Shown here: in pieces, positions 1-64,000 of the stretch
How positions within the stretch are numbered: position 1 is the first letter of the stretch
Layout: each line of letters starts with the position of its first letter
Assembly (NCBI GenBank): GCA_029572935.1
Contig: JAKQHM010000010.1
Coordinates: 10,218 to 74,217, forward strand
Direction of reading: 5' to 3'
Length of the DNA stretch: 64,000 nucleotides
Source of the DNA: Bacteroidota bacterium
GTDB taxonomy: Bacteria > Bacteroidota > Bacteroidia > Chitinophagales > Saprospiraceae
The notes under the pieces: model-generated
Told to the model about the DNA's origin: nothing
Seen by the model: the letters and a program-made list of their open reading frames with translations, nothing else
The model's database searches: none
Program-made: the position numbers and the translations under genes

Positions 1-659
1 AATACGGCTACAGGCTTATCTGAAAGGATATAACTACCCGTCAAATCATCACTGACCTGTGATCCTTGTACCTGATAAGTCTCAGACCGATTGAGCAAAA
101 TCTGAAAGTTGCGGCCTGAAGGAACGCCGGCTCTTGTATTGGCGGCTGGCCTTATGCTGACTCGGGTTTGATCTTCCGTGGCCACGATCAAAAACTCGGA
201 AGGGTAATGATCGTCCCGGTTTTCGTAGGCAGCATAACACATGGCATAATACTCCCTGCCCAGGGAAACTACCGGAAGGACCAAAGCTGCATCCGAACGA
301 AACTCGTTGAACTGATGAATGTAAACAGAGCTGGGTTGATCCGTGATCACGCGTACGGCTGCCCTCCTCACCTGCTCGGATCCGATGTTCTCGCATTCTG
401 GTGGCAGGGAAATGGTGGCGATCCCATTGGGGTTGACCGAAAAAGTAGTGGCCCATCCACTTCCCGGGATGGATACCGTGCCGCTGGTCCCGTATTTCGA
501 GGTGATCATGCACATCCGGGAATTGCCCCTGTCGCGGTGCTCCATAAAACTGAACCAAAACTCAGTCCCCTCATTGGATTGTGCAAAGAGGAAAGGCCCC
601 GTCAGCAGAATCTGACAGACTAGATAAAACCAAGTTAAAGTGACCGATCTGTATTCCAT
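1..659 (-). CDS. Secreted protein, N-terminal part only (3' end runs off the left edge); IgGFc-binding-like N-terminal domain typical of large Bacteroidota surface proteins
   Basis: Absent from the supplied ORF track because it is open at the window edge. My own translation from ATG at 659 gives MEYRSVTLTWFYLVCQILLTGPFLFAQSNEGTEFWFSFMEHRD... This is a hydrophobic signal peptide followed by the GTEFWFxFMEx motif I associate with IgGFc_binding N-terminal domains. The frame stays open to position 1. Confidence 0.6.
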   Translation of the reverse strand, partial: MEYRSVTLTWFYLVCQILLTGPFLFAQSNEGTEFWFSFMEHRDRGNSRMCMITSKYGTSGTVSIPGSGWATTFSVNPNGIATISLPPECENIGSEQVRRAAVRVITDQPSSVYIHQFNEFRSDAALVLPVVSLGREYYAMCYAAYENRDDHYPSEFLIVATEDQTRVSIRPAANTRAGVPSGRNFQILLNRSETYQVQGSQVSDDLTGSYILSDKPVAV

Positions 660-972
660 CCGCCACATTAACAAACGAAAAGCACATTTTCTTTATTGAG
701 CCCAGAATTTTTCATTTGCTTCCCATTTGACAAAAGATGTTTTACACTCATATTTAACTTAAAATATTCAATAAAGACATTCCTGCCCGATCAAAATATT
801 TTTAAAATCATTTATAACTGTCTATCAGCTATTTATAATATTTTTTTGATCAGACCAGATCACTATATTAGAATTAATTTCAATTTCAGTAAAAATTGGC
901 AAGGTTTATGTATATAAAATAGCGTCAGAGCAATCTGATTGGTTATCCAAGAAATTGGAGACAACAATTTCT

Positions 973-1016
973 GAGATCGGTTCGCTGGGGGGTATGAACC
1001 GATCTCTTTTTTTTTT
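973..1016 (+). terminator. Orphan rho-independent terminator (11-bp perfect stem, 12-nt loop, T10) with no upstream plus-strand CDS
   Basis: GAGATCGGTTC (973-983) pairs with GAACCGATCTC (996-1006) and is followed by ten T (1007-1016). No ORF of 60 aa or more ends upstream on this strand. Confidence 0.6.
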
Positions 1017-1501
1017 GTACATACCCATACATTCAAGGGACCTTTCATCTTCAATCATGATTTCTATCCGGACGGCAAACAAGTGACGTCAAACCGATCC
1101 TTTTGGGTTTCCAGGAGACAGAAATTTCATTTAAACGAGTGAAGTCAAAACCACTCATGAATAAATCAAGAAAGAAAATTTTTTAATAGAACAGGAAATA
1201 TAAATGGCTCGCTTTGATGCTCGTATTCAACTGTAGCATTCTGCAGCAAAAGACTTGAGAAAGATCGGATTTTCTAGATTTTGAAGTTTATTGTTGGTTT
1301 TGTATTTTGGGTATATGCAAACAGTATCCTCATTTCAATTCTCAAATTCATTCTATCGGAGATGTCAGCTCTAAGGGTTTTTTGAGGATTGGATTCTAAT
1401 AATTTTTCATTATGAAATCCCTGAATCGAATTAGCCAAAGTTCATGATTTGCGAAACCGGCTATGTTATACGATCATATTCCAAAGAGGAATGCAATCAA
1501 C

Positions 1502-1530
1502 AAAAAAGGCCCTCCGAAATTCAGAGGGCC
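1502..1530 (-). terminator. Intrinsic terminator downstream of groEL (bidirectional hairpin)
   Basis: GGCCCTC (1508-1514) pairs with GAGGGCC (1524-1530). An A6 run lies on the plus side (T6 on the minus strand) and T5 on the other side. It sits 27 nt past the groEL stop. Confidence 0.7.
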
Positions 1531-1556
1531 TTTTTATTTTCAGGAAGAAAAAGTTC

Positions 1557-3203
<1,647 letters not shown>

Positions 3204-3254
3204 TTAAGAATTTTTTAGAAATGAATTGGTCGAAGTTCTTACAGTGTTCAGGGA

Positions 3255-3521
3255 TTACTCTACAATTACAAGGATGTCATCCTCGCGCATGATCAGATAA
3301 TCCGTGCCTTTGTAATTGAATTCCTGTCCGGCATATTTACCGTACAGCACAATGTCACCTTTACTCACGGTCATCATGTTGCCGTCTTTGCCAGGTCCGA
3401 CAGCTATGACTTCACCGCGCTGTGGTTTTTCCTTGGCAGTGTCGGGGATAATGATTCCTCCTTTGGTTTTCTCATCGGCAGGGGCCGGTTTGACGATTAC
3501 TCGATCATTAATTGGTTTCAT
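3255..3521 (-). CDS. groES: Co-chaperonin GroES
   Basis: 88 aa, [12 protein letters not shown]...[24 protein letters not shown]. It lies 63 nt upstream of groEL. Confidence 0.97.
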
Positions 3522-3809
3522 AAATAATCTGATTTAAATTTTAGTAAAAAGGATTTGTGAAAACTATTCGTTTCGCAGAGAAGACCATTAAAACTGTGCC
3601 AATCAGGGAAAGTTGCAATTTTGTCAGTATTTGATGTTAACAAATCTTCTATTCACATAATATTCACCAAATTATCTCCCCATCTGTCATGAAAAAGCGT
3701 CAGTTCAGAAGAATTTTGTCATCTTTTATAGCAAATCATCCTGATTTTATTAAAAACAGTCAATTTTGACCGATCGGCATTTTTCAAATATGTAATCCTC
3801 GCACCGGAT

Positions 3810-3817
3810 TATCTTTG
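3810..3817 (+). promoter_or_regulatory. Bacteroidota-type -7 promoter box (TAnnTTTG) upstream of carB
   Basis: TATCTTTG lies 13 nt before the carB ATG (3831). Caveat for all -7 boxes listed: a motif with 6 fixed bases is expected by chance about once per 4 kb per strand. I list only those within about 80 nt upstream of a start. Confidence 0.5.
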
Positions 3818-3830
3818 CGCAAATTTTATT

Positions 3831-6650
3831 ATGCCAAAGGATCCTTCCATCCGCTCCGTGCTGATCATCGGCAGCGGTCCCATCATCATCGGCCAGGCTT
3901 GCGAGTTTGATTATTCGGGTACCCAGGCCGCCCGTTCCCTGCGCGAAGAAGGGATCGAGGTCAGCCTTATCAACTCCAATCCAGCCACCATCATGACGGA
4001 TCCCGTCACTGCGGATCATATCTACCTTTGGCCCCTGACGGTAGAAAGTATCGTCAAAATACTGGAGGAACGCAAAATTGACGCCGTGTTGCCCACCATG
4101 GGTGGACAGACCGCTCTCAATCTGGCCATTGAAGCGGACAAACAAAACATTTGGAAAAAATATGGCGTGCGCATGATCGGTGTGGATGTGGAAGCCATCG
4201 AGCTCACCGAAGATCGCGAAAAATTCAGAGCCCACATGGTATCAATTGGTGTGGAGGTCGCTCCTTCGCAGATTGCCAATTCCTTTTTGGAGGGAAAGGA
4301 AGCCGCTCAGCATATCGGATATCCGCTTGTGATTCGCCCTTCTTTTACACTGGGTGGTTCTGGAGGCAGTTTTGTTCATAAGGCCGACCAGTTTGACGAA
4401 GCGCTCAGACGTGGACTGGATGCCTCTCCTACCCATGAAGTACTGGTTGAGAAAGCTGTTCTCGGTTGGAAGGAATTTGAACTGGAACTACTTCGCGATA
4501 AAAATGACAATGTGGTCATCATTTGCACGGTAGAAAACCTGGACCCGATGGGCATCCATACCGGAGATTCCATCACCGTGGCACCGGCGATGACTTTGTC
4601 GGATACAGGATTTCAATTAATGCGGGACCAGGCCATTCTGATGATGCGCTCACTGGGAAATTTTTCGGGTGGATGCAACGTCCAGTTTGCACAGGATCCG
4701 GCTACTGAAAAAATCATTGCTGTCGAAATCAATCCCCGTGTCAGCCGTTCTTCTGCCCTGGCTTCCAAGGCCACTGGTTATCCCATTGCAAAGATTGCTG
4801 CCAAGCTGGCCCTGGGTTATACGCTGGACGAATTGCCCAATCAGATCACCGGCAACACCAGCGCCCTGTTTGAACCCAGTCTCGATTACGTGATCGTCAA
4901 AATGCCTCGCTGGAATTTTGAAAAATTCTGGGGTGCAGACCACAAGCTGGGTCTGCAGATGAAGTCGGTCGGAGAAGCAATGGCTATTGGAAGAAGCTTC
5001 ACAGAAGCCCTTCAGAAGGCCTGCCAAAGTCAGGAAAACGATCGTCATGGCCTGGGTGCAGATAAGAAAGAGTGGTATAATACACAGGACATACTCGAAA
5101 GACTGGAACAAGCCAGCGATGACCGCATTTATCGTCTGAAAGATGCCTTGCGACTGGGCGTGCCCGAAAAAACCGTCACCAAACTCACAGGAGTCGATCC
5201 CTGGTTTGTGCGGGAGATCAAAAAACTGGTCCTCATGGAAGAAAGGTTGTTGAAGTACAACCTGCCCGAAGACATTCCCCAGGATTTTTTCATGGAACTG
5301 AAGAAAAACGGTTACTCCGATTCTCAAATCGCCTGGATCCTGAGGGTGGATGAAAAAGATGTGACCCGACACAGACGCAAACTCGGCATAAACAGGGTGT
5401 ACAAAACCGTGGATACCTGCGCTGCAGAATTCCCGGCAAAGACTCCCTATTTTTATTCTTCCTTTGATTCAGAAAACGAAAGCAATTCCTCCAAAGGCAT
5501 CAAAAAAATCATGGTCCTGGGATCCGGGCCGAACCGCATAGGACAAGGGATTGAATTTGATTATTGCTGTGTGCACGGCGTTCTTGCCATACGCGAACTG
5601 GGCATGGAAGCTATTATGGTTAACTGCAACCCTGAAACCGTCTCCACGGATTTTGACATCGCAGACAAACTGTACTTCGAACCCATATACTGGGAGCATA
5701 TCGAGGAGTTGCTGGATCATGAAAAACCCGATGGGGTGATCGTCCAGTTGGGAGGTCAGACTGCCCTTAAGCTTTCCGAAAAAATTCACAACAAAGGTGT
5801 GCCCATCATTGGCACTTCTTATGATGACATGGACATCGCGGAGGACCGCGGAAGATTTTCTGATCTGCTCAAGGAAATGGGCATTCCCTACCCCAAATAC
5901 GGAGTGGCTACCAATGCTGACGAAGCCCTGGAAGTAGCCAGAAAGATAGGATACCCTGTCTTGGTCCGGCCATCCTATGTATTGGGTGGACAGCGCATGC
6001 GCATCGTCATCAACGACGAAGAACTGGAGCGCCACGTTTTGTCGATATTCAAACATATGCCTGACAACAAGGTCTTGATCGACCAGTTTCTGGAGCGAGC
6101 CAAAGAAGCAGAAATAGATGCCATTTGCGATGGAGACGACATTCACATTATGGGCATTATGGAACATATTGAACCGGCAGGTATTCATTCTGGGGACAGC
6201 TCTGCTGTTTTGCCCACCTACAGCCTGTCGGAGGCCTCCGTACAGACCATGAGCGAGTATGCAAAACGGATCGCACACCGTTTGAATATAAGAGGCCTGA
6301 TCAACATCCAGTTTGCCATCAAAGGAGATCAGGTATATGTGATAGAGGCCAATCCACGTGCTTCCCGGACCACACCTTTTATCGCCAAAGCTTACCAGGT
6401 GCCCTATCTCAACATTGCTACCAAAGTAATGCTGGGAGAGAAAAAACTCAGGGACTTTGAATTCCATAAAAAACTCGAAGGTTATGCCATTAAAGTGCCG
6501 GTATTCTCATTCAATAAATTTCCGGGTGTAGATATTAGCCTGGGACCCGAAATGAAATCCACCGGCGAAGCTATCTTCTACATCAAGGACCTTTATGATC
6601 CTTACTTCCGCGACCTTGACGCCAAGCGGTATATGTACCTCACCCGCTGA
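3831..6650 (+). CDS. carB: Carbamoyl-phosphate synthase large subunit
   Basis: 939 aa with two ATP-grasp halves: MPKDPSIRSVLIIGSGPIIIGQACEFDYSGTQA and a second KKIMVLGSGPNRIGQGIEFDYCCVH. An MGS-like C-terminal end is present. Confidence 0.97.
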   Translation: MPKDPSIRSVLIIGSGPIIIGQACEFDYSGTQAARSLREEGIEVSLINSNPATIMTDPVTADHIYLWPLTVESIVKILEERKIDAVLPTMGGQTALNLAIEADKQNIWKKYGVRMIGVDVEAIELTEDREKFRAHMVSIGVEVAPSQIANSFLEGKEAAQHIGYPLVIRPSFTLGGSGGSFVHKADQFDEALRRGLDASPTHEVLVEKAVLGWKEFELELLRDKNDNVVIICTVENLDPMGIHTGDSITVAPAMTLSDTGFQLMRDQAILMMRSLGNFSGGCNVQFAQDPATEKIIAVEINPRVSRSSALASKATGYPIAKIAAKLALGYTLDELPNQITGNTSALFEPSLDYVIVKMPRWNFEKFWGADHKLGLQMKSVGEAMAIGRSFTEALQKACQSQENDRHGLGADKKEWYNTQDILERLEQASDDRIYRLKDALRLGVPEKTVTKLTGVDPWFVREIKKLVLMEERLLKYNLPEDIPQDFFMELKKNGYSDSQIAWILRVDEKDVTRHRRKLGINRVYKTVDTCAAEFPAKTPYFYSSFDSENESNSSKGIKKIMVLGSGPNRIGQGIEFDYCCVHGVLAIRELGMEAIMVNCNPETVSTDFDIADKLYFEPIYWEHIEELLDHEKPDGVIVQLGGQTALKLSEKIHNKGVPIIGTSYDDMDIAEDRGRFSDLLKEMGIPYPKYGVATNADEALEVARKIGYPVLVRPSYVLGGQRMRIVINDEELERHVLSIFKHMPDNKVLIDQFLERAKEAEIDAICDGDDIHIMGIMEHIEPAGIHSGDSSAVLPTYSLSEASVQTMSEYAKRIAHRLNIRGLINIQFAIKGDQVYVIEANPRASRTTPFIAKAYQVPYLNIATKVMLGEKKLRDFEFHKKLEGYAIKVPVFSFNKFPGVDISLGPEMKSTGEAIFYIKDLYDPYFRDLDAKRYMYLTR

Positions 6651-6669
6651 TTTGCTATACACAGGACCC

Positions 6670-7299
6670 ATGTTGGAAACCAAAGGATTGAAGATCAGAT
6701 ACCCGAAAGGAAGAGAGATCAATTTTCCCGATCTGAACGTTCCGAGTGCCGATCGTTTGTTGATCCATGGTCCTTCCGGATGTGGCAAAACAAGTCTGAT
6801 CAACCTGATTTGCGGATTATTGACTCCGACTTCAGGCTCTGTGCGCATGCTGGGACGCGACTATGCTTCAATGAGTTCTTCAGAGAGAGATCACTTCAGA
6901 GGCAGACACATTGGCATTTGCCTGCAGCGACCGGTTTTCATCAGAGCACTGAGTGCCCTGGAAAACCTGATCCTGGTTCAAAAACTGGCAGGCCAGCATC
7001 CAGATGCAGGGCATTGCATGACCCGGCTGAAATCACTTTCGCTGGAACATACGGCCCATAGAAAACCACACTCCCTTTCTCCCGGCGAACAACAAAGACT
7101 GATGTTCCTGAGAGCACTGATCCACCGGCCAAAACTTGTGGTGGCTGATGAACCCAGCTCCTCACTGGACGATGCCAATGCGGATGCGGTCATGGATCTG
7201 CTGATCTCACAATGCGGGGAATATGAAATGACCCTGCTGGTAGTCAGCCACGATGCGCGGATTAAATCGCGATTCAATCATCAGATCCTGCTCTCATGA
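6670..7299 (+). CDS. ABC transporter ATP-binding protein (MacB/LolD-like)
   Basis: Start moved to the internal ATG at 6670 (MLETKGLKIRYPKG), because the longer ORF overlaps the carB end. Walker A is GPSGCGKTS, the signature is LSPGEQQR and Walker B is LVVADEP. Confidence 0.85.
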   Translation: MLETKGLKIRYPKGREINFPDLNVPSADRLLIHGPSGCGKTSLINLICGLLTPTSGSVRMLGRDYASMSSSERDHFRGRHIGICLQRPVFIRALSALENLILVQKLAGQHPDAGHCMTRLKSLSLEHTAHRKPHSLSPGEQQRLMFLRALIHRPKLVVADEPSSSLDDANADAVMDLLISQCGEYEMTLLVVSHDARIKSRFNHQILLS

Positions 7300-8642
7300 A
7301 TCTGCTGGTATTAGCCTGGAAAAATCTGACCGACAAACCATCGCGATTTCTCTTCGTGGTCCTGATGATGGCGATTGCCTTTAGCCTGATGGACCTGATC
7401 GTTCTGGTCAACAAACAGTTTGGCGATCACTTCGGCCGTTCCAGCGAAAAAGTGGATCTGGTACTGGGTGCCAAAGGAAGTCCTTTGCAGTCTGTTCTGT
7501 GCAATGTGATGCATATCGATGCACCCACAGGAAATATTCCAGTCAGCGATATCCGGCCTTTTCTGAATCCCAAACATCCGATCATTGCCTCCGCTATTCC
7601 CATGTCTCTGGGCGACTCCTATCGTTCTTTCAGAATCGTGGGCACCGTGCGGGAATATTTTGACCACTACAATTTGGTCTTAGCACAAGGGGAAATGTTT
7701 CAAAGTAATTTTCAGGCTGTTGCCGGTACCGAGGCCGCAAAGGAAGCAGGACTTGTGATCGGATCCGAATTCAGTTCAGACCATGGCCTGGTCAGCGAAT
7801 CCGATGGACATACCCACGAACACAGCATTAAACTCACGGGTATCCTGAAACCGACTGGTACCATCCAGGACCGCCTGATCTTTACCAACCTGTCCACTTA
7901 TTGGCTCATGCACGAAGAACAGGCCGCACCCAGTGAAAATGATACAGAAGAGCATGATCACGCTGAACATGACCATTCTGATCACGACCACGCTGAACAT
8001 GACCATGCTGAGCACTACCATGCTGAACACGACCATGCTGAGCATTCGGGTCCCGAAAATATTCCGGTCAATACCAGAACTGAATTAACCCGGCAGAATA
8101 AGGAGATTACTTCTGTTCTGCTCACCTTCAAAGGAAAAAATATTCAGGCGCTGAACTTCGGCCGTCAGATCAACGAGAACACCAACCTGATGGCTGTCAA
8201 TCCGGCCATAGAGATCAACAGGTTGTACGAACTGGCGGGTTCGGCTTCTGAAATTCTGTATCTCATTGGGATCATATTGGCCATCCTGACCATCCTGGCG
8301 CTTTTCATCAATCTGATGCAGGTACTTGAAGACCGTCAGAAGGAAATCGCCCTGCTGCGCTTAAGCGGAGCTAACCGGATTTTCTCCGTACTCTTACTGG
8401 TCACCGAGGTGGTTTATATTCTCATCATCGGACTGGGTCTGGGATTTCTGATCTCTCATGGGTTCCTGCACTGGGCCTCCACAAATTTGGGCCTGGGAGA
8501 CAAGTATGAGATTCGCGGCCTTTTCTTCTGTGTCGAAGAAATTCAAATGGCGGGCATAGCTTTGTTGAGTGGTTTACTGGCCTCTCTCTATCCTGCCTGG
8601 CTTGCCTACCGTCAGGATATTTCCAAAGTCTTGATGAGCTAG
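7296..8642 (+). CDS. ABC transporter permease, FtsX/MacB-type (1 TM, large periplasmic domain, 3 TM) with a His-rich insertion
   Basis: 448 aa with an ATGA start/stop overlap to the ATPase gene. The N-terminal TM is FLFVVLMMAIAFSLMDLIVLV and there are three C-terminal TMs. The periplasmic domain contains EEHDHAEHDHSDHDHAEHDHAEHYHAEHDHAEH. Confidence 0.8.
   Translation: MNLLVLAWKNLTDKPSRFLFVVLMMAIAFSLMDLIVLVNKQFGDHFGRSSEKVDLVLGAKGSPLQSVLCNVMHIDAPTGNIPVSDIRPFLNPKHPIIASAIPMSLGDSYRSFRIVGTVREYFDHYNLVLAQGEMFQSNFQAVAGTEAAKEAGLVIGSEFSSDHGLVSESDGHTHEHSIKLTGILKPTGTIQDRLIFTNLSTYWLMHEEQAAPSENDTEEHDHAEHDHSDHDHAEHDHAEHYHAEHDHAEHSGPENIPVNTRTELTRQNKEITSVLLTFKGKNIQALNFGRQINENTNLMAVNPAIEINRLYELAGSASEILYLIGIILAILTILALFINLMQVLEDRQKEIALLRLSGANRIFSVLLLVTEVVYILIIGLGLGFLISHGFLHWASTNLGLGDKYEIRGLFFCVEEIQMAGIALLSGLLASLYPAWLAYRQDISKVLMS
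7947..8045 (+). repeat. In-frame 15-nt tandem repeat (about 6.6 units) encoding an (A/S)(E/D)HDH pentapeptide array
   Basis: The unit gct gaa cat gac cat recurs with small variations: EEHDH AEHDH SDHDH AEHDH AEHYH AEHDH AEH. That is 13 His in 33 residues. Confidence 0.9.
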
Positions 8643-8744
8643 TTGAAATCATTCGATTCTCATCGCCTTGATCCATGGCGTATAAAAAGGGATAAAAAGC
8701 CACTTGACTTTTACCCTGCCCCGAAGAAAAAATTTGCTAAAAAT

Positions 8745-10226
8745 TTACCTCCGACTGTAATTCGGTGATTCCTTGGTGATGGTGATGTTGTGCGGATGAG
8801 ATTCGGTAATGCCGCTGTTGGTGATGCGCACCATCTTGGCCTTTTGCATGTCGGGAATGGTAGCTGCACCTACATAGCCCATACTGGCTTTTAGTCCTCC
8901 TATATACTGGACCATGACTTCCGAAACCTTTCCCTTAAATGGCAATCTTCCCTCGATTCCCTCCGGAACCAGTTTTTTAATGTCATCCTCTACATCCTGA
9001 AAATACCGGTCCTTGGAACCAAGCTGCATGGATCCCAGGGAGCCCATACCCCTGTAGACTTTGAATTTTCTACCCTCGTAGATGATGGTTTCACCTGGAG
9101 CCTCCTCTGTACCGGCAAACAGAGAGCCTGCCATAATGGAAGAAGCTCCGGCTGCCAGTGCTTTGGGGATATCTCCGGTATATCGGATCCCGCCGTCTCC
9201 GATCACCGGGATACCTTTCTTTTTAAGGGCCTGGGAAGCCAATGCAATGGCTGTAAGCTGCGGCACGCCCACTCCGGCTACCACCCGGGTGGTACAGATA
9301 CTGCCGGGTCCTACCCCAACCTTGACGCCATTTACTCCGGCCTGAGCCAGGGCCAATGCACCTTCACCCGTGGCCACATTGCCTCCGATGATCTGAAGGT
9401 TCTTGAATTTCTTACGGATGGATTTAATCATATCCAGGACCCCTTTCGAGTGACCATGTGCCGTATCCACACAGATCACGTCTACATCAACGGCAACCAG
9501 GGCTTCTACGCGTTCGATCGTGTCTGCGGCGATCCCAACGGCTGCACCGACCACCAGCCTGCCGAATTTATCCTTGCAGGAGTTTGGATAATTCTCTAGC
9601 TTCATGATGTCTTTATAGGTGATCAGTCCGGCCAGTGTGCCGTCTTTTTTGATCACGGGTAATTTCTCGATTTTATACTGCTGCAGGATTGCCTTTGCCT
9701 TGGTCAGATTGGTACCCACGGGGGCGGTGATCAGATTTTCCGTGGTCATGATCTCAGAGACCAGCTTATTGGGGTGGGCTTCAAATCTGAGATCCCGGTT
9801 GGTCAGTATCCCCACCAGCTTGTTGGATTCGTCCACAATCGGTATTCCGCCAATGTGATGATGAGACATCAATTGAAGAGCCTCTTTTACACGGGCACTT
9901 GCCGGCAAAGTCACAGGATCCAGGATCATTCCACTTTCAGATCGCTTGACGCTGCGTACCTCTGCCGCCTGTCTTTCGATGCTCATATTCTTGTGGATGA
10001 CACCCATGCCTCCTTCCCTTGCCATGGCTATGGCCAGATCTTTTTCGGTGACTGTATCCATGGCGGCAGATACTATTGGGACATGGATGCGGATATCCGT
10101 AGTTAGGCGGGTACTGATATCGGCCTCGCGGGGCAGGACCTCCGAATAGGAGGGCACCAACAATACATCGTCAAAGGTGAGGGCTTCCCGTGCGGGAAAT
10201 TGGGATTCGAAGAAGTTTGTTTCCAT
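8745..10226 (-). CDS. guaB: IMP dehydrogenase
   Basis: Start set at the internal ATG 10226 ([30 protein letters not shown]). A CBS pair is present, as are the catalytic [11 protein letters not shown] and GGIRYTGD motifs. Confidence 0.95.
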
Positions 10227-10228
10227 GT

Positions 10229-10246
10229 GCAAAGATATATCTTTGC
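10229..10246. promoter_or_regulatory. Perfect 18-nt palindrome carrying back-to-back -7 boxes for divergent guaB and tadA
   Basis: GCAAAGATATATCTTTGC reads TATCTTTG on the plus strand (10238-10245, 30 nt before the tadA ATG). It also reads TATCTTTG on the minus strand (10237-10230, 3 nt before the guaB ATG). Confidence 0.5.
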
Positions 10247-10275
10247 GCCTCAATTCTTCAAATTTTCCTCTCCGC

Positions 10276-10731
10276 ATGCTTTCGGTTTACAATGACGAAT
10301 ACTTCATGAAGCTGGCCCTGGCTGAGGCCAGAAAAGCCGAACTGGCGGGTGAAATTCCAATCGGGGCTGTCCTGGTCCACCATCACAAAATACTCGCTAA
10401 AACGCACAACCAGACCGAACTGCTTCACGATGTCACTGCGCATGCGGAAATGCTGGCCATCACGTCGGGATCAGAGTTTTTAGGAAGTAAATACCTGAAA
10501 AACTGCAGCCTGTATATTACGTTGGAACCTTGTGTGATGTGTGCAGGAGCACTCCGCTGGGCCCAGATCTCCCGCGTGGTATATGCCGCGGAGGACGATA
10601 AAATGGGTTTCATGCGGTACGGGAAAACCCTGCTTCATCCCAAGACACAGGTAGAATACGGTTTGTGTTCGGAGGAAGCTTCCGAATTGTTAACGCGTTT
10701 TTTTAGAAATAAAAGAATTCACAAAACCTGA
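10276..10731 (+). CDS. tadA: tRNA-specific adenosine deaminase
   Basis: Start at the internal ATG 10276 (MLSVYNDEYFMKLALAEARKA). The zinc motifs HAEMLAI and PCVMCAGAL are present. Confidence 0.9.
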   Translation: MLSVYNDEYFMKLALAEARKAELAGEIPIGAVLVHHHKILAKTHNQTELLHDVTAHAEMLAITSGSEFLGSKYLKNCSLYITLEPCVMCAGALRWAQISRVVYAAEDDKMGFMRYGKTLLHPKTQVEYGLCSEEASELLTRFFRNKRIHKT

Positions 10732-10906
10732 GTCTTTGGAACAAATTTAATGTTCTGTTTATTATAATTCAATATTCTACCAAGTCTGACCTATTTATAA
10801 TTGTGCTGGCTTGCACAAATTGATTTGATTTCATCGCTCCACCGGGTAATTAGCTTAACGCTGGAGGTTAAAAAGATATAGTTTTCAGTTGGTTTTTTGG
10901 GGTTAT

Positions 10907-10938
10907 GCAGGGTGCCACCTTCTCAGGGGGTGCCCTGC
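10907..10938 (+). other. Imperfect 13-bp hairpin followed by a weak U-tract; possible distal tadA terminator or structured element
   Basis: GCAGGGTGCCACC..GGGGGTGCCCTGC has one mismatch and two G-U pairs, then CATTTTAAT. It lies 175 nt after the tadA stop and 60 nt before the scpB -7 box. Confidence 0.3.
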
Positions 10939-10995
10939 CATTTTAATATCCTGTCCGAATCCACACTCCGGTGGTATCACTTGGCCGGGGTTTCC

Positions 10996-11003
10996 TAACT
11001 TTG
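10996..11003 (+). promoter_or_regulatory. -7 promoter box (TAACTTTG) 4 nt before the scpB ATG
   Basis: TAACTTTG-CAAC-ATG. The spacing implies a leaderless or near-leaderless mRNA. Confidence 0.5.
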
Positions 11004-11007
11004 CAAC

Positions 11008-11631
11008 ATGGAAAGCAAGAGCAACATTCCCGCCATCGAAAGCCTCATCTTTGCGGCCCCTCAGGCCATACAAAAGGAGGAGATCAAATACTGTCTCGAA
11101 AACAGTCAGGGGCTCAGCATCAGCATGGAAGACATCCTGGCAGATCTGGAGACCATTAAAACCCGCTACCAGGCTCCGGAATTCGGAATTGAGCTAAAGG
11201 AGGTTGGGGGCGGATATCAGTTTCTGTCCAAACCTGATTATTTCTCACTGATCGCCGATTACATTAAAATCAATGCCCGTAAGAAACTCTCTCGTGCTGC
11301 CATGGAGTCTCTGGCCATTATTGCCTACAAACAACCGATTTCCAAAAGTGAGGTGGAACAGATCAGAGGAGTTAACAGCGACCATTCCATACAGAAGCTG
11401 CTGGACAAGGAATTAATTGAGATCAAAGGACGAAGTGAGGGGCCTGGAAAACCCATACTTCTGGGTACCAGCGACCGCTTCATGGAGTATTTTGGGCTCA
11501 GGAATCTTTCCGACTTGCCCAAACTTAAAGATTTTGCCTCTCCCGATCAGGAAATAGGGGAAGCTCCCCCCATCGAAGAAACCATTGAGATCCGTCAGGT
11601 GTTAGAATCCCAAACCGGAGAAGATGAATAG
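11008..11631 (+). CDS. scpB: Segregation and condensation protein B
   Basis: 207 aa with IESLIFAAPQAI...LAIIAYKQPISKSEVEQIRGVNSDHSIQKLLDKELIEIKGRSEGPGKPILLGTSDRFMEYFGL, i.e. tandem winged helices. Confidence 0.85.
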   Translation: MESKSNIPAIESLIFAAPQAIQKEEIKYCLENSQGLSISMEDILADLETIKTRYQAPEFGIELKEVGGGYQFLSKPDYFSLIADYIKINARKKLSRAAMESLAIIAYKQPISKSEVEQIRGVNSDHSIQKLLDKELIEIKGRSEGPGKPILLGTSDRFMEYFGLRNLSDLPKLKDFASPDQEIGEAPPIEETIEIRQVLESQTGEDE

Positions 11632-12151
11632 CGAAAGTACGCTTATAAACAGGGTGGCCGGCAGTGGATTGGTTACTCTTAAACTGGAAGAATATTTTCC
11701 AAAACAGGAAATTGTCAATTTTGACCTGAAACCCTTCCTTTTTCGGGAATTGATCCTGCGCGAGCTTGATTTCAGACAGGCCATGAAGGACCTGGACTGG
11801 ATGGCTCATCAGCACAAGATCCTGGCTGTACACTGCTCCAACGATGCCATCATCCCCACTTGGGCCTTCATGCTTGTGGCCCAGCATGCCTCCGCGCATG
11901 GGATTCCCGCAGTTTATGGAAATGCAGATGAGGTATTGCGCATTCTGTACCATCAAACACTCAAATCCATGGATTGGACCCGCTTTGAGGGAGCCAAGGT
12001 GGTCATCAAAGGCTGCAGCGACCTGCCAGTACCGCAATCAGCCTATCTACTTGCCACCGAATTGCTTTTGCCCCATGCCGTTTCCATCATGTACGGCGAG
12101 CCGTGTTCAACGGTACCGGTGTATAAAAAGCCAAAAAAATCAATTGAATAA
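11624..12151 (+). CDS. DUF2480 family protein
   Basis: 175 aa, overlapping the scpB end by 8 nt. LINRVAGSGLVTLKLEEYFP...IKGCSDLPVPQSAY...IMYGEPCSTVPVYKK matches my recollection of the Bacteroidota DUF2480 family. Confidence 0.7.
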   Translation: MNSESTLINRVAGSGLVTLKLEEYFPKQEIVNFDLKPFLFRELILRELDFRQAMKDLDWMAHQHKILAVHCSNDAIIPTWAFMLVAQHASAHGIPAVYGNADEVLRILYHQTLKSMDWTRFEGAKVVIKGCSDLPVPQSAYLLATELLLPHAVSIMYGEPCSTVPVYKKPKKSIE

Positions 12152-12299
12152 ATGGTTTTTAGGGCACTTTTGCTTAAAATGGCGTTAAATGGAGCCCCTG
12201 AAGGTCTGTTGAGGAACCCGGATCCGAAATAATCCGTTTTTTTGTTGCGTTAGTCCTTAAGCCAAGGATAAAATCTTAAAACCACCAAATCACAAAAAA

Positions 12300-12824
12300 A
12301 TGAAATACTTGAAATTTTCTTTTATTGCGGTACTGACCCTGATCAGTTTTTCACTGCTTGAAGCCCAGAAATTTGCGCTTGTGGACGTGAACAGAGTCCT
12401 GGAAAGCATGGAGGATTATAAGAAAGCTCAAAATGAATTGGATCGGGTAGCGGCAGTCTGGAAACAAGAGATCGCCGTCGAATACGACAAGATAAAAGCG
12501 CTGTACAATAAATACCAGGCCGAACAAGTCCTGCTGACAGATGAGCAGCGCAAGCAGAAGGAAGAGGAAATCATGGAAAAAGAAAAAGAAGCCCGGAAGA
12601 TGCAAAAAGACAAGTTTGGCGAGGAGGGTGAGCTATTTAAAAAGCGTCAGGACCTGATCAGACCGGTTCAGGACAAGGTTTTTGCCGCCATCCAGGACTA
12701 TTGCCAGGCTCGCAGCCTGGATGCCATGTTCGACACCAGTGGATCTGCAGGACTCATCTATTACAGTAAAGATCTGGACAAGACCGATGACATCATTAAA
12801 AAACTCACCGGTCCGGCCAAATAA
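12300..12824 (+). CDS. OmpH/Skp family periplasmic chaperone
   Basis: 174 aa with a signal peptide and a Lys/Glu/Gln-rich coiled coil. It is the first of a tandem pair upstream of murI, a typical Bacteroidota arrangement. Confidence 0.8.
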   Translation: MKYLKFSFIAVLTLISFSLLEAQKFALVDVNRVLESMEDYKKAQNELDRVAAVWKQEIAVEYDKIKALYNKYQAEQVLLTDEQRKQKEEEIMEKEKEARKMQKDKFGEEGELFKKRQDLIRPVQDKVFAAIQDYCQARSLDAMFDTSGSAGLIYYSKDLDKTDDIIKKLTGPAK

Positions 12825-12850
12825 ACCAATCCCTAAAATACTCCATTCCT

Positions 12851-12858
12851 TATATTTG
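12851..12858 (+). promoter_or_regulatory. -7 promoter box (TATATTTG) upstream of the second ompH-like gene
   Basis: TATATTTG lies 23 nt before the ATG at 12882. Confidence 0.45.
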
Positions 12859-12881
12859 CAGCCTTTTAAAAAAGAAAGTTA

Positions 12882-13394
12882 ATGAAAATCAACGCATTGA
12901 AATTTTTTATTCTTGGAATTTTCACTTTAATCTCTGTGGCCGGACAAGCTCAAAAGTTCGGGTATATCAACAGCCAGGCTTTGCTGTCCGAAATACCGGA
13001 AGTCAAGGCTGCTGACGCCAACCTGCAGGCATTCCAGTCACAATTGGAAAAGAAAGGTCAGCAGATGGTCCAGGAACTGGAAACCAAATACCGCGAACTG
13101 CAAAAGAAAGAGCAGTCCGGAGAGATTTCTCCAAAAGCTCTGGAAGAAGAAGCGCGTAAACTGAAAGAACAGGAAGGACAGCTTGGACAATATGAGCAAG
13201 AGATGCAGAAGCAGCTCGTAGCAAAAAGGCAGGAAGTGCTCCAGCCAATCCTGGATAAGATCAACGACATTATCAAGCAGGTAGCCAAGGAAAACCAGTT
13301 TACATACGTATTTGATGCTTCTTCAGGAGTGATCCTCTTTGCTGACGAATCTCTGGACATAACCAAGATGGTGAAGGCAAAACTTGGAATCTAA
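12882..13394 (+). CDS. OmpH/Skp family periplasmic chaperone
   Basis: 170 aa with a signal peptide (..SVAGQAQKFGYINSQALL) and a coiled-coil body. Confidence 0.8.
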   Translation: MKINALKFFILGIFTLISVAGQAQKFGYINSQALLSEIPEVKAADANLQAFQSQLEKKGQQMVQELETKYRELQKKEQSGEISPKALEEEARKLKEQEGQLGQYEQEMQKQLVAKRQEVLQPILDKINDIIKQVAKENQFTYVFDASSGVILFADESLDITKMVKAKLGI

Positions 13395-14202
13395 ACAAGG
13401 AGACCCCAGACCTGTCGGGATCTTTGATTCCGGCATCGGAGGATTGACTGTCGCTCAGGCTATCCACCGCATATTACCCGGAGAACAATTGATTTATGTA
13501 GGCGATACTGCCCATATGCCTTATGGAGATAAGAGCATCGAACTGATACGTACTTATTCCATCCGGATAGCACAATATCTGATCGACACTCATGACTGCA
13601 AGGCATTGGTTATTGCCTGCAATACAGCATCAGCCGCTGCGTATGAGTATTTGAGAGATCAATTGAAGGGGAAAGTTCCTGTCATCAATGTCATAGATCC
13701 CATGGTGGAATTTCTGGTGGCTTCCCATCAGATCAAACATCCCGGGATCATTGCTACCAAGACCACTATTGGCTCAGGTGTCTATCAGGAAAAACTGAAA
13801 AGAAGAAAACCAGGACTTCAGTTCTCAGCGCTGGCGACCCCTCTGTTGGCACCCATGATCGAGGAAGGTTTTTATAACAATTCTGTGAGCCATGCCATTC
13901 TTCATGAATACCTTGAACAAGCTGAACTTAAAAATATCGACTCACTGGTACTTGCCTGTACCCACTACCCCCTGATCAAAAAGGAAATAGAGGAATACTA
14001 TGGACCAGGAGTCAATATCATTGATTCGGCTATGGTGGTCGCAGAAAAACTGAAGTACCTGCTCACCAAAGAAAATCTGCTCCACCCTTCAGGAAAGAAA
14101 AAAAATGATCAGTTTCTGGTCACGGATTATGCACCCCATTTTGAAAAAACGACCCGCATATTTTATGGGGAAGGCATTCATTTGGAGAAGATCGATTTAT
14201 AG
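13384..14202 (+). CDS. murI: Glutamate racemase
   Basis: 272 aa with VGIFDSGIGGLTV, VIACNTASA and LACTHYP motifs. The only in-frame start before the conserved N-terminus is TTG at 13384, so the start is less certain. Confidence 0.9.
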   Translation: MESKQGDPRPVGIFDSGIGGLTVAQAIHRILPGEQLIYVGDTAHMPYGDKSIELIRTYSIRIAQYLIDTHDCKALVIACNTASAAAYEYLRDQLKGKVPVINVIDPMVEFLVASHQIKHPGIIATKTTIGSGVYQEKLKRRKPGLQFSALATPLLAPMIEEGFYNNSVSHAILHEYLEQAELKNIDSLVLACTHYPLIKKEIEEYYGPGVNIIDSAMVVAEKLKYLLTKENLLHPSGKKKNDQFLVTDYAPHFEKTTRIFYGEGIHLEKIDL

Positions 14203-14365
14203 CTCTTTTTTTGGCACACAGGATCTCAGGATCTTACTGCTTAAACAGATTTGCGTAATCCAATTTCCTCTTTATATAAAGTTGAACAGGTATACATGTT
14301 GAAACAGGTATTTTTCGCCGTCTGACTTTGGACTATTGGACTTTTAATTTTCAGAATCAGATCGG

Positions 14366-17300
14366 CTACTCAACCATCAGTTTTCTTACAAAATTCCCTC
14401 TTGAGTTGGTTACATTCAAAAGATAGATTCCCGGTTTTAATTGAATGTGAAATTTCTGCTCTTTTACAGCTTCGCTTTGCCACAGATGAAGGACTACACC
14501 CTGAAGATCAGAAATAGTTATCCGCTGTCTTTCTTCCATAATGTCTACGTTTTTAAGTACGAAATAAGACCGGGCGGGATTGGGATATATCTCCAATAGT
14601 GGATTCCTTTCATCCCGGATCGCGGTAGCGGAGGTAGTTTTGAAATATTGAGATGAAGACCAACTGCTGATGCTTTTTTCAGAACAAACAACCAGTACCT
14701 GAAATTCATATTCAGTTTCCGGCAAAAGGGAATCCAGCAACAAAAATCTTTTGAATACGGGGTTGGAATTTCTGATACTCCATTCGCCTTTGCCTCTTTC
14801 GCGAAATCTGAACAAATAGGTTTGTTTCAGATCCGAATCACGGTGACTCAATAAAGCGGCATGGGAGCTCACGGAATCCACATTGAGATCCTGAGTAGAA
14901 AGCCCCTGACATCCCACCAAGGTGGTGAAATTCCTGCTGTACGAATAAGGACTTATCTGATTGTCCGGACAGAGCACCCTGATCTGATAGACATATTCCT
15001 CACCTGGTTCCAGATCGGTGAGCCTGAAAAATGCCTGACTACTTGTGTCGGTATCAGTCCAATAATCGTTGCTCGATTTTTTATACCGGATCTGGTAAAG
15101 AGATGCCTGCACAGATATAAAAATATTGACAGCGGTAGCACTCAGTCCCTGTTCATAAATGTACTCGGAAGGTACTTCTGCACACACATCAGGTTGTAAT
15201 GTGGTAAAAGTTTTGGATTCAGAATAGGTACCCGAAAAGCCATTACAACTAACCCTGCTTTGATATTCATAAATCATTCCGCTTTTCAGACCATTCAGCA
15301 ACAAAAAGCTTTCCTGTGTGGAAGGCCCTTCTATCCAAATGGAGGAATTCAATTCGCGGTATCTGAACTGATAGCCATCAGAACCCCTTCTGCTTAATAA
15401 GAGGGCGGACTGAGTCCCAATGTTTCCGGCATAAAAATCAGACAGGTAGGGAGGAGGACAAGCCGTAGCCAAACCCTGGGTGAAAGCCTGTGTCCTGAAT
15501 CTGCTCGTATCGGACCATTCGCTGAAGTTATTGCCACAAAGAACCTTGACCTGAAACTGATAAATACTGGATGGAGTCAAATTGATGAGTTGATAAAATC
15601 CATCTGTCAATGCAGGTGACTCCTGCCAATTGGTTTCGGATGTCTTTTTCACTCTGAATACATAGGCATCAACTCCTCCTCTGCTGCATCCCAGATCGGC
15701 AGTGGTTGAAGTGACCTGGGTGGCTTTTATCTCAGTCCTGAAAACCTTCCTGCAAAACAGGTTTTCGTCCTGGATCGTGCTGGCAAATTCGGATAATGAC
15801 CAATCACTGCTTTGTCCGTCACAAATCGATCTGACCTGAAATTCGTATTCCGTATCAGGCATCAATCCATCTGCAAGTATGAAAGTTTCGCTGCCTCCGG
15901 GAGGACGGATCCAATTGGTATTGCCCGCCCTCCTGAATCGGAATTCATAAATATCTGCTCCAAGATCAGAGGCATGAGCCTTGATGGAATTTAAAGTGAT
16001 TCCAGAAAATCTGGTGATTTTGGAAGCACAGCCAGTAGTAAATGTTTTTATGGCACTCCAATCGCTGAATACTGAGGGTTGCTCGGCACAGCTCACCCTC
16101 AAGCGAAATTCATAATTTGCATTCCTGACCAGCGACTCGATGCTGATCTCATTTTGATTGGTATAAACCTTTCTCCAGTTGGAATTCCCAACTTGTCGAA
16201 ACTGCCATTCCAGTCCGTTTAGTACATTTCCATTGTAATTGAAAGTCGCCGAAGTATTTTCTATATCGCTTACAGTAATTTCATTTTCAGCCGGGCTGCT
16301 GCAGAAGAGGGTGGTAAAATATACAGGTTCTGTAAACTCTGAAACTTCAGTCCCGCAGATAACTTTGACCCTGACCTGATATTCCTCTCCCGTAGACAAG
16401 CTGTCCACCAAATAGCTGTTTTGAGTGAGCTGGTTGGGTATTCGTACCTGTCTGCCATTACTTACCCTGATCAATTCCCAGGTATAGGCATCTCTGTTTT
16501 TTTGGCTGCATTTCAGGAGTGCGGATTGATAGCTGATGTCCTGTACAGAAACAGCATTTGACTTGATTTCACACGATTGATCTGTTTTGAAAAATACGGA
16601 ACCGGACCAATTTCCTGTCACCTGATTGGTACATTCATGTTGCACCTGCATCACATAGTCCGTATTATCCTTGAGCCTGTTTACCTCAAGTTGATTGGCT
16701 CGGGTAAACTCCTCGGTCCAGTTTGATCCGGATGCTTCCCGATATCTGTAAAAATGACCCTCAGTCACTCCGGATGCATGCCCTGAGCGGCAGAAAAACC
16801 GGGCTGTTTTGTCTGTGATCTGGTCTGCACCTATTTCCCCGAAAACAGGTTGGGGGCATTGCACTGGAATGGCATATTCTTTCACATCAGACCATTCCGT
16901 CCATTGACCACCGCATTCGATCCGGCACTGAAATTCATATAAATCCCCTTTATCAACCGGTGTCGGAAAAGTATAGTTATCATTTTGGATCATGCCCGAA
17001 CTGATCCAGTTTGATGTTCCCTTGGCGCGCATCCGGAATTCATATTGTTCAGCATTTCTGGCACAACTCACCCCCATTCGGGTACCCATATTCTGAGAAA
17101 AAATATGAAGATCGCCCGAAGCTGGCTTTCTGCAATGCGTTTTTACCCTGGCAAGCGGAGTATAGGAGGTCCATTCTCCCGATTCACAGCGAGCACGGCA
17201 TTTGAACCAATATTCTGTATTGGGTTTCAGATTTTGAAAACGCAACTCCTGATTCTGATAATTACCGGTCTTAAAAAAACTTCTTCCCTCATCTTCGCTG

Positions 17301-17824
17301 AGCCTTCCCTGCTCTGCATTGGGGTCTCTGTAGAGAAGCTGTTCCGCATCGATATCATCAGGCTGGTTCTCCAGACCTTCACTTCCACAATACGAATTAA
17401 AATTCAGCGTGATCCAATCGCCCCAGTCACTTACTGAGCAGCGTAAGCGAGTTTGCATTTCGTACCTGATCCCACCAAATTTTGGGTCCAGTGTAAAATC
17501 CCCATTAAATATGTGTAAAACTGAGGGTGGAAAAGGCAAAAACGGAACTGATAAATTATTATAACTGCCTGATGCCGATATCCAATTGGAACTCCCGAAC
17601 TCGCGGTATCTCACTTCCGCTTCGTTTGCAAAATCGAGAAGGGGCAGAACCTGGACGCGGTCCCGATCTATGCTCAGTGTAGTGGACTCAGGTCCTATTC
17701 GCAAATTCAAGTTTTCTGGCTTCAGATCATTGCAATCCTGGGAAAACAGAAGAACGCCGCTCACCAAATAAAAAAACAGAACTGGCACTATCCGACCTAA
17801 CTTAAATCTATGGAACATAATCAT
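14366..17824 (-). CDS. Large secreted protein made of tandem Cys-bracketed FN3-like modules, with a T9SS type-A C-terminal sorting domain
   Basis: Start set at ATG 17824 (MIMFHRFKLGRIVPVLFFYLVSGVLLFSQ, a signal peptide). Repeated ~90-aa modules show Y.FR.R....NW ... L.P.T.YEFQVR..C....S.WS....F.T. The last 77 aa (LLEIYPNPARSYFVL...GIYLLNV...KLMVE) are CTD-like. Confidence 0.8.
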   Translation of the reverse strand: MIMFHRFKLGRIVPVLFFYLVSGVLLFSQDCNDLKPENLNLRIGPESTTLSIDRDRVQVLPLLDFANEAEVRYREFGSSNWISASGSYNNLSVPFLPFPPSVLHIFNGDFTLDPKFGGIRYEMQTRLRCSVSDWGDWITLNFNSYCGSEGLENQPDDIDAEQLLYRDPNAEQGRLSEDEGRSFFKTGNYQNQELRFQNLKPNTEYWFKCRARCESGEWTSYTPLARVKTHCRKPASGDLHIFSQNMGTRMGVSCARNAEQYEFRMRAKGTSNWISSGMIQNDNYTFPTPVDKGDLYEFQCRIECGGQWTEWSDVKEYAIPVQCPQPVFGEIGADQITDKTARFFCRSGHASGVTEGHFYRYREASGSNWTEEFTRANQLEVNRLKDNTDYVMQVQHECTNQVTGNWSGSVFFKTDQSCEIKSNAVSVQDISYQSALLKCSQKNRDAYTWELIRVSNGRQVRIPNQLTQNSYLVDSLSTGEEYQVRVKVICGTEVSEFTEPVYFTTLFCSSPAENEITVSDIENTSATFNYNGNVLNGLEWQFRQVGNSNWRKVYTNQNEISIESLVRNANYEFRLRVSCAEQPSVFSDWSAIKTFTTGCASKITRFSGITLNSIKAHASDLGADIYEFRFRRAGNTNWIRPPGGSETFILADGLMPDTEYEFQVRSICDGQSSDWSLSEFASTIQDENLFCRKVFRTEIKATQVTSTTADLGCSRGGVDAYVFRVKKTSETNWQESPALTDGFYQLINLTPSSIYQFQVKVLCGNNFSEWSDTSRFRTQAFTQGLATACPPPYLSDFYAGNIGTQSALLLSRRGSDGYQFRYRELNSSIWIEGPSTQESFLLLNGLKSGMIYEYQSRVSCNGFSGTYSESKTFTTLQPDVCAEVPSEYIYEQGLSATAVNIFISVQASLYQIRYKKSSNDYWTDTDTSSQAFFRLTDLEPGEEYVYQIRVLCPDNQISPYSYSRNFTTLVGCQGLSTQDLNVDSVSSHAALLSHRDSDLKQTYLFRFRERGKGEWSIRNSNPVFKRFLLLDSLLPETEYEFQVLVVCSEKSISSWSSSQYFKTTSATAIRDERNPLLEIYPNPARSYFVLKNVDIMEERQRITISDLQGVVLHLWQSEAVKEQKFHIQLKPGIYLLNVTNSRGNFVRKLMVE
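14640..17734 (-). repeat. Array of about 12-13 diverged protein-level tandem modules (~85-95 aa each)
   Basis: Modules were delimited by eye at the conserved leading Cys. The repeats are diverged at the nucleotide level, with no long exact DNA repeats noticed. Confidence 0.7.
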
Positions 17825-18225
17825 TGTTTCAGGATCAAATTTATCGAAAAAATTTACATCCGCCATTCTTGAAGTGCACTGCAAAATAATTTTCCGGCAG
17901 CGCAGCCCACCAGGTTACTTTTAAAATAAAAAGTTGCTGTATGGTTTTATATCGCCTCATGATCTTCATCAATAAAAAAAACCTGACCTTTCTGACCTTA
18001 CCGGCGCAGGAACCAGTCAGCGTGCCATGGTTATTAATTTATTTCTGGAGGATCAGGATCGTTTTCCGTGCAATATGAAAACGTAAAAGATGTGATAGGA
18101 CCAGCACATCCTGCTTGGAAATCGAAAACGCATTGAGAAGACAGGAAGTTTGAGTTTCGAAGAAAATCAGTAACTCATTGACATGGAAGTTGAAAACCTT
18201 AGATAGCCTAAAATGCTTAAAATCC

Positions 18226-18255
18226 AAAAAAAAATCCCGCCTTTCGGGCAGGATT
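18226..18255 (-). terminator. Intrinsic terminator downstream of tRNA-Phe
   Basis: The minus strand reads AATCCTGCC-CGAAAG-GGCGGGATT (one G-U pair) followed by T9 (plus-strand A run 18226-18234). Confidence 0.7.
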
Positions 18256-18261
18256 CTTTTG

Positions 18262-18334
<73 letters not shown>

Positions 18335-18370
18335 AGCCTGTTTACCTGTGCGCGTGTCGCATAGGGGCTG

Positions 18371-18378
18371 CAAATATA
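18371..18378 (-). promoter_or_regulatory. -7 promoter box (TATATTTG on the minus strand) upstream of tRNA-Phe
   Basis: The plus strand reads CAAATATA at 18371-18378, 36 nt upstream of the mature tRNA 5' end. Confidence 0.45.
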
Positions 18379-18584
18379 TGGGTTTTTGAAAAATGGCTGA
18401 GCTTTTTTCCGTTTTTTTCATTTCGGCCTTAGCAGACAACCAGATTCTAGTTTAAATTATTGATAATCTGTATTTTATAATATATATCCGTCCTTCTAAA
18501 AATGGATCTGTGCCTCAGCCGGATTTTCGCTTTATCTTTACAAGCCATAGCCATACGTTCTACATACAGGTAAATTCCTGCATT

Positions 18585-19409
18585 ATGCCACATCGTTTTA
18601 TTCTTTTGCCCCTGCTGGTCATCACGGGTATCTACTTTTGGATCAGCTACGAAAAAGAAGGTCCGGATCCCTACCTATTGACGGCTCTGGTGATTGCTGC
18701 AGTGGGAATTTTTGTTTTCAAATACCAGATAGATGACTTTTTTTATAAAAGTTTTACCCCTCGTCTGGAAGAAAGAGAAAAGAACTGGCTGCTGATCCAT
18801 TTGCCCTATCTGGCCAGCCTTTCGGTAGAAGAGAGAGAAACATTCTTTACAGCACTTTCAAGGCTTTCACTGACGCATGAATTCATCCCCATGAACATCC
18901 CTACCGTCTATGAAGAAATGAAATGGATGGTCCTGGCTCCGGCCATCAGACTGGGGCTTTCAGAAAATGCAGGGTTGATGAAACTCTATCAAAGAACTGC
19001 CATTTATCCACATCCTTTCATAACGCCCTTACAGGATTACGTGCATGTCTGCGAACACAACCGCGAAGATGGTATACTGGTCTTTTCGGCTGAACAAGTG
19101 AACGCTGCGCATCTCCAACACGAACGATACCTGAACCCTGCTTTATACGAGTGGTGTTTGATTTACCGCGAAGAGATCTTGCATCATGTTCAGGATCCCG
19201 GAGCAGATCCAACCTCCGAAATCTGCGAGAAAGTACTCGGAAAGAAATTGGAAGAAATCGCAAACTGGCTGGGACAGTCGAAACTTTCCTTTGCAGCCTT
19301 GACCCTTTACGCCTGCATCTGCAAACCTTCTGTGATGCAATCCGAGTATCCGGATTTGTTTGAGCAATTTCATGTACCCTATTCTGTCACCCCAAATAAA
19401 AAATCCTGA
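18585..19409 (+). CDS. Membrane-anchored hypothetical protein; soluble domain resembles MtfA/peptidase M90 but lacks the canonical HExxH
   Basis: Start at ATG 18585 (MPHRFILLPLLVITGIYFWISY). A second TM is LLTALVIAAVGIFVF. The segments IYPHPF, GILVFSAEQV and YPDLFEQF are collinear with my recollection of E. coli MtfA. The aligned zinc site reads YEWCL. Confidence 0.45.
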   Translation: MPHRFILLPLLVITGIYFWISYEKEGPDPYLLTALVIAAVGIFVFKYQIDDFFYKSFTPRLEEREKNWLLIHLPYLASLSVEERETFFTALSRLSLTHEFIPMNIPTVYEEMKWMVLAPAIRLGLSENAGLMKLYQRTAIYPHPFITPLQDYVHVCEHNREDGILVFSAEQVNAAHLQHERYLNPALYEWCLIYREEILHHVQDPGADPTSEICEKVLGKKLEEIANWLGQSKLSFAALTLYACICKPSVMQSEYPDLFEQFHVPYSVTPNKKS

Positions 19410-20496
19410 TTTGTCAGAATCCAGATGGGCATTGATACTGGGCACACACGATGATTCATCCAATCCGGTGACCCTGTCTGCAGAAGAGAAAAAACTCGAG
19501 GATCTGCTGAGTGCCTTATACGGTTCAGGAGGTGAAAAAGGCAGTCTTGCAAAAAGGCCACAAAAGATCCGAAAATGGCTGGAAGGGGTGCGAATGCAAT
19601 TCAAGCCCGAGATCATCCGACTCATGCAGCAGGATGCACTCGAAAGGCAGGAACTAAATCAAATGCTGCTGGAGCCAGAACTCCTGGAACAAATTGAGCC
19701 TGATATCGAAATGGTCTCTGCCATTCTTGCACTCAAGGAATTATTACCCGATAAGACCCGGCACAGTGCCCGGATGTTTGTCAATAAATTGGTGGCCAGA
19801 ACAGAAAAGAAACTCAAACCCAAACTCATTGTCTGTACCCGGTCTTCTTATCTGGGTCGTACCAAAAGAATCCACCCTGCATCAGGTCGCATCAACTGGA
19901 AAAGGACTATTCAACAGAACCTTAAGAACTATCAGGTCGATCTCAAAACCATCATTCCGGAAACCTGGTACGGAACCCGTCACGGAAACAGGCAAAACGA
20001 AATCGTCTTGCTGGTAGACAAAAGTGAATCCATGATCCGCTCTGCGATCTATGCTTCCATCATAGGAGCCATTCTGGCTTCCATCCACTCCATAAAAACC
20101 CATCTCATTTTTTTTGATACGGCTGTGACCGACATGACAGATCAATTCAAAGATCCTGTGGATATTCTTTTCAGTGTACCCATGGGAGGCGGCACCGACA
20201 TTGGTCTTGCTCTGCAATACGTGCAACAGAAAATTCACAATCCGTCGCGTACCGTACTGTTTCTGATCAGTGACCTGGACGAAGGCGGACCAGTCCGCGA
20301 GATGATTGCCACCAGTACCCTTTTGATTTCAAAGGGTATGCACATGCACTGCATACTGGCTATGGACGACAGCGGGCAACCTGAATATCACGAAGTCAAT
20401 GGTCAGAAAATGGCAGACCTTGGAATTCCTGTTTTTGCCTGTGCGCCGGAGCTTTTTCCGGAAGTACTGGCAGATGCCCTGAATAAGATATCGTGA
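19372..20496 (+). CDS. VWA domain-containing protein (CoxE/YehP-like)
   Basis: 374 aa from ATG 19372, which overlaps the upstream gene by 38 nt. The N-terminus has RWALILG. The MIDAS motif is VLLVDKSESM (DxSxS), GGGTDIG and ISDLDEGG. Confidence 0.75.
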   Translation: MYPILSPQIKNPDLSESRWALILGTHDDSSNPVTLSAEEKKLEDLLSALYGSGGEKGSLAKRPQKIRKWLEGVRMQFKPEIIRLMQQDALERQELNQMLLEPELLEQIEPDIEMVSAILALKELLPDKTRHSARMFVNKLVARTEKKLKPKLIVCTRSSYLGRTKRIHPASGRINWKRTIQQNLKNYQVDLKTIIPETWYGTRHGNRQNEIVLLVDKSESMIRSAIYASIIGAILASIHSIKTHLIFFDTAVTDMTDQFKDPVDILFSVPMGGGTDIGLALQYVQQKIHNPSRTVLFLISDLDEGGPVREMIATSTLLISKGMHMHCILAMDDSGQPEYHEVNGQKMADLGIPVFACAPELFPEVLADALNKIS

Positions 20497-20510
20497 TTGA
20501 AAACTAATTT

Positions 20511-21539
20511 TCAATCTTCCAGGGGATTCGTTTCGATCCAATTTTCTGTTTGCTTGCGCGAACGCTCCACTTTTTCCAGTATTTTATTGAAGAAAAGGCT
20601 TTTGTCCCTTATGTTTCCACCTGAAATTTTAATGGAATTATCAATAATCCGGTTCAGCCATTTTTCTGTATAATCGCAGAGGCGTGGATTAGAGGAGTTA
20701 AGAAAATTTGGATTGTCAAAGGTCGTGTAGACAGCTCTTATGGAATCGCTGTGTACGTATATCAGATTGCCGGTGAAGGCAATTTCATTGTTGTATAACT
20801 GCAATCCTCCGGGGTATTTGGAGCCGCGGATAAAGGGTTCTTTGTTTTGAGACAAACAGGCATCCTGAAGTTTCAGGATCAGCTGTCTGACCTCGTCGTG
20901 CAGTGTGATGGCTTCGTTGGGATCTTTCATCAATCCTGATTCCAGAAAATACCGGATCTGATTGAGGGTATTGTCAAACACGGTCACATTCCATACCTCC
21001 ACACTGTCCATCCTCATATAGGCTGATGAGATCACTTTTAATTTTTCAAGATAGAGTGCATCGGTCTCGTACTCCTTATAATCATAGGCACTCATTTTGA
21101 AGCGGTCATCGCGCCAGTTGATGTTGTAAAAAACATGAAATTTAAATGCAGAAAGTCTCGGAGAGGTGTAGTAATAAAAAATTGGGATCTCCCTGGAGGT
21201 GTAATAAATCACCGGTTGGATGCGCTCTACCCGTTTGATGTCCTGCTCAATAGGAGTAAGATAATCTATGACGTTGCGGACTACTCCGTTGAGCGCCGGA
21301 AAATCAAAATAGATCCTGTCGAGTTGGATTCCCAGCAGATCGTCAATGCTGAACTGATAGTGCTTGCCCAAGAGTGCGATCTCATCGGGACTGAGGGAGG
21401 ATTCTCCCCTTATTTTTTTGTAGGCCGATGACTTTTGAATAAACAGGATGGAAGCAATATCATCGACCATATTCTTTTTCTCTGCATACCTCGTTCGCTC
21501 AATATAGGAAAAGATTTCGGCTGTAAGTTTATCAGGCAT
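20511..21539 (-). CDS. Putative transcriptional regulator with an N-terminal helix-turn-helix and a large uncharacterised C-terminal domain
   Basis: 342 aa. The N-terminus DDIASILFIQKSSAYKKIRGESSLSPDEIALLGKHYQFSIDDLLG looks like an XRE/BetR-type HTH. The remainder is unassigned. Confidence 0.45.
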   Translation of the reverse strand: MPDKLTAEIFSYIERTRYAEKKNMVDDIASILFIQKSSAYKKIRGESSLSPDEIALLGKHYQFSIDDLLGIQLDRIYFDFPALNGVVRNVIDYLTPIEQDIKRVERIQPVIYYTSREIPIFYYYTSPRLSAFKFHVFYNINWRDDRFKMSAYDYKEYETDALYLEKLKVISSAYMRMDSVEVWNVTVFDNTLNQIRYFLESGLMKDPNEAITLHDEVRQLILKLQDACLSQNKEPFIRGSKYPGGLQLYNNEIAFTGNLIYVHSDSIRAVYTTFDNPNFLNSSNPRLCDYTEKWLNRIIDNSIKISGGNIRDKSLFFNKILEKVERSRKQTENWIETNPLED

Positions 21540-21582
21540 AGACTTGCTATTAAGTGGGCTAAATATACATCGTTATTTGAAT

Positions 21583-21590
21583 TACTTTTG
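21583..21590 (+). promoter_or_regulatory. -7 promoter box (TACTTTTG) upstream of the FAD/Fe-S oxidoreductase gene
   Basis: It lies 12 nt before the ATG at 21603, inside a 63-nt divergent intergenic region. Confidence 0.45.
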
Positions 21591-21602
21591 CCGGATCAAG
21601 GC

Positions 21603-24464
21603 ATGGAAAAGCGATCGAAAACAGATTACCGGGCTCTTCAGGAACAACTCCTTGGCGAAATCCACTGGGATTCACTTTATCAGGGAATTTATGCGACAGA
21701 TGCCAGCAATTATCAAATCAAGCCATTGGCTGTAGTGTACCCAAAGTCTGAAGAGGATGTAGTGGCTACCCTGCAGTTTGCAAACCATCACAGGATCCCC
21801 CTGCTCGCCAGAGGGGGTGGCACCAGTCTGGTAGGACAGACCGTGGGTGAGGCCATTGTGCTGGACTTCACAAAATATATGAACAAAATCCTGGACTACG
21901 ATCCGGAAGGTCGTTGGGCCTGGGTTCAGCCCGGCCTGGTCAGAGACGAAATGAATACCTTTTTTAAAACCTATGGACTTCATTTTGCACCTGATCCCGC
22001 TACTACCTCCAGGGCCACTGTGGGGGGTATGATCGCCAATAACTCTTCCGGGACGCGCTCGATTCTGTATGGAAAAACACTGGACCATACCCTGGAACTC
22101 AGGGTTCTTCTATCCGATGGGAATGTATTCCACTTTCGGGACCTGACCGCAGCGCAACTAGAAGAAATGTTGTCCGGCAACAACCGGGAAAGTCAGCTTT
22201 ACAAAGGACTCTTCGAAATCGTCAGCAACAACCGCGGTGAGATCCTGGATAGATTTCCCAAAGTAATGCGCCGGGTGGGTGGATACAATCTGGATGAATT
22301 TCTGGGCGACCACTGGAACCTGAGCCGAATCATCACAGGAAGCGAAAGTACCCTTGGCATCATCCTTTCGGCCAAAGTAAAACTGGTCCCGAATCCTGCT
22401 CACCAATCCGTCTGTGTGGTACATTTTGATTCCTTTTACGAATCCATAGCCCATGTTTCCGAAATGGTCCGGTTTGGTCCGGCTGCTATAGAGCTTCTGG
22501 ATGAAATGCTGATTCAGAAAAGCAGGGAAAATATCGAGACCAGAAGATATTGCGGTTTCATTCAGGGAGAACCCAAAGGAGCCCTTGTGGTTGAATTTTA
22601 TGGAGAAAACAAAGAAGACTCGAGAAACAAGGCCTTGAAAATGGCCGTGCATCTGAAATCAAAGGGCATAGGTTACTCCTATCCTGTTTTCAGCGAGGCT
22701 GAAGAGATCCGCCAGATTTTTACCGTGAGGCAAAAAGGTCTTGGTCTGCTCATGGGGGTCAAGGGAAACCGCAAACCCATTGCATTCATAGAAGATGCAG
22801 CTGTCCCGCTCGAACATCTGGCTGATTATATCATGGAAGTCTATGAAGTATGCCGCGAGGAGAATACGCCTGTAGTAGCCTATGCACATGCCAGTGTCGG
22901 ACTGCTGCACGTTAAACCCATGCTGGACCTTCGGGATCCCGAGGATATTCTTCGGATGAAAAATATTTCTTTTAAAACACTGGCCCTCGTTCAAAAATAC
23001 AAGGGTTCATGGAGTGGAGAACACGGAGACGGTTTGGCCAGAGGACCCTACAACGAACTTTTTTTTGGCAAAAAACTATATCAGGCTTTCCGTCAGGTAA
23101 AAGAGCTCTTTGACCCCTTACACCTGATGAATCCCGGAAAGATTGGGGATTCTCCACCCCCTGATCAAAACCTTCGTTATGGTCCTTATTACAGGGACCA
23201 GGATTTCAAATCCATGTATCATTACCGGGCTGAAGGGAGTTTCCACGAAGCCACCCATCTGTGCAACGGGGTCGGCGAATGCCGCAAGACTTCCGGTGGA
23301 ACCATGTGTCCCAGCTTTCGTGCCACCCTGGACGAAAAAGACAGCACTAGGGCTCGGGCCAATGCCCTGAGACTCGCACTCAGCGGTCAGCTGGATGTGA
23401 AGGGGCTGTATTCTGAAAGTTTGCAGGAAGTACTCGATCTGTGCCTTTCGTGCAAAGCCTGCAAATCCGAATGTCCCAGCAATGTGGACATGTCCAAATT
23501 GAAATCTGAAATCATCCACCTGCAAAAATCGAAAAAGGGATTCAATACAACAGATCTCCTGGTCAGGTACCAGGGTGTTCTCTCAGGCATTGCGTCCGGC
23601 AGGCTGTCCTTTCTTTTTAATGCGGTTTTAAGATCGACCTGGTTTCGAAAGCTTTTGGAACATACTGCCGGCATCGACCAAAGAAGAATCCTGCCCATGT
23701 TTGACTCCAGGCCTTTTAAGGGACAAAAGAAAAATGAGATCGGCAGCATGGGAAAAGAGGTGGTTCTTTTCGCAGACTGCTATACCAGACACCATGATTC
23801 CACAATCGGAAAAAACTCCTTGCGCCTGCTTGAAAAATTGGGATACCGGGTCAATGTGATGGAACAGCATTGCTGCCAAAGACCAGCCCTGTCGAGAGGT
23901 ATGCTGGATATCGCCCGAAACAGAGGCCTGTCCACCTTCCAGGCTCTCGAACCTTACCTCAAAAAAGGAATCCCCATCTTGCTCACCGAACCCAGTTGTG
24001 CCAGCTCCTTTTCAGACGATCTGGCCGACCTGATGACGGATGATATTTGGTTTGCGTACCGCGAACAATTTATGCTGCTGGAGGACTTTCTAGTGAAGGA
24101 AAAAGAAAGTGGCCAGCTGAAGAATTTTCCAGGATTTAAGAAAGGTTCGTATCTCCTGCATGGCCATTGTCATCAGAAAGCGCTGAATACGACACAGTCT
24201 GTCCACAAGTTATTTGAAACATCAGAAGATGTGCGACTTTCAGAAATACCTTCCGGATGCTGCGGAATGGCGGGTATGTTTGGCTACGAGAAAAAGCACT
24301 ACGACATTTCCGAAAAGATTGCTGAGTTATCCTTGCTTCCTGCCATAAGGAGTGCCGGTCAGGATGTGACTGTTCTGGCGCAGGGATTCAGTTGCAGACA
24401 CCAGATTGACCATTTTGGCGAAAGGAAGGCCATCCATTGGGTGGAGGCGCTACAGCTAGATTAA
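21603..24464 (+). CDS. FAD-binding and (Fe-S)-binding oxidoreductase, YdiJ-like (GlcD-type FAD domain fused to 4Fe-4S and CCG domains)
   Basis: Start at the internal ATG 21603 (MEKRSKTDYRALQEQLLG). The FAD_binding_4-type segment is PLLARGGGTSLVGQ. The ferredoxin motif is CLSCKACKSECPSN, and C-terminal Cys-rich CCG-like repeats include CCGMAG. Confidence 0.85.
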   Translation: MEKRSKTDYRALQEQLLGEIHWDSLYQGIYATDASNYQIKPLAVVYPKSEEDVVATLQFANHHRIPLLARGGGTSLVGQTVGEAIVLDFTKYMNKILDYDPEGRWAWVQPGLVRDEMNTFFKTYGLHFAPDPATTSRATVGGMIANNSSGTRSILYGKTLDHTLELRVLLSDGNVFHFRDLTAAQLEEMLSGNNRESQLYKGLFEIVSNNRGEILDRFPKVMRRVGGYNLDEFLGDHWNLSRIITGSESTLGIILSAKVKLVPNPAHQSVCVVHFDSFYESIAHVSEMVRFGPAAIELLDEMLIQKSRENIETRRYCGFIQGEPKGALVVEFYGENKEDSRNKALKMAVHLKSKGIGYSYPVFSEAEEIRQIFTVRQKGLGLLMGVKGNRKPIAFIEDAAVPLEHLADYIMEVYEVCREENTPVVAYAHASVGLLHVKPMLDLRDPEDILRMKNISFKTLALVQKYKGSWSGEHGDGLARGPYNELFFGKKLYQAFRQVKELFDPLHLMNPGKIGDSPPPDQNLRYGPYYRDQDFKSMYHYRAEGSFHEATHLCNGVGECRKTSGGTMCPSFRATLDEKDSTRARANALRLALSGQLDVKGLYSESLQEVLDLCLSCKACKSECPSNVDMSKLKSEIIHLQKSKKGFNTTDLLVRYQGVLSGIASGRLSFLFNAVLRSTWFRKLLEHTAGIDQRRILPMFDSRPFKGQKKNEIGSMGKEVVLFADCYTRHHDSTIGKNSLRLLEKLGYRVNVMEQHCCQRPALSRGMLDIARNRGLSTFQALEPYLKKGIPILLTEPSCASSFSDDLADLMTDDIWFAYREQFMLLEDFLVKEKESGQLKNFPGFKKGSYLLHGHCHQKALNTTQSVHKLFETSEDVRLSEIPSGCCGMAGMFGYEKKHYDISEKIAELSLLPAIRSAGQDVTVLAQGFSCRHQIDHFGERKAIHWVEALQLD

Positions 24465-24502
24465 AACATATTTTTATTCACTCCACAAATCATACCACAG
24501 TT

Positions 24503-25753
24503 TTGAAATACACCGATGCCCTTAAATATATATTCGATCACCTGCCTATGTTTCAGCGGGAGGGCAAGTCGGCATTTAAGAAAGACCTGACCAATATTCT
24601 GGCACTATGCCAGGCTCTGGGTCATCCCGAAAGAAACCTTCCCTGCATCCATATAGCCGGCACAAACGGAAAGGGTTCGGTCACACATCTGATCGCAGCC
24701 ATGCTGCAAGCCCATGGAAAAAGGACAGGCTTGTATACTTCTCCGCATTACCGCGATTTCAGGGAAAGGATCAAGGTAAACGGAAAGATGGTGGACAAGC
24801 TTTACCTCAGTCGCTTTATCGAGAAAAACATGTCTGCATTAGATTCGATCAAACCTTCCTTTTTTGAAATGGGATTTGCATTGGCTCTGGATTGGTTCAG
24901 ACATGAAAAAGTGGACCTGGCCGCCATAGAAACCGGTCTGGGTGGCAGATTGGATTCCACCAATATTGTTTCTCCGGTGCTGAGTGTCATCACCAACATC
25001 AGTTGGGATCATACCGATATGCTGGGCGACAGTTTGGAGAAAATAGCCACAGAAAAAGCGGGAATCATCAAAAAGAATGCAGCGGTTTTGATAGGAAGGA
25101 GACAGGATGAAACTGCTGAAGTTTTTAGCCAGAAATCGCGAGAAACAGGATCTGCCCTTTACTATACCGATGAGATCTCAGAAACAAATCAATTTTTTGA
25201 TCCGTATGGTAAGCCACTTTTCCAACCTGCACTCCAGGGTCCCTATCAGTTGGAAAATTACCGGACCGCCCTGGCTGCGTTTTTTCTTTACTGTCGGATC
25301 ACCGGAATGAATCCGGACAGGGACAGGATCCGGTATGCACTGGAACATACCGCCTCTCTTACCGGCATCCTGGGAAGATGGCATTTTACCAAAGGTGTCT
25401 ACGATCTCCTGCTGGATTCCGCACATAACGAGGACGGAATCCGATTTTTAACCAACTGGATCAATGAGCAGAAATACCTTCGCATCCATTTTATTTGTGG
25501 ATTTGTCAAGGACAAGTCACTGGCTAAGATCCTGAACCTATTGCCGCGAAATGCCATTTACTATTTTACACAGGCTTCCATTCCACGGGCTTTGGACAGT
25601 GGGGAACTTCAGAAACAAGGCCGCCAAGCCGGCCTGGAGGGAAAAGCTTATAAGAAAGTCCGGAACGCCCTGGCTGCTGCAAAGAAGCAAGCAGCAAAAG
25701 GCGATCTGGTGGTGGTGGCAGGAAGCATTTTCGTCGTGGCAGAAGTAATTTAA
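24503..25753 (+). CDS. folC: Bifunctional folylpolyglutamate synthase / dihydrofolate synthase
   Basis: The P-loop is HIAGTNGKGS and the organisation is Mur-ligase-like. The start is probably TTG 24503 (M-KYTDALKYIFDHLPMFQREG), which matches usual FolC N-termini. The alternative is ATG 24548. Confidence 0.9.
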   Translation: MKYTDALKYIFDHLPMFQREGKSAFKKDLTNILALCQALGHPERNLPCIHIAGTNGKGSVTHLIAAMLQAHGKRTGLYTSPHYRDFRERIKVNGKMVDKLYLSRFIEKNMSALDSIKPSFFEMGFALALDWFRHEKVDLAAIETGLGGRLDSTNIVSPVLSVITNISWDHTDMLGDSLEKIATEKAGIIKKNAAVLIGRRQDETAEVFSQKSRETGSALYYTDEISETNQFFDPYGKPLFQPALQGPYQLENYRTALAAFFLYCRITGMNPDRDRIRYALEHTASLTGILGRWHFTKGVYDLLLDSAHNEDGIRFLTNWINEQKYLRIHFICGFVKDKSLAKILNLLPRNAIYYFTQASIPRALDSGELQKQGRQAGLEGKAYKKVRNALAAAKKQAAKGDLVVVAGSIFVVAEVI

Positions 25754-25766
25754 TGCAGATCAAGGT

Positions 25767-26315
25767 ATGAAAATAGCAATCGGGATTTCGGGTTCCAGTG
25801 GTGCAGCTTATGCACGCGTGTTACTGGACAGCCTCCAAAAAATGGAGGATCTGGAAATTGGTCTGGTGGTCAGTGAACAGGCCAAGGTTAACTGGAAAAT
25901 GGAAAACCCGGAAAAATCCTGGGATTCCTATCCCTTTCGGTATTACGACACCCATGATTTTCATGCCCCCTTTGCATCGGGTTCGGCAGGTTGGGATGCC
26001 CTGATCGTTTGTCCTTGTTCCGCAGGTTATCTGGCCAAAGCGGCCCATGGACTGGCCGATGACCTCATGAGCCGGGCTGCCCAGGTGATGCTTAAAGAGC
26101 GCAAAAAACTCATCCTGGTACTCCGGGAGACTCCTTTTAGCCTGATCCATATTGAGAACATGCGTATGATCACCCTGGCTGGAGGAATCATCTGTCCCGC
26201 TATCCCATCTTTCTACTCCGGACCTACCCGGCTTGACGATGTCCTGGCCACGGTGACCAACCGGGTCATCGACTTATGCGGATTGGACAGCAAATCTTAC
26301 CGCTGGGGTGCTTAG
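25767..26315 (+). CDS. ubiX: Flavin prenyltransferase UbiX
   Basis: 182 aa, MKIAIGISGSSGAAYARVLLD...VCPCSAGYLAKAAHGLADDL...LVLRETPFSLIHIENM. Confidence 0.9.
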   Translation: MKIAIGISGSSGAAYARVLLDSLQKMEDLEIGLVVSEQAKVNWKMENPEKSWDSYPFRYYDTHDFHAPFASGSAGWDALIVCPCSAGYLAKAAHGLADDLMSRAAQVMLKERKKLILVLRETPFSLIHIENMRMITLAGGIICPAIPSFYSGPTRLDDVLATVTNRVIDLCGLDSKSYRWGA

Positions 26316-26333
26316 TTGGAATGAAATTTGTAC

Positions 26334-26341
26334 TATATTTG
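26334..26341 (+). promoter_or_regulatory. -7 promoter box (TATATTTG) upstream of the ompA-like gene
   Basis: It lies 42 nt before the ATG at 26384. Confidence 0.4.
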
Positions 26342-26383
26342 CGGCGAACTATTCAAATTATTAAAAAATCAATATTTAGAAAA

Positions 26384-27127
26384 ATGAAAACCAAATTCTT
26401 TGTTTTATTGATGGCAGGACTTTTGGGAACTTTCTCTTGCGTTTCCTCCAAGAAGTACAAGGCCCTTCAGTCTGAAAACGAAAACCTCCAGAAAATGCTG
26501 GAATCGCAAAAGTCAAAGCTGACCGGTTGCGAAAATGATAAAATGGGTCTGGAAAAACAGGTTTCCAAGCTGAATTCTGACCTGAGTGCTGCCAATGGCG
26601 AAATGAACAAATACAAAATGCAGGTGACTGACCTGGAAAAAATGGCCAAGGCAAAAGATGATGAAATTCAAAGAATCAAATCTGAGATTCGCAAGGCGTT
26701 CTCTGCCCTCGAAGGTACAGATCTGACGGTTCGTCAGGAAGGCGACAAGCTCTATGTTTCTTTGCCAAACCGCGTGATTTATTCAAAAGGATCACCAAAC
26801 CTGAATAAGAATGGTCAGAAGATTGTCATGGGTCTGGCTGATATCTTCAAGAAGAGCCCGGCTATTCATGTATTGGTTGAAGGTCACGCAGACAAATCCG
26901 GTGTAAAGACTGATGCTCCTTACAAGGACAATCTCGAGCTTTCTACACTGAGAGCGACCAACGTGGTAAGATACCTCCTGAACCAGAAGGTGGAAGCAGC
27001 CCAACTGACTGCTGCCGGAAGATCAAACTTTGAGCCTACTGGACAGGGTGCCAACATGGACAGAAGGATCGAATTTGTGATCACTCCGGATGTGGCCAAA
27101 CTGTACGAACTCTCCAAAAAGAAATAG
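26384..27127 (+). CDS. OmpA/MotB-family lipoprotein with an N-terminal coiled coil
   Basis: Start at the internal ATG 26384 (MKTKFFVLLMAGLLGTFSC, lipobox-like). The C-terminal OmpA_C module is GHADKSG...NLELSTLRATNVVRYL...RRIEFVI. Confidence 0.85.
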   Translation: MKTKFFVLLMAGLLGTFSCVSSKKYKALQSENENLQKMLESQKSKLTGCENDKMGLEKQVSKLNSDLSAANGEMNKYKMQVTDLEKMAKAKDDEIQRIKSEIRKAFSALEGTDLTVRQEGDKLYVSLPNRVIYSKGSPNLNKNGQKIVMGLADIFKKSPAIHVLVEGHADKSGVKTDAPYKDNLELSTLRATNVVRYLLNQKVEAAQLTAAGRSNFEPTGQGANMDRRIEFVITPDVAKLYELSKKK

Positions 27128-27154
27128 TAGCAGGTAAAATATCGAATTCAAAAA

Positions 27155-27183
27155 GCCCTGTGTTTATTAACACGGGGCTTTTT
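27155..27183 (+). terminator. Intrinsic terminator after the ompA-like gene (hairpin also flanked by an A-run, so potentially bidirectional)
   Basis: GCCCTGTG (27155-27162) pairs with CACGGGGC (27171-27178, one G-U pair) and is followed by T5. Confidence 0.7.
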
Positions 27184-27499
27184 ATTTAAACTATTGAGCA
27201 TTCTTTCATTCCATTTTTTTTCATTGATCTTCCTTACTGACCAAGCTATAAATTTCTGCTAAGGTGAATATGGGCTGGAAACAGTTCGCTCCGGAAGCCC
27301 AATACCTTTTCAGCAAGATGCGAATGAGTTGAATACATTTTCATTCACTTCCTTAAAATACGGAATTAGTGCTCGTTTAAAACTAGATGAAAACCTTAAG
27401 GCTCATGAGTTGAAACATCCATCCAGGAAGAATGGGTTCCATAATAAGTTTTTTAAGTTGTAAAATACGAATAACAGGTTTTGCCTACCTGGAAAATCA

Positions 27500-28711
27500 T
27501 CATATTCCCAATTCCACCTGGAAGGCCAACTGCCAGTTGTTTGATTTGTTTTGAGGAGCAGCGTCCACCTTCTGAATCGTCGTCTGGTAAATCAGATTGG
27601 ATTGGATTTTGAGCCTGTGGTGCGCCAGATATTTGGTTACGCCCAGGGTATAATTGCTGGTAGCGGGATGAACAAATTGTACGCGATCTGAAGGAGTGAC
27701 AAATGCGTAGCGGCCTGCAATTTCGACATTGTTCTTAAATATATAACTCAGTTGAGACATGGCACCTTCTCCTTCATAGATCACCCGTTTTGCTCCCGTG
27801 GCATTGACGGTAAAAGGATCGTTGGTCATTCTTTTCATGTATTCGGCACTCAGCGCCAAACCGCGGTATTTGAAAAGCACATCTGCTTCATAGTATTCCA
27901 TATTCCTGGACTGGTACAGATCATTACCCAATTGGCCTGCAAGTCGCTGCGCTCCCTCATTGTGTGAAACCGTGGCACAGATTGACAATTTTGGAGTTGG
28001 CTCCCTCTCCAGATCACCTTCAAAATAATCCCCGCCATTGGTGAAATGGCCCAATGGCAATAATTCTATTCTTCCGGTATAGGCCAGTCCACCTCCTCTT
28101 GAGAGGTTGGAATTCCTTCCCTCTCCTGAAGTAATGGCTCCCTTTAGGACATAGTCCAGGCCGATGATGCGGTTTCGGTAGTTAAAAAATGCACCGAAGT
28201 CCCTGTCAATATTAAAAGTTGCATTGACTACAGTCCGGTCCATAAACTGTTGTGCCCCCGATGAAACGACTCGCTGCCGGTTACCGGGCAGTTTGGTTTG
28301 ACCAAACGATACTTGCAGATTTTTTGTAAACTGGTAATTTAGGACCGCGTCACGCACCACATTGGGGCTGTTGTTGATACTGGAGTTATCCGTTCCGTTC
28401 CAATCCATGTCTCCCCTGGAAAACGAAAGCTGGATCTTGTAAGTAAGCTTTCTGGTATAAACATGCCCATCCAGGGTCAAGCGCAATCTTCTGACGCGTG
28501 CCTCGATGTCCTTTGCCGTGAAGTCATCCTCACTTACGGATGTGTATAATGCCCGGTTTTGCATCCGGAATCGGAGATTAAGAGAATACATGGAATCAAC
28601 CGAAAAGACCTTTATGCCTCTGTCCGGCCATCTGAAGCTACTTTGAGAAAAGATTGGCAGGTTGGCCAGGGAAATCCAAATAAGTGATAAAATGATTCTG
28701 TTGGTTTTCAT
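27500..28711 (-). CDS. Outer-membrane porin (phosphate-selective porin O/P-like beta-barrel)
   Basis: 403 aa with a signal peptide and an alternating amphipathic beta-strand pattern. RLRLTLDGHVY..LTYKIQLSF resembles the Porin_O_P family. Confidence 0.55.
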   Translation of the reverse strand: MKTNRIILSLIWISLANLPIFSQSSFRWPDRGIKVFSVDSMYSLNLRFRMQNRALYTSVSEDDFTAKDIEARVRRLRLTLDGHVYTRKLTYKIQLSFSRGDMDWNGTDNSSINNSPNVVRDAVLNYQFTKNLQVSFGQTKLPGNRQRVVSSGAQQFMDRTVVNATFNIDRDFGAFFNYRNRIIGLDYVLKGAITSGEGRNSNLSRGGGLAYTGRIELLPLGHFTNGGDYFEGDLEREPTPKLSICATVSHNEGAQRLAGQLGNDLYQSRNMEYYEADVLFKYRGLALSAEYMKRMTNDPFTVNATGAKRVIYEGEGAMSQLSYIFKNNVEIAGRYAFVTPSDRVQFVHPATSNYTLGVTKYLAHHRLKIQSNLIYQTTIQKVDAAPQNKSNNWQLAFQVELGI

Positions 28712-28739
28712 TTTAGATTGAGCTTGATTTTGAAAGGCC

Positions 28740-28747
28740 CAAAGCTA
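28740..28747 (-). promoter_or_regulatory. -7 promoter box (TAGCTTTG on the minus strand) upstream of the porin gene
   Basis: The plus strand reads CAAAGCTA, 28 nt upstream of the ATG at 28711. Confidence 0.4.
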
Positions 28748-28886
28748 TCAGATTTTACTTATATGTTAAATAATTATTAAATTTTTAAGTCGCCTTGATT
28801 CCCAATTCCGGAAAACCAATCCTCAGGATGAATAGACTTAAAGTGGGAAGGGATGATTCCACTCGCCGGAATGCCCAAAAGCAGCC

Positions 28887-28894
28887 TATATTTG
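28887..28894 (+). promoter_or_regulatory. -7 promoter box (TATATTTG) upstream of pdxA
   Basis: It lies 28 nt before the ATG at 28923. Confidence 0.45.
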
Positions 28895-28922
28895 CATTTT
28901 AGAAAACTGCCAAGAAGCCCAA

Positions 28923-29981
28923 ATGGAGAAAATCAAAATCGGAATCACCTGTGGTGATATTAACAGTATCAGCCTGGAGGTGATCCTCAAGTCCCTTTCC
29001 AAGGAAATGATCCTGGATCACATCATACCCGTCCTGTATGGAAACATCAAGATCGTCTCCTATCACAAGAACATAGTCAATCTGGAAAACCTGTCCCTGT
29101 ACGTCTTAAACCCAGGTGAAAAACCCAAGGCCGGAAGGATCAATGTGGTCAATGTGTGGCAGGATCAGGTCACCCTGAATCTGGGCAAACCTTCTGTGGA
29201 GGGAGGCAAGTATGCCCTTATGGCCCTGGATGCAGCTCTGGAGGACTTCAAGAACCAACAGATCGATGCCCTGGTGACAGGCCCGATCCATAAATACAGC
29301 ATGAAGCTGGCCGGGTTCGAATACAAGGGCCATACGGATTACCTCAGTGCCAAAATGGGATCCAAAAATCAGCTGATGATGATGGTCAGCGATAAGCTCA
29401 AAATGGGACTGGTATGCGATCACGTGCCCCTCAAAGAGGTATCGGGTCTCATCACCAAAGAACGCGTCCTCAAGTGCATCCAGATCATGGAGCAATCCCT
29501 TATTAAAGATTTTGGATATGAAAAGCCGGCTATTGCTGTGCTGGGACTGAACCCCCATGCGGGAGAAGAGGGAATTCTGGGTAGCGAAGAAGAGGACTTC
29601 ATACGACCAGCGATTATTGAATCCAAAAAGAATGGCGTTTTTGTTTCAGGACCTTACGCAGCCGATGGATTTTTCGGAAGCGGCCATTTTTCAAAATTCC
29701 ATGGAATTTTGGCCATGTACCACGACCAGGGGCTGATCCCCTTTAAAACCCTGAATTTTTCAGAAGGGGTTAATTACACGGCTGGCCTTCCAATTATCAG
29801 AACCTCTCCCGATCACGGGACGGCATTTGATCTGGCAGGTAAAAATGAATCGGATTTCAGATCGATGTTTCACGCAATCCTGATGGCTAGGAACATCGTC
29901 GCTACCCGCAAGGGCTATCATGAAATGAGGCAGAATCCTTTAAAAAAGAAGCCAAAGCTGTCAGAGGAATCGAGCGAGTAG
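28923..29981 (+). CDS. pdxA: 4-hydroxythreonine-4-phosphate dehydrogenase
   Basis: 352 aa with GHTDYL, LNPHAGEEG and IRTSPDHGTAFDLAGK motifs. Confidence 0.93.
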   Translation: MEKIKIGITCGDINSISLEVILKSLSKEMILDHIIPVLYGNIKIVSYHKNIVNLENLSLYVLNPGEKPKAGRINVVNVWQDQVTLNLGKPSVEGGKYALMALDAALEDFKNQQIDALVTGPIHKYSMKLAGFEYKGHTDYLSAKMGSKNQLMMMVSDKLKMGLVCDHVPLKEVSGLITKERVLKCIQIMEQSLIKDFGYEKPAIAVLGLNPHAGEEGILGSEEEDFIRPAIIESKKNGVFVSGPYAADGFFGSGHFSKFHGILAMYHDQGLIPFKTLNFSEGVNYTAGLPIIRTSPDHGTAFDLAGKNESDFRSMFHAILMARNIVATRKGYHEMRQNPLKKKPKLSEESSE

Positions 29982-30082
29982 GTTATTCACTCCATTATCA
30001 TTCGTCTTAGGTTTGAGATTGGTTTATTGACTCCGACAACCTTGGCACTGCAAAGATAACGAGTCTGAGACATATTTGTTTT

Positions 30083-30880
30083 TTATTTATATAACTTTTT
30101 TCTCTTTCCCTTTCCTTTCTTCCTGGAAGTTTGATTGCTCTCCTGTTTTACTTTCACAGGAATGCCGGGTTTTACGACAGGCCTTTGGATGAGTTGGGGT
30201 GATTTGACAGCCATCGGCTGTGTGGGCTGATGGACTCTTTTCTCAGCCTCCAGCTTAAGCAAATCAAGGCTTAGATCCGATGGAGTCTCCACTTTTGTTT
30301 CGGGTTTGGATGGAGCCTTCAAATCTGCCAGTTGGGCCGCCATCACTTCCTGATCCAGAACATAAAGGTTATATTTTTCAATGGTCTGGATAAGTTTGGT
30401 AGCATAATTGGGATCCGTAGCATAGCCTGCTCTCTTCAAACCATTCGCCCAGCCCTGGTAATCATGTGCAGGGAGACTGAACAAGGACTTATAGCGCGAG
30501 CGGTTCTTTAAAAATTCAGAGTGATCGTAATAGGAATCTTCAGGAGATTGGTACAAGCGAAAACAGGATTGCACCAGATTGCCGGAAGAGTCGCGGTCAT
30601 CATCTACATAAAGATAAGTTCCGCCTTGCCAATTGGCTTTGCATTTAATTCCAAAATGATTGTTGGCATTGACAGCCAGCTCGCTTCGTCCAGCCATGGA
30701 CTCCATGATGCCTTGTGCCATTTTGATGGAGGCGGGAATCCCCGAACGTTTCATCTCCTCCATGGCAATGTTCTTAAAGCGATCCATATATCTCTCCTGG
30801 ACGGTGGCCGGACGGGTATTGATAAAACAAAAACCCAAGACCAAGACAAATACTGATTCCAAAATTCGTTTCATCTTCAT
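30083..30880 (-). CDS. Glucosaminidase-domain protein (mannosyl-glycoprotein endo-beta-N-acetylglucosaminidase-like)
   Basis: 265 aa with a signal peptide. GIPASIKMAQGIMESMAGRSELAVNANNHFGIKC...YATDPNYATKLI is present, followed by a Lys-rich tail. Confidence 0.8.
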   Translation of the reverse strand: MKMKRILESVFVLVLGFCFINTRPATVQERYMDRFKNIAMEEMKRSGIPASIKMAQGIMESMAGRSELAVNANNHFGIKCKANWQGGTYLYVDDDRDSSGNLVQSCFRLYQSPEDSYYDHSEFLKNRSRYKSLFSLPAHDYQGWANGLKRAGYATDPNYATKLIQTIEKYNLYVLDQEVMAAQLADLKAPSKPETKVETPSDLSLDLLKLEAEKRVHQPTQPMAVKSPQLIQRPVVKPGIPVKVKQESNQTSRKKGKGKRKKLYK

Positions 30881-31034
30881 TCCGTTTATACACTTACGGA
30901 TATGGGACTACAAAAATAATACCAATTTTGAAATCAGCAAAAGAAATTTAATACATATGGCACATCATACCAATGTATTACGCTTGTAATAAATATTTAA
31001 TTTGTTTTCGACAATCCCACCGATCTGTGATCCC

Positions 31035-34000
31035 TTACATTTTTACGATCCTGATCTTACCCACCTGACCATCCTGACTCATCCAACTGGCCAGATAGAG
31101 ACCTGGAAGAAGGTCGCCTGCTTCGATCCGGTATTCAGTCAACCCAGGCCGGCAACTAAAGCTCTTCACCACCTTGCCACCGAGGTCAATTATCTGAAAA
31201 TGAAGTGGGGATGAAACGGGTTCTGAGAACCTCAGGGACAAATGATCTGAGAATGGCTGCGGGACCAGGCTCATCCATCCGGAATCTGATACATCCTGAG
31301 TTGAGGTGGCAGCTTCGCGGATCACAATGTTGTCCATCAGGGCAAAATCGCTTTTCTCCTCCTCAGGGGTTCCTGAAGGATCCAGTTCGCCCGTGATGGC
31401 TAGTGTCTGGATTTCCACCAGTTCAGTACCGTCGGGTATGGAAAGGGATATTTTTTCCTGTATCAACTGCCTGCTGGCTTTGCGAATGAATTCAGTCCCA
31501 AGGATCTGGCCCTCTGTATTTCTGAAAATCACTCTGCTGATCACAGCAAATTCGGGATCAATCCCCAGGGTACTGTAATCCTGATCTCCTAATTTTTGAA
31601 TCAGATCAAACTCCAGGAGCGGGTCAGACATTCCCTGGGTCTGGGCACACAAAAATACAGAAGTGACAAAGCGACTGTTGTTGTTCATAAAGGCAGCAGG
31701 ATCGGGATTGGTCCTGATCCGGGTCTGACCATTTGCCTCAAAGGCGGAACTGCCGGAAATGATTAAATAGCCTTCTCTCGGTTGACCGGGACCGGGAATT
31801 TGATGAAGACCAAAAGAATCCGTAAAAATCTGGATCTTTTCCCTGTTGTACGTTCCGTTTGTGAAGCTCTCCGGTTCGTCGCGGAAGGTATAATCAGCAA
31901 ACACGATCTGAAATCCTGCCTGGTTGTTGTTTAAAAAGGTATCTAGCGGCCAGACCAGACGAGCTGCTACCGTTTTGACACCAAAGAAATTTCTGGGTAT
32001 CTGAAAAGCTGAAGGTCTAAGCTGCAAGCCGGGATAGAGCGACCGGTTGGTCGTAAATTCATAGACGGCCAGGCTGTCATCAAATTTCATTTCCATTCTC
32101 AATTTACTGCCTGGAGGCACAACGGTACAGCCATTGTATGCAGCAACCAGGGATGCCCGATAGCCTTCAGCACTGGAAGGACAAGCAGAACCTGTCAGGG
32201 TAATCCGGACTATGTTGAAGTCGTGCTCCGTTGCATTCGGGTTCCGGGATAGCAAAAAAGTATAACGGTTATTGCTTGTGTCGCTGTCGCTGATCCCCTC
32301 CATTCGCACTGTAAACCGGACACCCCCTGCTCTGGTGATGACAGGTCTGGTTGAAAAGTTAAACAGAAAATAATCTCCGGGCGCCAGGCTGCGATCCAGG
32401 GTAAAATTTTCAGATACCGGTGGCAGGTTATCCTGTTGATAGGAAGCGGTAAACTGTGTGCCCGCAGGAATACTGACCGTACAGGAGTGGTTGATCAGCC
32501 TCGTGGGCAAATCCACACTGCCATCTTTACAAACCGTATATAATATCCTATCGGTCACCAGTTGAAGATCGTTCTCATTGGGGCCAGTACCCAATCCGAC
32601 GGCCTTCCATGCTTCAGCTACGTTTTTGTATTGATCTGAACACAGACCCCACCATTGTCCAATCATCTGCATACACAGATTGCGGGCATCCTGATAGGTG
32701 GAAGTTGGGGTCAGGAAATCCCTGAGTAAATGATAGGCAATGAGAGTGGCCGTATCGAAGCCCATGGGCCTCACCTCAAAGGACTGACTGCCTTCGTTGG
32801 TACCCTTTCCGCCTGAACAAAGTAAATAATACCAGTAATTGAGCACGCCGCTGTTGCTGTGCACCCCTCCATTGTCTGAACTGCTGGCTACCCAGGACCT
32901 GCCCCTGTAATATTTGGGATTGCTGAAACGGTTGGGATCCTCCATACTCCTGATGGCGGAGCCTGGGGTGGTGTAGATCTTACCGCCAATGAGCCAGTTG
33001 AAATTGGATTGATCGTAATAATATTCAATGGCCTTTCCAAAGATATCGCTGAAAGCTTCGTTGAGGGCACCTGATTCGTACAAATATTCCAATCCAGCAG
33101 TGAATTGTGTCACTCCGTGAGCGAATTCATGACCGACGATGTCCACGCTGGTGAAAGGAAGAACAGTGGTGCCATTGCCCAGACCAAAGTTCAGTGTTCT
33201 GAGATTGCCATCCCAGAATGCATTGCTGTATTTTCCGGTATCGAGCAAAATAGCCCTCGTGACCAGTCCGGCACCGTTCGCACCAATTCTGCCGTATCTG
33301 TTTTCAAAAAAATCATGAGTGACCTGTAAGCCCCAGAACAGATCATACACACCGTTTTTCTGGTCTGCGGAGCCTGCTTCCCAGTTGTTGTCGTCATCTG
33401 TATAAACCGCGCCATTCACTCCCTGCACCTGAATACCTCCTCCACGACTTTGGTCCCTGGTAACATACAGATTGTTTTCCCGGTCCGTTTCCACATCTTG
33501 CACTCCATGATAGAGTGTGTGCATGGTGCCAGGTTCTCCTGCGCAACTCATCAGGGTATTAATGTCGAGCAAAACACTTCCGTTTCGGGCATCAACGTAC
33601 ATCCTGCGACTTAAATGGGGTTCTTCCAGATGAATGTGCAACTCCCAGGCCAGCATATATGCACCCCCTGCCAATGGATAATTGCGGTTGATCAGGACGA
33701 GGCGATCTTCTGCGTCACTGTGACCGCTCAAATCATTTCTGGAAACAAACGGGATGGCCAAAAATTGCAGAGCTTTGGACTGAGCCGCTTCCCGGCTCAG
33801 AGCCGGGGTGAAAACCTCATCCTGAGGAGGAGCCACCAAGCCATTCACAGAGATCAGTTCTCCGTTTTTCTCGTGCACGATCAGTTGGCCGCCCAGCACG
33901 GGAAAGCCCTGAATCCATTGACTCATCCTGTGGTGACGCACGGCAGATTGATCGGTATAGACCTGCTTTGATTGCCATACTGCATCCATGGGAAAAATTT

Positions 34001-34175
34001 CATGAATGAGCAGGGGGATATCCTTTTCGGAAACCTTTTGGCCTTCCTCAAAACGGACCATCCATTGATCAGAATCCCCAGATGGATTGTTCTCCACATG
34101 ATAACGAAATTGAGCCTGAAGGAATGAGAACAAACCCAGACAAGCCGGCAGAACCAGTAGTAATTTTTTCATCAT
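31035..34175 (-). CDS. M4 (thermolysin-like) zinc metallopeptidase with a long C-terminal extension and a T9SS sorting domain
   Basis: 1046 aa with a signal peptide. The catalytic motifs are VGHEFAHGVT (HExxH), GALNEAFSDIFG and GGVHSNSGV. About 430 aa of beta-rich sequence follows, with CARDB-like strings (SDSDTSNN). The CTD is SLVPQPFSDHLSL...GLYLASW...IRIVKM. Confidence 0.85.
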   Translation of the reverse strand: MMKKLLLVLPACLGLFSFLQAQFRYHVENNPSGDSDQWMVRFEEGQKVSEKDIPLLIHEIFPMDAVWQSKQVYTDQSAVRHHRMSQWIQGFPVLGGQLIVHEKNGELISVNGLVAPPQDEVFTPALSREAAQSKALQFLAIPFVSRNDLSGHSDAEDRLVLINRNYPLAGGAYMLAWELHIHLEEPHLSRRMYVDARNGSVLLDINTLMSCAGEPGTMHTLYHGVQDVETDRENNLYVTRDQSRGGGIQVQGVNGAVYTDDDNNWEAGSADQKNGVYDLFWGLQVTHDFFENRYGRIGANGAGLVTRAILLDTGKYSNAFWDGNLRTLNFGLGNGTTVLPFTSVDIVGHEFAHGVTQFTAGLEYLYESGALNEAFSDIFGKAIEYYYDQSNFNWLIGGKIYTTPGSAIRSMEDPNRFSNPKYYRGRSWVASSSDNGGVHSNSGVLNYWYYLLCSGGKGTNEGSQSFEVRPMGFDTATLIAYHLLRDFLTPTSTYQDARNLCMQMIGQWWGLCSDQYKNVAEAWKAVGLGTGPNENDLQLVTDRILYTVCKDGSVDLPTRLINHSCTVSIPAGTQFTASYQQDNLPPVSENFTLDRSLAPGDYFLFNFSTRPVITRAGGVRFTVRMEGISDSDTSNNRYTFLLSRNPNATEHDFNIVRITLTGSACPSSAEGYRASLVAAYNGCTVVPPGSKLRMEMKFDDSLAVYEFTTNRSLYPGLQLRPSAFQIPRNFFGVKTVAARLVWPLDTFLNNNQAGFQIVFADYTFRDEPESFTNGTYNREKIQIFTDSFGLHQIPGPGQPREGYLIISGSSAFEANGQTRIRTNPDPAAFMNNNSRFVTSVFLCAQTQGMSDPLLEFDLIQKLGDQDYSTLGIDPEFAVISRVIFRNTEGQILGTEFIRKASRQLIQEKISLSIPDGTELVEIQTLAITGELDPSGTPEEEKSDFALMDNIVIREAATSTQDVSDSGWMSLVPQPFSDHLSLRFSEPVSSPLHFQIIDLGGKVVKSFSCRPGLTEYRIEAGDLLPGLYLASWMSQDGQVGKIRIVKM

Positions 34176-34250
34176 CGAAATTAAACAAGTAAAATTACAA
34201 AGGGTTTGCCTGCTACCCGGCTGAAATTTTGATTTCAGAACCTTTTCAGA

Positions 34251-34601
34251 TTAAAATTGTTTGTGGGCACTATGCTCAATCACAACATAACCCGGGCCTC
34301 CTAACAGAGGCCACTTGGTGATCCGGCAGTGAGAAGCCAAAACGGCTGGGCATCTAGCCAGTATTTCTCCATTGATCCTGCAAGCCAGATTTTCAATCAG
34401 GCCTTCATATTGGTTCATACATGCCTTGACCAGAGCATAAACTTCGACGTAATCAGCCGTCTGATCCAGAGTCAGAGCCGGACCTGAAGAGGCCAGTTCC
34501 AATCGAAGGTCCACAACAAAGTCCTGAGGAACGGATTGTTCCAGTGGATATAAGCCATGACAAACATTAAATTTAAGATCTTTGAGTTCGAGGGTCAACA
34601 T
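34251..34601 (-). CDS. folB: Dihydroneopterin aldolase
   Basis: 116 aa, MLTLELKDLKFNVCHGLYPLEQSVPQDFVVDLRLE...DYVEVYALV. Confidence 0.8.
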   Translation of the reverse strand: MLTLELKDLKFNVCHGLYPLEQSVPQDFVVDLRLELASSGPALTLDQTADYVEVYALVKACMNQYEGLIENLACRINGEILARCPAVLASHCRITKWPLLGGPGYVVIEHSAHKQF

Positions 34602-34692
34602 ATTTCTTATTCAGGGCCAATGATAAGAAAATTTACATTCGTGTCAGGCATTTCCACGTTGATTTCAAATTATATTTTTCCATAATATGAGT

Positions 34693-34700
34693 TACCTTTG
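34693..34700 (+). promoter_or_regulatory. -7 promoter box (TACCTTTG) upstream of parE
   Basis: It lies 20 nt before the ATG at 34721. Confidence 0.45.
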
Positions 34701-34720
34701 TCCTCTCAAACAACTGTCCT

Positions 34721-36607
34721 ATGGCACTACAGCATAATTATACGGAGGAAAACATCCGGTCACTGGATTGGCGCGAGCACATCCGACTGAGACCCGGTAT
34801 GTATATTGGTAAATTGGGAGATGGCAGTCACATAGATGACGGGATTTATATTCTGCTGAAAGAGGTGATAGACAATTGTATCGATGAATTTGTGATGGGG
34901 TATGGACGTGAGATCGAGATTGAGATTCAGGATGGTTCTGTCAGGGTCCGGGATTATGGTCGCGGGATCCCTCTCGGAAAAGTGGTGGAATGCGTCTCCC
35001 AGATCAATACAGGAGGAAAGTATGATTCCAAGGCTTTCAAAAAATCGGTCGGTCTGAACGGGGTCGGTACCAAGGCCGTCAATGCGCTATCAGATTATTT
35101 CAAGGTACAGGCTGTCCGCGATTACAAGGTAAAGACAGCTGAGTTCGAACGCGGATACCTTACCAAGGAATACAACCTCAAAAACACGGATGAGGCAAAT
35201 GGGACCCAGATAGAATTTCATCCGGATCCCAAGATCTTTCCCAAGTTTAAATTCATGCATGAATTTATCGAGAGCAGGATCTGGAATTATGCTTACCTCA
35301 ATGCAGGCCTCAGGATCCACTACAACGGCAAGACCTATGTATCCAAAAATGGTTTGAAGGACATGCTGGAACGCCGCACAGAAGGAGAATCTTTAAATTA
35401 TCCCGTCATCCATCTGAAAGGTGAGGATATAGAGGCCGTGATCACGCACGGTTCCCAATATGGCGAGCAGTATTACAGCTATGTGAATGGTCAGTATACC
35501 TCCATGGGTGGGACCCATCTCAATTTTTTCAGAGAAGCCATTGTCAAAACAGTCCGGGACTTTTATAAAAAGGATTTCGATGTAAAGGATATCCACACAG
35601 GCATCATCGGTGCCATCTCTGTGAGGATCGAAGAACCGGTTTTTGAATCACAGACCAAAACCAAGCTGGGATCTACCACCACTTCACCTGATGGTGCTTC
35701 ATTGCGATCCTTTATCGTGGATTTTATCAGCAAGGAACTGGACAATTACCTGCATAAGAATCCTGAAACGGCCAAGGAAATGCTGAGCCGTATCCTGCAG
35801 TCAGAGCGCGAGCGCAAGGAAATCGCTGGAATAAAAAAACTTGCCAACCAGCGCGCCAAAAAAGCAAACCTGCACAATAAAAAACTAAGGGATTGCAGAT
35901 TTCATCTCACGGACGCGAAAGCCAAACCGGAGGTAATTGAAAATACCACCCTTTTCATTACGGAAGGGGACTCGGCCAGTGGTTCCATCACCAAATCCCG
36001 CAACGTAGAATACCAGGCGGTGTTCAGCCTCAGGGGTAAACCGCTCAACTGTTTTGGCATGTCCAAAAAAATCGTGTACGAAAACGAAGAATTGAATCTG
36101 TTGCAGCATGCACTGGACATTGAAGATGGCATTGAAAACCTCCGGTTCAACAAAGTGGTGATTGCCACAGATGCAGATGTGGATGGCATGCACATCAGAC
36201 TTTTGTTGCTTACCTTCTTTTTACAATTTTTCCCGGAGCTTGTCAGACGAGGTCATTTGTATATCCTGGACACCCCTCTCTTCAGGGTCAGGGATAAAAA
36301 ACAAACCTTCTACTGTTATTCGGAAAGTGAAAAACAGAATGCCATCAAGGCACTGCGCGGCAAAGCAGAAATCACTCGATTCAAAGGATTGGGCGAAATA
36401 TCTCCCGAGGAATTCGGAAGATTCATTGGACCCGACATGCGCCTGGAATCTGTGGTACTGAACGAAGACTCGCATATTGAAACCATACTCGGCTATTACA
36501 TGGGCAAGAACACGCCGGATCGTCAGGATTTCATCATCAACAGGCTGCGGGTAGATCTGGATCAGATCAGGCCAGAGGAAGTAGAGCTGATGGCAGAAGA
36601 AGCCTGA
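34721..36607 (+). CDS. parE: DNA topoisomerase IV subunit B (type IIA topoisomerase ATPase/TOPRIM subunit)
   Basis: 628 aa with [29 protein letters not shown], a GHKL ATPase (GLNGVG) and TOPRIM motifs EGDSA and [11 protein letters not shown]. The length and N-terminus fit Bacteroidota ParE rather than GyrB. Confidence 0.8.
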
Positions 36608-36709
36608 GGTGACTTGAGTGGCAACTGAAATACTCAGCATGGGAAAGGGTATGAATCCACTTTAAGTTCATCACCCGTTGTTTTTTGACCTTCCTTAGTG
36701 GACTGTCCG

Positions 36710-36717
36710 TATTTTTG
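36710..36717 (+). promoter_or_regulatory. -7 promoter box (TATTTTTG) 4 nt before the aminotransferase ATG
   Basis: TATTTTTG-TGAG-ATG (ATG at 36722), a leaderless-type spacing. Confidence 0.45.
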
Positions 36718-36721
36718 TGAG

Positions 36722-38218
36722 ATGGAAAACCACTTCAGGAAATTCAGAGAGGGCATTATCGGTATCGATCACAGTTTCGTCAACCCCTATGGAGAGACCA
36801 AAAGAATCGTATATGCTGACTGGACAGCCAGTGGCAGGATGTATGCACCTATAGAGCGCACCTTCCTCGAAGAAATCTATCCCTACGTGGCCAACACCCA
36901 CACGGAAACCAACAGTACGGGCAAACTGATGACCCAGGCTTATCATGAAGCCTTGCATACGATCAAAAAGCATGTCCACGCTTGCCCCGAAGATGTGATC
37001 ATTTCTTCGGATTCCGGCATGACCGGGGTCGTCAATAAATTTCAGAGAATCCTGGGCCTGAGGATACACGAAAAATTCAAACCCCTCGTGAATCTGAAAG
37101 AGGAGGAGCGACCGGTGGTGTTCATCACGCACATGGAACATCATTCCAATCAGACGAGCTGGCTGGAAACCCTGGCAGATGTGGAAATCATCAGGCCTGA
37201 TGAAAACGGACTGGTCGATCTCGGGCATTTTGCTGAATTGCTCCAGCGGTACCGCAACAGGGAATTCAAGATCGCAGCTGTGACTGCATGTTCCAACGTG
37301 ACCGGCATTCAGACGCCCTATCACACCATCGCCAGGATGATCCACAAGGAAGGAGGCTGTTGCTTTGTCGATTTTGCGTGCAGCGCTCCTTATGTTTCCA
37401 TCGACATGCATCCACCTGCCGAAGGCGAACACCTGGATGCGATCTACTTTTCTCCGCACAAATTCCTGGGAGGTCCGGGTTCGACAGGTATCCTCATTTT
37501 TCACAAGAAATTTTATAAAAACCGCATTCCAGACCATCCGGGAGGCGGGACCGTACTCTGGACCAATCCATGGGGTGAGCACCGCTATTACGACGATATA
37601 GAATCGAGGGAGGATGGTGGCACACCAGCCTTTTTGCAAACCATTCGGGCTGCACTGGCTGTAAAATTGAAAGAAGAAATGGGAGTAGATCCCATCCGGG
37701 AGCGAGAGCAATCCATGGTGGCCAGGATCTGGCCTGAGATCAATTCCATTCCGGGCCTGCATGTGCTTGAACCCGAAAAAGATCATCGACTGCCCGTTAT
37801 TTCATTTTATATCGATGGCCTGCATTACAACATGGGTGTGAAATTGCTCAACGACCGGTTCGGCATCCAGGTACGAGGAGGCTGCTCTTGCGCCGGCACC
37901 TACGGTCATTACCTTCTTCACATCGAAAGAGAATATTCTCATCATGTAACCTGTTTGATTGACCAGGGCAACTTTTCTGAAAAAGCCGGTTGGATCCGCA
38001 TGTCCCTGCACCCCACCAATACCGAAGAGGAAATGGACTTCATACTCGAAGCGATACGGGAACTCGCCCGCAAACATGCATCCTGGAGCGATGACTACCG
38101 CCTCGACAGAATCAACAATGAGATCTCATTTAAGAATCCAAACAGGGACAACTGGTCTTCCGAAAGGATAAAAGGACTCTTTCATTCTGAAAAAGCCCCA
38201 GTCATTCATAATTTATAG
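36722..38218 (+). CDS. Aminotransferase class V-fold PLP-dependent enzyme (cysteine desulfurase/selenocysteine lyase-like)
   Basis: Start at the internal ATG 36722 (MENHFRKFREGIIGID). The PLP-lysine context is YFSPHKFLGGPGSTGILIF and HHSN is present. Confidence 0.8.
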   Translation: MENHFRKFREGIIGIDHSFVNPYGETKRIVYADWTASGRMYAPIERTFLEEIYPYVANTHTETNSTGKLMTQAYHEALHTIKKHVHACPEDVIISSDSGMTGVVNKFQRILGLRIHEKFKPLVNLKEEERPVVFITHMEHHSNQTSWLETLADVEIIRPDENGLVDLGHFAELLQRYRNREFKIAAVTACSNVTGIQTPYHTIARMIHKEGGCCFVDFACSAPYVSIDMHPPAEGEHLDAIYFSPHKFLGGPGSTGILIFHKKFYKNRIPDHPGGGTVLWTNPWGEHRYYDDIESREDGGTPAFLQTIRAALAVKLKEEMGVDPIREREQSMVARIWPEINSIPGLHVLEPEKDHRLPVISFYIDGLHYNMGVKLLNDRFGIQVRGGCSCAGTYGHYLLHIEREYSHHVTCLIDQGNFSEKAGWIRMSLHPTNTEEEMDFILEAIRELARKHASWSDDYRLDRINNEISFKNPNRDNWSSERIKGLFHSEKAPVIHNL

Positions 38219-38605
38219 GTGATTGGCAATGGCCTTTGCTGTAGCAGCCATTTCGTCATCTGAAATTTTGACCCTTTCATTGGAAAAGTTCAGATCGCTG
38301 ATCTGATTCAGCGGCACCAAATGAACATGAGCATGAGGTACTTCCAGACCTATTACAGCCATGCCCACCTTGATACAGGGTACTTCTTTCTTAATGGCAA
38401 GCGCAATCCTTGATGCGAAATGCATTAATTCGTTATAATCCTGAGTCTCGAGATCAAAAATGTAGTCAACCTCCTTTTTCGGAACGACCAGGACATGCCC
38501 TTTGGCCAATGGTCTGACATCCAGAAAGGCAAAACAGGAATCATTCTCAGCTACCTTAAAACAAGGAATCTCTCCCCTGATGATGCGGGTAAATATCGAG
38601 GACAT
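38213..38605 (-). CDS. HIT family protein (histidine triad nucleotide-binding)
   Basis: Start at ATG 38605 (MSSIFTRIIRGEIP), directly after the greA stop. The HIT motif is HAHVHLVP. Confidence 0.9.
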   Translation of the reverse strand: MSSIFTRIIRGEIPCFKVAENDSCFAFLDVRPLAKGHVLVVPKKEVDYIFDLETQDYNELMHFASRIALAIKKEVPCIKVGMAVIGLEVPHAHVHLVPLNQISDLNFSNERVKISDDEMAATAKAIANHL

Positions 38606-38606
38606 A

Positions 38607-39080
38607 TCAGGCAGTAATTTCAAGTATTTCAAATGTCATCAATCCGGCAGGCGTCTGTATGTTTGCTGTATCTCCCACCTTTTTCCCCAGCAGTCCCTGT
38701 CCGATGGGTGAAGTGGCAGAAATTTTCATGACCTTCAGATCGGCTTCGGCTTCAGAGACAATTTTGTAAACCACTTCTTTTTTAGTTTTGTGATTGAGCA
38801 CTCTTACATTGGTCATGAGTACGACCTTTGAGGTGTCGATCGATGACTCGTCTATGATGCGGACATTGGCCAGTTTTTTCTCCAGGTCGTTTATTTTTAA
38901 TTCGAGCATGCCCTGAGCGTCTTTGGCGGCATGATATTCGGCATTTTCAGAGAGGTCACCCTTTTCCCTCGCTTCGGCTATTGCCCTGGCAACATCCTGT
39001 CTGCCGGTGGTCTTCAGAGTATCCAGTTCGGATTTCATTTTGTCGTAACCTTCCTGGGTCAAATAGTTGATTCCAGACAT
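38607..39080 (-). CDS. greA: Transcription elongation factor GreA
   Basis: 157 aa, YLTQEGYDKMKSELDTLKTTGRQDVARAIAEAREKGDLSENAEYHAAKD. Confidence 0.95.
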   Translation of the reverse strand: MSGINYLTQEGYDKMKSELDTLKTTGRQDVARAIAEAREKGDLSENAEYHAAKDAQGMLELKINDLEKKLANVRIIDESSIDTSKVVLMTNVRVLNHKTKKEVVYKIVSEAEADLKVMKISATSPIGQGLLGKKVGDTANIQTPAGLMTFEILEITA

Positions 39081-39100
39081 CTTTGATTGGTTTTATTGTA

Positions 39101-39141
39101 AAAAATAAAGAACGTTTCCCGTCGGTGACAGAAAACGTTCT
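39101..39141 (-). terminator. Intrinsic terminator closing the 48098-39204 operon
   Basis: AGAACGTTT (39109-39117) pairs with AAACGTTCT (39133-39141) around a 15-nt loop. On the minus strand it is followed by TTATTTTT. Confidence 0.65.
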
Positions 39142-39203
39142 TGACGTTATCTAATTAACTAATAACTTAATTCAGATCCATTTGGTTCCGCTTGAGACCA
39201 GAA

Positions 39204-40268
39204 TTAGAAATTCAGGCCTACTCCAATGGAATGGGATCCCTGAAAGGGGTTTGAATGGCGGTATCCGTAATCCAAACTCAACATGTTGTTTCCTTTTTTA
39301 TCTAAGGGAACATTGAGACTGGCTCCGGCAGCCAGGCCGGTGAATGCATTGTCACCTGCCCCTGCAGAATCACCCAATTCATAAGCATAGGAAGCGCGCA
39401 ACCCGAGGTATTCGCGGAATTTAAATTCGCCACCTACTCCGATCACATCTCTTCCAAAAGAATTGGAAGTAAAATTAGCGACTGGTGCCAGGACGAGATT
39501 CTCCCCGAAAATAAAATCGTAAGAAAGTCCGATATGCAAAAGAGAAGGAAGCTCAAAGCGTGACAACCTCACATCATAGGTAAGAGAGGTCCCTTCCGGA
39601 CTGGTCAATTGAGTAGAAAGACCATCGCCGCTAAACTTCATGGGGCTTCCAATATTACGGACTGCGATTCCCATTTTAAAATTATTCTGAGGCCCGGTGA
39701 CGTACTGTACACCGCCATCGATGCCAAATCCAAAAGCACTCAGGTCAGAAATACTTTCTGCAACACCTCTGACGAGTACTCCTACTGAAACCTTTTCTCC
39801 GAAATTGTGTGCATAACCCAAACCAAGGTTAAAGAAGTTTGGCTTGTAGGTAGCACCTGTTCCTTCGGGAGAAGCTGTAGTGGTGACCCTTATTTCCCCC
39901 AGGTCCAAAGCCATCAATTCAAAACCAAAGGCTCCATTTTCACCCACACGGGTGGCATAACCAAAAGCATTCACGCTTACGCCACTCGGAACGAGCCACC
40001 GGGTGTGACCTATCATGGCTTCAGACTTACGGATGCGTCCGATCCCTGCTACATTGACGCGGAGTGCTTCTACTCCACGTACATAGGAAGCGTTGAGCGA
40101 ATTCATGGCCATCCCTTTTGCCCAGGGATTGATCAGGAGTTCATAAGCTCCGGCTTCACCCTGTCTGTCGGGATTACCGGCCCACAACGTAGAATTTCCA
40201 AGACCGGCCAAGATCACAAAAAGAATGAGTATAGATTTTTTCATTTTTTCTTTTTTATTCTTGTTCAA
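39204..40268 (-). CDS. PorV/PorQ-family-like outer-membrane beta-barrel
   Basis: 354 aa (alternative start ATG 40244, MKKSILILF). It has a signal peptide, the N-terminal segment GEAGAYELLINPWAKGMAMNSL and alternating beta-strands. The terminal ..IGVGLNF has the aromatic C-terminus of OM barrels. It lacks the FSQY motif of PorP/SprF. Confidence 0.55.
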   Translation of the reverse strand: MNKNKKEKMKKSILILFVILAGLGNSTLWAGNPDRQGEAGAYELLINPWAKGMAMNSLNASYVRGVEALRVNVAGIGRIRKSEAMIGHTRWLVPSGVSVNAFGYATRVGENGAFGFELMALDLGEIRVTTTASPEGTGATYKPNFFNLGLGYAHNFGEKVSVGVLVRGVAESISDLSAFGFGIDGGVQYVTGPQNNFKMGIAVRNIGSPMKFSGDGLSTQLTSPEGTSLTYDVRLSRFELPSLLHIGLSYDFIFGENLVLAPVANFTSNSFGRDVIGVGGEFKFREYLGLRASYAYELGDSAGAGDNAFTGLAAGASLNVPLDKKGNNMLSLDYGYRHSNPFQGSHSIGVGLNF

Positions 40269-40320
40269 AAGAGCCGGGGGAGTCCATCAGTTTGGACCTC
40301 CCCGGCAGATAATTCTTTTA

Positions 40321-43300
40321 TTACAATCCGGAGGGGTCAAACTTCCTTGCCACACCAAACCACTTTACAATTTTCTCAGCACCCGTATCGGGTTGCTTGA
40401 TATAGATCAGATAAGCCCCGCTCGAAACCGGAATGCCCCTGAAATTTGTCAAGTCCCACTCGATATCCGGACCGATTTGTCGTTCGGTCACACCTCTGAA
40501 TTCGCTGACCACTCGCACAGGTTTTTCATCCCGATTGTATTCCTTGATGAATTTTCCATCGATAGAATAAATGGTCACCTGACACTTTGGTGGCAGATTG
40601 GTAATCTTGACGATATTGGAAAACTGACCGGATTCGTAGCTGGAGAAACCATAATACGGGTTGGGGACCACATTTACATTGTCCAGTGCGTTTTCATATT
40701 CTTCTTTGGTAGCCACCGCTCCGGCCTGCTTTCCTTCAATTTTAAAGGAATACATATTATGGCCCAAATTCTGATTGGTACCCACCGTAGGATTGTAGGG
40801 GTTATCTACCCTCAATCTGACGATGTAATCGTTGGGGATCAATCCTGTTTCTCCACTGCCGTAAGCGTTCAGCTTGGTACCAGGAGCCATTAATGGCATG
40901 GTGGTCCAGGTAATGAAGTCTCTGATCGCGCGGGTCAACAAGGCGGTTCCGGATCTTTTGCCTGGATTAGTATTATTGGCTAAAAATCCTCTGATCGCCC
41001 TGCAGGAATCATAAGGTGACCTGGTTACATAAACATAATGGTGACCTCCAAAAATCAGGCCCAGCAAGGACTGACTAAGTCCACATTCAGGATCCAAAAC
41101 TATCTGATCAGTAGGATTCCACATCAGATCATCACCGAGATTGCTCTGTTCGTTGATACAAGGAGCAGCAAGAAGGTTGACATCAGAGAAGAATGTATTT
41201 TCACCGAAGAAAATATTCAACCTTCTTCCGGTTTCCACATCGACCGCGTATCCAGGGAACCAGCCCATTCCGGTCAAGGGTCTGCCACTGCCATCCAGCT
41301 CGCCATCCGGATCGGCATAGCCATCTCCATCACGGTCATATTTACCTACGGAAGGTTTGGTCTTCAAGGAAAAGCAGTCATTTCCTGTATTGGGTTCAGT
41401 CCTTGCACTACCGGGATCTGCGTTGTTCTCATTCCATGTCTCGATCACCACACAACGGGACCATTTGGATTTATCGGAAGTGAAAACTATGTCGACATTG
41501 TTCAGGGAATCCAGCCTCATGGCATTGGAAGGAGTCCTGTTGGCACCGTTGGTCAGAGCAGGAGTAAGCAGTACAGTATCCACACAGAGTTTATAGGGGT
41601 ACCAGAATCCGCGGTACTCGTCTTTGCCCAATTTGCTGAACAACTCTTGTGGATCGAGAGCATACTGCAGCGATCCCAATGAAGTTTTCATGAAATCCGT
41701 GAAAGGCGTGTTGAAATCTGCCTGAGCGATAAACCACTCCACTCCATTGGGATTTTTATACTCAGCTTCCAGACCCGGGCCGATGATACCGTTTGATTCC
41801 AAAGGATTCTTTCCGGCCTCTTCCGTCTGAACCATTCCGACGGATATTCCCAGTTCGGAAATGATCTGCTCATTGAATCTGCTGATAGGACCTGTTGATT
41901 GAATTACTTTAGCCGGATCTGCCAGATTTTTCAGCGTCCAGGTCACAGGATCATCCAGTTTGTTGTTGTCCGGGATGGCATCCACAAATCTCACTTCATA
42001 TTCACCATCCTTTACTTTCAGCGGGTTGACCACTTTCACCTGTATGGGAGCCGATCCCGGTTGGTACTCTACTTTGCCGCCAAAACTTCCATCGAGAATT
42101 TTGTCATACATGCCATCTGCCAGTCGAAGGAAATTACCACCAGCACCCAAACCATCCAAACGGGTTACAGGGAGACCCTCACCGTACTTGGAATTAACGT
42201 TTTCATAGATCTGGGGTCTTGGCGTGACGACATAAGGTTTTCCATCGCCCCTGGGTCCAACATTCAGACGTCCCAGGCAGTATTGTATTCTTTGTCCTGA
42301 ACTTTCCTTGACGTCGTAATCCTTGTAGTTGTTGTAACTGTAGGCTACTACCAGGAAATAGTACTTTTCGTGGTTGACCAGTTGTTTGTTCAGGCCTGTA
42401 GCAAAAAGGTCTTCCTTTATGCTGAAAGAGTGTCTGATTCCTTCATCCAAACCACTCACTCTCTCTACGGGATAATAAACGATAGGATGCGTGACACTTG
42501 GATTGGGGTTTCTGACGCCGACCCAGTCGTACACCTTTTTTACCTTGTTCTTCAGGTCAACCGTCACCACTTCTCTTACGAGGCTGGGATCATTGAGTGC
42601 CCTGTCAGACAGGGAAACATCCGGACCAGACATCTGGAATATTCTGTAACCTTCAAAGCGATACAGTGAATCCACACCCGGAGGAATACCGAGTCCCGGT
42701 TCCATATGGCCTTCGTTAAAGTTGTTGGAAGCAGGATCGTTGCTCAAGAGAATGATGATCTCTTTGTCGAGTTCGACGAAGTCAACATCCGGAGCGGTAG
42801 GTCCATCCTTGATGTCAAAGCAGTTGTCAAACAGATCCTGACAAAGCTGGTCTGCTTTTAACAGTTCATCCAGGGCTGGACAAGGATAGTTCTGGTCAGG
42901 TACCCAAGGCACCCCGATGATCAATTCATTGACAGCGCCCGGATCCAGTCTGAGGGGGCCGGACACCTGCAGGGTCCTCCTGTCTCCTTCTCCTGCGGAG
43001 CTGCTACACATACTCCATCCGGCTCCATCGTTGGGTGCGCCGGGGAAAGCATATCGGGAGGCGGTACCGCCTCCTCCGGGAAGATATCCGATTCCACCAC
43101 TCACCAAATTGGTATTATCCCTCCAGCGGCCGGTGAGGTATTGGTAATATTCCAAAGCACTGGTGGGGTCCTCGGTAGCAGGTGGGTTAGATCCACCGAG
43201 ACCACGACCGTTGTAATACATGAAGTAGCTCATACCGAGCTCATCTCCATTTTCATCGAGGGGGCCACGGAAATAGTCTACACCCAGGATGGGGATATTG

Positions 43301-44427
43301 TTACAATAAGTATTGACGTTCTGATCACAGGTACAACCGTTGCTACCATCCGTTGCATCAATATTGTAGATGTACATGAGATCGCGGAATACAGGCTGAA
43401 ACTGAGTCGTATCAGATAATTTGCGACGCAATCCTACAAAAGTCGTATCGCAACCGATATAGTCATCACTGTAACAACCCAAATCCGGGTCAATCCACAT
43501 GGCGAAGTAACAATCTCTGATTTCCTGAGGAGCCCGGTTAATCAGCTTATACCTCTGGAAAGTCATGTCATTGAGTTCATCAGCCGTTCTGAAGCCGAAT
43601 GCCTGTACTTGTACCTCCATACGGATGGGGTCTCCTCCTGAACTGGTATGGATACCTCCCGCATCGTTGTAGATCCAGAAGATCATTTCGTCCGGATAGA
43701 TCCCGATGGGACATCCCCTGATGTCGATCACGGGATATTCTCCAAACTGGGGTTCATATATTCTGTTGTCGTTGATGTCGTCAAACAAGGCTAGACCCTG
43801 TCTGGCATCAGGTAATTTGAAGCCATATTTTGATTCAAAGAACTCATTGCCTTTGGCCGGCCAATATTCAAGGTCATCGGGAATCTCTGAACGATTGAGT
43901 TGGGACCTTCCTTCGCGTTGTGCGTTGGCCCATCTTTTTCTCAGTTCGGTGATGCTGTCTCCATAACAACGGAAAAACTGATCCCAGTTTTGACAATCTT
44001 CTGCCTGGGTTTCTCCCTGTTCTGTAAGCGGACCAGGCCAGCAATCGTTGCGGGTAGCAGAGCGATAAGTCTGTGCCATCAATTTGAGGGCTCCGGCTGG
44101 ATCGTATCCTCCTACCCACACGGCTCCAGCAAAAATGGAAGAAACTTCCAGCTTACCTGAACCGGCGACCACCTTGGGTACGATATAACGGCCCCTGTTG
44201 AGGTCCCACCAAACGTCCCCACCATTCAATAACCTGGCGCGAACGTTGTTGATATCCTGGTCAATTTGCTTGGTAGCAGGTGAACAGTTACCTTCTCTTG
44301 GCTGAAGCTGCCTGTTGCGCTGGGGTGTCTTGTTCAGATCCTTAGGCTGATGCCCGTATGCCCATGAACCGAGACAAAGGCTCAGAAGGGCCAGGATCAG
44401 GTACTTTTTTACTTGTATCAATTTCAT
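40321..44427 (-). CDS. Very large secreted hypothetical protein with a T9SS-like C-terminal domain; no catalytic domain recognised
   Basis: 1368 aa with a signal peptide (MKLIQVKKYLILALLSLCLGSWAYG). The N-terminal third is Cys-rich and carries a DRDGDGYADPDGELDG calcium-loop-like string. The C-terminus is VVPNPYYGFSSYE..VTIYSIDGKFI..SSGAYLIYI... Confidence 0.6.
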   Translation of the reverse strand: MKLIQVKKYLILALLSLCLGSWAYGHQPKDLNKTPQRNRQLQPREGNCSPATKQIDQDINNVRARLLNGGDVWWDLNRGRYIVPKVVAGSGKLEVSSIFAGAVWVGGYDPAGALKLMAQTYRSATRNDCWPGPLTEQGETQAEDCQNWDQFFRCYGDSITELRKRWANAQREGRSQLNRSEIPDDLEYWPAKGNEFFESKYGFKLPDARQGLALFDDINDNRIYEPQFGEYPVIDIRGCPIGIYPDEMIFWIYNDAGGIHTSSGGDPIRMEVQVQAFGFRTADELNDMTFQRYKLINRAPQEIRDCYFAMWIDPDLGCYSDDYIGCDTTFVGLRRKLSDTTQFQPVFRDLMYIYNIDATDGSNGCTCDQNVNTYCNNIPILGVDYFRGPLDENGDELGMSYFMYYNGRGLGGSNPPATEDPTSALEYYQYLTGRWRDNTNLVSGGIGYLPGGGGTASRYAFPGAPNDGAGWSMCSSSAGEGDRRTLQVSGPLRLDPGAVNELIIGVPWVPDQNYPCPALDELLKADQLCQDLFDNCFDIKDGPTAPDVDFVELDKEIIILLSNDPASNNFNEGHMEPGLGIPPGVDSLYRFEGYRIFQMSGPDVSLSDRALNDPSLVREVVTVDLKNKVKKVYDWVGVRNPNPSVTHPIVYYPVERVSGLDEGIRHSFSIKEDLFATGLNKQLVNHEKYYFLVVAYSYNNYKDYDVKESSGQRIQYCLGRLNVGPRGDGKPYVVTPRPQIYENVNSKYGEGLPVTRLDGLGAGGNFLRLADGMYDKILDGSFGGKVEYQPGSAPIQVKVVNPLKVKDGEYEVRFVDAIPDNNKLDDPVTWTLKNLADPAKVIQSTGPISRFNEQIISELGISVGMVQTEEAGKNPLESNGIIGPGLEAEYKNPNGVEWFIAQADFNTPFTDFMKTSLGSLQYALDPQELFSKLGKDEYRGFWYPYKLCVDTVLLTPALTNGANRTPSNAMRLDSLNNVDIVFTSDKSKWSRCVVIETWNENNADPGSARTEPNTGNDCFSLKTKPSVGKYDRDGDGYADPDGELDGSGRPLTGMGWFPGYAVDVETGRRLNIFFGENTFFSDVNLLAAPCINEQSNLGDDLMWNPTDQIVLDPECGLSQSLLGLIFGGHHYVYVTRSPYDSCRAIRGFLANNTNPGKRSGTALLTRAIRDFITWTTMPLMAPGTKLNAYGSGETGLIPNDYIVRLRVDNPYNPTVGTNQNLGHNMYSFKIEGKQAGAVATKEEYENALDNVNVVPNPYYGFSSYESGQFSNIVKITNLPPKCQVTIYSIDGKFIKEYNRDEKPVRVVSEFRGVTERQIGPDIEWDLTNFRGIPVSSGAYLIYIKQPDTGAEKIVKWFGVARKFDPSGL

Positions 44428-44441
44428 ATATCCGGAAGATT

Positions 44442-47400
44442 TTAGAATTCAAAAATTGCTCCTATGTAAATCCTTCTGGGCAGGGTATAGAAGTCTGGAT
44501 TCAGCAAAGCCCAGTTGTAAGAATCCTGAAAATAACTCAGGTATTGAGCACCATAAGTGTTGGTGACATTATTTAATTCATTGACTCCGCGGGATGAAGC
44601 CAGGTAACCGTCATCGGAAGCACTGCCTGATCCACGATACACACCAATGATGTTTCTCGTATCCAGAAGGTTTTGCACCCTTAAGTAAACGTTGAGGTTG
44701 AGCGGATGCTTGGCCCCTGGTTTGCTGAGAGAAACATATTTGTCCGCACGGAAATCGATATTGAAGTTCCAGGGTAATCTGGCACCGTTGATGTTTCCTT
44801 TGAATCCGGAACCGTCATACCTCACCACTGTAAGACCCGGTGAATAGGGACGTCCGGATGCAGTGATCAACAATAAATTCACACCCGTATTGGCAAAGAT
44901 GTCTACGCCACCAATTCTTGGGCCATTGTATTGTTTTCCGGAACCATAGCGATAATCCGCACTGAAGGAGAATCTGTGTCTTTCATCATAAGTGAAAGGG
45001 AAAATATTTCTGATGTTGATACCTCTTCCGGTCAGACCTTCCTGTGATCTGGCATCTGAACCTGTGCCGTCTGCAAACTGAAGCGTGTAGGCAGCATTGA
45101 ACTGGAAGTTATTGACCCTTCTCAGGTCATAGGTAAAGTTGAATCCCTTTACCGTTCCGAAGTCGAGGTTTCTGAAAGTATTGTACAAACCAACGGTAGC
45201 CACTTTACTCAGAGTGGTGATCTGGATCATATCCCTGAGCTCGTTGTAATAAGCAGAAAAGATAACAGAAGATGAGTTGGTAATCTTTTGCTGGAATCCT
45301 ACTTCGTAATCCACCTTACGGGAAGGTCTCAGGTTGCTGTTGGCGCTCGGCGTACGACCATTGATGTCCCAATAAAGGAAGTTAAGAGGCGTGAGGATGT
45401 TTTCACCCGTTGGTCTTTGAACGATGATATCATAGTGGGCGAAGAAGTTGGCTGCATCAGAAATCGGGAAAGAAAATGCGATACGGGGCATCCAGTTGAT
45501 CTGCGGCACATAGTCCTCAAAGGATTCGTCCACCTTGAAGTTGTTTCCGCGGATGGATCTCAGTGAATCCACTGGCTGGATGTAAGCTGGGTTCACCAGG
45601 TTGTTGTCTCCGAAGATAGCCAGTGAGTTGTTGGCAGGTGTGCCATTTGCAAAATACCACTGATCTCCGTTGCGATAAGCTTTCACATCTTTGGATCCGG
45701 GATCGGTCAGATAGACTTTATAATCATCTCCAATAGTGGAAGGTTTGGTGCTGCCTGTTTGGTCATGGAATGACCTGGCGCCAAGTATACCGTACAAACT
45801 ATAGGGATCTCTGAGCACTTTGGTGTTGGCATCGTAATAATCCACACGTCCTCCTACACGGAAGATGATGTCCTTGTAGGTGAATTTATCCTGCAGATAT
45901 CCTGCAACGTAAATTGGGGAGAAAGGAGCTACCGGGTAAGTCCTTCTTCCGTTAGCATCGCGCGCTGTGAAGAAATCGTCAAAAGTAACCCTGCCGGTTT
46001 GTCTCTTGCCCAGATAATCATAACCATTGAATCCGACAACACCCTGATCTGTCAATTCGCGCAAGGAGAACATATCCAGACTCAGCTGATTGGGGAGGAA
46101 ACGGTCGATGTCGGCATAAAGGTGTTTGGATGAATCAAACGGTACACCCGGGAACTGAAGATCTCTGATCCTTTGATAGAACTGACGATCTGACTGATCC
46201 AGAACCAGGGTATTGAACCTTGGCAAAATAGTAGGCGCACCATTTACATTGACGGTATCGTAGCCAATGATCTGAGTGGAGTCCACCCCTGTAATATGGT
46301 CGTTCTGATACAATCTGCCGAGCCTCCATAGGTCAAACGGAGCCAAAGTGTAACTGCTGTTTACGCTTTGTTCGAAAAGGATACCGAATTGGATGTTGTG
46401 GCGTCCTTTCTTGGATCCTCCCGGGATAAAGTCAAATCCTGAAGTGATTTGAGCGATGTATATATTGTTGTTGAATTGGGTATAGCGGTTGTACACACTT
46501 CCCACATTGGTATGGATACCTGACCAGATATCTGAGAAAGCTGTTGAGATATTTGAGTTAAAAGCCCTGTAGGCCTGGATATTGCCCGTATCTCCCTGGG
46601 GAATTTTGTTGTAATTGCTAAAGGCAGGATTGATCGTGCCTGGTGTATATCGAACAACCCTGTCGATATAACCCACATGGATGAGTTCTTCATTGCGCAC
46701 AGGCAGCCATTCCCTTTGAAATTGTGCCACATGTCCATGATTGAAGAAATTGTCGCCATGTCGGAAGTCTCTTTCTCCCCCTGTCCGGTTTTCATATCCC
46801 AACTGGATGGTGTAATAAGGGTTTTGAATGATGGATAATTTTTTACTGACTTCCTGTCCAGCCAGCGCTTCGGGTGACAGGTCCACCAGTTTGCCCAGCC
46901 TGTGTCTGAATCTCAGGTTTCCCCTCAGGGCCTGACGCTCCTGAATGGGATTATCTACCCAGTTCAGTAGTCTCCAAGATCCTCCTCCGATAAAATCTCC
47001 TCCGGGTGTAAAGCGATTGTTCACATTGGAAAAGGTACCTGAGACAGTCAGGTCGATATTCTGGCTGGGTTTGATGTCCAGTTTACCGGAAATGTCTATG
47101 GCTTCGTTCTGCTCGTTCAGGTTGTATTTGGAAAATTCCACATCCTGTCCTTCCGTAAGGAAATATCCATTGGTCACCGGATTGCCATTGAGCAGGGTGA
47201 TGGGGTCTTGAGTCAGACGGTTAATAGTGGACTCTTTTGCAAAATAGTCTCCGAATGCCGGAGGATCATCATCTTTCAGATAGGTGTACTGTCCTGAAAG
47301 TCTGAATCCAAGCAAGGTTCTATCCTTTTTCTTCCAGATGGGACCCGATACGTTACCACTGATAAAAGTATAACCATAAGGATCCAGATAATTGGAACTT

Positions 47401-48098
47401 TCTGCTTCCAAAGAACCGGCAAACTGAGATGAGGGGCCCTTGGTCACAAGAGAAATGATACCCCCTGTGGCGTCACCATACTGGGGCTCAAGTCCACCTT
47501 TGATCACAGTGACCTGTTCGATATCCACCGCAGAAGGAGCCCTTCCTGTGATCCTTACACCATCCAGAAAATATACCGTTCCATCCGTCCGGGCTCCCCT
47601 GATGGAGATATCTCCTCCGTCTACACTGGAGACACCCGATACTGTGGAGGCGATGGCGTTAATGTTCCTGGTACCCAGGGTTTTGATGTCCTCCGCTGTG
47701 ATGGTCTGGTCACTGGTGGTTTTGTCAATTTCGACAATAGGTTTGCGGTATTCCTTGATCTCAATGGCTTCCAGCTGGACACCCGATGAGATCTCAAAAT
47801 TAACCTTGGTCACTTTGCCACCTGTGACCCTTACGTTCTCAATCCTTTGGATATTGCTTTGGTAACCTGCTTCCACGTTGTAGGTACCGGGATCTACGAT
47901 GATGGAATAGTTTCCGTCAAAGTCTGTGACCGCACCGGTTATCAGAGAGGTACCCTTAAAGACCTTAACATAGGCGTTGATCAGAGGCTCCCCATTGTCT
48001 TTATCTACAACGGATCCTTCGATCTTGGCCTGTGCAAGCAAAACCGGGCCGGAAAAGGCCACAGCAACAAGAAGGATGAAAAATGATCTGAGATTCAT
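44442..48098 (-). CDS. TonB-dependent-receptor-type outer-membrane protein with a CarboxypepD_reg-like N-terminal domain (unusually long)
   Basis: 1218 aa with a signal peptide (..GPVLLAQA). It has KIEGSVVDKDNGEPLINAYVKV..DFDGNYSIIVDPGTYNV and the plug-like ITAEDIKTLGTRNINAIASTVSGVSS..ISIRGARTDGTVYFLDGVRI. The terminal residues are ..YIGAIFEF. Confidence 0.75.
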   Translation of the reverse strand: MNLRSFFILLVAVAFSGPVLLAQAKIEGSVVDKDNGEPLINAYVKVFKGTSLITGAVTDFDGNYSIIVDPGTYNVEAGYQSNIQRIENVRVTGGKVTKVNFEISSGVQLEAIEIKEYRKPIVEIDKTTSDQTITAEDIKTLGTRNINAIASTVSGVSSVDGGDISIRGARTDGTVYFLDGVRITGRAPSAVDIEQVTVIKGGLEPQYGDATGGIISLVTKGPSSQFAGSLEAESSNYLDPYGYTFISGNVSGPIWKKKDRTLLGFRLSGQYTYLKDDDPPAFGDYFAKESTINRLTQDPITLLNGNPVTNGYFLTEGQDVEFSKYNLNEQNEAIDISGKLDIKPSQNIDLTVSGTFSNVNNRFTPGGDFIGGGSWRLLNWVDNPIQERQALRGNLRFRHRLGKLVDLSPEALAGQEVSKKLSIIQNPYYTIQLGYENRTGGERDFRHGDNFFNHGHVAQFQREWLPVRNEELIHVGYIDRVVRYTPGTINPAFSNYNKIPQGDTGNIQAYRAFNSNISTAFSDIWSGIHTNVGSVYNRYTQFNNNIYIAQITSGFDFIPGGSKKGRHNIQFGILFEQSVNSSYTLAPFDLWRLGRLYQNDHITGVDSTQIIGYDTVNVNGAPTILPRFNTLVLDQSDRQFYQRIRDLQFPGVPFDSSKHLYADIDRFLPNQLSLDMFSLRELTDQGVVGFNGYDYLGKRQTGRVTFDDFFTARDANGRRTYPVAPFSPIYVAGYLQDKFTYKDIIFRVGGRVDYYDANTKVLRDPYSLYGILGARSFHDQTGSTKPSTIGDDYKVYLTDPGSKDVKAYRNGDQWYFANGTPANNSLAIFGDNNLVNPAYIQPVDSLRSIRGNNFKVDESFEDYVPQINWMPRIAFSFPISDAANFFAHYDIIVQRPTGENILTPLNFLYWDINGRTPSANSNLRPSRKVDYEVGFQQKITNSSSVIFSAYYNELRDMIQITTLSKVATVGLYNTFRNLDFGTVKGFNFTYDLRRVNNFQFNAAYTLQFADGTGSDARSQEGLTGRGINIRNIFPFTYDERHRFSFSADYRYGSGKQYNGPRIGGVDIFANTGVNLLLITASGRPYSPGLTVVRYDGSGFKGNINGARLPWNFNIDFRADKYVSLSKPGAKHPLNLNVYLRVQNLLDTRNIIGVYRGSGSASDDGYLASSRGVNELNNVTNTYGAQYLSYFQDSYNWALLNPDFYTLPRRIYIGAIFEF

Positions 48099-48249
48099 GT
48101 TTCTAAATGTTGGTTTACATTGATTAAAAAGCCTGCAATGTTAAGTAATTCCTAAAAACTGACATATAAGCAATATGCAAACCCTTTGTGATGACTCGGC
48201 CAAAAGAGACGGGAAAGGAGCCCATTTTTCAATACATCTAGTTTAAAAT

Positions 48250-48257
48250 CAAATATA
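48250..48257 (-). promoter_or_regulatory. Candidate -7 promoter box (TATATTTG on the minus strand) for the 48098-39204 operon
   Basis: The plus strand reads CAAATATA, about 150 nt upstream of the ATG at 48098. It is the only canonical box I see in the 355-nt upstream region. Confidence 0.3.
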
Positions 48258-48453
48258 TACATAATAATTTTTTAATCTTTTACCTTCAATAAATAATTCT
48301 ATTTTTTTGTCCTGAGTGACCCGGTCCCTGCCCTTTCGGAAGAAAACAAGGTTAAAGTCTTCTTAAAACCAAACGAAATGGGGACCGCTACGCTGCCCGT
48401 ATCCACGGAAAAGATCAGACTTTAACATTTGCATTCCTGCAAGAAGCTCATAG

Positions 48454-49374
48454 TCAGCTCCATTGACCCAATACCGATCGGGCGATGCGTTCCTTGGATT
48501 CATGAGTCCAACCTGCAATATGGGGGCTGAGCACCAGATTTTCCATTTTGTGCAGGCGATTGTAGATATCCTGCTCCTGAGGGGTATAACTATTGGGCCG
48601 TTCATTTTCAAAAACATCGAGACAGGCTCCCAAAATTTTACCGGTCTGAAGGGCATCCAGCAAGGCTAGGGTGTCCACCACCGGCCCCCTGGAAGTATTG
48701 ACCAGATAGAAAGGGGCTTCCATTTTTTCAATAAATTCCTTGTCAACCATATGCCGGGTCTCTTTTGTAAGGTTGACATGCAGACTGATGAGCCGGCAGT
48801 TGGATAATTGTCCGGGTCGATCGGCCTGAATAAAACGATCAGACTGTTTTTCCAACGCAACATAAGGATCGTAGGCGACAACGGTCGCACCAAATGCCAG
48901 AAGCAGATCTACGAGTTTTTTTCCTACATGCCCCAAGCCCAACACCCCAATCCGCATGGATCCCAATTCCGAACCCCGGTTCTCTTCCCTTTTCCAAATA
49001 TCCTTTCTCACCTGTGAGTCTGCTCTCGAAATATTTCGAAGCAGATTGAGGGCCATTCCAACCGTATGCTCAGCCACAGCTGTACTGTTGGCTTCCGGGG
49101 TGCTGATCACTTTTATTCCTTTGGAATGGAGATAAGGCACATCGATGGTGTCCATGCCTGAGCCCAGCCTGGCCACTATTCTAAGTCGCATTGCCTTATC
49201 TGCCAAAGACTTATCAATTCGTATCTTGGTATTTACGACCAGGCCTTCGTAGTCTTGCACACATTCATGTACCTCAGCCAAACTTATCTCCGGCAACCAG
49301 ACAACCTGGTGGCCCATAGATATAAATCCCTCCGGAAGACAGGGGTGTACGTCATCCGTGATGAGAATTTTCAT
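48454..49374 (-). CDS. D-isomer-specific 2-hydroxyacid dehydrogenase family protein (phosphoglycerate dehydrogenase-like)
   Basis: 306 aa. The NAD-binding motif is GVLGLGHVGKKLV, and the catalytic-region strings are NTSRG and SPHIAGWT. Confidence 0.85.
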   Translation of the reverse strand: MKILITDDVHPCLPEGFISMGHQVVWLPEISLAEVHECVQDYEGLVVNTKIRIDKSLADKAMRLRIVARLGSGMDTIDVPYLHSKGIKVISTPEANSTAVAEHTVGMALNLLRNISRADSQVRKDIWKREENRGSELGSMRIGVLGLGHVGKKLVDLLLAFGATVVAYDPYVALEKQSDRFIQADRPGQLSNCRLISLHVNLTKETRHMVDKEFIEKMEAPFYLVNTSRGPVVDTLALLDALQTGKILGACLDVFENERPNSYTPQEQDIYNRLHKMENLVLSPHIAGWTHESKERIARSVLGQWS

Positions 49375-49427
49375 ATTTTTTATCAGGAAATACCTTCCGG
49401 ATACCGGAAAGGCCTAAGACCAACAGA

Positions 49428-49718
49428 TTACTGTTCTGCTCCGCCGGTAGGGGGAACTATATCTGCAGGTGCAGGGATATCAGAAGCGGAACCGCTCAGA
49501 ATAGCAGCAAAAATGCACAATATGAAAAGTGCTGCTGCCAGATACCAGGTCAGCTTTTCGATAAAGTCGGCTGAGCGGGCAGCTCCAAACATCTGGTTTG
49601 CGCTCTGACCTCCGAAGGTGGAGTCAACTCCTCCTCCTTTTGGGTTTTGAATGAGTACAACTCCGATTAACAGGAGACAATCAAGGGCTATCAGTATGGT
49701 GACCAGCGTGACGAGCAT
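49428..49718 (-). CDS. secG: Preprotein translocase subunit SecG
   Basis: 96 aa with two TM helices and the motif VLIQNPKGGG. Confidence 0.85.
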   Translation of the reverse strand: MLVTLVTILIALDCLLLIGVVLIQNPKGGGVDSTFGGQSANQMFGAARSADFIEKLTWYLAAALFILCIFAAILSGSASDIPAPADIVPPTGGAEQ

Positions 49719-49721
49719 GGA

Positions 49722-50555
49722 CTATGAATTTAATTTTTCAATAAGGGCTGCAAAGCTAAGCCTTTTTTCAGGATATTTCTCCATCAATTTTTCATACATA
49801 TGGATCGCCTTTTCGCGGTGACCCTGGGCAGCAAGCAAAGCGGCGAGTGTTTCTGAGGCAATTTCTTCTTTAAGTTCCTGGCTTTTGCGTGCCTTTTCAG
49901 CAAATGAACCCTTCATTTCATTGGGCGCAGAACCGGTGAGGCCTGATTTGCCCTTTCGGGAGGTTCCCGGCTTCCCGGATGGCAGGGATTCCAGCCAATG
50001 GTAAAAATCTACTTTTTCTTCGGCTGATTCGGGAGCCTTTGAGACCGCTTTCTTTTTCTGAGCTTCCCTGTTCCGGACAGGCTTTGCCTTTTGTGGAGGT
50101 ACTTCCTGAATAGCCAGACTTTGAATTGCAGGGGCCTGAGGCTTTTCTTCAGGTATTTCGGGAACTTTGGATTCCGTTTCAGGAATTATTTCTTCCTCAT
50201 GGGCATTTCCAAGATCCTGACTTAAGAGGGTCGTTGCCTTCTGAGGAAATACGTCTCCTGTTTCCTCAACTATATGATGTACTGGTTCTTCAGCCTGCTG
50301 GTCGCTTTCCATTTGAAGGTTTTGGGCATGTCCTGTGAGACTTTGCTCGACAAAACCCTGATCAGGCTTAAGGATGTGAGCCTCTCTATTCCAGTCCTGG
50401 GAAAGCAGATAAGCGGCTCTCTGGCCTGTCAATCCATTTGCATTCCAGTCCGCACCTGGGACTTCCAGCAGATAGGGTGCTGCAAGCGGATAGGCTGCGC
50501 GGATCAGATCTGCATCTTCCAGAATGTGTCCTTCAGTTTTTGATTCTTGATTCAT
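49722..50555 (-). CDS. Hypothetical acidic/Pro-rich protein with a TPR-like C-terminal helix pair
   Basis: Start at the internal ATG 50555 (MNQESKTEGHILED), 10 nt after the upstream stop. The C-terminus is LLAAQGHREKAIHMYEKLMEKYPEKR. The middle of the protein is low-complexity. Confidence 0.5.
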   Translation of the reverse strand: MNQESKTEGHILEDADLIRAAYPLAAPYLLEVPGADWNANGLTGQRAAYLLSQDWNREAHILKPDQGFVEQSLTGHAQNLQMESDQQAEEPVHHIVEETGDVFPQKATTLLSQDLGNAHEEEIIPETESKVPEIPEEKPQAPAIQSLAIQEVPPQKAKPVRNREAQKKKAVSKAPESAEEKVDFYHWLESLPSGKPGTSRKGKSGLTGSAPNEMKGSFAEKARKSQELKEEIASETLAALLAAQGHREKAIHMYEKLMEKYPEKRLSFAALIEKLNS

Positions 50556-50565
50556 GGCGGGATGA

Positions 50566-51051
50566 TTACCAGTTTGAAAAAGCCTTGTTGAAAATATCCT
50601 CGAGCAGAAGTTTGTTGACACTGGTCAATAGCCGGGTTTGCTCTGAGCTGAAGTCGAGCGATGCGTCAAAATCCTCGAATCTGGAAAAACTGGCCTCAAA
50701 GTTCTGTTTTTCATTTTTCTTATTGGTCATTTTGACTTTGACCGCGACCGTCAGGCGGTTTACGGCGGCAAAAGATCCCGCCACTGGAGCCTGGGGTGTG
50801 ATGTTGAACTGGGTGATCTGCACATCGAATATCAGATCGGGATCGGTCGGTCTCAGCAACAAACGGGATTCTCTTCGGATCTTGTTGGACAAGGCCTCCT
50901 GAAAATCATTGGAATAGCCTGCCGGTGCGCTGGAGGAAAGGTCCGTGACAGGGGAAACATTGAAAAAATTGATATCCGGGTCAATACTCGTACCCCGGAA
51001 GGAATAGCATCCGGAAAATACCAAAATAAAGACAATCCACACGCCTTTCAT
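50566..51051 (-). CDS. LptE-family lipoprotein (LPS assembly)
   Basis: 161 aa. The lipoprotein signal is ..LVFSGCYSFRG. NRLTVAVKVKMTN...FSRFEDF matches my recollection of the Bacteroidota LptE-like family. The start overlaps the upstream stop (ATGA). Confidence 0.6.
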   Translation of the reverse strand: MKGVWIVFILVFSGCYSFRGTSIDPDINFFNVSPVTDLSSSAPAGYSNDFQEALSNKIRRESRLLLRPTDPDLIFDVQITQFNITPQAPVAGSFAAVNRLTVAVKVKMTNKKNEKQNFEASFSRFEDFDASLDFSSEQTRLLTSVNKLLLEDIFNKAFSNW

Positions 51052-52316
51052 ATGTCGATGTTGAATTGTTTGATCTTGCGGTACAGGGTTCTCTCTGAAA
51101 TGCCGAGCTCTTCTGCCGCATCTTTTCTCTTTCCGTTGAATTTCTTTAATGCCTTCAGGATCATATCCTTTTCCATATCGTGCAAAGAAAGATGCTCTTC
51201 AAGTACCTCCACTGCATCAAAATCGTCTTTTGGTCCGGTATAAAGAATAGGTTGGTCGGAGCCTGAGATTTCATTAGCCGGCCTTGGTCTTACAGGGCTG
51301 ACTGGCTGACTGGCAAATGTGTGGGAGGGCAATAGTTCAAGCTCGGAATCGAGGATCTGGGGCATCGTCAGGTCATTGGTCTGGACCAGCTGTACAAACA
51401 TATTCTTGAGCTGATTAAGATCCTGTTTCATATCAAAGAGAAGCTTATAAAGGATTTCTCGTTCGTAAAATCCGGATCCCTCTGCACCTCCATCGCCTGT
51501 GATGGTGGGCAGATTGGTATGGTGGATGTCGGGAATAATGCGGATCAGATCCTGAGGTGTAATCAGCTTCCTATCCGATAATACAGACAATTGTTCCACG
51601 GCATTGCGCAATTCCCTGATGTTGCCGGGCCATGCATACTGACTGATCATGGCAGAAGCAGCTTCATCCAGTTCGATCGGGCTGGTCCGGTATTTTTCAG
51701 CGAAATCCTGGGCAAATTTCCGGAAGAGGATCAGGATGTCCTCTCTTCTTTCCTTGAGGGAGGGAATCCGGATGGGCACGGTATTGAGCCTGTAGTACAG
51801 GTCTTCCCTGAATTTCCCTTTTCTTACCCGGTCCAGGAGGTTGACATTGGTGGCTGCGATGACCCGCACATTGGTTTTCAGGACCTTGGAAGAACCCACA
51901 CGGATGAATTCTCCTGATTCCAACACCCTGAGCAAAAACGCCTGGGTATCCTGGGGCATTTCACCAATCTCATCGAGAAAAATGGTGCCGCCATCCGCTG
52001 TTTCAAAGTATCCCTTGCGATCAGAGGTAGCTCCTGTAAAGGAACCTTTTTCGTGACCGAATAATTCAGAATTGATGGTACCGGCCGGAATTGCTCCGCA
52101 GTTTACGGCAATGAACTGATTGTGTTTTCTGGGACTCAGGTTGTGTATGACCTTTGAAAAAACCTCCTTTCCGGATCCGCTTTCTCCTGAGATCAGCACG
52201 GTTAATTCCGTACTGGCCACCCGTATGGCTACCTCAAGTGCCTGGTTGAGCTTTTCGGATCGCCCGTAGATGCCGAATCGCTGTTTGATACTTTGCACAT
52301 TTTCCATGTTCGGCAA
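51048..52316 (-). CDS. Sigma-54-dependent transcriptional activator (bEBP) lacking an N-terminal sensory domain
   Basis: 422 aa. The AAA+ core starts about 20 aa from the N-terminus. Walker A is GESGSGKE, the GAFTGA variant is GSFTGA and Walker B is IFLDEIGEM. The C-terminal Fis-type HTH is AAEELGISERTLYRKIKQF. Confidence 0.9.
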   Translation of the reverse strand: MPNMENVQSIKQRFGIYGRSEKLNQALEVAIRVASTELTVLISGESGSGKEVFSKVIHNLSPRKHNQFIAVNCGAIPAGTINSELFGHEKGSFTGATSDRKGYFETADGGTIFLDEIGEMPQDTQAFLLRVLESGEFIRVGSSKVLKTNVRVIAATNVNLLDRVRKGKFREDLYYRLNTVPIRIPSLKERREDILILFRKFAQDFAEKYRTSPIELDEAASAMISQYAWPGNIRELRNAVEQLSVLSDRKLITPQDLIRIIPDIHHTNLPTITGDGGAEGSGFYEREILYKLLFDMKQDLNQLKNMFVQLVQTNDLTMPQILDSELELLPSHTFASQPVSPVRPRPANEISGSDQPILYTGPKDDFDAVEVLEEHLSLHDMEKDMILKALKKFNGKRKDAAEELGISERTLYRKIKQFNIDI

Positions 52317-53747
52317 TCAGCTTTTGTTAACCAGATATCCTGAAAGCGTAGCACTGGAGGCGGATTCAATCCTGACCAATACATAATCTCCGGGTTTCAG
52401 ACCATCTGCTTTTGGAAAAACCACCATTTTGTTTTGTGAGTTCCGCCCCTTAAACATTTCTGTAGAACGTCTGGAGTCTCCTTCAATCAATATTTCATAA
52501 GTTTTGCCTATGTCCCTGAGGTTATGTCGGTAGCTGATCTGATTTTGGAGGCGGATGATCTCATTGAGTCTTGATTTTTTTACCTCCTCAGTAACGTCGT
52601 CCTTTAACTTGCGGGCTGCAGGAGTGCCCGGACGTTCGGAATAAAAAAACATATAGGACATGCTGTAATCCGCATATTCCATCATGGACAGGGTGTCCTG
52701 GTGGTCTTCTTCGGTCTCTGTGCAAAAACCGGCAATGATGTCGGAGGATACCGCACAATCGGGGATAATCCTTCTGATTGCTTCTATTCTGTCCATGTAC
52801 CAGCTCCGGTCGTAGGTCCGGTTCATCAGCGCCAGGATGCGGCTGCTTCCGGATTGCACCGGCAGGTGTATGTACTTGCAGATATTGTGTCTTGAAGCCA
52901 TGGTTTCGAGCACCTCATCCGTGATGTCTTTGGGATGGGAGGTAGAAAACCTCACCCTGAGCAAGGGATTGACAGCGGCAACCCAGTCCAGCAGTCTGGC
53001 AAAATTGACCCATTCTCCAGTCTCGGGGTTTTGCCACTTGTAGGAATCCACATTTTGGCCCAGGAGGGTCACCTCCCTGAAGCCCCTGGCAAAAAGGTCT
53101 GTGGCTTCGGCTACTATACTATAGGCATTGCGACTGCGTTCGCGTCCGCGGGTATAAGGCACGACGCAGAAGGAACACATGTTGTCACAACCCCGCATAA
53201 TGGAAATAAAGGCTGTGACTCCGTTTGAATCCAGCCTGAGGGGTGCGATGTCGCCGTAAGTCTCTTCGCGGGAAAGAAAAACGTTGACTCCTTTTTCCCC
53301 CTCATCGGCCCGAGTGATCAACCTCGGCAAGTCCCTGTATGCATCAGGACCCACCACAATGTCCACGAGTTTCTCCTCTTCCAGAAATTTATTCTTAAGC
53401 CTTTCGGCCATACAACCCAAAACCCCAACGATCAGGTCTTTCTTCTGTCCTTTGTAGCGCGAAATTTCCTTCAGGCGCTTGCGGACCGTTTCCTCAGCCT
53501 TTTCCCGGATAGAGCAGGTGTTGAGAAAAATCAGGTCTGCAGCCTCAATGTCCCGGGTAGAAGCCATACCTTCTTCAGCCAGCACGGATGCCACGATCTC
53601 TGAATCACTGAAATTCATCTGACAGCCGTAACTTTCAATGTAAAAAAACCGGCCCACCGAGCGTGCAGGCGGATGCAGGGTCAGGACTTCGCCCTGTCTG
53701 CTTTCTTCTAAAAGTTTATGTCTGTCTTCCAGGCTGTTATGATCCAT
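52317..53747 (-). CDS. miaB: tRNA-2-methylthio-N6-dimethylallyladenosine synthase
   Basis: Start at the internal ATG 53747 ([13 protein letters not shown]). It has [15 protein letters not shown], the radical-SAM motif [11 protein letters not shown] and a C-terminal TRAM domain. Confidence 0.93.
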
Positions 53748-53775
53748 TTTGAGACTGTTTTCAAAAAAAGGACTG

Positions 53776-53783
53776 CAAAGATA
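53776..53783 (-). promoter_or_regulatory. -7 promoter box (TATCTTTG on the minus strand) upstream of miaB
   Basis: The plus strand reads CAAAGATA, 28 nt upstream of the ATG at 53747. Confidence 0.45.
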
Positions 53784-54035
53784 CAAAACGACTTACGAAG
53801 TGACAAATTGTCAGCCTCCCGCTGAATCAGAAATCCCGGATCCTTTTCCCGATATCTGCGAACCGGATTCTATCTAAAATAATCAACAGGATTGCGACGG
53901 CACTCGTAAATATTTATGATTTTTGTCTCACAACTCGCCGGCAAGTGGATTTGCAGAGTATTTTTGCCTTCAGGCGGGGGCCAAACCGAATTTTCCGGAT
54001 TGTGCCAGCTGTTTTTTTAACCAACCTAACTCCAT

Positions 54036-55229
54036 ATGCCAGAACCTGGTGAGCCGAAGCTGGATTTCAACAACACAGAAATCGCTTTTTCCTATAAATC
54101 CAACCGCGAATTAAGGAAAACCTATCTTCTCTTTAAATTTATGAACAACCCTAACCTGGTGAAGCTGGGAAGCGTCCTGGGCAACATCGCTGCCAAGATT
54201 CCGCTGGGCCTGGGCGACTCTTTCATCAAACTGACCATTTTCGACCAATTTTGCGGAGGCACCAGCCTTTTTGAATGCCAAAAGGTCATCGACAAGCTTA
54301 CCTACCGCAATACACTGACCATCCTGGATTTTGGAGTGGAGGCCAAGGAACGCGACGAGGATTTTGAGCGCACGCTGAACGAAAACATAAAAGCTATTGA
54401 GTTTGCTTTTTCCAACCCCAACGTGCCGGTGATCAGTACGAAGATTACAGGATATGTGCCGATCGGGGTACTGGAGAAAAAACAGGCCGGGCAGCCCCTG
54501 AGTGAATACGAACAAGTGCAGCTGCGCAGGCTGGAGGAGAGACTGGAGACCCTGGCCAAAAAGGCCTATGACATGGGAGTTTCCATATTCATCGACGCAG
54601 AGGAGAGTTGGATCCAGAAACCCATCGACGATCTGGCCCTGAAGCTCATGGCTGAATTCAATAAAGAAAAACCCATCATCTACAATACCTATCAACTGTA
54701 TCGCACCGGACAGCTCGATTTTCTGAAAGAATGCGCTGAAAAGGCCATGTCGGAAGGTTATTTGCTAGGTGTAAAAACTGTCCGCGGAGCCTATATGGAA
54801 AAGGAACGCCGCCGCGCTCAGGAAATGAATTATCCCGATCCCATCCAGAAGACCAAAGAGGATACAGACAGGGATTACGATGCAGCCGTTCGTTTTTGCG
54901 TGGAAAACTACCACCGCATCAGCCTCTGCAATTCCAGCCACAACTGGGCCAGCAATGCCCTTCAGGCCAGACTGATGGATGAAGCCCAGATCCCGCACGA
55001 TCATCCACACCTGAATTTCTGCCAGCTCTTTGGAATGAGCGACAACCTCACCTTCAATCTGGCCGCTGACGGATACAATGTAGCCAAATACCTTCCTTAT
55101 GGACCGATCCGGGAAGTAGTACCCTATCTCACCCGAAGGGCTCAGGAAAATACCAGCGTAACAGGCGATATGAGCCGCGAACTCAGCCTGCTGACCAGGG
55201 AGATGAAGCGGCGGGGATTGTTGAAATGA
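54036..55229 (+). CDS. Proline dehydrogenase family protein
   Basis: 397 aa with FIDAEESWIQ, YNTYQLYR, VRGAYMEKER, QLFGMSDN and YLPYGPIREVVPYLTRRAQENTS. A TATTTTTG box lies at 53959-53966. Confidence 0.85.
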   Translation: MPEPGEPKLDFNNTEIAFSYKSNRELRKTYLLFKFMNNPNLVKLGSVLGNIAAKIPLGLGDSFIKLTIFDQFCGGTSLFECQKVIDKLTYRNTLTILDFGVEAKERDEDFERTLNENIKAIEFAFSNPNVPVISTKITGYVPIGVLEKKQAGQPLSEYEQVQLRRLEERLETLAKKAYDMGVSIFIDAEESWIQKPIDDLALKLMAEFNKEKPIIYNTYQLYRTGQLDFLKECAEKAMSEGYLLGVKTVRGAYMEKERRRAQEMNYPDPIQKTKEDTDRDYDAAVRFCVENYHRISLCNSSHNWASNALQARLMDEAQIPHDHPHLNFCQLFGMSDNLTFNLAADGYNVAKYLPYGPIREVVPYLTRRAQENTSVTGDMSRELSLLTREMKRRGLLK

Positions 55230-55263
55230 ATCTGCCTGGCAGGATGGAGATCGAAACAATAAA

Positions 55264-55995
55264 ATGATCTCGACACGAGGCATTGTCTTTCGCACCTTGC
55301 GGTACAAGGAGTCGAGTCTGATCATCGACGTTTTTACCGAAAGTCATGGTTTGCTCAGTTGCATCATCAACGGAGTTTTTAAAAAAGGAGATCAACGCCT
55401 GGCTTCTGTATTGGGGACGGGCAACATCATACAAATGGTGATCTACTACAGCGAACACAAGACCTTGCATCGCATCAAGGAGGCTCAGTTTGCATATGTA
55501 TACCGGAATCTGCATCAAAAGCTTCACAAATCAGCTTTATCCCTTTTGATGCTCGAAATAAGCCGCAAATCCATACGGGAACATATGGTCAACCGCGATT
55601 TGTATTCTTTTTTGCAGCGATGTCTGATCTTACTAGACAACCAGGAACCTGTGGACAAAGATTTTCATCTGAAATTTATGCTCAAACTGGCAGGATACCT
55701 GGGCTTCCAGCCAGGCGGGAGATGGTCTGAACATGAAAACGCGTTTGACTTGCTTAATGGCTGTTTTGTAGCACACGATCTCAGGGACCACCATCATGCA
55801 GATCCGGAATCCAGCAAACTTATTTCACAATTGATGACGGGATGGGACGATGAAGGACAGGTTTTGAAGTTCCAATGCAGTCCGGCACAAAGACGGCATT
55901 TGCTCGATCTGCTGACCCGGTATTACGCCATCCACATTGAAAATTTCGGAACGCTGCAATCACCAGCTGTTTATCGCAGTATGTTCTTGCAATAA
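55264..55995 (+). CDS. recO: DNA repair protein RecO
   Basis: 243 aa. The N-terminal OB-fold string is TRGIVFRTLRYKESSLIIDVFTESHGLLS. Confidence 0.8.
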   Translation: MISTRGIVFRTLRYKESSLIIDVFTESHGLLSCIINGVFKKGDQRLASVLGTGNIIQMVIYYSEHKTLHRIKEAQFAYVYRNLHQKLHKSALSLLMLEISRKSIREHMVNRDLYSFLQRCLILLDNQEPVDKDFHLKFMLKLAGYLGFQPGGRWSEHENAFDLLNGCFVAHDLRDHHHADPESSKLISQLMTGWDDEGQVLKFQCSPAQRRHLLDLLTRYYAIHIENFGTLQSPAVYRSMFLQ

Positions 55996-56018
55996 GCAAA
56001 GTGAAATCGGAAAACAAA

Positions 56019-56498
56019 TTATCGGGATTTCCTATCCTGTATCAACCTGTCGATTGCCCTGGCCATGCGGTCATCGATGGACTCCTGCTTTTTGGGCGCA
56101 TAGATCCACTGGATGAGTTTATCTCTTTCGTGCTGGAGCAAAGAATTGAATTGCTCCAGGGCCATGGGCTCCTCGCGTAAACAAAGGAGCAGATCCTCCG
56201 GCATCTCCAACGGCACATCATCAGAATAGAGGAGCACCCGCACACTGTCTCCCTCCTTTTTGCCTATTTTCTTCCGTATTTCTGCGCGTACAGGCAGGAA
56301 AAGACTTCCGTTGCCCATCGGCATCAGATGATAGGCTCTTAGTTCAAATGAATCCACTTTTCCTCTCACCCTTCTCCATCCGAAAGGATTGGAAGGGTCG
56401 GGAGCAATGCCCGGCAATTCTGCAAAGGTCCATCCTCCTTTTCCCGGAAACTTTTGCAGGGTGAGTACCTGATCGATCAGCAGTATATCAGTCGACAT
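56019..56498 (-). CDS. YdeI/OmpD-associated family protein (DUF1905-containing)
   Basis: 159 aa, KFPGKGGWTFAELPG...GWRRVRGKVDSFELRAYHLMPMGNGSLFLPVRAEIRKKIGKKEGDSV. Confidence 0.7.
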   Translation of the reverse strand: MSTDILLIDQVLTLQKFPGKGGWTFAELPGIAPDPSNPFGWRRVRGKVDSFELRAYHLMPMGNGSLFLPVRAEIRKKIGKKEGDSVRVLLYSDDVPLEMPEDLLLCLREEPMALEQFNSLLQHERDKLIQWIYAPKKQESIDDRMARAIDRLIQDRKSR

Positions 56499-56552
56499 GA
56501 CGATTAATAAACGAGAATGAAAAACGCTTGTATTTATTATTCTGAATGGTTT

Positions 56553-57083
56553 TCAAAGTTCGGGTTCTCTGCGATACAGATGGTCCCTCAGTCTTCTGTA
56601 ATATTTCAATCTCGCGTAGTATTTTTTCAAAGCCTCCAGCACGGAATCATCCCTTTGTCCTGAATCAAACCGCTCCAGAAAAGGTCTGGCTGTTTCTTCT
56701 TCTTCCGCGGCAAGTTTCTCGGTCCTTTGTGTCAGCATCGCGATGCCTTGTTCATCCGAAGCGGCCACTGCCTCTTCCACTTCCTCGTTGAGGTCCATCA
56801 TCTCCATCAGAAATTCAGGGCCGGGATGGTATTCCGTATCTACAGAACCTCCCATTAAATCGAGGAGATATTTCAATCTCAGACCATTGTCGAGCAGTGT
56901 CTTGTAGGCCTGGTTGTTGGTGGCGCTCAATTCCTGTACCTTCTCTTCGGACAGACCGGAACCCTCAGCCAGATCAGGATGAAGTTGCCTGCTGCGTTCG
57001 TAGTATCTTTTTCTCAGCAATGCCGTATCCAGAAAATAGGCTGGCTGCAGTCCAAAGTGTTCGAAATAATTTTTTGTTTCCAT
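56553..57083 (-). CDS. J-domain co-chaperone, HscB-like
   Basis: 176 aa. It has NYFEHFGLQPAYFLDTALLRKRYYERSRQLHPD (HPD motif) and a helical C-terminal domain. The start overlaps the rseP stop by 1 nt (TAATG). Confidence 0.6.
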   Translation of the reverse strand: METKNYFEHFGLQPAYFLDTALLRKRYYERSRQLHPDLAEGSGLSEEKVQELSATNNQAYKTLLDNGLRLKYLLDLMGGSVDTEYHPGPEFLMEMMDLNEEVEEAVAASDEQGIAMLTQRTEKLAAEEEETARPFLERFDSGQRDDSVLEALKKYYARLKYYRRLRDHLYRREPEL

Positions 57084-58408
57084 TATTTTCCGAATGCCCT
57101 GAATACATCCAGACCATTGGCATACAGCAAGAGTGCCAGCAGGATGATAAATCCGATCAGGGTGGCCTTTTCCACGATCTTATCCGGTACTTTTTTTCCT
57201 GTGATCACCTCGATCATCAGAAAGACCACGTATCCACCGTCCAGAGCAGGAATGGGCAAAAGATTCATAAAGCCCAGAATGATGGACAATACAGCGGTCA
57301 TCCTCCAGAATGCGGTCCAATCCCAGGTTTTGTCAAACATTTTGGCGATGGAAGCGAATCCTCCCAAAGAATCCTTTGCCTTGATGTTGCCGGATCCCAT
57401 CTGTCTGAATGCCTTGAGTTGCGTGGTAAGCAGGTCGACACCGGCAACTACACCTTTGGGGAGGGACTCAAAAAACCCAAATTTTTCATTCTCAACCTTG
57501 AATTTCGGATAAAGTATACCGATTGTCCCGTGCTTATCGGAAGAGGCATCAACAAATAAAGTATCCGCATTCCTCAAAATGCCCAGCCGGAAAGAGGTCT
57601 CAGCCGCTCTTTTGGTCACTTTAATCATCTCATGTACAAATCCGATGGACTGACCATTTACTTCAAATATTTTATCTCCCACTTTCAGGCCGGCAGATTC
57701 AGCCCCGCTGCCGGGTATTATGCTATCGACCACGGTCGGTGTACGTACGCCCATAAAGGCAAAGTTTTTCATCTCTGGTTTGGCAAGAATGGAACGTTTG
57801 TCCCAGGGTACATCCAGAGTCAGGTTTTGTCCTTCCCTCAGTAACTCTATGGTACTATTCTTTTCAAGGAGCAGGGTCTTGATGATCTTGTTGGGCTCAA
57901 AGCGCTCCGGCTTCAGGTCTCCTACCTGCAGGATCTGGTCCCCGTCCCGGAATCCCATCTCGTAGGCTATACTGTCTACAGCTATGCCATATTTCAACTC
58001 TGACATGGGAATGTAATCCACTCCATTTTTCCAGAACAACATGGAAAATATGAAAAACCCCAGGATAAAGTTGACTGTCACGCCACCCAGCATGATGATC
58101 AGCCTTTGCCAGGCCGGTTTGGAGCGAAATTCCCAAGGTTGGGGTTCACTCTGCAATTGCTTCGTATCAAAACTTTCATCCACCATACCGGATATCTTCA
58201 CATACCCGCCCAGGGGCAGCCAGCCAATGCCATATTCTGTATCTCCGATCTTCTTTTTGATCAGACTGAAATAGGGATCAAAAAAGAGATAGAATTTCTC
58301 TACCCGGGTTTTGAACCAGCGGGCGGGAAAGAAATGGCCGCATTCGTGCAGGACCACCAGGATGGTGAGGCTCAGCACAAACTGGCTGATCATAATGAAA
58401 GTACCCAT
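57083..58408 (-). CDS. rseP: RIP metalloprotease RseP (site-2 protease)
   Basis: 441 aa. The HExxH motif is VVLHECGHF, tandem PDZ-like regions are present, and the C-terminal motif is NLLPIPALDGG. Confidence 0.9.
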   Translation of the reverse strand: MGTFIMISQFVLSLTILVVLHECGHFFPARWFKTRVEKFYLFFDPYFSLIKKKIGDTEYGIGWLPLGGYVKISGMVDESFDTKQLQSEPQPWEFRSKPAWQRLIIMLGGVTVNFILGFFIFSMLFWKNGVDYIPMSELKYGIAVDSIAYEMGFRDGDQILQVGDLKPERFEPNKIIKTLLLEKNSTIELLREGQNLTLDVPWDKRSILAKPEMKNFAFMGVRTPTVVDSIIPGSGAESAGLKVGDKIFEVNGQSIGFVHEMIKVTKRAAETSFRLGILRNADTLFVDASSDKHGTIGILYPKFKVENEKFGFFESLPKGVVAGVDLLTTQLKAFRQMGSGNIKAKDSLGGFASIAKMFDKTWDWTAFWRMTAVLSIILGFMNLLPIPALDGGYVVFLMIEVITGKKVPDKIVEKATLIGFIILLALLLYANGLDVFRAFGK

Positions 58409-58519
58409 ATTATGGATTTAATGGTTTGAGAACGGCAAAAGATCCCGTTTTGTTTGACGGGCGAAGGTAATCCTAAAATAAGAATGCTAGGCTACGGCGG
58501 CTCTTAGTTTCATTCTGAA

Positions 58520-58527
58520 TAACTTTG
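58520..58527 (+). promoter_or_regulatory. -7 promoter box (TAACTTTG) upstream of rsmE
   Basis: It lies 16 nt before the TTG start at 58544. Confidence 0.45.
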
Positions 58528-58543
58528 CCCCAAATTCAGACCC

Positions 58544-59251
58544 TTGCAATTATTCATCGGCAACTGGGCCCCTGATGGCAGATTCATCCTGTCAGAAGAA
58601 GAAAGCCACCATTGTATCCGCGTCACCAGACACCGCACTGGAGACAGACTGCTGATCTCCGATCTGAAAGGCGAGATCCACCTGGGCCGGATAATGGATG
58701 AAAATCCCAAACAAACTTCCTGCCTTAAAGAGGAGGTCTGGAAAACAGAGCAGATCACACAAGGCAGGATTACGATTGGCATTAGTCCCACACAGCAATC
58801 AGACCGCTTCGAATGGTTCCTGGAAAAATCCGTAGAAGCCGGTGTCCATCGGATTCAGCCCCTGATCTGTCACAGAACAGAAAACCAGAAGGACAAATCC
58901 GACCGGTGGGGACGCATTATCCGTTCTGCGGTGAAACAGACCCTCCGGGCTTACGAACCCCAATTGCTGCCTGCAGTCAAACTCCGTGAATGGCTTAAAA
59001 CAAAGGAGGATGGACAGCGTTTTATCTGTCACTGCGGACCCGGGCACAAGGGGTTTCTGGGCAGTCTGTACCAAAAGGGAAGCGATGTGACCGTCCTGAT
59101 CGGCCCTGAAGGGGACTTTTCGGAAGAAGAAGTCGCTCAATGCCTTTCCTCTGGTTACACCGCTGCCGACCTGGGTTCCCTCAGACTCCGGACCGAAACC
59201 GCCGGCCTGGCTGCTTGTTTTATCCTGCAAACCGTAAACAATTGCAAATGA
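58544..59251 (+). CDS. rsmE: 16S rRNA (uracil1498-N3)-methyltransferase
   Basis: 235 aa from a TTG start (M-QLFIGNW). LIGPEGDFSEEEV and LRLRTETAG motifs are present. Confidence 0.85.
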   Translation: MQLFIGNWAPDGRFILSEEESHHCIRVTRHRTGDRLLISDLKGEIHLGRIMDENPKQTSCLKEEVWKTEQITQGRITIGISPTQQSDRFEWFLEKSVEAGVHRIQPLICHRTENQKDKSDRWGRIIRSAVKQTLRAYEPQLLPAVKLREWLKTKEDGQRFICHCGPGHKGFLGSLYQKGSDVTVLIGPEGDFSEEEVAQCLSSGYTAADLGSLRLRTETAGLAACFILQTVNNCK

Positions 59252-59907
59252 ACCGATTCCTTTTCCTGACCCTGGCGCTCATCCTCAGTTCCTTTCATCC
59301 CGGTCTACAGGCTCCGTCCCTCAAACTGGCCTTGCTGAAATACGGCGGTGGGGGCGACTGGTACGCCAATCCCACAGCCCTGATCAACCTGTCCAGGTTT
59401 TGCAACAAAGAACTTCGGACTGACCTGGATCCCAATTTTGCTACGGTAGAGGTGGGTAGTGCAGAGATCTTTAACTATCCTTTTATCCACATGACCGGAC
59501 ATGGCAACGTGGTTTTTTCGGACCTGGATGCCCAAAACCTTCGCAATTATCTTCTTTCCGGTGGATTTTTACACATTGACGACAACTATGGCATGGATCC
59601 CTTTGTCCGACCTGCGATGAAAAAGGTATTTCCGGAATTGGAATTTGTCGAGTTGCCCTTCTCTCATCCGGTTTACAAACAGAAATTCGAATTTAAGAAT
59701 GGCCTGCCCAAAATTCACAAACACGACAACAAACCCCCTCAGGGCTTTGGCCTGATCTGGCAGGGCAGGTTGATTTGCTTTTACTCCTACGAATGCGACC
59801 TCAGCGATGGCTGGGAAGACAGGGAAGTCCATAAAGATCCTGAAGAAATACGCAATCAGGCTCTCCGGATGGGCGCCAATCTGGTGCAATATGCTTTCAC
59901 CAAATAA
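59248..59907 (+). CDS. DUF4159 domain-containing protein
   Basis: Start at the internal ATG 59248 (ATGA overlap with the rsmE stop). It has a signal peptide, then LALLKYGGGGDWYANPTALINL...FIHMTGHGN...LLSGGFLHIDDNYG. Confidence 0.7.
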   Translation: MNRFLFLTLALILSSFHPGLQAPSLKLALLKYGGGGDWYANPTALINLSRFCNKELRTDLDPNFATVEVGSAEIFNYPFIHMTGHGNVVFSDLDAQNLRNYLLSGGFLHIDDNYGMDPFVRPAMKKVFPELEFVELPFSHPVYKQKFEFKNGLPKIHKHDNKPPQGFGLIWQGRLICFYSYECDLSDGWEDREVHKDPEEIRNQALRMGANLVQYAFTK

Positions 59908-60064
59908 TCATTACTGGAAATTTTGTTCTGCGATGTGATCCCAACAGTCTTTCCACTCCAGATCAAAAGGGCATAAAGATTCAAAACAAGCAGACATTTT
60001 CTGAAAAATAAAGGCTCAATCCTTACCGACCTGGTTCAGGCCATCCGCCATCAGGAAAAACCGG

Positions 60065-60574
60065 TCAAAGGAACAGCAACGAGGCTTGCGTATGACTTTT
60101 GATGTTGATGTTTTGAGAGCTGATCAGTACCCATTTCCCTTCGGTCATTTCATAAAGCTGCACCAGATATATGCCGGGATAGGCATATTTCATATGGATC
60201 CTCGGCTGAATCAGTCTCTGTCGGATCCCGTTGCCAAAATCGATCAGGTATTTATGGTCCGAATCAAAGGAGATGTAATAGAAACTAAGCGATTCGTTGG
60301 GTCTGAAACTGCCCTGCACCTGGAAGACTTCTGCCGAAAGGGATTCCCTTTGCAGGGGGGACTGAACGGATTGCTCGCTGCCAAAAATATTGGAGGACTG
60401 AGCGGACTCCGAAGCTGAGTCAAAGCCAACGGACTCCCGTATCGATCCACCCAGGATCAGATAGCTTCCAATGATGCCGATCAAGGTGATCACGGTGGCC
60501 AAAAATAAATCCTTGGTTCGTTCTGAAAAGCCCTTCCAGGGAAATGAAAGCCACAATCCTATATTTCTGTCCAT
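60065..60574 (-). CDS. Hypothetical membrane-anchored protein
   Basis: Start at the internal ATG 60574 (MDRNIGLW). There is one TM (LFLATVITLIGIIGSYLILGG) and the rest is a beta-rich domain. A TACGTTTG box on the minus strand lies at 60606-60599. Confidence 0.4.
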   Translation of the reverse strand: MDRNIGLWLSFPWKGFSERTKDLFLATVITLIGIIGSYLILGGSIRESVGFDSASESAQSSNIFGSEQSVQSPLQRESLSAEVFQVQGSFRPNESLSFYYISFDSDHKYLIDFGNGIRQRLIQPRIHMKYAYPGIYLVQLYEMTEGKWVLISSQNINIKSHTQASLLFL

Positions 60575-60831
60575 ATGATATCTGTCCGGTTTGGGATTGC
60601 AAACGTATGGCAATATTAAACAATATTACAATATAATAATCTATATTTTAATTATATATACATTATTTTTTAATGTAATACTTTAAATGGTTTTCCAATC
60701 GGTCCCTTGTTGGGTTTGCCTTGTGGACGGACTCTGTCCCCCGGCTTAATCCAGATTTCTTTTGCCGCGGTTCCTGCCGGAAATACCCAGCTTTCCCTCT
60801 GTCGGGTTGGGATATCTTGGTTTATTGTTGT

Positions 60832-60839
60832 TACCTTTG
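60832..60839 (+). promoter_or_regulatory. -7 promoter box (TACCTTTG) upstream of the dedA-family gene
   Basis: It lies 20 nt before the ATG at 60860. Confidence 0.45.
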
Positions 60840-60859
60840 CGCCTTCTTTAGACAGGGTA

Positions 60860-61510
60860 ATGGAGATATTGAGATATTTGTTGGATTTCTTATTGCATGT
60901 AGACACTCATCTCGTCGAGCTGACGACTAATTATGGCATCTATATTTACCTTATCCTTTTTCTGATCCTTTTTTCTGAAACGGGTCTGGTGGTAGCCGCC
61001 ATTCTTCCGGGTGACAGCCTGCTTTTTGCGGCGGGTGCCCTTTCCTCCAGCGGCAATCTGAACCTTTTCATCGTCATGGCCTGCTGCATTGTTGGAGCCA
61101 TATTGGGCAATACCGTCAACTTCTACATTGGAAGATGGGCCGGACACCGGATCTTTGAGGAAGACAGCCGGTATTTCAAGAAGGAATATCTGGTCCGAAC
61201 GCAGAAATTTTACGACAAGCACGGGGGAAAAGCCCTGGTCATCGGACGTTTTCTGCCTCTGATCCGCACCTTTGTACCCCTGGTGGCCGGGATCGGCAGT
61301 ATGCACGCAGGAAGGTTCAGCTATTACAATATTTTGGGTGCCCTTCTATGGATCATTCCCCTGTGCACGATCGGATATCTCTTTGGAAATATACCTTTTG
61401 TGAGGAATAATTTTTCCATCGTGATCCTCTGCATTATTGTGCTCAGCGCCATGCCACTCTTCATCGGCATCCTCAACCGCAAGGCTCTGTTCAAAAAATC
61501 AAAATTCTGA
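60860..61510 (+). CDS. DedA family membrane protein
   Basis: Start at the internal ATG 60860 (MEILRYLLDFLLHVDTHL). The motifs LFSETGLVVAAILPGDSLLFAAG and GRFLPLIRTFVPLVAG are present. Confidence 0.85.
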   Translation: MEILRYLLDFLLHVDTHLVELTTNYGIYIYLILFLILFSETGLVVAAILPGDSLLFAAGALSSSGNLNLFIVMACCIVGAILGNTVNFYIGRWAGHRIFEEDSRYFKKEYLVRTQKFYDKHGGKALVIGRFLPLIRTFVPLVAGIGSMHAGRFSYYNILGALLWIIPLCTIGYLFGNIPFVRNNFSIVILCIIVLSAMPLFIGILNRKALFKKSKF

Positions 61511-61544
61511 TTAATTTGCCGGCTTTAACAACACGGAAAAGCCA

Positions 61545-62927
61545 GTGAAAGATTTCATAAAATCCAACTTAAAGTTTGTCATAGGAGCTATTGCTCTTCT
61601 GATCGCAATACTCTGCATCGAATCTCTTCTGAGTCTGGGCTGGTCTCCGGTCTTTTTAGCGGCTCTCCGATGGCTTGGTATAGCCGGATTTATTCTACTG
61701 GGGATGGTGCATGCCAAGCTGACCAGCTGGATCTTCATCAGCATGCTCATTGGGGCAGAAATCGGTTTTGACTTTCCTGCAGTGGGAAATGAACTCAACG
61801 TACTGAGCAAGATATTCATCAAGCTCATCAAATCGGTGATCGCCCCCTTGCTCTTCGGAACCTTGATTGTTGGCATCGCCGGTCACTCTAATATGCGGCA
61901 GGTGGGACGACTGGGCTGGAAATCTCTGTTGTACTTTGAGGTGGTCACCACTATTGCGCTGGTGGTGGGACTGGTAGCCATCAACCTGAGCAAGGCAGGC
62001 ATGGGCATTGTCAATACAGGTATCAAAGAGGAGCTCCCTGCTGTAGTCAAACAACAAGGCTGGAAAGATCTGGTCCTCCATATTTTTCCTGAAAATTTCA
62101 TCAAGTCCATCGCAGAAGGACAGGTATTGCAGATCGTGGTATTCTGTCTTTTGTTTGCCATTGCCATGTTGATGGTGGAGCGCGAATCGCGCAAACCCTT
62201 TCTGCATTTTGCCGAAGCACTTTCGTCCGTGATGTTCAAATTTACCGAGATCATCATGTACTTTGCCCCGTTTGCCGTGGGCGGTGCGATTGCCTATACG
62301 ATCTCCAATCTGGGCATCGACGTAATGAAAAATCTCTTCATGCTGCTGATGACCCTGTATCTGGCTCTGATCGCCTTTGTGCTGCTGGTCTTCCTGCCCA
62401 TCTTATTGTTTCTGAAAATTCCCTTGCGCAGGTTTCTCCGGTATGTGACCGAGCCGGTCAGCATCGCCTTTGGCACGGCCAGCAGCGAAGCCGCACTGCC
62501 CGCAGCCATGGAAAACATGGAGAAATTTGGCGTGAAGCGCGAAGTGGTCGCCTTTGTTCTGCCCACCGGTTTGAGCTTCAACCTCGATGGTACCACACTG
62601 TATCTTTCCCTTGCGGCCATTTTTGTGGCGCAAGCCGCCGGTATTGAACTGACCATCGGCCAGCAGGTCATCATGCTCCTCACGCTTATGCTCACCAGCA
62701 AAGGAGTGGCAGGTGTAGCCCGCGCCTCATTGGTCATCCTCGCGGCTACAGCCAGTTCCTTCGGACTTCCCGAGTGGCCCATAGCCGCGATACTAGGCAT
62801 TGATGCGCTGATGGATATGGCGCGCACCGCAGTCAATACCCTGGGCAACTGCCTCGCCGCCGTGGTGATCGGCAAATGGGAAAATCAGCTAGAGATACCG
62901 GCGGAGGAGGAAGGATTGCATTTGTAG
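61545..62927 (+). CDS. Dicarboxylate/amino acid:cation symporter (DAACS/GltP family)
   Basis: 460 aa from a GTG start. The motifs AFGTASSEAALP, SFNLDGTTLY and DMARTAVNTLGN are present. Confidence 0.9.
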   Translation: MKDFIKSNLKFVIGAIALLIAILCIESLLSLGWSPVFLAALRWLGIAGFILLGMVHAKLTSWIFISMLIGAEIGFDFPAVGNELNVLSKIFIKLIKSVIAPLLFGTLIVGIAGHSNMRQVGRLGWKSLLYFEVVTTIALVVGLVAINLSKAGMGIVNTGIKEELPAVVKQQGWKDLVLHIFPENFIKSIAEGQVLQIVVFCLLFAIAMLMVERESRKPFLHFAEALSSVMFKFTEIIMYFAPFAVGGAIAYTISNLGIDVMKNLFMLLMTLYLALIAFVLLVFLPILLFLKIPLRRFLRYVTEPVSIAFGTASSEAALPAAMENMEKFGVKREVVAFVLPTGLSFNLDGTTLYLSLAAIFVAQAAGIELTIGQQVIMLLTLMLTSKGVAGVARASLVILAATASSFGLPEWPIAAILGIDALMDMARTAVNTLGNCLAAVVIGKWENQLEIPAEEEGLHL

Positions 62928-63119
62928 GATAAGGCCAATATTTTGCATTTCGACTTCGGACCAGCAGTGCATGCAATGATTGAGAAAATTGTAAAGTTTT
63001 CTTCCAGAGCCAGATTATTGACTATACTTCACAATATCAGAGTATCATGCAAATTGAAATTCATAGAATGATCATTCCATATTCAATGATCCCAGTTTCA
63101 AAAGTAATTAATAAAAAGA

Positions 63120-63983
63120 TCAGTGGACTTTGATCCAAAAAGATCCCCCATGTTGTTCCACATTCTGCAGATATTTTTCAGACCAAAGAGGCTTCATCAG
63201 GTTTGACAATTCCTGATTTTGACTGATATAAAAATTAGGCAAAATCACCTCATATCTGTCAGGATTGTTTATCAGGAATGCGTTGAGAAAATACTGCTCA
63301 TTGTAGAATCGATCGCACATGAACTGGGGATAGTCATAAGGGAGATAAATATCATGGAAATGTACATAAACTCCCTTTTTTAGTAAAGGAAGAATTTCCA
63401 TGAATACCACCATGGCGTCAGAATTGGGAAATACAATATGGGAATTATCGACAAAAAGAAAGTCATTTTCATCCAATCGGTCAATGATAAAAGAAACATC
63501 CTCCAGATCCTCCAACTTACTTCTATGGATAGCATCGGAGAGTTCCAGAATATCCACTCTTGGGCAAGGATCAATGGAGATCAATTCCGTACTTAGTTCT
63601 CCATCCGAAATTGCTTTGCGAAAAACCCGTGTAGAGTTGCCTGACCCGATTTCAATGATTTTCTTTGGCTTTATTGTTCTGGTCAATGAATAGATTGAAA
63701 CTATGTCCAATCCTGGCAAATAACCATTATTCCAGGTTGGTTCATTTTTTCTGACATCTTTATCAGAGGAATATTTAAAATTTAGAAATACATCCTTAAA
63801 AGATAAGATCTGTTCTAATGTGCTTCTGTAGGATTCAGTATTTTTTTTGATAACCGCGTTAATACTATACTTATTATTCAGTCTGTCAAAATCCCGCGGC
63901 TTGGGAGCCACTTTATAATCCAAAATAATTTTTTGATATTTTCTACTAAATAGTTTGAATAATATCTTTATTTTTTTTTTCAA
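63120..63983 (-). CDS. Class I SAM-dependent methyltransferase (glycan/small-molecule type); 5' end uncertain
   Basis: The SAM motif I is IIEIGSGNSTRVF, with an acidic ISIDP and FLFVDNSH. The track start is TTG at 63983, but the frame remains open to the window edge at 64000, so the true start may lie outside. The gene is very AT-rich relative to its neighbours. Confidence 0.6.
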   Translation of the reverse strand: MKKKIKILFKLFSRKYQKIILDYKVAPKPRDFDRLNNKYSINAVIKKNTESYRSTLEQILSFKDVFLNFKYSSDKDVRKNEPTWNNGYLPGLDIVSIYSLTRTIKPKKIIEIGSGNSTRVFRKAISDGELSTELISIDPCPRVDILELSDAIHRSKLEDLEDVSFIIDRLDENDFLFVDNSHIVFPNSDAMVVFMEILPLLKKGVYVHFHDIYLPYDYPQFMCDRFYNEQYFLNAFLINNPDRYEVILPNFYISQNQELSNLMKPLWSEKYLQNVEQHGGSFWIKVH

Positions 63984-64000
63984 CTTTAAAATTTTTAGGA

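Follow-up and report, generated by a model that had tools for sequence, protein, structure and literature searches.

Three consecutive genes on the minus strand of the window (the whole 64,000-nt stretch of Saprospiraceae DNA analysed here) encode a transporter (ORF1), a large secreted protein (ORF2) and an outer-membrane barrel (ORF3), with greA and a 2-hydroxyacid dehydrogenase gene as neighbours (Table 1). The three frames had been delimited in a sequence-only reading of this DNA, whose coordinates and sizes are exact, ORF3 spanning 39204–40268 (354 aa) if TTG-started. A 355-nt leader and a hairpin with a T-run 3′ of ORF3 had also been described, and both were found, the hairpin at 39142–39108 (−). 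As reported there, no SusD gene is present at the locus; ORF1 is followed by ORF2, for which Pfam gave no SusD-like match. The leader (48099..48453) matched no family in Rfam, and no riboswitch was identified in it. The −7-type motif TAnnTTTG occurs 5′ of ORF1 in 17/59 family loci, compared with a background of ~10%, and its enrichment is therefore weak.

Table 1. Features of the three-gene module, in order of transcription.
Feature	Coordinates	Strand	Description
Non-coding leader	48099..48453	−	355 nt, 5′ of ORF1
Bacteroidota −7-type motif TAnnTTTG	48250–48257	−	in leader, 159 nt ahead of ORF1 ATG
ORF1	44442..48098	−	1218 aa; TonB-dependent transporter
TonB-box-like segment of ORF1, residues 109–129	47712..47774	−	LEAIEIKEY + KPIVEIDKTTS; family conservation
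ORF2	40321..44427	−	1368 aa; secreted, β-rich, multi-domain; uncharacterised superfamily
ORF2 N-terminal module, ~residues 37–815	41983..44319	−	part conserved superfamily-wide
ORF2 C-terminal body, ~residues 816–1244	40696..41982	−	variable half
ORF2 sorting domain, ~residues 1245–1368	40324..40695	−	type-A-like; profile matches
Invariant extra tail of ORF2 CTD, KWFGVARKFDPSGL	40324–40365	−	tail conservation in family
Intercistronic hairpin	40266..40306	−	13-bp GC-rich stem (40306–40273), then UCUUUUG
ORF3	39204..40244	−	346 aa from ATG 40244; PorV/PorQ-family outer-membrane β-barrel, distinct subfamily
Terminator-like hairpin + T-run	39098..39142	−	16 pairs, 3-nt loop; module end, before greA

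ORF1 carries a signal peptide (residues 1–23) and ends in ...GAIFEF. Its N-terminal β-sandwich extension matches CarboxypepD_reg in Pfam (residues 26–102, 46.3 bits), and it is followed by a plug domain (PF07715, residues 126–214; 40.9 bits, cutoff 23.9), so that the domain order first read by eye is upheld. The TonB-box-like segment sits between the extension and the plug, conforms to the family consensus L-(D/E)-E-V-V-V-x-E-Y-K-V-P-L-I-E-Q-D-N-T-T-S-G (69 orthologues aligned, 40 displayed) and is predicted to bind TonB. The window's ORF1 has no match at E ≤ 0.1 to the Pfam barrel models PF00593 and PF14905, one or other of which has precomputed matches in several orthologues, and it is matched weakly by NCBIfam models of TonB-dependent transporters (TBDTs).

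An AlphaFold2 (AF2) model of ORF1 (pLDDT 89.1, pTM 0.85) gave 192 PDB matches at E ≤ 1e-3 in Foldseek. The top whole-chain matches are PhuR, PfeA, YddB, FoxA and FhuA, with target TM-scores of 0.6–0.78, and the classical TBDTs PhuR, PfeA, YddB, FhuA, FusA, HasR and TbpA are matched at E values of 1e-26 to 1e-20. The barrel, described earlier as oversized, adopts in the model the fold of classical TBDTs, its long loops accounting for ~450 extra residues, and is no new type of barrel. At the level of modelled fold and motif, ORF1 is thus shown to be a genuine TonB-dependent transporter. Assignment to the SusC/RagA type was rejected: TIGR04056 is absent among the NCBIfam matches at E ≤ 0.1, and no SusC/RagA chain occurs in the best 50 of the 192 fold matches.

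Inspection of ORF2 and of its family consensus places a signal peptide at ~residues 1–25 and reveals no conserved lipobox. Searches with ORF2 matched no Pfam domain and no PDB sequence. The protein, modelled with AF2 over residues 45–1244 (pLDDT 87.9, pTM 0.70), is β-rich with a resemblance to FN3/Ig-like folds, and all of its fold matches are weak (TM-scores 0.1–0.2) and unconvincing, the best being β-supersandwich domains of carbohydrate-active enzymes. The view that ORF2 belongs to no characterised family therefore holds across the Pfam, PDB sequence and fold searches. Its description as an orphan does not, as more than 2,000 full-length homologues were found and ORF2 belongs to a superfamily of ~6,000 clusters that carries no annotation.

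Conservation within this superfamily is unevenly distributed. Divergent members align to ORF2 residues ~3–770/840 and ~37–815 only, and the N-terminal module holds an invariant DPDLGC..DD..GCD motif; many Cys, His, Asp and Glu positions are invariant in the ORF2 family. The C-terminal body is swapped in other branches for a BNR/Ycf48-type propeller or for cadherin/Big_9-like domains. Furthermore, arrays of ORF2 paralogues share a single transporter and a single barrel.

The C-terminus of ORF2 had been likened to a type IX secretion system (T9SS) sorting domain (CTD), and profile searches of 23 family CTDs bear this out. In NCBIfam, the PorZ CTD matches 23/23 (best E 2.9e-9) and the PorU CTD 21/23. 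TIGR04183 also matches all 23 (best E 1.3e-5), the window copy scoring 16.9 bits, below the 23-bit cutoff, and in Pfam FlgD_ig is found in 11/23 and Por_Secre_tail in 7/23. The domain also carries an invariant extra tail of pattern KWFG..R..D..L/F, and the ORF2 peptide terminates in ...FDPSGL. A clear type-A cargo is encoded elsewhere in the window (14366–17884; TIGR04183, 41.8 bits), as is an M4 peptidase whose sorting tail is weak, and a T9SS is accordingly expected in the host.

By sequence, the ORF2 CTD most closely resembles those of PorZ and PorU, both of which retain theirs. The PorU and PorZ CTDs remain bound to PorV and PorQ, respectively, and cognate PorV-like barrels have been proposed to shield CTDs from cleavage (PMC10202324). 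As the nearest relatives of the ORF2 CTD are retained, permanent anchoring is indicated, rather than the PorV-style shuttling of cargo suggested at the outset. ORF2 is itself neither PorZ nor PorU: the bodies are unmatched, with the PorZ profile aligned over positions 665–751 of 757 and the PorU profile over 993–1076 of 1095, which is the CTD region only, and of the 50 PDB fold matches listed for ORF2 none is a β-propeller or a C25 peptidase.

ORF3 was proposed to be a PorV/PorQ-family barrel, with a generic FadL/OmpP1 transporter named beforehand as the alternative. It scores 115 bits on the PorV/PorQ family model NF033709 (NCBIfam; cutoff 90; residues 44–354 of the 354-aa form), and seven divergent orthologues score 129–156 bits. 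No FadL or Toluene_X model appears among its Pfam and NCBIfam matches. Scores on the equivalog models lie below their cutoffs, namely 58 against 220 for PorQ (NF033711), 46 against 250 for PorV (NF033710) and 31 against 325 for PorV2 (NF052325). The seven orthologues likewise do not reach these cutoffs, and ORF3 is accordingly placed in a distinct subfamily. Pfam gives a weak PorV match (22.7 bits), and among PDB sequences PorV (6h3i_F) is matched weakly. BamG is matched by one orthologue alone (20.8 bits, cutoff 250). A PorP/SprF identity was also rejected, with PorP_fam scoring 19–22 bits (cutoff 90.55) in 2/7 orthologues; no OmpA/PorE-like gene is adjacent to the trio.

The start of ORF3 bears on the spacing of the genes. 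The TTG codon (40268) that opens the 354-aa form falls within the T-run of the intercistronic hairpin, and the true start is most likely the ATG at 40244 (MKKSIL...). The ORF2–ORF3 gap then measures 76 nt, the family median, instead of the 52 nt first given. The spacing of 14 nt between ORF1 and ORF2 stands, and across 60 loci this junction has a median length of 31 nt and is unstructured.

The ORF2–ORF3 gap folds with a minimum free energy of −28.5 kcal/mol (z −5.75), a value reached by 0/200 shuffles. Its hairpin, which the earlier reading had not noted, is kept in structure and not in sequence, with z ≤ −2 in 47/54 gaps. In 90-nt windows, the median z is −5.2 after ORF2, 0.0 after ORF1 and −3.2 after ORF3. 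The role of this hairpin may lie in termination, in attenuation or in stabilising the mRNA; because a conserved terminator-like structure separates ORF2 from ORF3, neither a fixed ratio of products nor a single transcript is required. The proposal that the trio forms one transcription unit is consequently supported in part and weakened at ORF2–ORF3, and the tightest gene coupling in the trio is ORF1–ORF2, not ORF2–ORF3.

The co-occurrence of the three genes in related genomes, anticipated from the single locus, is borne out. Synteny of the trio, with gene order and strand kept, is seen in 61/66 informative GTDB loci. The trio is also intact in 8/8 divergent branches with an extended CTD, despite differing flanks and a replaced ORF2 C-terminal half, and the ORF1–ORF2 coupling persists down to ~30% identity. 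The two superfamily members whose CTD is short and ordinary are solitary, with neither barrel nor transporter beside them. Nearly all of the lineage has the module, which counts as core and is set among housekeeping genes. Functionally unrelated genes share this synteny (greA in 62 loci, HIT in 53, 2-hydroxyacid dehydrogenase in 41), and synteny by itself is therefore weak evidence here. The trio nevertheless stays contiguous where its flanks have changed, namely in locus L081, which lacks greA, in L087, which has two inserted genes, and in L084 and L087, where regulators are inserted upstream. Reg_prop/Y_Y_Y sensor kinases and LytTR regulators lie directly upstream of the transporter in 2/8 distinct divergent trio loci.

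It is proposed that ORF2 is exported by the T9SS, anchored on ORF3 by an uncleaved CTD and held as the extracellular partner of the transporter ORF1, a reading to which we assign a probability of roughly 0.5. The module would be a vertically inherited outer-membrane set of the Saprospiraceae lineage. Judging from the profile matches, ORF2 would reach the periplasm by Sec and then cross the outer membrane via the T9SS, using a CTD of the PorZ/PorU kind. By analogy and co-occurrence, ORF3 may serve as the cognate carrier of ORF2 at the translocon and afterwards as its permanent anchor, holding the uncleaved CTD and its KWFG..R..D..L/F tail as PorQ does with PorZ, and PorV with PorU. ORF2 is probably carried by the T9SS and probably comes to rest on a PorV/PorQ-type barrel of its own, and what the module does as a whole is inferred.

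Once anchored, ORF2 would act on the extracellular side of ORF1, its N-terminal module being the constant working or docking part and its variable C-terminal half setting ligand specificity. A nutrient derived from a macromolecule, possibly a glycan, may be captured or processed by ORF2 for import by ORF1 with TonB energy, and ORF2 would stand in place of the SusD, BtuG, HasA or TbpB of other transporter systems. Hints of nutrient uptake come from the weak fold matches to carbohydrate-active enzymes, the sensor/regulator pairs and the paralogue arrays that share one transporter and one barrel. More tentatively, and at somewhat less than even odds, the module may define an unrecognised class of TonB-dependent uptake, in which the partner is a non-lipoprotein that is exported by the T9SS and docked by an uncleaved PorZ/PorU-like CTD and tail on its own PorV/PorQ-family barrel.

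Other roles for the same genes were weighed against this reading. ORF2 and ORF3 might form a lineage-specific pair of T9SS components that replaces or adds to PorZ–PorQ or PorU–PorV, for example in cargo attachment or modification, with the transporter just a conserved neighbour. The best CTD matches to components that retain their CTDs are consistent with such a pair, as are the slightly higher score of ORF3 on PorQ than on PorV, the near-universal place of the module amid housekeeping genes and the enzyme-like look of the invariant Cys, His, Asp and Glu positions in ORF2. The pair is nonetheless considered fairly unlikely, given that the ORF2 body is unlike the PorZ and PorU sortase models outside the CTD and that its 50 listed PDB fold matches include no β-propeller or C25 peptidase. 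Moreover, the variable halves and paralogue arrays resemble environment-facing diversification more than a core part of a machine, and the strongest coupling joins ORF2 to the transporter instead of to ORF3. That coupling, invariable and tight down to ~30% identity, also counts against the view that ORF2, anchored by ORF3, has an adhesive or structural job at the surface (as an adhesin, as part of a sheath or surface layer, or as an appendage for gliding or predation) and takes no part in transport with ORF1. A β-rich body with FN3/Ig-like resemblance, and cadherin/Big_9-like or propeller domains in some branches, would suit an adhesin, and Saprospiraceae do anchor T9SS adhesins on dedicated barrels, for example Aureispira GhpA with GhpB/C (bioRxiv 2024.01.29.577165). 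However, the N-terminal ~800 residues, in which polar and Cys residues are invariant at dozens of positions, are unlike typical repetitive adhesins, and ORF3 is a member of the PorV/PorQ family and no PorP/SprF barrel of the kind used for adhesins, with no PorE/OmpA-like neighbour; a purely adhesive role is judged unlikely.

The very tight ORF1–ORF2 coupling could also reflect an ORF1 that works outward, exporting or assembling ORF2 in the manner of Myxococcus Oar, which shares the architecture of N-terminal extension, plug and barrel and is needed for protein secretion (PMC6434023); ORF3 would then anchor ORF2. This layout is more common among the TBDTs of Bacteroidetes than any other and hence not diagnostic, and the analogy is drawn from a different setting, since M. 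xanthus has no T9SS (PMC6434023). ORF2 already has a T9SS-type sorting domain and a T9SS-type carrier barrel, and outward function is regarded as very unlikely. Finally, the genes might form no functional unit, being three neighbours that vertical inheritance in a stable part of the chromosome has kept together. The synteny of greA, HIT and 2-hydroxyacid dehydrogenase would be expected in such a region, and the hairpin does part ORF2 from ORF3. Against mere adjacency, contiguity survives the flank changes in L081, L084 and L087, and the extended CTD tail accompanies the trio in 8/8 divergent branches, whereas the two tail-less members lack the partners. All three products are also outer-membrane or surface proteins, and the cargo–carrier logic of ORF2 and ORF3 is known elsewhere; coincidence of position is accordingly held to be quite improbable.

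A literature search found no paper describing this trio arrangement. If T9SS export of ORF2, its anchorage on ORF3 and its partnership with ORF1 are correct, the module would add a third rule of T9SS cargo–carrier pairing to the two by which type A uses general PorV and type B uses PorP/SprF. Type IX secretion and TonB-dependent import would moreover be physically coupled, a core feature of the Saprospiraceae lineage as a whole that would be built on an unannotated superfamily of ~6,000 clusters.

Among known systems, PorZ–PorQ and PorU–PorV of Porphyromonas gingivalis provide a precedent for an uncleaved, type-A-like CTD protein on a PorV/PorQ-family barrel (PMC10202324), which the ORF2 CTD and the ORF3 family appear to fit by sequence. 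Unlike in those pairs, the body of ORF2 has no relation to the PorZ propellers or the PorU C25 peptidase, ORF3 fails the PorV/PorQ equivalog cutoffs, and the genes of ORF2 and ORF3 lie side by side and are coupled to a transporter. ORF2 further differs in its invariant extra CTD tail, variable C-terminal halves and paralogue arrays. A cargo gene beside the gene for its own carrier or anchor barrel, often in a three-gene set with an envelope protein, is found in SprB–SprF, PG1035–PorP–PorE and Aureispira GhpA–GhpB/C (PMC12618676; bioRxiv 2024.01.29.577165). Those are type-B CTD systems, whereas the trio has a type-A-like CTD, a barrel of the PorV/PorQ family and a TonB-dependent transporter in place of the OmpA/PorE peptidoglycan anchor; type-A CTDs are reported to be handled by PorV in all cases (PMC12618676).

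On the transporter side, SusCD/RagAB, BtuB–BtuG, HasR–HasA and TbpA–TbpB likewise pair a TBDT gene with a following gene for a surface protein that captures substrate or caps the barrel. Their partners are lipoproteins or free hemophores, whereas ORF2 has no conserved lipobox and would, on sequence grounds, arrive by the T9SS and be held by a separate barrel. SusCD/RagAB differ additionally in that ORF1 is not of the SusC/RagA type and no SusD gene is present. In the BAM complex of Bacteroidota, the FadL-like barrel BamG grips the large extracellular protein BamH by extracellular loops, and a paralogous pair, BamG2–BamH2, is encoded in a putative operon (PMC12578637). BamH, however, is a surface lipoprotein and not a CTD protein, and BamG is of the FadL/Toluene_X type. 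Oar–PopC of Myxococcus xanthus offers a TBDT with a CarboxypepD_reg extension that is functionally tied to a secreted protein, but Oar acts in secretion, being needed for PopC, in a host that has no T9SS (PMC6434023).

The three minus-strand genes ORF1, ORF2 and ORF3 are linked across deep divergence. ORF1 has the fold, plug and TonB-box motif of a TonB-dependent transporter (TBDT), ORF3 belongs to the PorV/PorQ family, and the secreted middle protein ORF2 ends in a PorZ/PorU-like C-terminal sorting domain (CTD). The sequence-only reading had placed and sized the three ORFs exactly. Its TTG start for ORF3 is corrected here, because the TTG falls within a T-run and the gap that results from the likelier ATG (76 nt) equals the family median.

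Features of the trio and other features of the window (window positions)
Feature	Position	Strand	Description
ORF1	44442-48098	-	1218 aa
ORF2	40321-44427	-	1368 aa
ORF3	39204-40268, counted from TTG	-	354 aa; likely start ATG 40244 (MKKSIL...), 346 aa
Intercistronic hairpin ORF2-ORF3	40306-40266	-	strong, GC-rich, then UCUUUUG
Hairpin 3' of ORF3	39142-39108	-	16 pairs and T-run
Protein with type-A sorting domain	14366-17884	-	1172 aa
Porin-like protein	27500-28711	-	403 aa
M4 metallopeptidase	31035-34175	-	1046 aa
ORF without family match	36695-37786	-	363 aa
Class-V aminotransferase gene	36698-38218	+	

ORF1 matches the Pfam domains CarboxypepD_reg (residues 26-102) and Plug (126-214), both above cutoffs, and gives only weak, partial TBDT matches in NCBIfam. 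Between the β-sandwich and the plug, its orthologues share the segment L-(D/E)-E-V-V-V-x-E-Y-K-V-P-L-I-E-Q-D-N-T-T-S-G (69 aligned, 40 displayed), the usual arrangement of a TonB box in Bacteroidota. A structural model built from a 120-sequence alignment (pLDDT 89.1, pTM 0.85) found its best PDB matches among classical TBDTs, namely PhuR, PfeA, YddB, FoxA, FhuA, FusA, HasR and TbpA (E 1e-26 to 1e-20, target TM-scores 0.6-0.78). These matches cover the whole chain, and ORF1 is therefore a TBDT of ordinary fold with roughly 450 extra loop residues; the earlier description of an oversized TonB-dependent-type barrel holds as to the transporter class, and the barrel is not of a new kind. No SusC/RagA model matched ORF1 in NCBIfam, and no SusC or RagA chain occurred among the top 50 PDB fold matches.

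ORF3 scores 115 bits on the NCBIfam PorV/PorQ family model (cutoff 90) over nearly its full length, and falls far below the cutoffs of the equivalog models for PorQ (58 bits), PorV (46 bits) and PorV2 (31 bits). Seven orthologues from divergent branches behave in the same way, with family-model scores of 129-156 bits and none reaching an equivalog cutoff. ORF3 therefore represents a distinct PorV/PorQ subfamily. No FadL-type model was among the matches, so that the proposed PorV/PorQ assignment stands against a generic FadL transporter.

ORF2 begins with a signal-peptide-like segment that lacks a conserved lipobox cysteine. It had been called an orphan, yet more than 2,000 full-length homologues exist (46-100% identity, mostly labelled Saprospiraceae), and when 1.84 billion cluster representatives were searched exhaustively, 6,018 matched at E <= 1e-3, 1,289 of them at E <= 1e-30. 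Many of the matches cover solely the N-terminal ~770-840 residues. Conservation within the family is strong: Asp, Cys, His, Trp and Gly are invariant at many positions, among them those of a DPDLGC..DD..GCD motif. The view that it belongs to no characterised family was borne out: no Pfam domain was found in ORF2 or 27 homologues, and a profile search with the family found no relative by sequence in the PDB. The model of residues 45-1244 (pLDDT 87.9, pTM 0.70) showed no whole-body resemblance in a PDB fold search, which gave weak local matches (TM 0.1-0.2) to β-supersandwich domains of dextran dextrinase, GH116, cellobiose phosphorylase and copper amine oxidase. A viral fold library yielded an FN3-like resemblance only, judged to be noise, and assigning a function to ORF2 from either set of matches was rejected.

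The resemblance of the ORF2 C-terminus to a T9SS (type IX secretion system) sorting domain, proposed earlier, is upheld at family level. When the last 129 residues of 23 family members were aligned, all 23 matched both TIGR04183, the generic type-A sorting-domain model (best E 1.3e-5), and the part of the PorZ model that covers its CTD (best 2.9e-9), and 21 matched the corresponding part of the PorU sortase model; the window copy itself scores 16.9 bits on TIGR04183, under the 23-bit cutoff. Pfam recognised FlgD_ig in 11 and Por_Secre_tail in 7 of the 23. The CTDs of PorZ and PorU, both T9SS components, escape cleavage and remain bound to PorQ and PorV, respectively, and protection from cleavage by cognate PorV-like barrels has been suggested (PMC10202324). 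Past the normal CTD end comes a tail that is invariant in the family (KWFGxxRxFDPSGL here, KWFGxxRxxDLxxF/Y in the divergent branches); it is kept in full-length paralogues and absent from short ones of ~800-850 aa.

Elsewhere in the window, a T9SS type-A sorting domain is clear in the 1172-aa protein (41.8 bits on TIGR04183), which matches no other NCBIfam family at E <= 1e-5. The M4 metallopeptidase is a probable secreted protease of the thermolysin type; besides an FTP propeptide it has a weak T9SS sorting tail. The 403-aa product matches the ExtI porin model weakly over its full length (30 bits, cutoff 150) and is a possible outer-membrane porin. The 363-aa ORF, antisense to the class-V aminotransferase gene, is in all likelihood a shadow ORF rather than a true gene.

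The suggestion that the trio forms a single transcription unit is only partly supported. The 14-nt spacer between ORF1 and ORF2 fits it, the junction after the ORF1 stop being short and unstructured (family median z 0.0 in 90-nt windows), but a conserved hairpin lies between ORF2 and ORF3; ORF1 and ORF2 are therefore the tightest pair. In the window, the ORF2-ORF3 gap has an MFE of -28.5 kcal/mol and a z-score of -5.75, and 0 of 200 shuffles folded as well. Across the family, a long hairpin starts ~13 nt past the stop codon, with z <= -2 in 47 of 54 gaps and a median MFE of -29 kcal/mol. Fixed 90-nt windows after ORF2 gave a median z of -5.2, with stems of at least 9 bp in 50/60 and a T-rich stretch next in 27/60, a signal at least equal to that after ORF3 (median z -3.2). 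Since hairpins of different loci are unrelated in sequence, what the family conserves is structure. The hairpin could act as a partial terminator, an attenuator or a stabilising 3' end, and may determine how strongly ORF3 is expressed relative to ORF1/ORF2. Upstream of ORF1, which has a 355-nt leader, the Bacteroidota -7 motif is weakly enriched (29% versus 10% background); a sigma-70 promoter scan is uninformative in this phylum, and positions 38000-49500 gave zero matches to riboswitch or other RNA families in Rfam.

Variants of ORF2 occur in several settings. In some genomes (L012 11240-17699; L022 5583-8138; L037 3837-12008) ORF3 is followed by one or two further ORF2 paralogues, with just one transporter and one barrel per array; the short paralogues retain the N-module, the N-terminal part common to the superfamily, and end in an ordinary type-A-like CTD. 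In divergent middle proteins the N-module is fused to other C-terminal bodies (L081 8001-13064, P0391; L085 8001-12569, P0307; L091 5316-9977, P0311), which are PSII_BNR/Ycf48-like propellers or cadherin/Big_9-like domains, and NCBI names one of these proteins a 'YCF48-related protein'. In two divergent branches (L084 1-3545; L087 316-4084) the transporter gene is directly preceded by genes for a Reg_prop/Y_Y_Y sensor histidine kinase and a LytTR response regulator, a hint that the substrate may induce expression as in polysaccharide utilisation loci. P0033, a partial 985-aa homologue (63% identity) labelled Vicinamibacterales (Acidobacteriota), comes from a contig of only 2,957 bp, and so probably represents a wrongly binned piece of a Saprospiraceae genome, not a true occurrence outside Bacteroidota.

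A scan of GTDB species representatives found at least 592 loci, of which the best 80 all come from Saprospiraceae, Lewinellaceae or unclassified Bacteroidota, including cultured Neolewinella, Lewinella, Membranihabitans and Phaeodactylibacter. Co-occurrence of the trio in related genomes, as had been predicted, was found in 61 of the 66 loci that extend far enough to either side, all with the same order and strand; the exceptions were paralogue arrays, lone paralogues, one locus without ORF3 and one split alignment. Synteny also extends to greA, a HIT-family gene and a 2-hydroxyacid dehydrogenase, so that on its own it could reflect vertical inheritance, and the three genes might merely be neighbours. 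The divergent branches are more telling: eight members at ~30-40% identity, one a MAG labelled Chitinophagaceae, keep the trio although the ORF2 C-terminal half has been swapped for BNR/Ycf48-type propeller or cadherin/Big_9-like domains, and even where flanks differ (one locus without greA, one with two inserted genes, two with inserted regulators). All eight have the extended CTD tail, and the two sampled members with an ordinary short type-A-like CTD have no adjoining barrel or transporter. Mere neighbourhood is thus quite improbable. The recurrent extra neighbours, most of them identified by reading their sequences, look like housekeeping genes, and the module is taken as three genes.

It is proposed that ORF2 passes the outer membrane through the T9SS, and that ORF3 would recognise it at the translocon as a cognate carrier, by analogy with the carrier mechanism described for PorV (PMC10994853). 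ORF2 would then be held on ORF3 by its uncleaved CTD and tail, and could serve as the extracellular capture or processing partner of ORF1. The probability of this full model is put at about 0.5, the ORF2-ORF3 cargo-anchor part being more likely than the ORF1-ORF2 partnership. Uptake of nutrients, possibly glycans, is weakly hinted at by three observations: carbohydrate-active enzymes supply the β-supersandwich matches of ORF2, sensor-regulator genes precede the transporter in two branches, and the ORF2 paralogues of an array have a single transporter and barrel in common. ORF2 and ORF3 might instead be a lineage-specific pair of T9SS components, which is unlikely, or ORF2 an anchored adhesin or structural protein, which is slightly less probable again. 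Export of ORF2 by ORF1, as Oar exports PopC, is the least credible: the domain order that ORF1 has in common with Oar is the commonest TBDT layout in Bacteroidetes (PMC6434023), and a special Oar-like exporter role was dropped since the resemblance is generic.

Saprospiraceae are abundant polymer degraders in wastewater, soils and marine particles, and their surface substrate capture is poorly known. If the proposed model is correct, a non-SusC transporter in Bacteroidota could have a large partner that arrives through the T9SS instead of the lipoprotein route, type-A-like sorting domains would have dedicated carrier barrels beyond PorZ-PorQ, and a very large unannotated superfamily would gain its first functional context. 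It would also bear on what decides between cleavage and retention of sorting domains, and the invariant tail with its matched barrel subfamily offers a clean system for studying carrier-cargo specificity. No description of the trio or of dedicated PorV/PorQ paralogues was found in the open-access literature. According to recent work, PorV recognises all type-A CTDs (PMC12618676).

A cargo with its own carrier barrel is known from type-B CTD cargo with PorP/SprF and PorE (PMC12618676), which includes GhpA-GhpB/C of Aureispira, also Saprospiraceae (bioRxiv 2024.01.29.577165), and from PorZ-PorQ. A TBDT with a surface partner is familiar from SusCD, BtuBG, HasR-HasA and TbpAB; P. gingivalis IhtA-IhtB, considered as a precedent for T9SS cargo paired with a TBDT, was dropped, as a review calls IhtB a lipoprotein. 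What sets the trio apart is that it unites a type-A-like CTD, a dedicated PorV/PorQ-family barrel and, as third partner, a non-SusC transporter. It thereby joins these two established ideas around a very large unannotated protein superfamily.

Follow-up and report, generated by a model that had tools for sequence, protein, structure and literature searches.

In the attachment complex of Porphyromonas gingivalis, PorZ retains its C-terminal domain (CTD) and is kept on the cell surface by the PorQ barrel; the CTD of PorU also stays uncleaved, with PorV holding PorU, and cognate PorV-like barrels have been proposed as protection of CTDs from cleavage (PMC10947112, PMC10202324). PorU is a large protein that retains its CTD, and the barrel to which it is bound belongs to the PorV family (PMC10202324). 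The gene for type B cargo adjoins that of a specialised receiving barrel, which fixes the final location of the cargo, as in the pair SprB-SprF (PMC12618676, PMC9143113). In BamG-BamH of the Bacteroidota BAM complex, a large extracellular protein docks on a 14-strand FadL-like barrel, with its terminal peptide wedged inside (PMC12578637, PMC12611786). We compared these systems with a locus in a 64,000-nucleotide stretch of DNA (hereafter the window, meaning that whole stretch), in which the gene of a giant secreted protein lies between a transporter gene and a barrel gene.

This target gene occupies 40321..44427 of the minus strand, on which all features located below also lie. It ends with a stop codon at 40321-40323, and the ORF translation gives a protein of 1368 amino acids that starts MKLIQVKKYLILALLSLCLGSWAYG. 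A sequence-only reading of this DNA had placed an ORF here, correctly in position and length, but had overlooked its strand; translation of the plus strand of 40321-44427 meets stops throughout, so that the ORF exists on the minus strand only. Every string quoted in that reading was located in the protein, and the signal peptide that it claimed is present at aa 1-25 (44353..44427), read in the sequence as a Sec signal whose n-region is basic, followed by a hydrophobic core and ending in AYG. The homologue consensus contained no conserved lipobox Cys. More than 2000 full-length homologues were found. The ORF is no frameshifted fusion of smaller genes, an outcome that would have refuted the earlier reading: more than 100 of the listed homologues are of similar length (1308-1380 aa) and align end to end with the target at 47-80% identity. 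The target is a real secreted protein encoded by an intact ORF.

Separated from it by 14 nt, the upstream gene (44442..48098) encodes a TonB-dependent-transporter-like protein of 1218 aa with a signal peptide, CarboxypepD_reg and Plug domains (Pfam, 46.3 and 40.9 bits, both over cutoff), a large barrel and the end ...IFEF. Its NCBIfam matches to TonB-receptor barrels were weak, and orthologues at two other loci (L088 and L089) bear PF00593. This gene, which is as constant a part of the module as the barrel gene, went unmentioned in the sequence-only reading. A CarboxypepD_reg and Plug transporter gene followed by the gene of a large surface-destined protein is also the arrangement of SusC/SusD systems, but the transporter had no SusC/RagA match in NCBIfam at E<=0.1, the target is not a lipoprotein and lacks the SusD fold, and surface delivery would be by the T9SS, with anchorage by a third (barrel) protein.

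That third protein, of about 346 aa, is encoded at 39204..40244, 76 nt from the target gene, and its start is likely Met9 of a maximal ORF running up to 40268. It matched NF033709 at 115 bits (cutoff 90), which bears out the PorV-like downstream gene of the earlier reading as a member of the PorV/PorQ family of outer-membrane barrels. It scored 58 bits against the PorQ model and 46 bits against the PorV model, both far under the equivalog cutoffs. A PDB profile search with 24 barrel orthologues matched only F. johnsoniae PorV (E 9.4e-17), and only 4 of the 24 matched the PorP/SprF model (best E 3e-9). By these scores the barrel is a PorV/PorQ-family protein that is an orthologue of neither PorV nor PorQ. 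A strong terminator-like hairpin at 39108..39142, with a 16-bp stem and a T-run, ends the three-gene unit before greA; by this layout the transporter-like gene, the target gene and the PorV/PorQ-family barrel gene form an operon.

porU adjoins porV in many Bacteroidota, and the placing of the target gene beside a PorV-family gene recalls that pair. Type B cargo with its PorP/SprF-like barrels follows the same cargo-beside-barrel logic, but the barrel here is of another family and the target CTD is not type B, the model TIGR04131 being absent from its NCBIfam results. BamG-BamH offers an analogy only: BamG is of the FadL/Toluene_X family, BamH, a surface lipoprotein, docks through its N-terminus, and we found no sequence relation to the target system.

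The body of the protein belongs to a large family (6039 clusters at 50% identity, E<=1e-3) whose named matches are exclusively from Bacteroidota and whose source names are all "hypothetical protein", except for one "YCF48-related" member with an extra propeller. Pfam had no match for the target or for the bodies of 35 diverse relatives, and NCBIfam models, like PDB sequence and profile searches, matched the C-terminus only, leaving a body of about 1200 residues with no PDB relative. These sensitive searches and a confident AlphaFold model agree with the earlier claim of an unassigned giant family, as the body matched no characterised one. Foldseek of this model found no convincing match, no beta-propeller, and neither PorZ nor PorU; its weak matches (E >= 6.5e-4, TM <= 0.18) were to N-domains of GH94/GH116/GH65 and to amine oxidase, which are non-catalytic domains of the beta-supersandwich type. 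From the model, such a supersandwich probably lies within aa 26-540, and this weak likeness is the only functional clue that the body gives.

This N-terminal region (42808..44352) is rich in Cys, Asp and beta structure, with AF2 pLDDT mostly 80-93, and includes DCWPGPL (aa 128-134) and YPCPALDELLKADQLCQDLFDNCF (aa 514-537); at aa 201-540 the mean pairwise identity reaches the body maximum of 46%. Its Cys richness, noted from the sequence earlier, was borne out: 16 of the 24 Cys lie in the first 536 aa, and 13 Cys show no or almost no variation among 53 Saprospiraceae homologues, although in the wider family invariance is limited to C48 and C145. The middle and C-terminal body (aa 541-1210, 40798..42807), beta-rich and then alpha/beta in the AF2 secondary structure, carries alignment columns that are invariant family-wide (SWFPGYAIDVETGxRLNIFFGENS, DMxWNPT and GGxHYIYV). 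It also contains the Asp string of DxDxDG style that had been reported, DRDGDGYADPDGELDGSG (aa 1031-1048, 41284..41337), a confidently modelled loop in AF2 that resembles a calcium-binding loop; Pfam calcium-binding models did not match it. Its core D-x-D/N-G-D-G-x-x-D-x-D is kept in 50-53 of 53 close homologues and is shortened or absent in the wider family. A variable linker (aa 1211-1240, 40708..40797) joins body to CTD, with the lowest mean pairwise identity of all regions (22-24%) and pLDDT <50 over much of aa 1210-1230.

The CTD itself (aa 1241-1354, 40366..40707) is a T9SS beta-sandwich that NCBIfam and Foldseek place with those of PorZ and PorU. It contains VVPNPYYGFSSYE (aa 1253-1265) and then, in order, VKITNLP, VTIYSIDGKFI, WDLTN and SSGAYLIYI, and it shares with ordinary type A cargo (TIGR04183 / PF18962) the fold and the motif order PNP ... 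I-Y-D-G ... G-x-Y ... K. When aligned to the CTD models, however, it was not an ordinary TIGR04183-type CTD, reaching 17.1 bits (cutoff 23) with no match to PF18962, and 29 residues follow its G-x-Y, 10-11 more than in the two canonical CTDs of the window (18 and 19); the variant domain and the extension of about ten residues described earlier both hold. Its best NCBIfam match was the C-terminus of PorZ (E 1.6e-7), with the PorU model NF033707 at E 0.045. Across 33 diverse family CTDs, PorZ matched all 33, TIGR04183 30 (mostly weakly, best E 3.2e-7) and PorU 26. A PDB profile search with the CTD retrieved PorU and PorZ and, more weakly, the non-T9SS entry 8suc (E 0.57), while Foldseek on the AF2 model ranked PorZ 5m11 top (E 1.2e-6) and PorU next; the CTD of a substrate lying within the translocon (8glk_D) was likewise retrieved. 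A Foldseek match to 6za2 (PorU) outside the CTD was not credible (rmsd about 30 A), and the target lacks the C25/gingipain-like peptidase domain of PorU, NF033707 matching the CTD only. By all three methods the domain is nearest to PorZ, with PorU second. The sequence-only reading had overlooked this likeness, which turns an "atypical" CTD into a specific hypothesis, that of a retained CTD.

Relative to PorZ, the domain has a 7-residue YYxxSxYE insert after PNP, in a loop (PNPYYxxSxYE, aa 1255-1265) that is invariant, and its C-terminus extends 6-7 residues further, the PorZ alignment stopping at ...FAVIR. The extra residues belong to a conserved tail past the canonical CTD end, WFGVARKFDPSGL (aa 1355-1368, 40324..40365), with the pattern KWFGVxRxFDPSGL, whose W, F, G, R, F, D, P and L show no or almost no variation among 53 homologues; tail variants occur across the family. 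Among tail-bearing members the mean pairwise identity of CTD plus tail is 45.7%, against 38.1% for the body, a conservation not expected of a disposable signal. In the monomer model, the loop segment aa 1257-1269 and the tail residues 1361-1368 had pLDDT <50. Low monomer confidence of this kind is common in interface segments that fold upon binding, and we counted it in favour of docking on the barrel.

Of 74 Saprospiraceae/Lewinellaceae loci, 73 have the barrel gene downstream, and all of the related loci with enough room on the other side (66 of 66) have the transporter gene upstream. Gene order is identical in four of four distant tail-bearing members of Chitinophagales/Sphingobacteriales type (34-39% identity), whereas none of five relatives examined with canonical type A endings had the barrel gene downstream, and none of the five showed the transporter gene. 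The extended tail is correlated with the presence of the barrel gene, which supports the earlier proposal that the variant CTD is tied to a private PorV-like partner, although a causal link from tail to partner and a surface location would go beyond these counts. We put at about even the chance that the target is a T9SS-exported protein whose uncleaved CTD is docked on its private barrel beside the transporter. The window encodes two ordinary type A CTD cargos, indicating that the organism uses the T9SS.

It is also conceivable, though rather unlikely, that the target is itself ordinary cargo: PorU would cleave its type A CTD, and the protein would be released or become attached to LPS. In that case the barrel would be no more than a dedicated shuttle, or else an outer-membrane protein that is co-regulated but physically unrelated. 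The TIGR04183 matches of 30 of 33 family CTDs allow such handling, about one-sixth of family representatives end in fully canonical CTDs (for example P0177, PF18962 E 8.4e-9, at the same position), the flexible linker makes PorU cleavage physically possible, and at locus L023 the transporter and a tail-bearing protein occur with no adjacent barrel gene, which we counted against docking. Set against this reading are the sub-cutoff scores of the target CTD, its nearest relatives being the two retained CTDs, the conservation of CTD and tail above that of the body, and the tracking of the tail with the adjacent, dedicated barrel gene.

We regard as improbable that protein and barrel are lineage-specific T9SS attachment or sorting machinery, a PorZ-PorQ counterpart that might, for example, present the sortase with an anchor glycolipid, instead of cargo with a function of its own. 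The CTD match to PorZ and the slightly better score of the barrel against PorQ than PorV fit such a role, as do the position of the module, fixed in the housekeeping core genome (PGDH ... GreA-HIT) in several lineages, and its usually single copy. However, the PorZ equivalog model covers the CTD only (26 bits, cutoff 260), and PorQ's cutoff is likewise missed by a wide margin; PorZ, of 776 aa, has beta-propellers and delivers A-LPS, whereas the target has a body of 1200 aa of unrecognised fold; target and barrel genes are linked to each other behind a constant TonB-dependent transporter gene, which known attachment complexes lack; and standalone paralogues with ordinary CTDs indicate that the body can work as plain cargo. 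Myxococcus Oar, a TonB-dependent transporter, is reportedly necessary for protein secretion, and FlgD Ig-like domains are among the weaker CTD matches, but an Ig/FlgD-like fold with no T9SS signal, exported or assembled via the co-encoded barrels (for example through the ever-adjoining transporter-like protein), is very improbable given that T9SS-specific models rank top by sequence and structure, the partner is of the T9SS PorV/PorQ family, named matches are confined to Bacteroidota, and paralogues have genuine type A CTDs in the corresponding position.

In the favoured reading of a retained, barrel-docked CTD, Sec would carry the target across the inner membrane and the protein would fold in the periplasm, where conserved Cys and Asp-rich loops may allow stabilisation by disulfides and calcium. 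The C-terminal beta-sandwich would serve as the T9SS recognition element. Whereas ordinary type A cargo passes to PorV and PorU and loses its CTD, the target would have its PorZ/PorU-like CTD captured by the dedicated PorQ-like barrel that the next gene encodes. Specific contacts would be made by the two CTD segments of highest conservation, the YYxxSxYE loop and the KWFGVxRxFDPSGL tail, for both of which the monomer model predicts no structure. The protein, its CTD uncleaved, would then remain docked non-covalently on the cell surface beside the co-encoded transporter, an association to which gene order points, and its 1200-residue body would most likely capture or process a substrate for TonB-dependent uptake. 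The placing of the target gene between a transporter gene and a barrel gene of its own, its PorZ/PorU-like C-terminal domain and the near-constant gene order suggest an undescribed surface complex of Saprospiraceae and related Bacteroidota.

We located the gene for the giant secreted protein at 40321-44427 on the minus strand, where it forms an unbroken open reading frame of 1368 codons beginning MKLIQVKKYLILALLSLCLGSWAYG, and translation of the plus strand of this interval gave stops throughout. The sequence-only reading had the coordinates exactly right but missed the strand; every peptide string that it cited was recovered in the protein where it had been placed. A word-indexed search returned more than 2000 relatives, and the best 120 of these, one truncated entry excepted, were 1308-1380 aa long and 47-80% identical to the giant protein over 97-100% of the query. 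When representatives clustered at 50% identity were searched exhaustively with HMMER, 6039 clusters passed E<=1e-3 and 1290 passed E<=1e-30. Because the relatives are numerous, full-length and of like size, the open reading frame is neither an artefact nor a fusion, which rules out the concern, raised earlier, that smaller genes had been joined by a frameshift.

The names attached to these relatives were all 'hypothetical protein', with a single 'YCF48-related' exception; a family-profile homologue search aimed at named or model-organism members returned 'hypothetical protein' entries only, cluster look-ups for the family gave almost no names, and the closest named relative among the matches listed was 79% identical. 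The exception (P0253, 1687 aa, named 'YCF48-related protein' by NCBI) carries a YCF48/BNR/sortilin-type beta-propeller segment inserted at aa 996-1104, and the body therefore tolerates domain insertions. Another relative, the partial 985-aa protein P0033, was 63% identical and came from a 2957-nt contig labelled Vicinamibacterales (Acidobacteriota); as all other named matches belong to Bacteroidota, the label looks more like faulty binning than a true occurrence in a second phylum.

The giant protein contains 24 Cys, 16 of them within the first 536 residues; 13 showed little or no variation among 53 close homologues, and C48 and C145 alone were invariant across the family. The Asp-rich string DRDGDGYADPDGELDGSG (aa 1031-1048, nt 41284-41337) was kept within the Saprospiraceae clade and not outside it, and it matched none of the calcium-binding models against which it was compared; a role as a putative calcium-binding loop is plausible from its sequence. 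Neither the giant protein nor the body of any of 35 diverse relatives had a Pfam match, and matches in sequence and profile searches of NCBIfam and the PDB were confined to the C-terminus. An AlphaFold2 model of aa 26-1225, built from the 53-sequence alignment, was confident (mean pLDDT 80.9, pTM 0.60), and Foldseek comparison of the body with the PDB gave only marginal matches (E>=6.5e-4, TM<=0.18), which were copper amine oxidases and, in GH94 and GH116 enzymes, the non-catalytic beta-supersandwich domain. Comparison with viral models likewise gave only matches of FN3 type (a phage FN3 protein) and GH65 type, at TM<=0.18. At such scores we rejected the GH94, GH116 and GH65 N-domains, amine oxidase and phage FN3 as homologues of the body or as a sign of enzyme function. 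Since the body had no match in the Pfam, NCBIfam and PDB sequence and profile searches and only marginal ones with Foldseek, we treated the body as multi-domain, mostly beta and without a recognised relative. The earlier statement that the protein has no assignable domain was thus borne out for the body by sequence, profile and structure searches, and the remote-homology search, structure prediction and fold comparison that had been proposed as a check produced no convincing family match for it.

The C-terminal domain (CTD) was more informative. The last 123 residues alone found their best NCBIfam match in the C-terminus of the PorZ model (E 1.6e-7), whereas TIGR04183 scored 17.1 bits against a cutoff of 23 and covered only model positions 9-47 of 72, and PF18962 gave no match even at E<=10. 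The PorU model NF033707 matched the giant protein in the CTD region only (11.3 bits, E 0.045, cutoff 420), and the type B model TIGR04131 matched neither the giant protein, nor its CTD alone (E<=10), nor any of 33 diverse family CTDs searched with NCBIfam models. These 33 CTDs were matched by PorZ in every case, by TIGR04183 in 30 and by PorU in 26. Single-sequence searches of the PDB with the whole protein and with the CTD gave nothing useful, and PorZ and PorU were reached by profiles and structure only. In an AlphaFold2 model of aa 900-1368 (pLDDT 80.9), a seven-strand sandwich begins at about aa 1241, and its top Foldseek match was PorZ (5m11; E 1.2e-6, 116 columns, 21% identity), with PorU (6za2) and the CTD of the translocon-bound substrate NucA (8glk_D, TMt 0.65) next. 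The modelled CTD therefore has the C-terminal seven-strand beta-sandwich fold of type IX secretion system (T9SS) type A domains, but it falls below the model cutoff and does not end at the last sandwich strand.

Two segments set this CTD apart. The NPYYGFSSYE variant noticed earlier proved to be a real seven-residue insert after PNP, relative to PorZ, and is invariant in the family as PNPYYxxSxYE. At the other end, PorZ stops at ...FAVIR, where the family has KWFGVxR followed by six to seven further residues; in the giant protein the tail VARKFDPSGL lies beyond the last strand of the sandwich. The giant protein has 29 residues after G-x-Y and the canonical CTDs of the window have 18-19, confirming the extension, which measures 10-11 residues. 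The tail occurs as KWFGVxRxFDPSGL in the Saprospiraceae clade and as KWFGVMRPxDLDx[FY] in a wider clade, and about one-sixth of the family representatives have ordinary type A-like endings. Alignment to the type A and type B models thus placed the CTD below the type A cutoff with no type B match, and its description as an atypical T9SS-like C-terminus holds and can be sharpened to a PorZ/PorU-like CTD.

In the window, the giant gene is the middle of three genes on the minus strand. The upstream gene ends 14 nt before it and encodes a 1218-aa protein with a signal peptide, CarboxypepD_reg, a Plug domain (40.9 bits, Pfam cutoff 23.9) and a large barrel with an aromatic ...IFEF end, an arrangement that in sequence is that of a predicted TonB-dependent transporter. 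NCBIfam barrel matches were weak, with SusC/RagA absent among those at E<=0.1, and orthologues of this gene carry PF00593, the Pfam TonB-dependent receptor barrel. The downstream gene starts 76 nt after the giant gene and encodes a protein of about 346 aa of the PorV/PorQ family, matching NF033709 over positions 7-326 of 326 (115 bits, cutoff 90); all 24 downstream-gene orthologues also matched this model, and a profile of these 24 had F. johnsoniae PorV (6h3i_F, E 9.4e-17) as its sole PDB match. A terminator-like hairpin with a 16-bp stem (39108-39142) lies between the barrel gene and greA. A sigma-70 promoter scan found fewer sites than in shuffled sequence, and Bacteroidota promoters differ from the sigma-70 model; we gave the scan no weight.

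Elsewhere the window holds housekeeping genes (carB, guaB, folC, a gyrB/parE-like gene, a HIT-family gene, PGDH, an LptE-like gene, a sigma-54 activator, miaB and rseP) and two ordinary type A T9SS cargos, both on the minus strand: a 1172-aa FN3/Ig-repeat protein (14366-17884) with a clear type A CTD (TIGR04183 41.8-46.7 bits), and a 1046-aa M4 thermolysin-like metalloprotease (31035-34175) with a weak one. TIGR04183 and PF18962 both matched these two cargos, although for the protease each fell just below cutoff (17.8 and 24.9 bits). The LptE-like gene (50566-51051, minus strand; PF04390 E 1.6e-8) and a weakly TPR-like gene (49722-50621, minus strand) have maximal open reading frames that overlap by about 55 nt; both are found upstream of PGDH, which itself comes before the module. 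A 342-aa open reading frame on the minus strand (20511-21539) had no Pfam match at E<=1e-3 and adjoins a VWA/CoxE-like gene on the plus strand (19360-20496). We rejected as a gene a 363-aa open reading frame on the minus strand (36695-37786) with no family match; because it overlaps a class V aminotransferase gene on the plus strand (36698-38218; PF00266 E 3e-43), it is most likely a shadow open reading frame.

We compared 80 loci from species-representative genomes of Saprospiraceae and Lewinellaceae, among them Phaeodactylibacter MAGs and cultured strains of Membranihabitans, Neolewinella and Lewinella. A PorV-like gene lay within 700 nt downstream of the giant gene in 73 of the 74 loci with room for one, and a transporter-like gene lay upstream in 66 of 66. 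The one exception, locus L023, retains the transporter-like gene and a tail-bearing giant gene (L023:2937-11005; ...KWFGVNRQFDAAGL), and downstream it has genes on the opposite strand, two with T9SS type A-like ends, with neither a PorV-like gene nor greA. In a few genomes extra tandem copies of the giant gene follow the barrel gene, giving two or three copies with a single PorV-like gene (L008:1539-10933, L010:5520-15947, L027:276-8108 and L045:3-10933). In the paralogue pairs P0064/P0075 and P0085/P0105 every copy has kept the FDPSGL/FDPSNL tail, and a single barrel may therefore serve several giant proteins.

The same gene order was found in four distant tail-bearing members (34-39% identity), whose named cluster relatives are Chitinophagales, Sphingobacteriales and unclassified Bacteroidota MAGs; of these four, three have a 2-hydroxyacid dehydrogenase gene ahead of the module, all have GreA and HIT genes after it, and in three RuvC follows. 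Five relatives with canonical endings (L083, L084, L090, L091 and L092), on the other hand, had no PorV-like gene downstream (0 of 5), and no transporter gene was seen beside them on the contig sequence available. In these comparisons the extended CTD thus goes with both the private barrel and the transporter, and the proposed tie between the variant CTD and a private PorV-like partner agrees with this distribution. The earlier inference, that this is an unassigned giant surface protein family whose variant CTD may account for its private PorV-like partner, is therefore supported in a sharper form: a PorZ/PorU-like CTD, a three-gene module and a correlation of tail with partner.

T9SS cargo has two known fates, in which the CTD is either cut off by PorU or kept on a cognate barrel, the cases of retention being PorU-PorV, PorZ-PorQ and type B cargo with PorP/SprF. 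PorZ is held by the PorQ barrel and PorU by PorV, and cognate PorV-like barrels possibly shield CTDs from cleavage (PMC10947112, PMC10202324); type B cargos rely on adjoining PorP/SprF-like barrels (PMC12618676). A cognate barrel for a retained CTD is thus an already known principle, and the giant protein would fit it as a third, genetically hard-wired case. Sec and then the T9SS would export it, the PorQ-like barrel encoded next to it would capture it by way of the PorZ-like CTD, the loop and the tail, and it would stay on the surface with its CTD intact.

The giant protein might instead be an ordinary cleaved T9SS cargo with a dedicated shuttle, an alternative that we consider unlikely. In tail-bearing members the CTD and tail were more conserved than the body (mean pairwise identity 45.7% vs 38.1%), and the monomer model left unplaced (pLDDT <50) precisely two CTD segments, aa 1257-1269 of the invariant loop and aa 1361-1368 of the tail. 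Both observations point to more than a disposable signal.

Less probable than cleaved cargo is that, in this lineage, the giant protein and its barrel take the place that PorZ-PorQ has in the attachment complex. PorZ (NF052228) gave 26-30 bits against a cutoff of 260, at model positions 665-751 of 757, which are its CTD, and Foldseek with the body did not recover PorZ, whose own body is a beta-propeller; we rejected PorZ orthology since the likeness is in the CTD only. The downstream protein scored 58.3 bits with the PorQ equivalog NF033711 (cutoff 220) and 45.9 bits with the PorV equivalog NF033710 (cutoff 250), both over the N-terminal half only, and is neither PorV nor PorQ proper. PorU identity, weighed in the sequence-only reading, was likewise rejected: Pfam found no C25-type peptidase domain, no structural match beyond the CTD was credible, and the PorU likeness is again in the CTD only. 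That the C-terminus is an Ig-like domain with a T9SS-independent role is very improbable, the family-CTD profile having placed PorU (E 0.04) and PorZ (E 0.11) ahead of the weaker non-T9SS match 8suc (E 0.57) in the whole PDB.

Gene order, with the transporter gene constant, suggests a joint function of the three proteins; in the simplest case a surface subunit would capture substrate for the TonB-dependent transporter. BamG-BamH and BamP/BamM belong to different families and offer only an analogy, so that we rejected the module as a BAM accessory; P. gingivalis IhtA/IhtB was set aside as a precedent for a transporter with a T9SS surface protein, IhtB being termed a lipoprotein in a review. We tentatively propose that Saprospiraceae and other Bacteroidota may have, as part of their core genome, an unrecognised outer-membrane machine encoded by the three genes, in which a transporter would have a partner delivered by the T9SS, rather than exported as a lipoprotein, and held through its retained CTD by a third PorQ-like barrel; the YYxxSxYE loop and KWFGVxRxxDxxx[LF] tail would be the code for CTD retention and for the receiving barrel.

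Neither the giant-protein family nor its tail signature, fold or link to a TonB-dependent transporter is described in Pfam, NCBIfam, the PDB or the literature searched. T9SS research has yet to settle why some type A-like CTDs are retained (PMC10202324). The family offers thousands of natural PorZ-like CTDs in which loop and tail are conserved and which are genetically linked, one by one, to a PorV/PorQ-family barrel, together with sister proteins that have ordinary CTDs and no barrel, so that tail swaps and deletions could address the question directly. At more than 6000 50%-identity clusters it is also a very large nameless family, whose 1200-residue fold is unrecognised. Its conserved operon connects the T9SS with a TonB-dependent transporter in bacteria common in activated sludge and in aquatic habitats.
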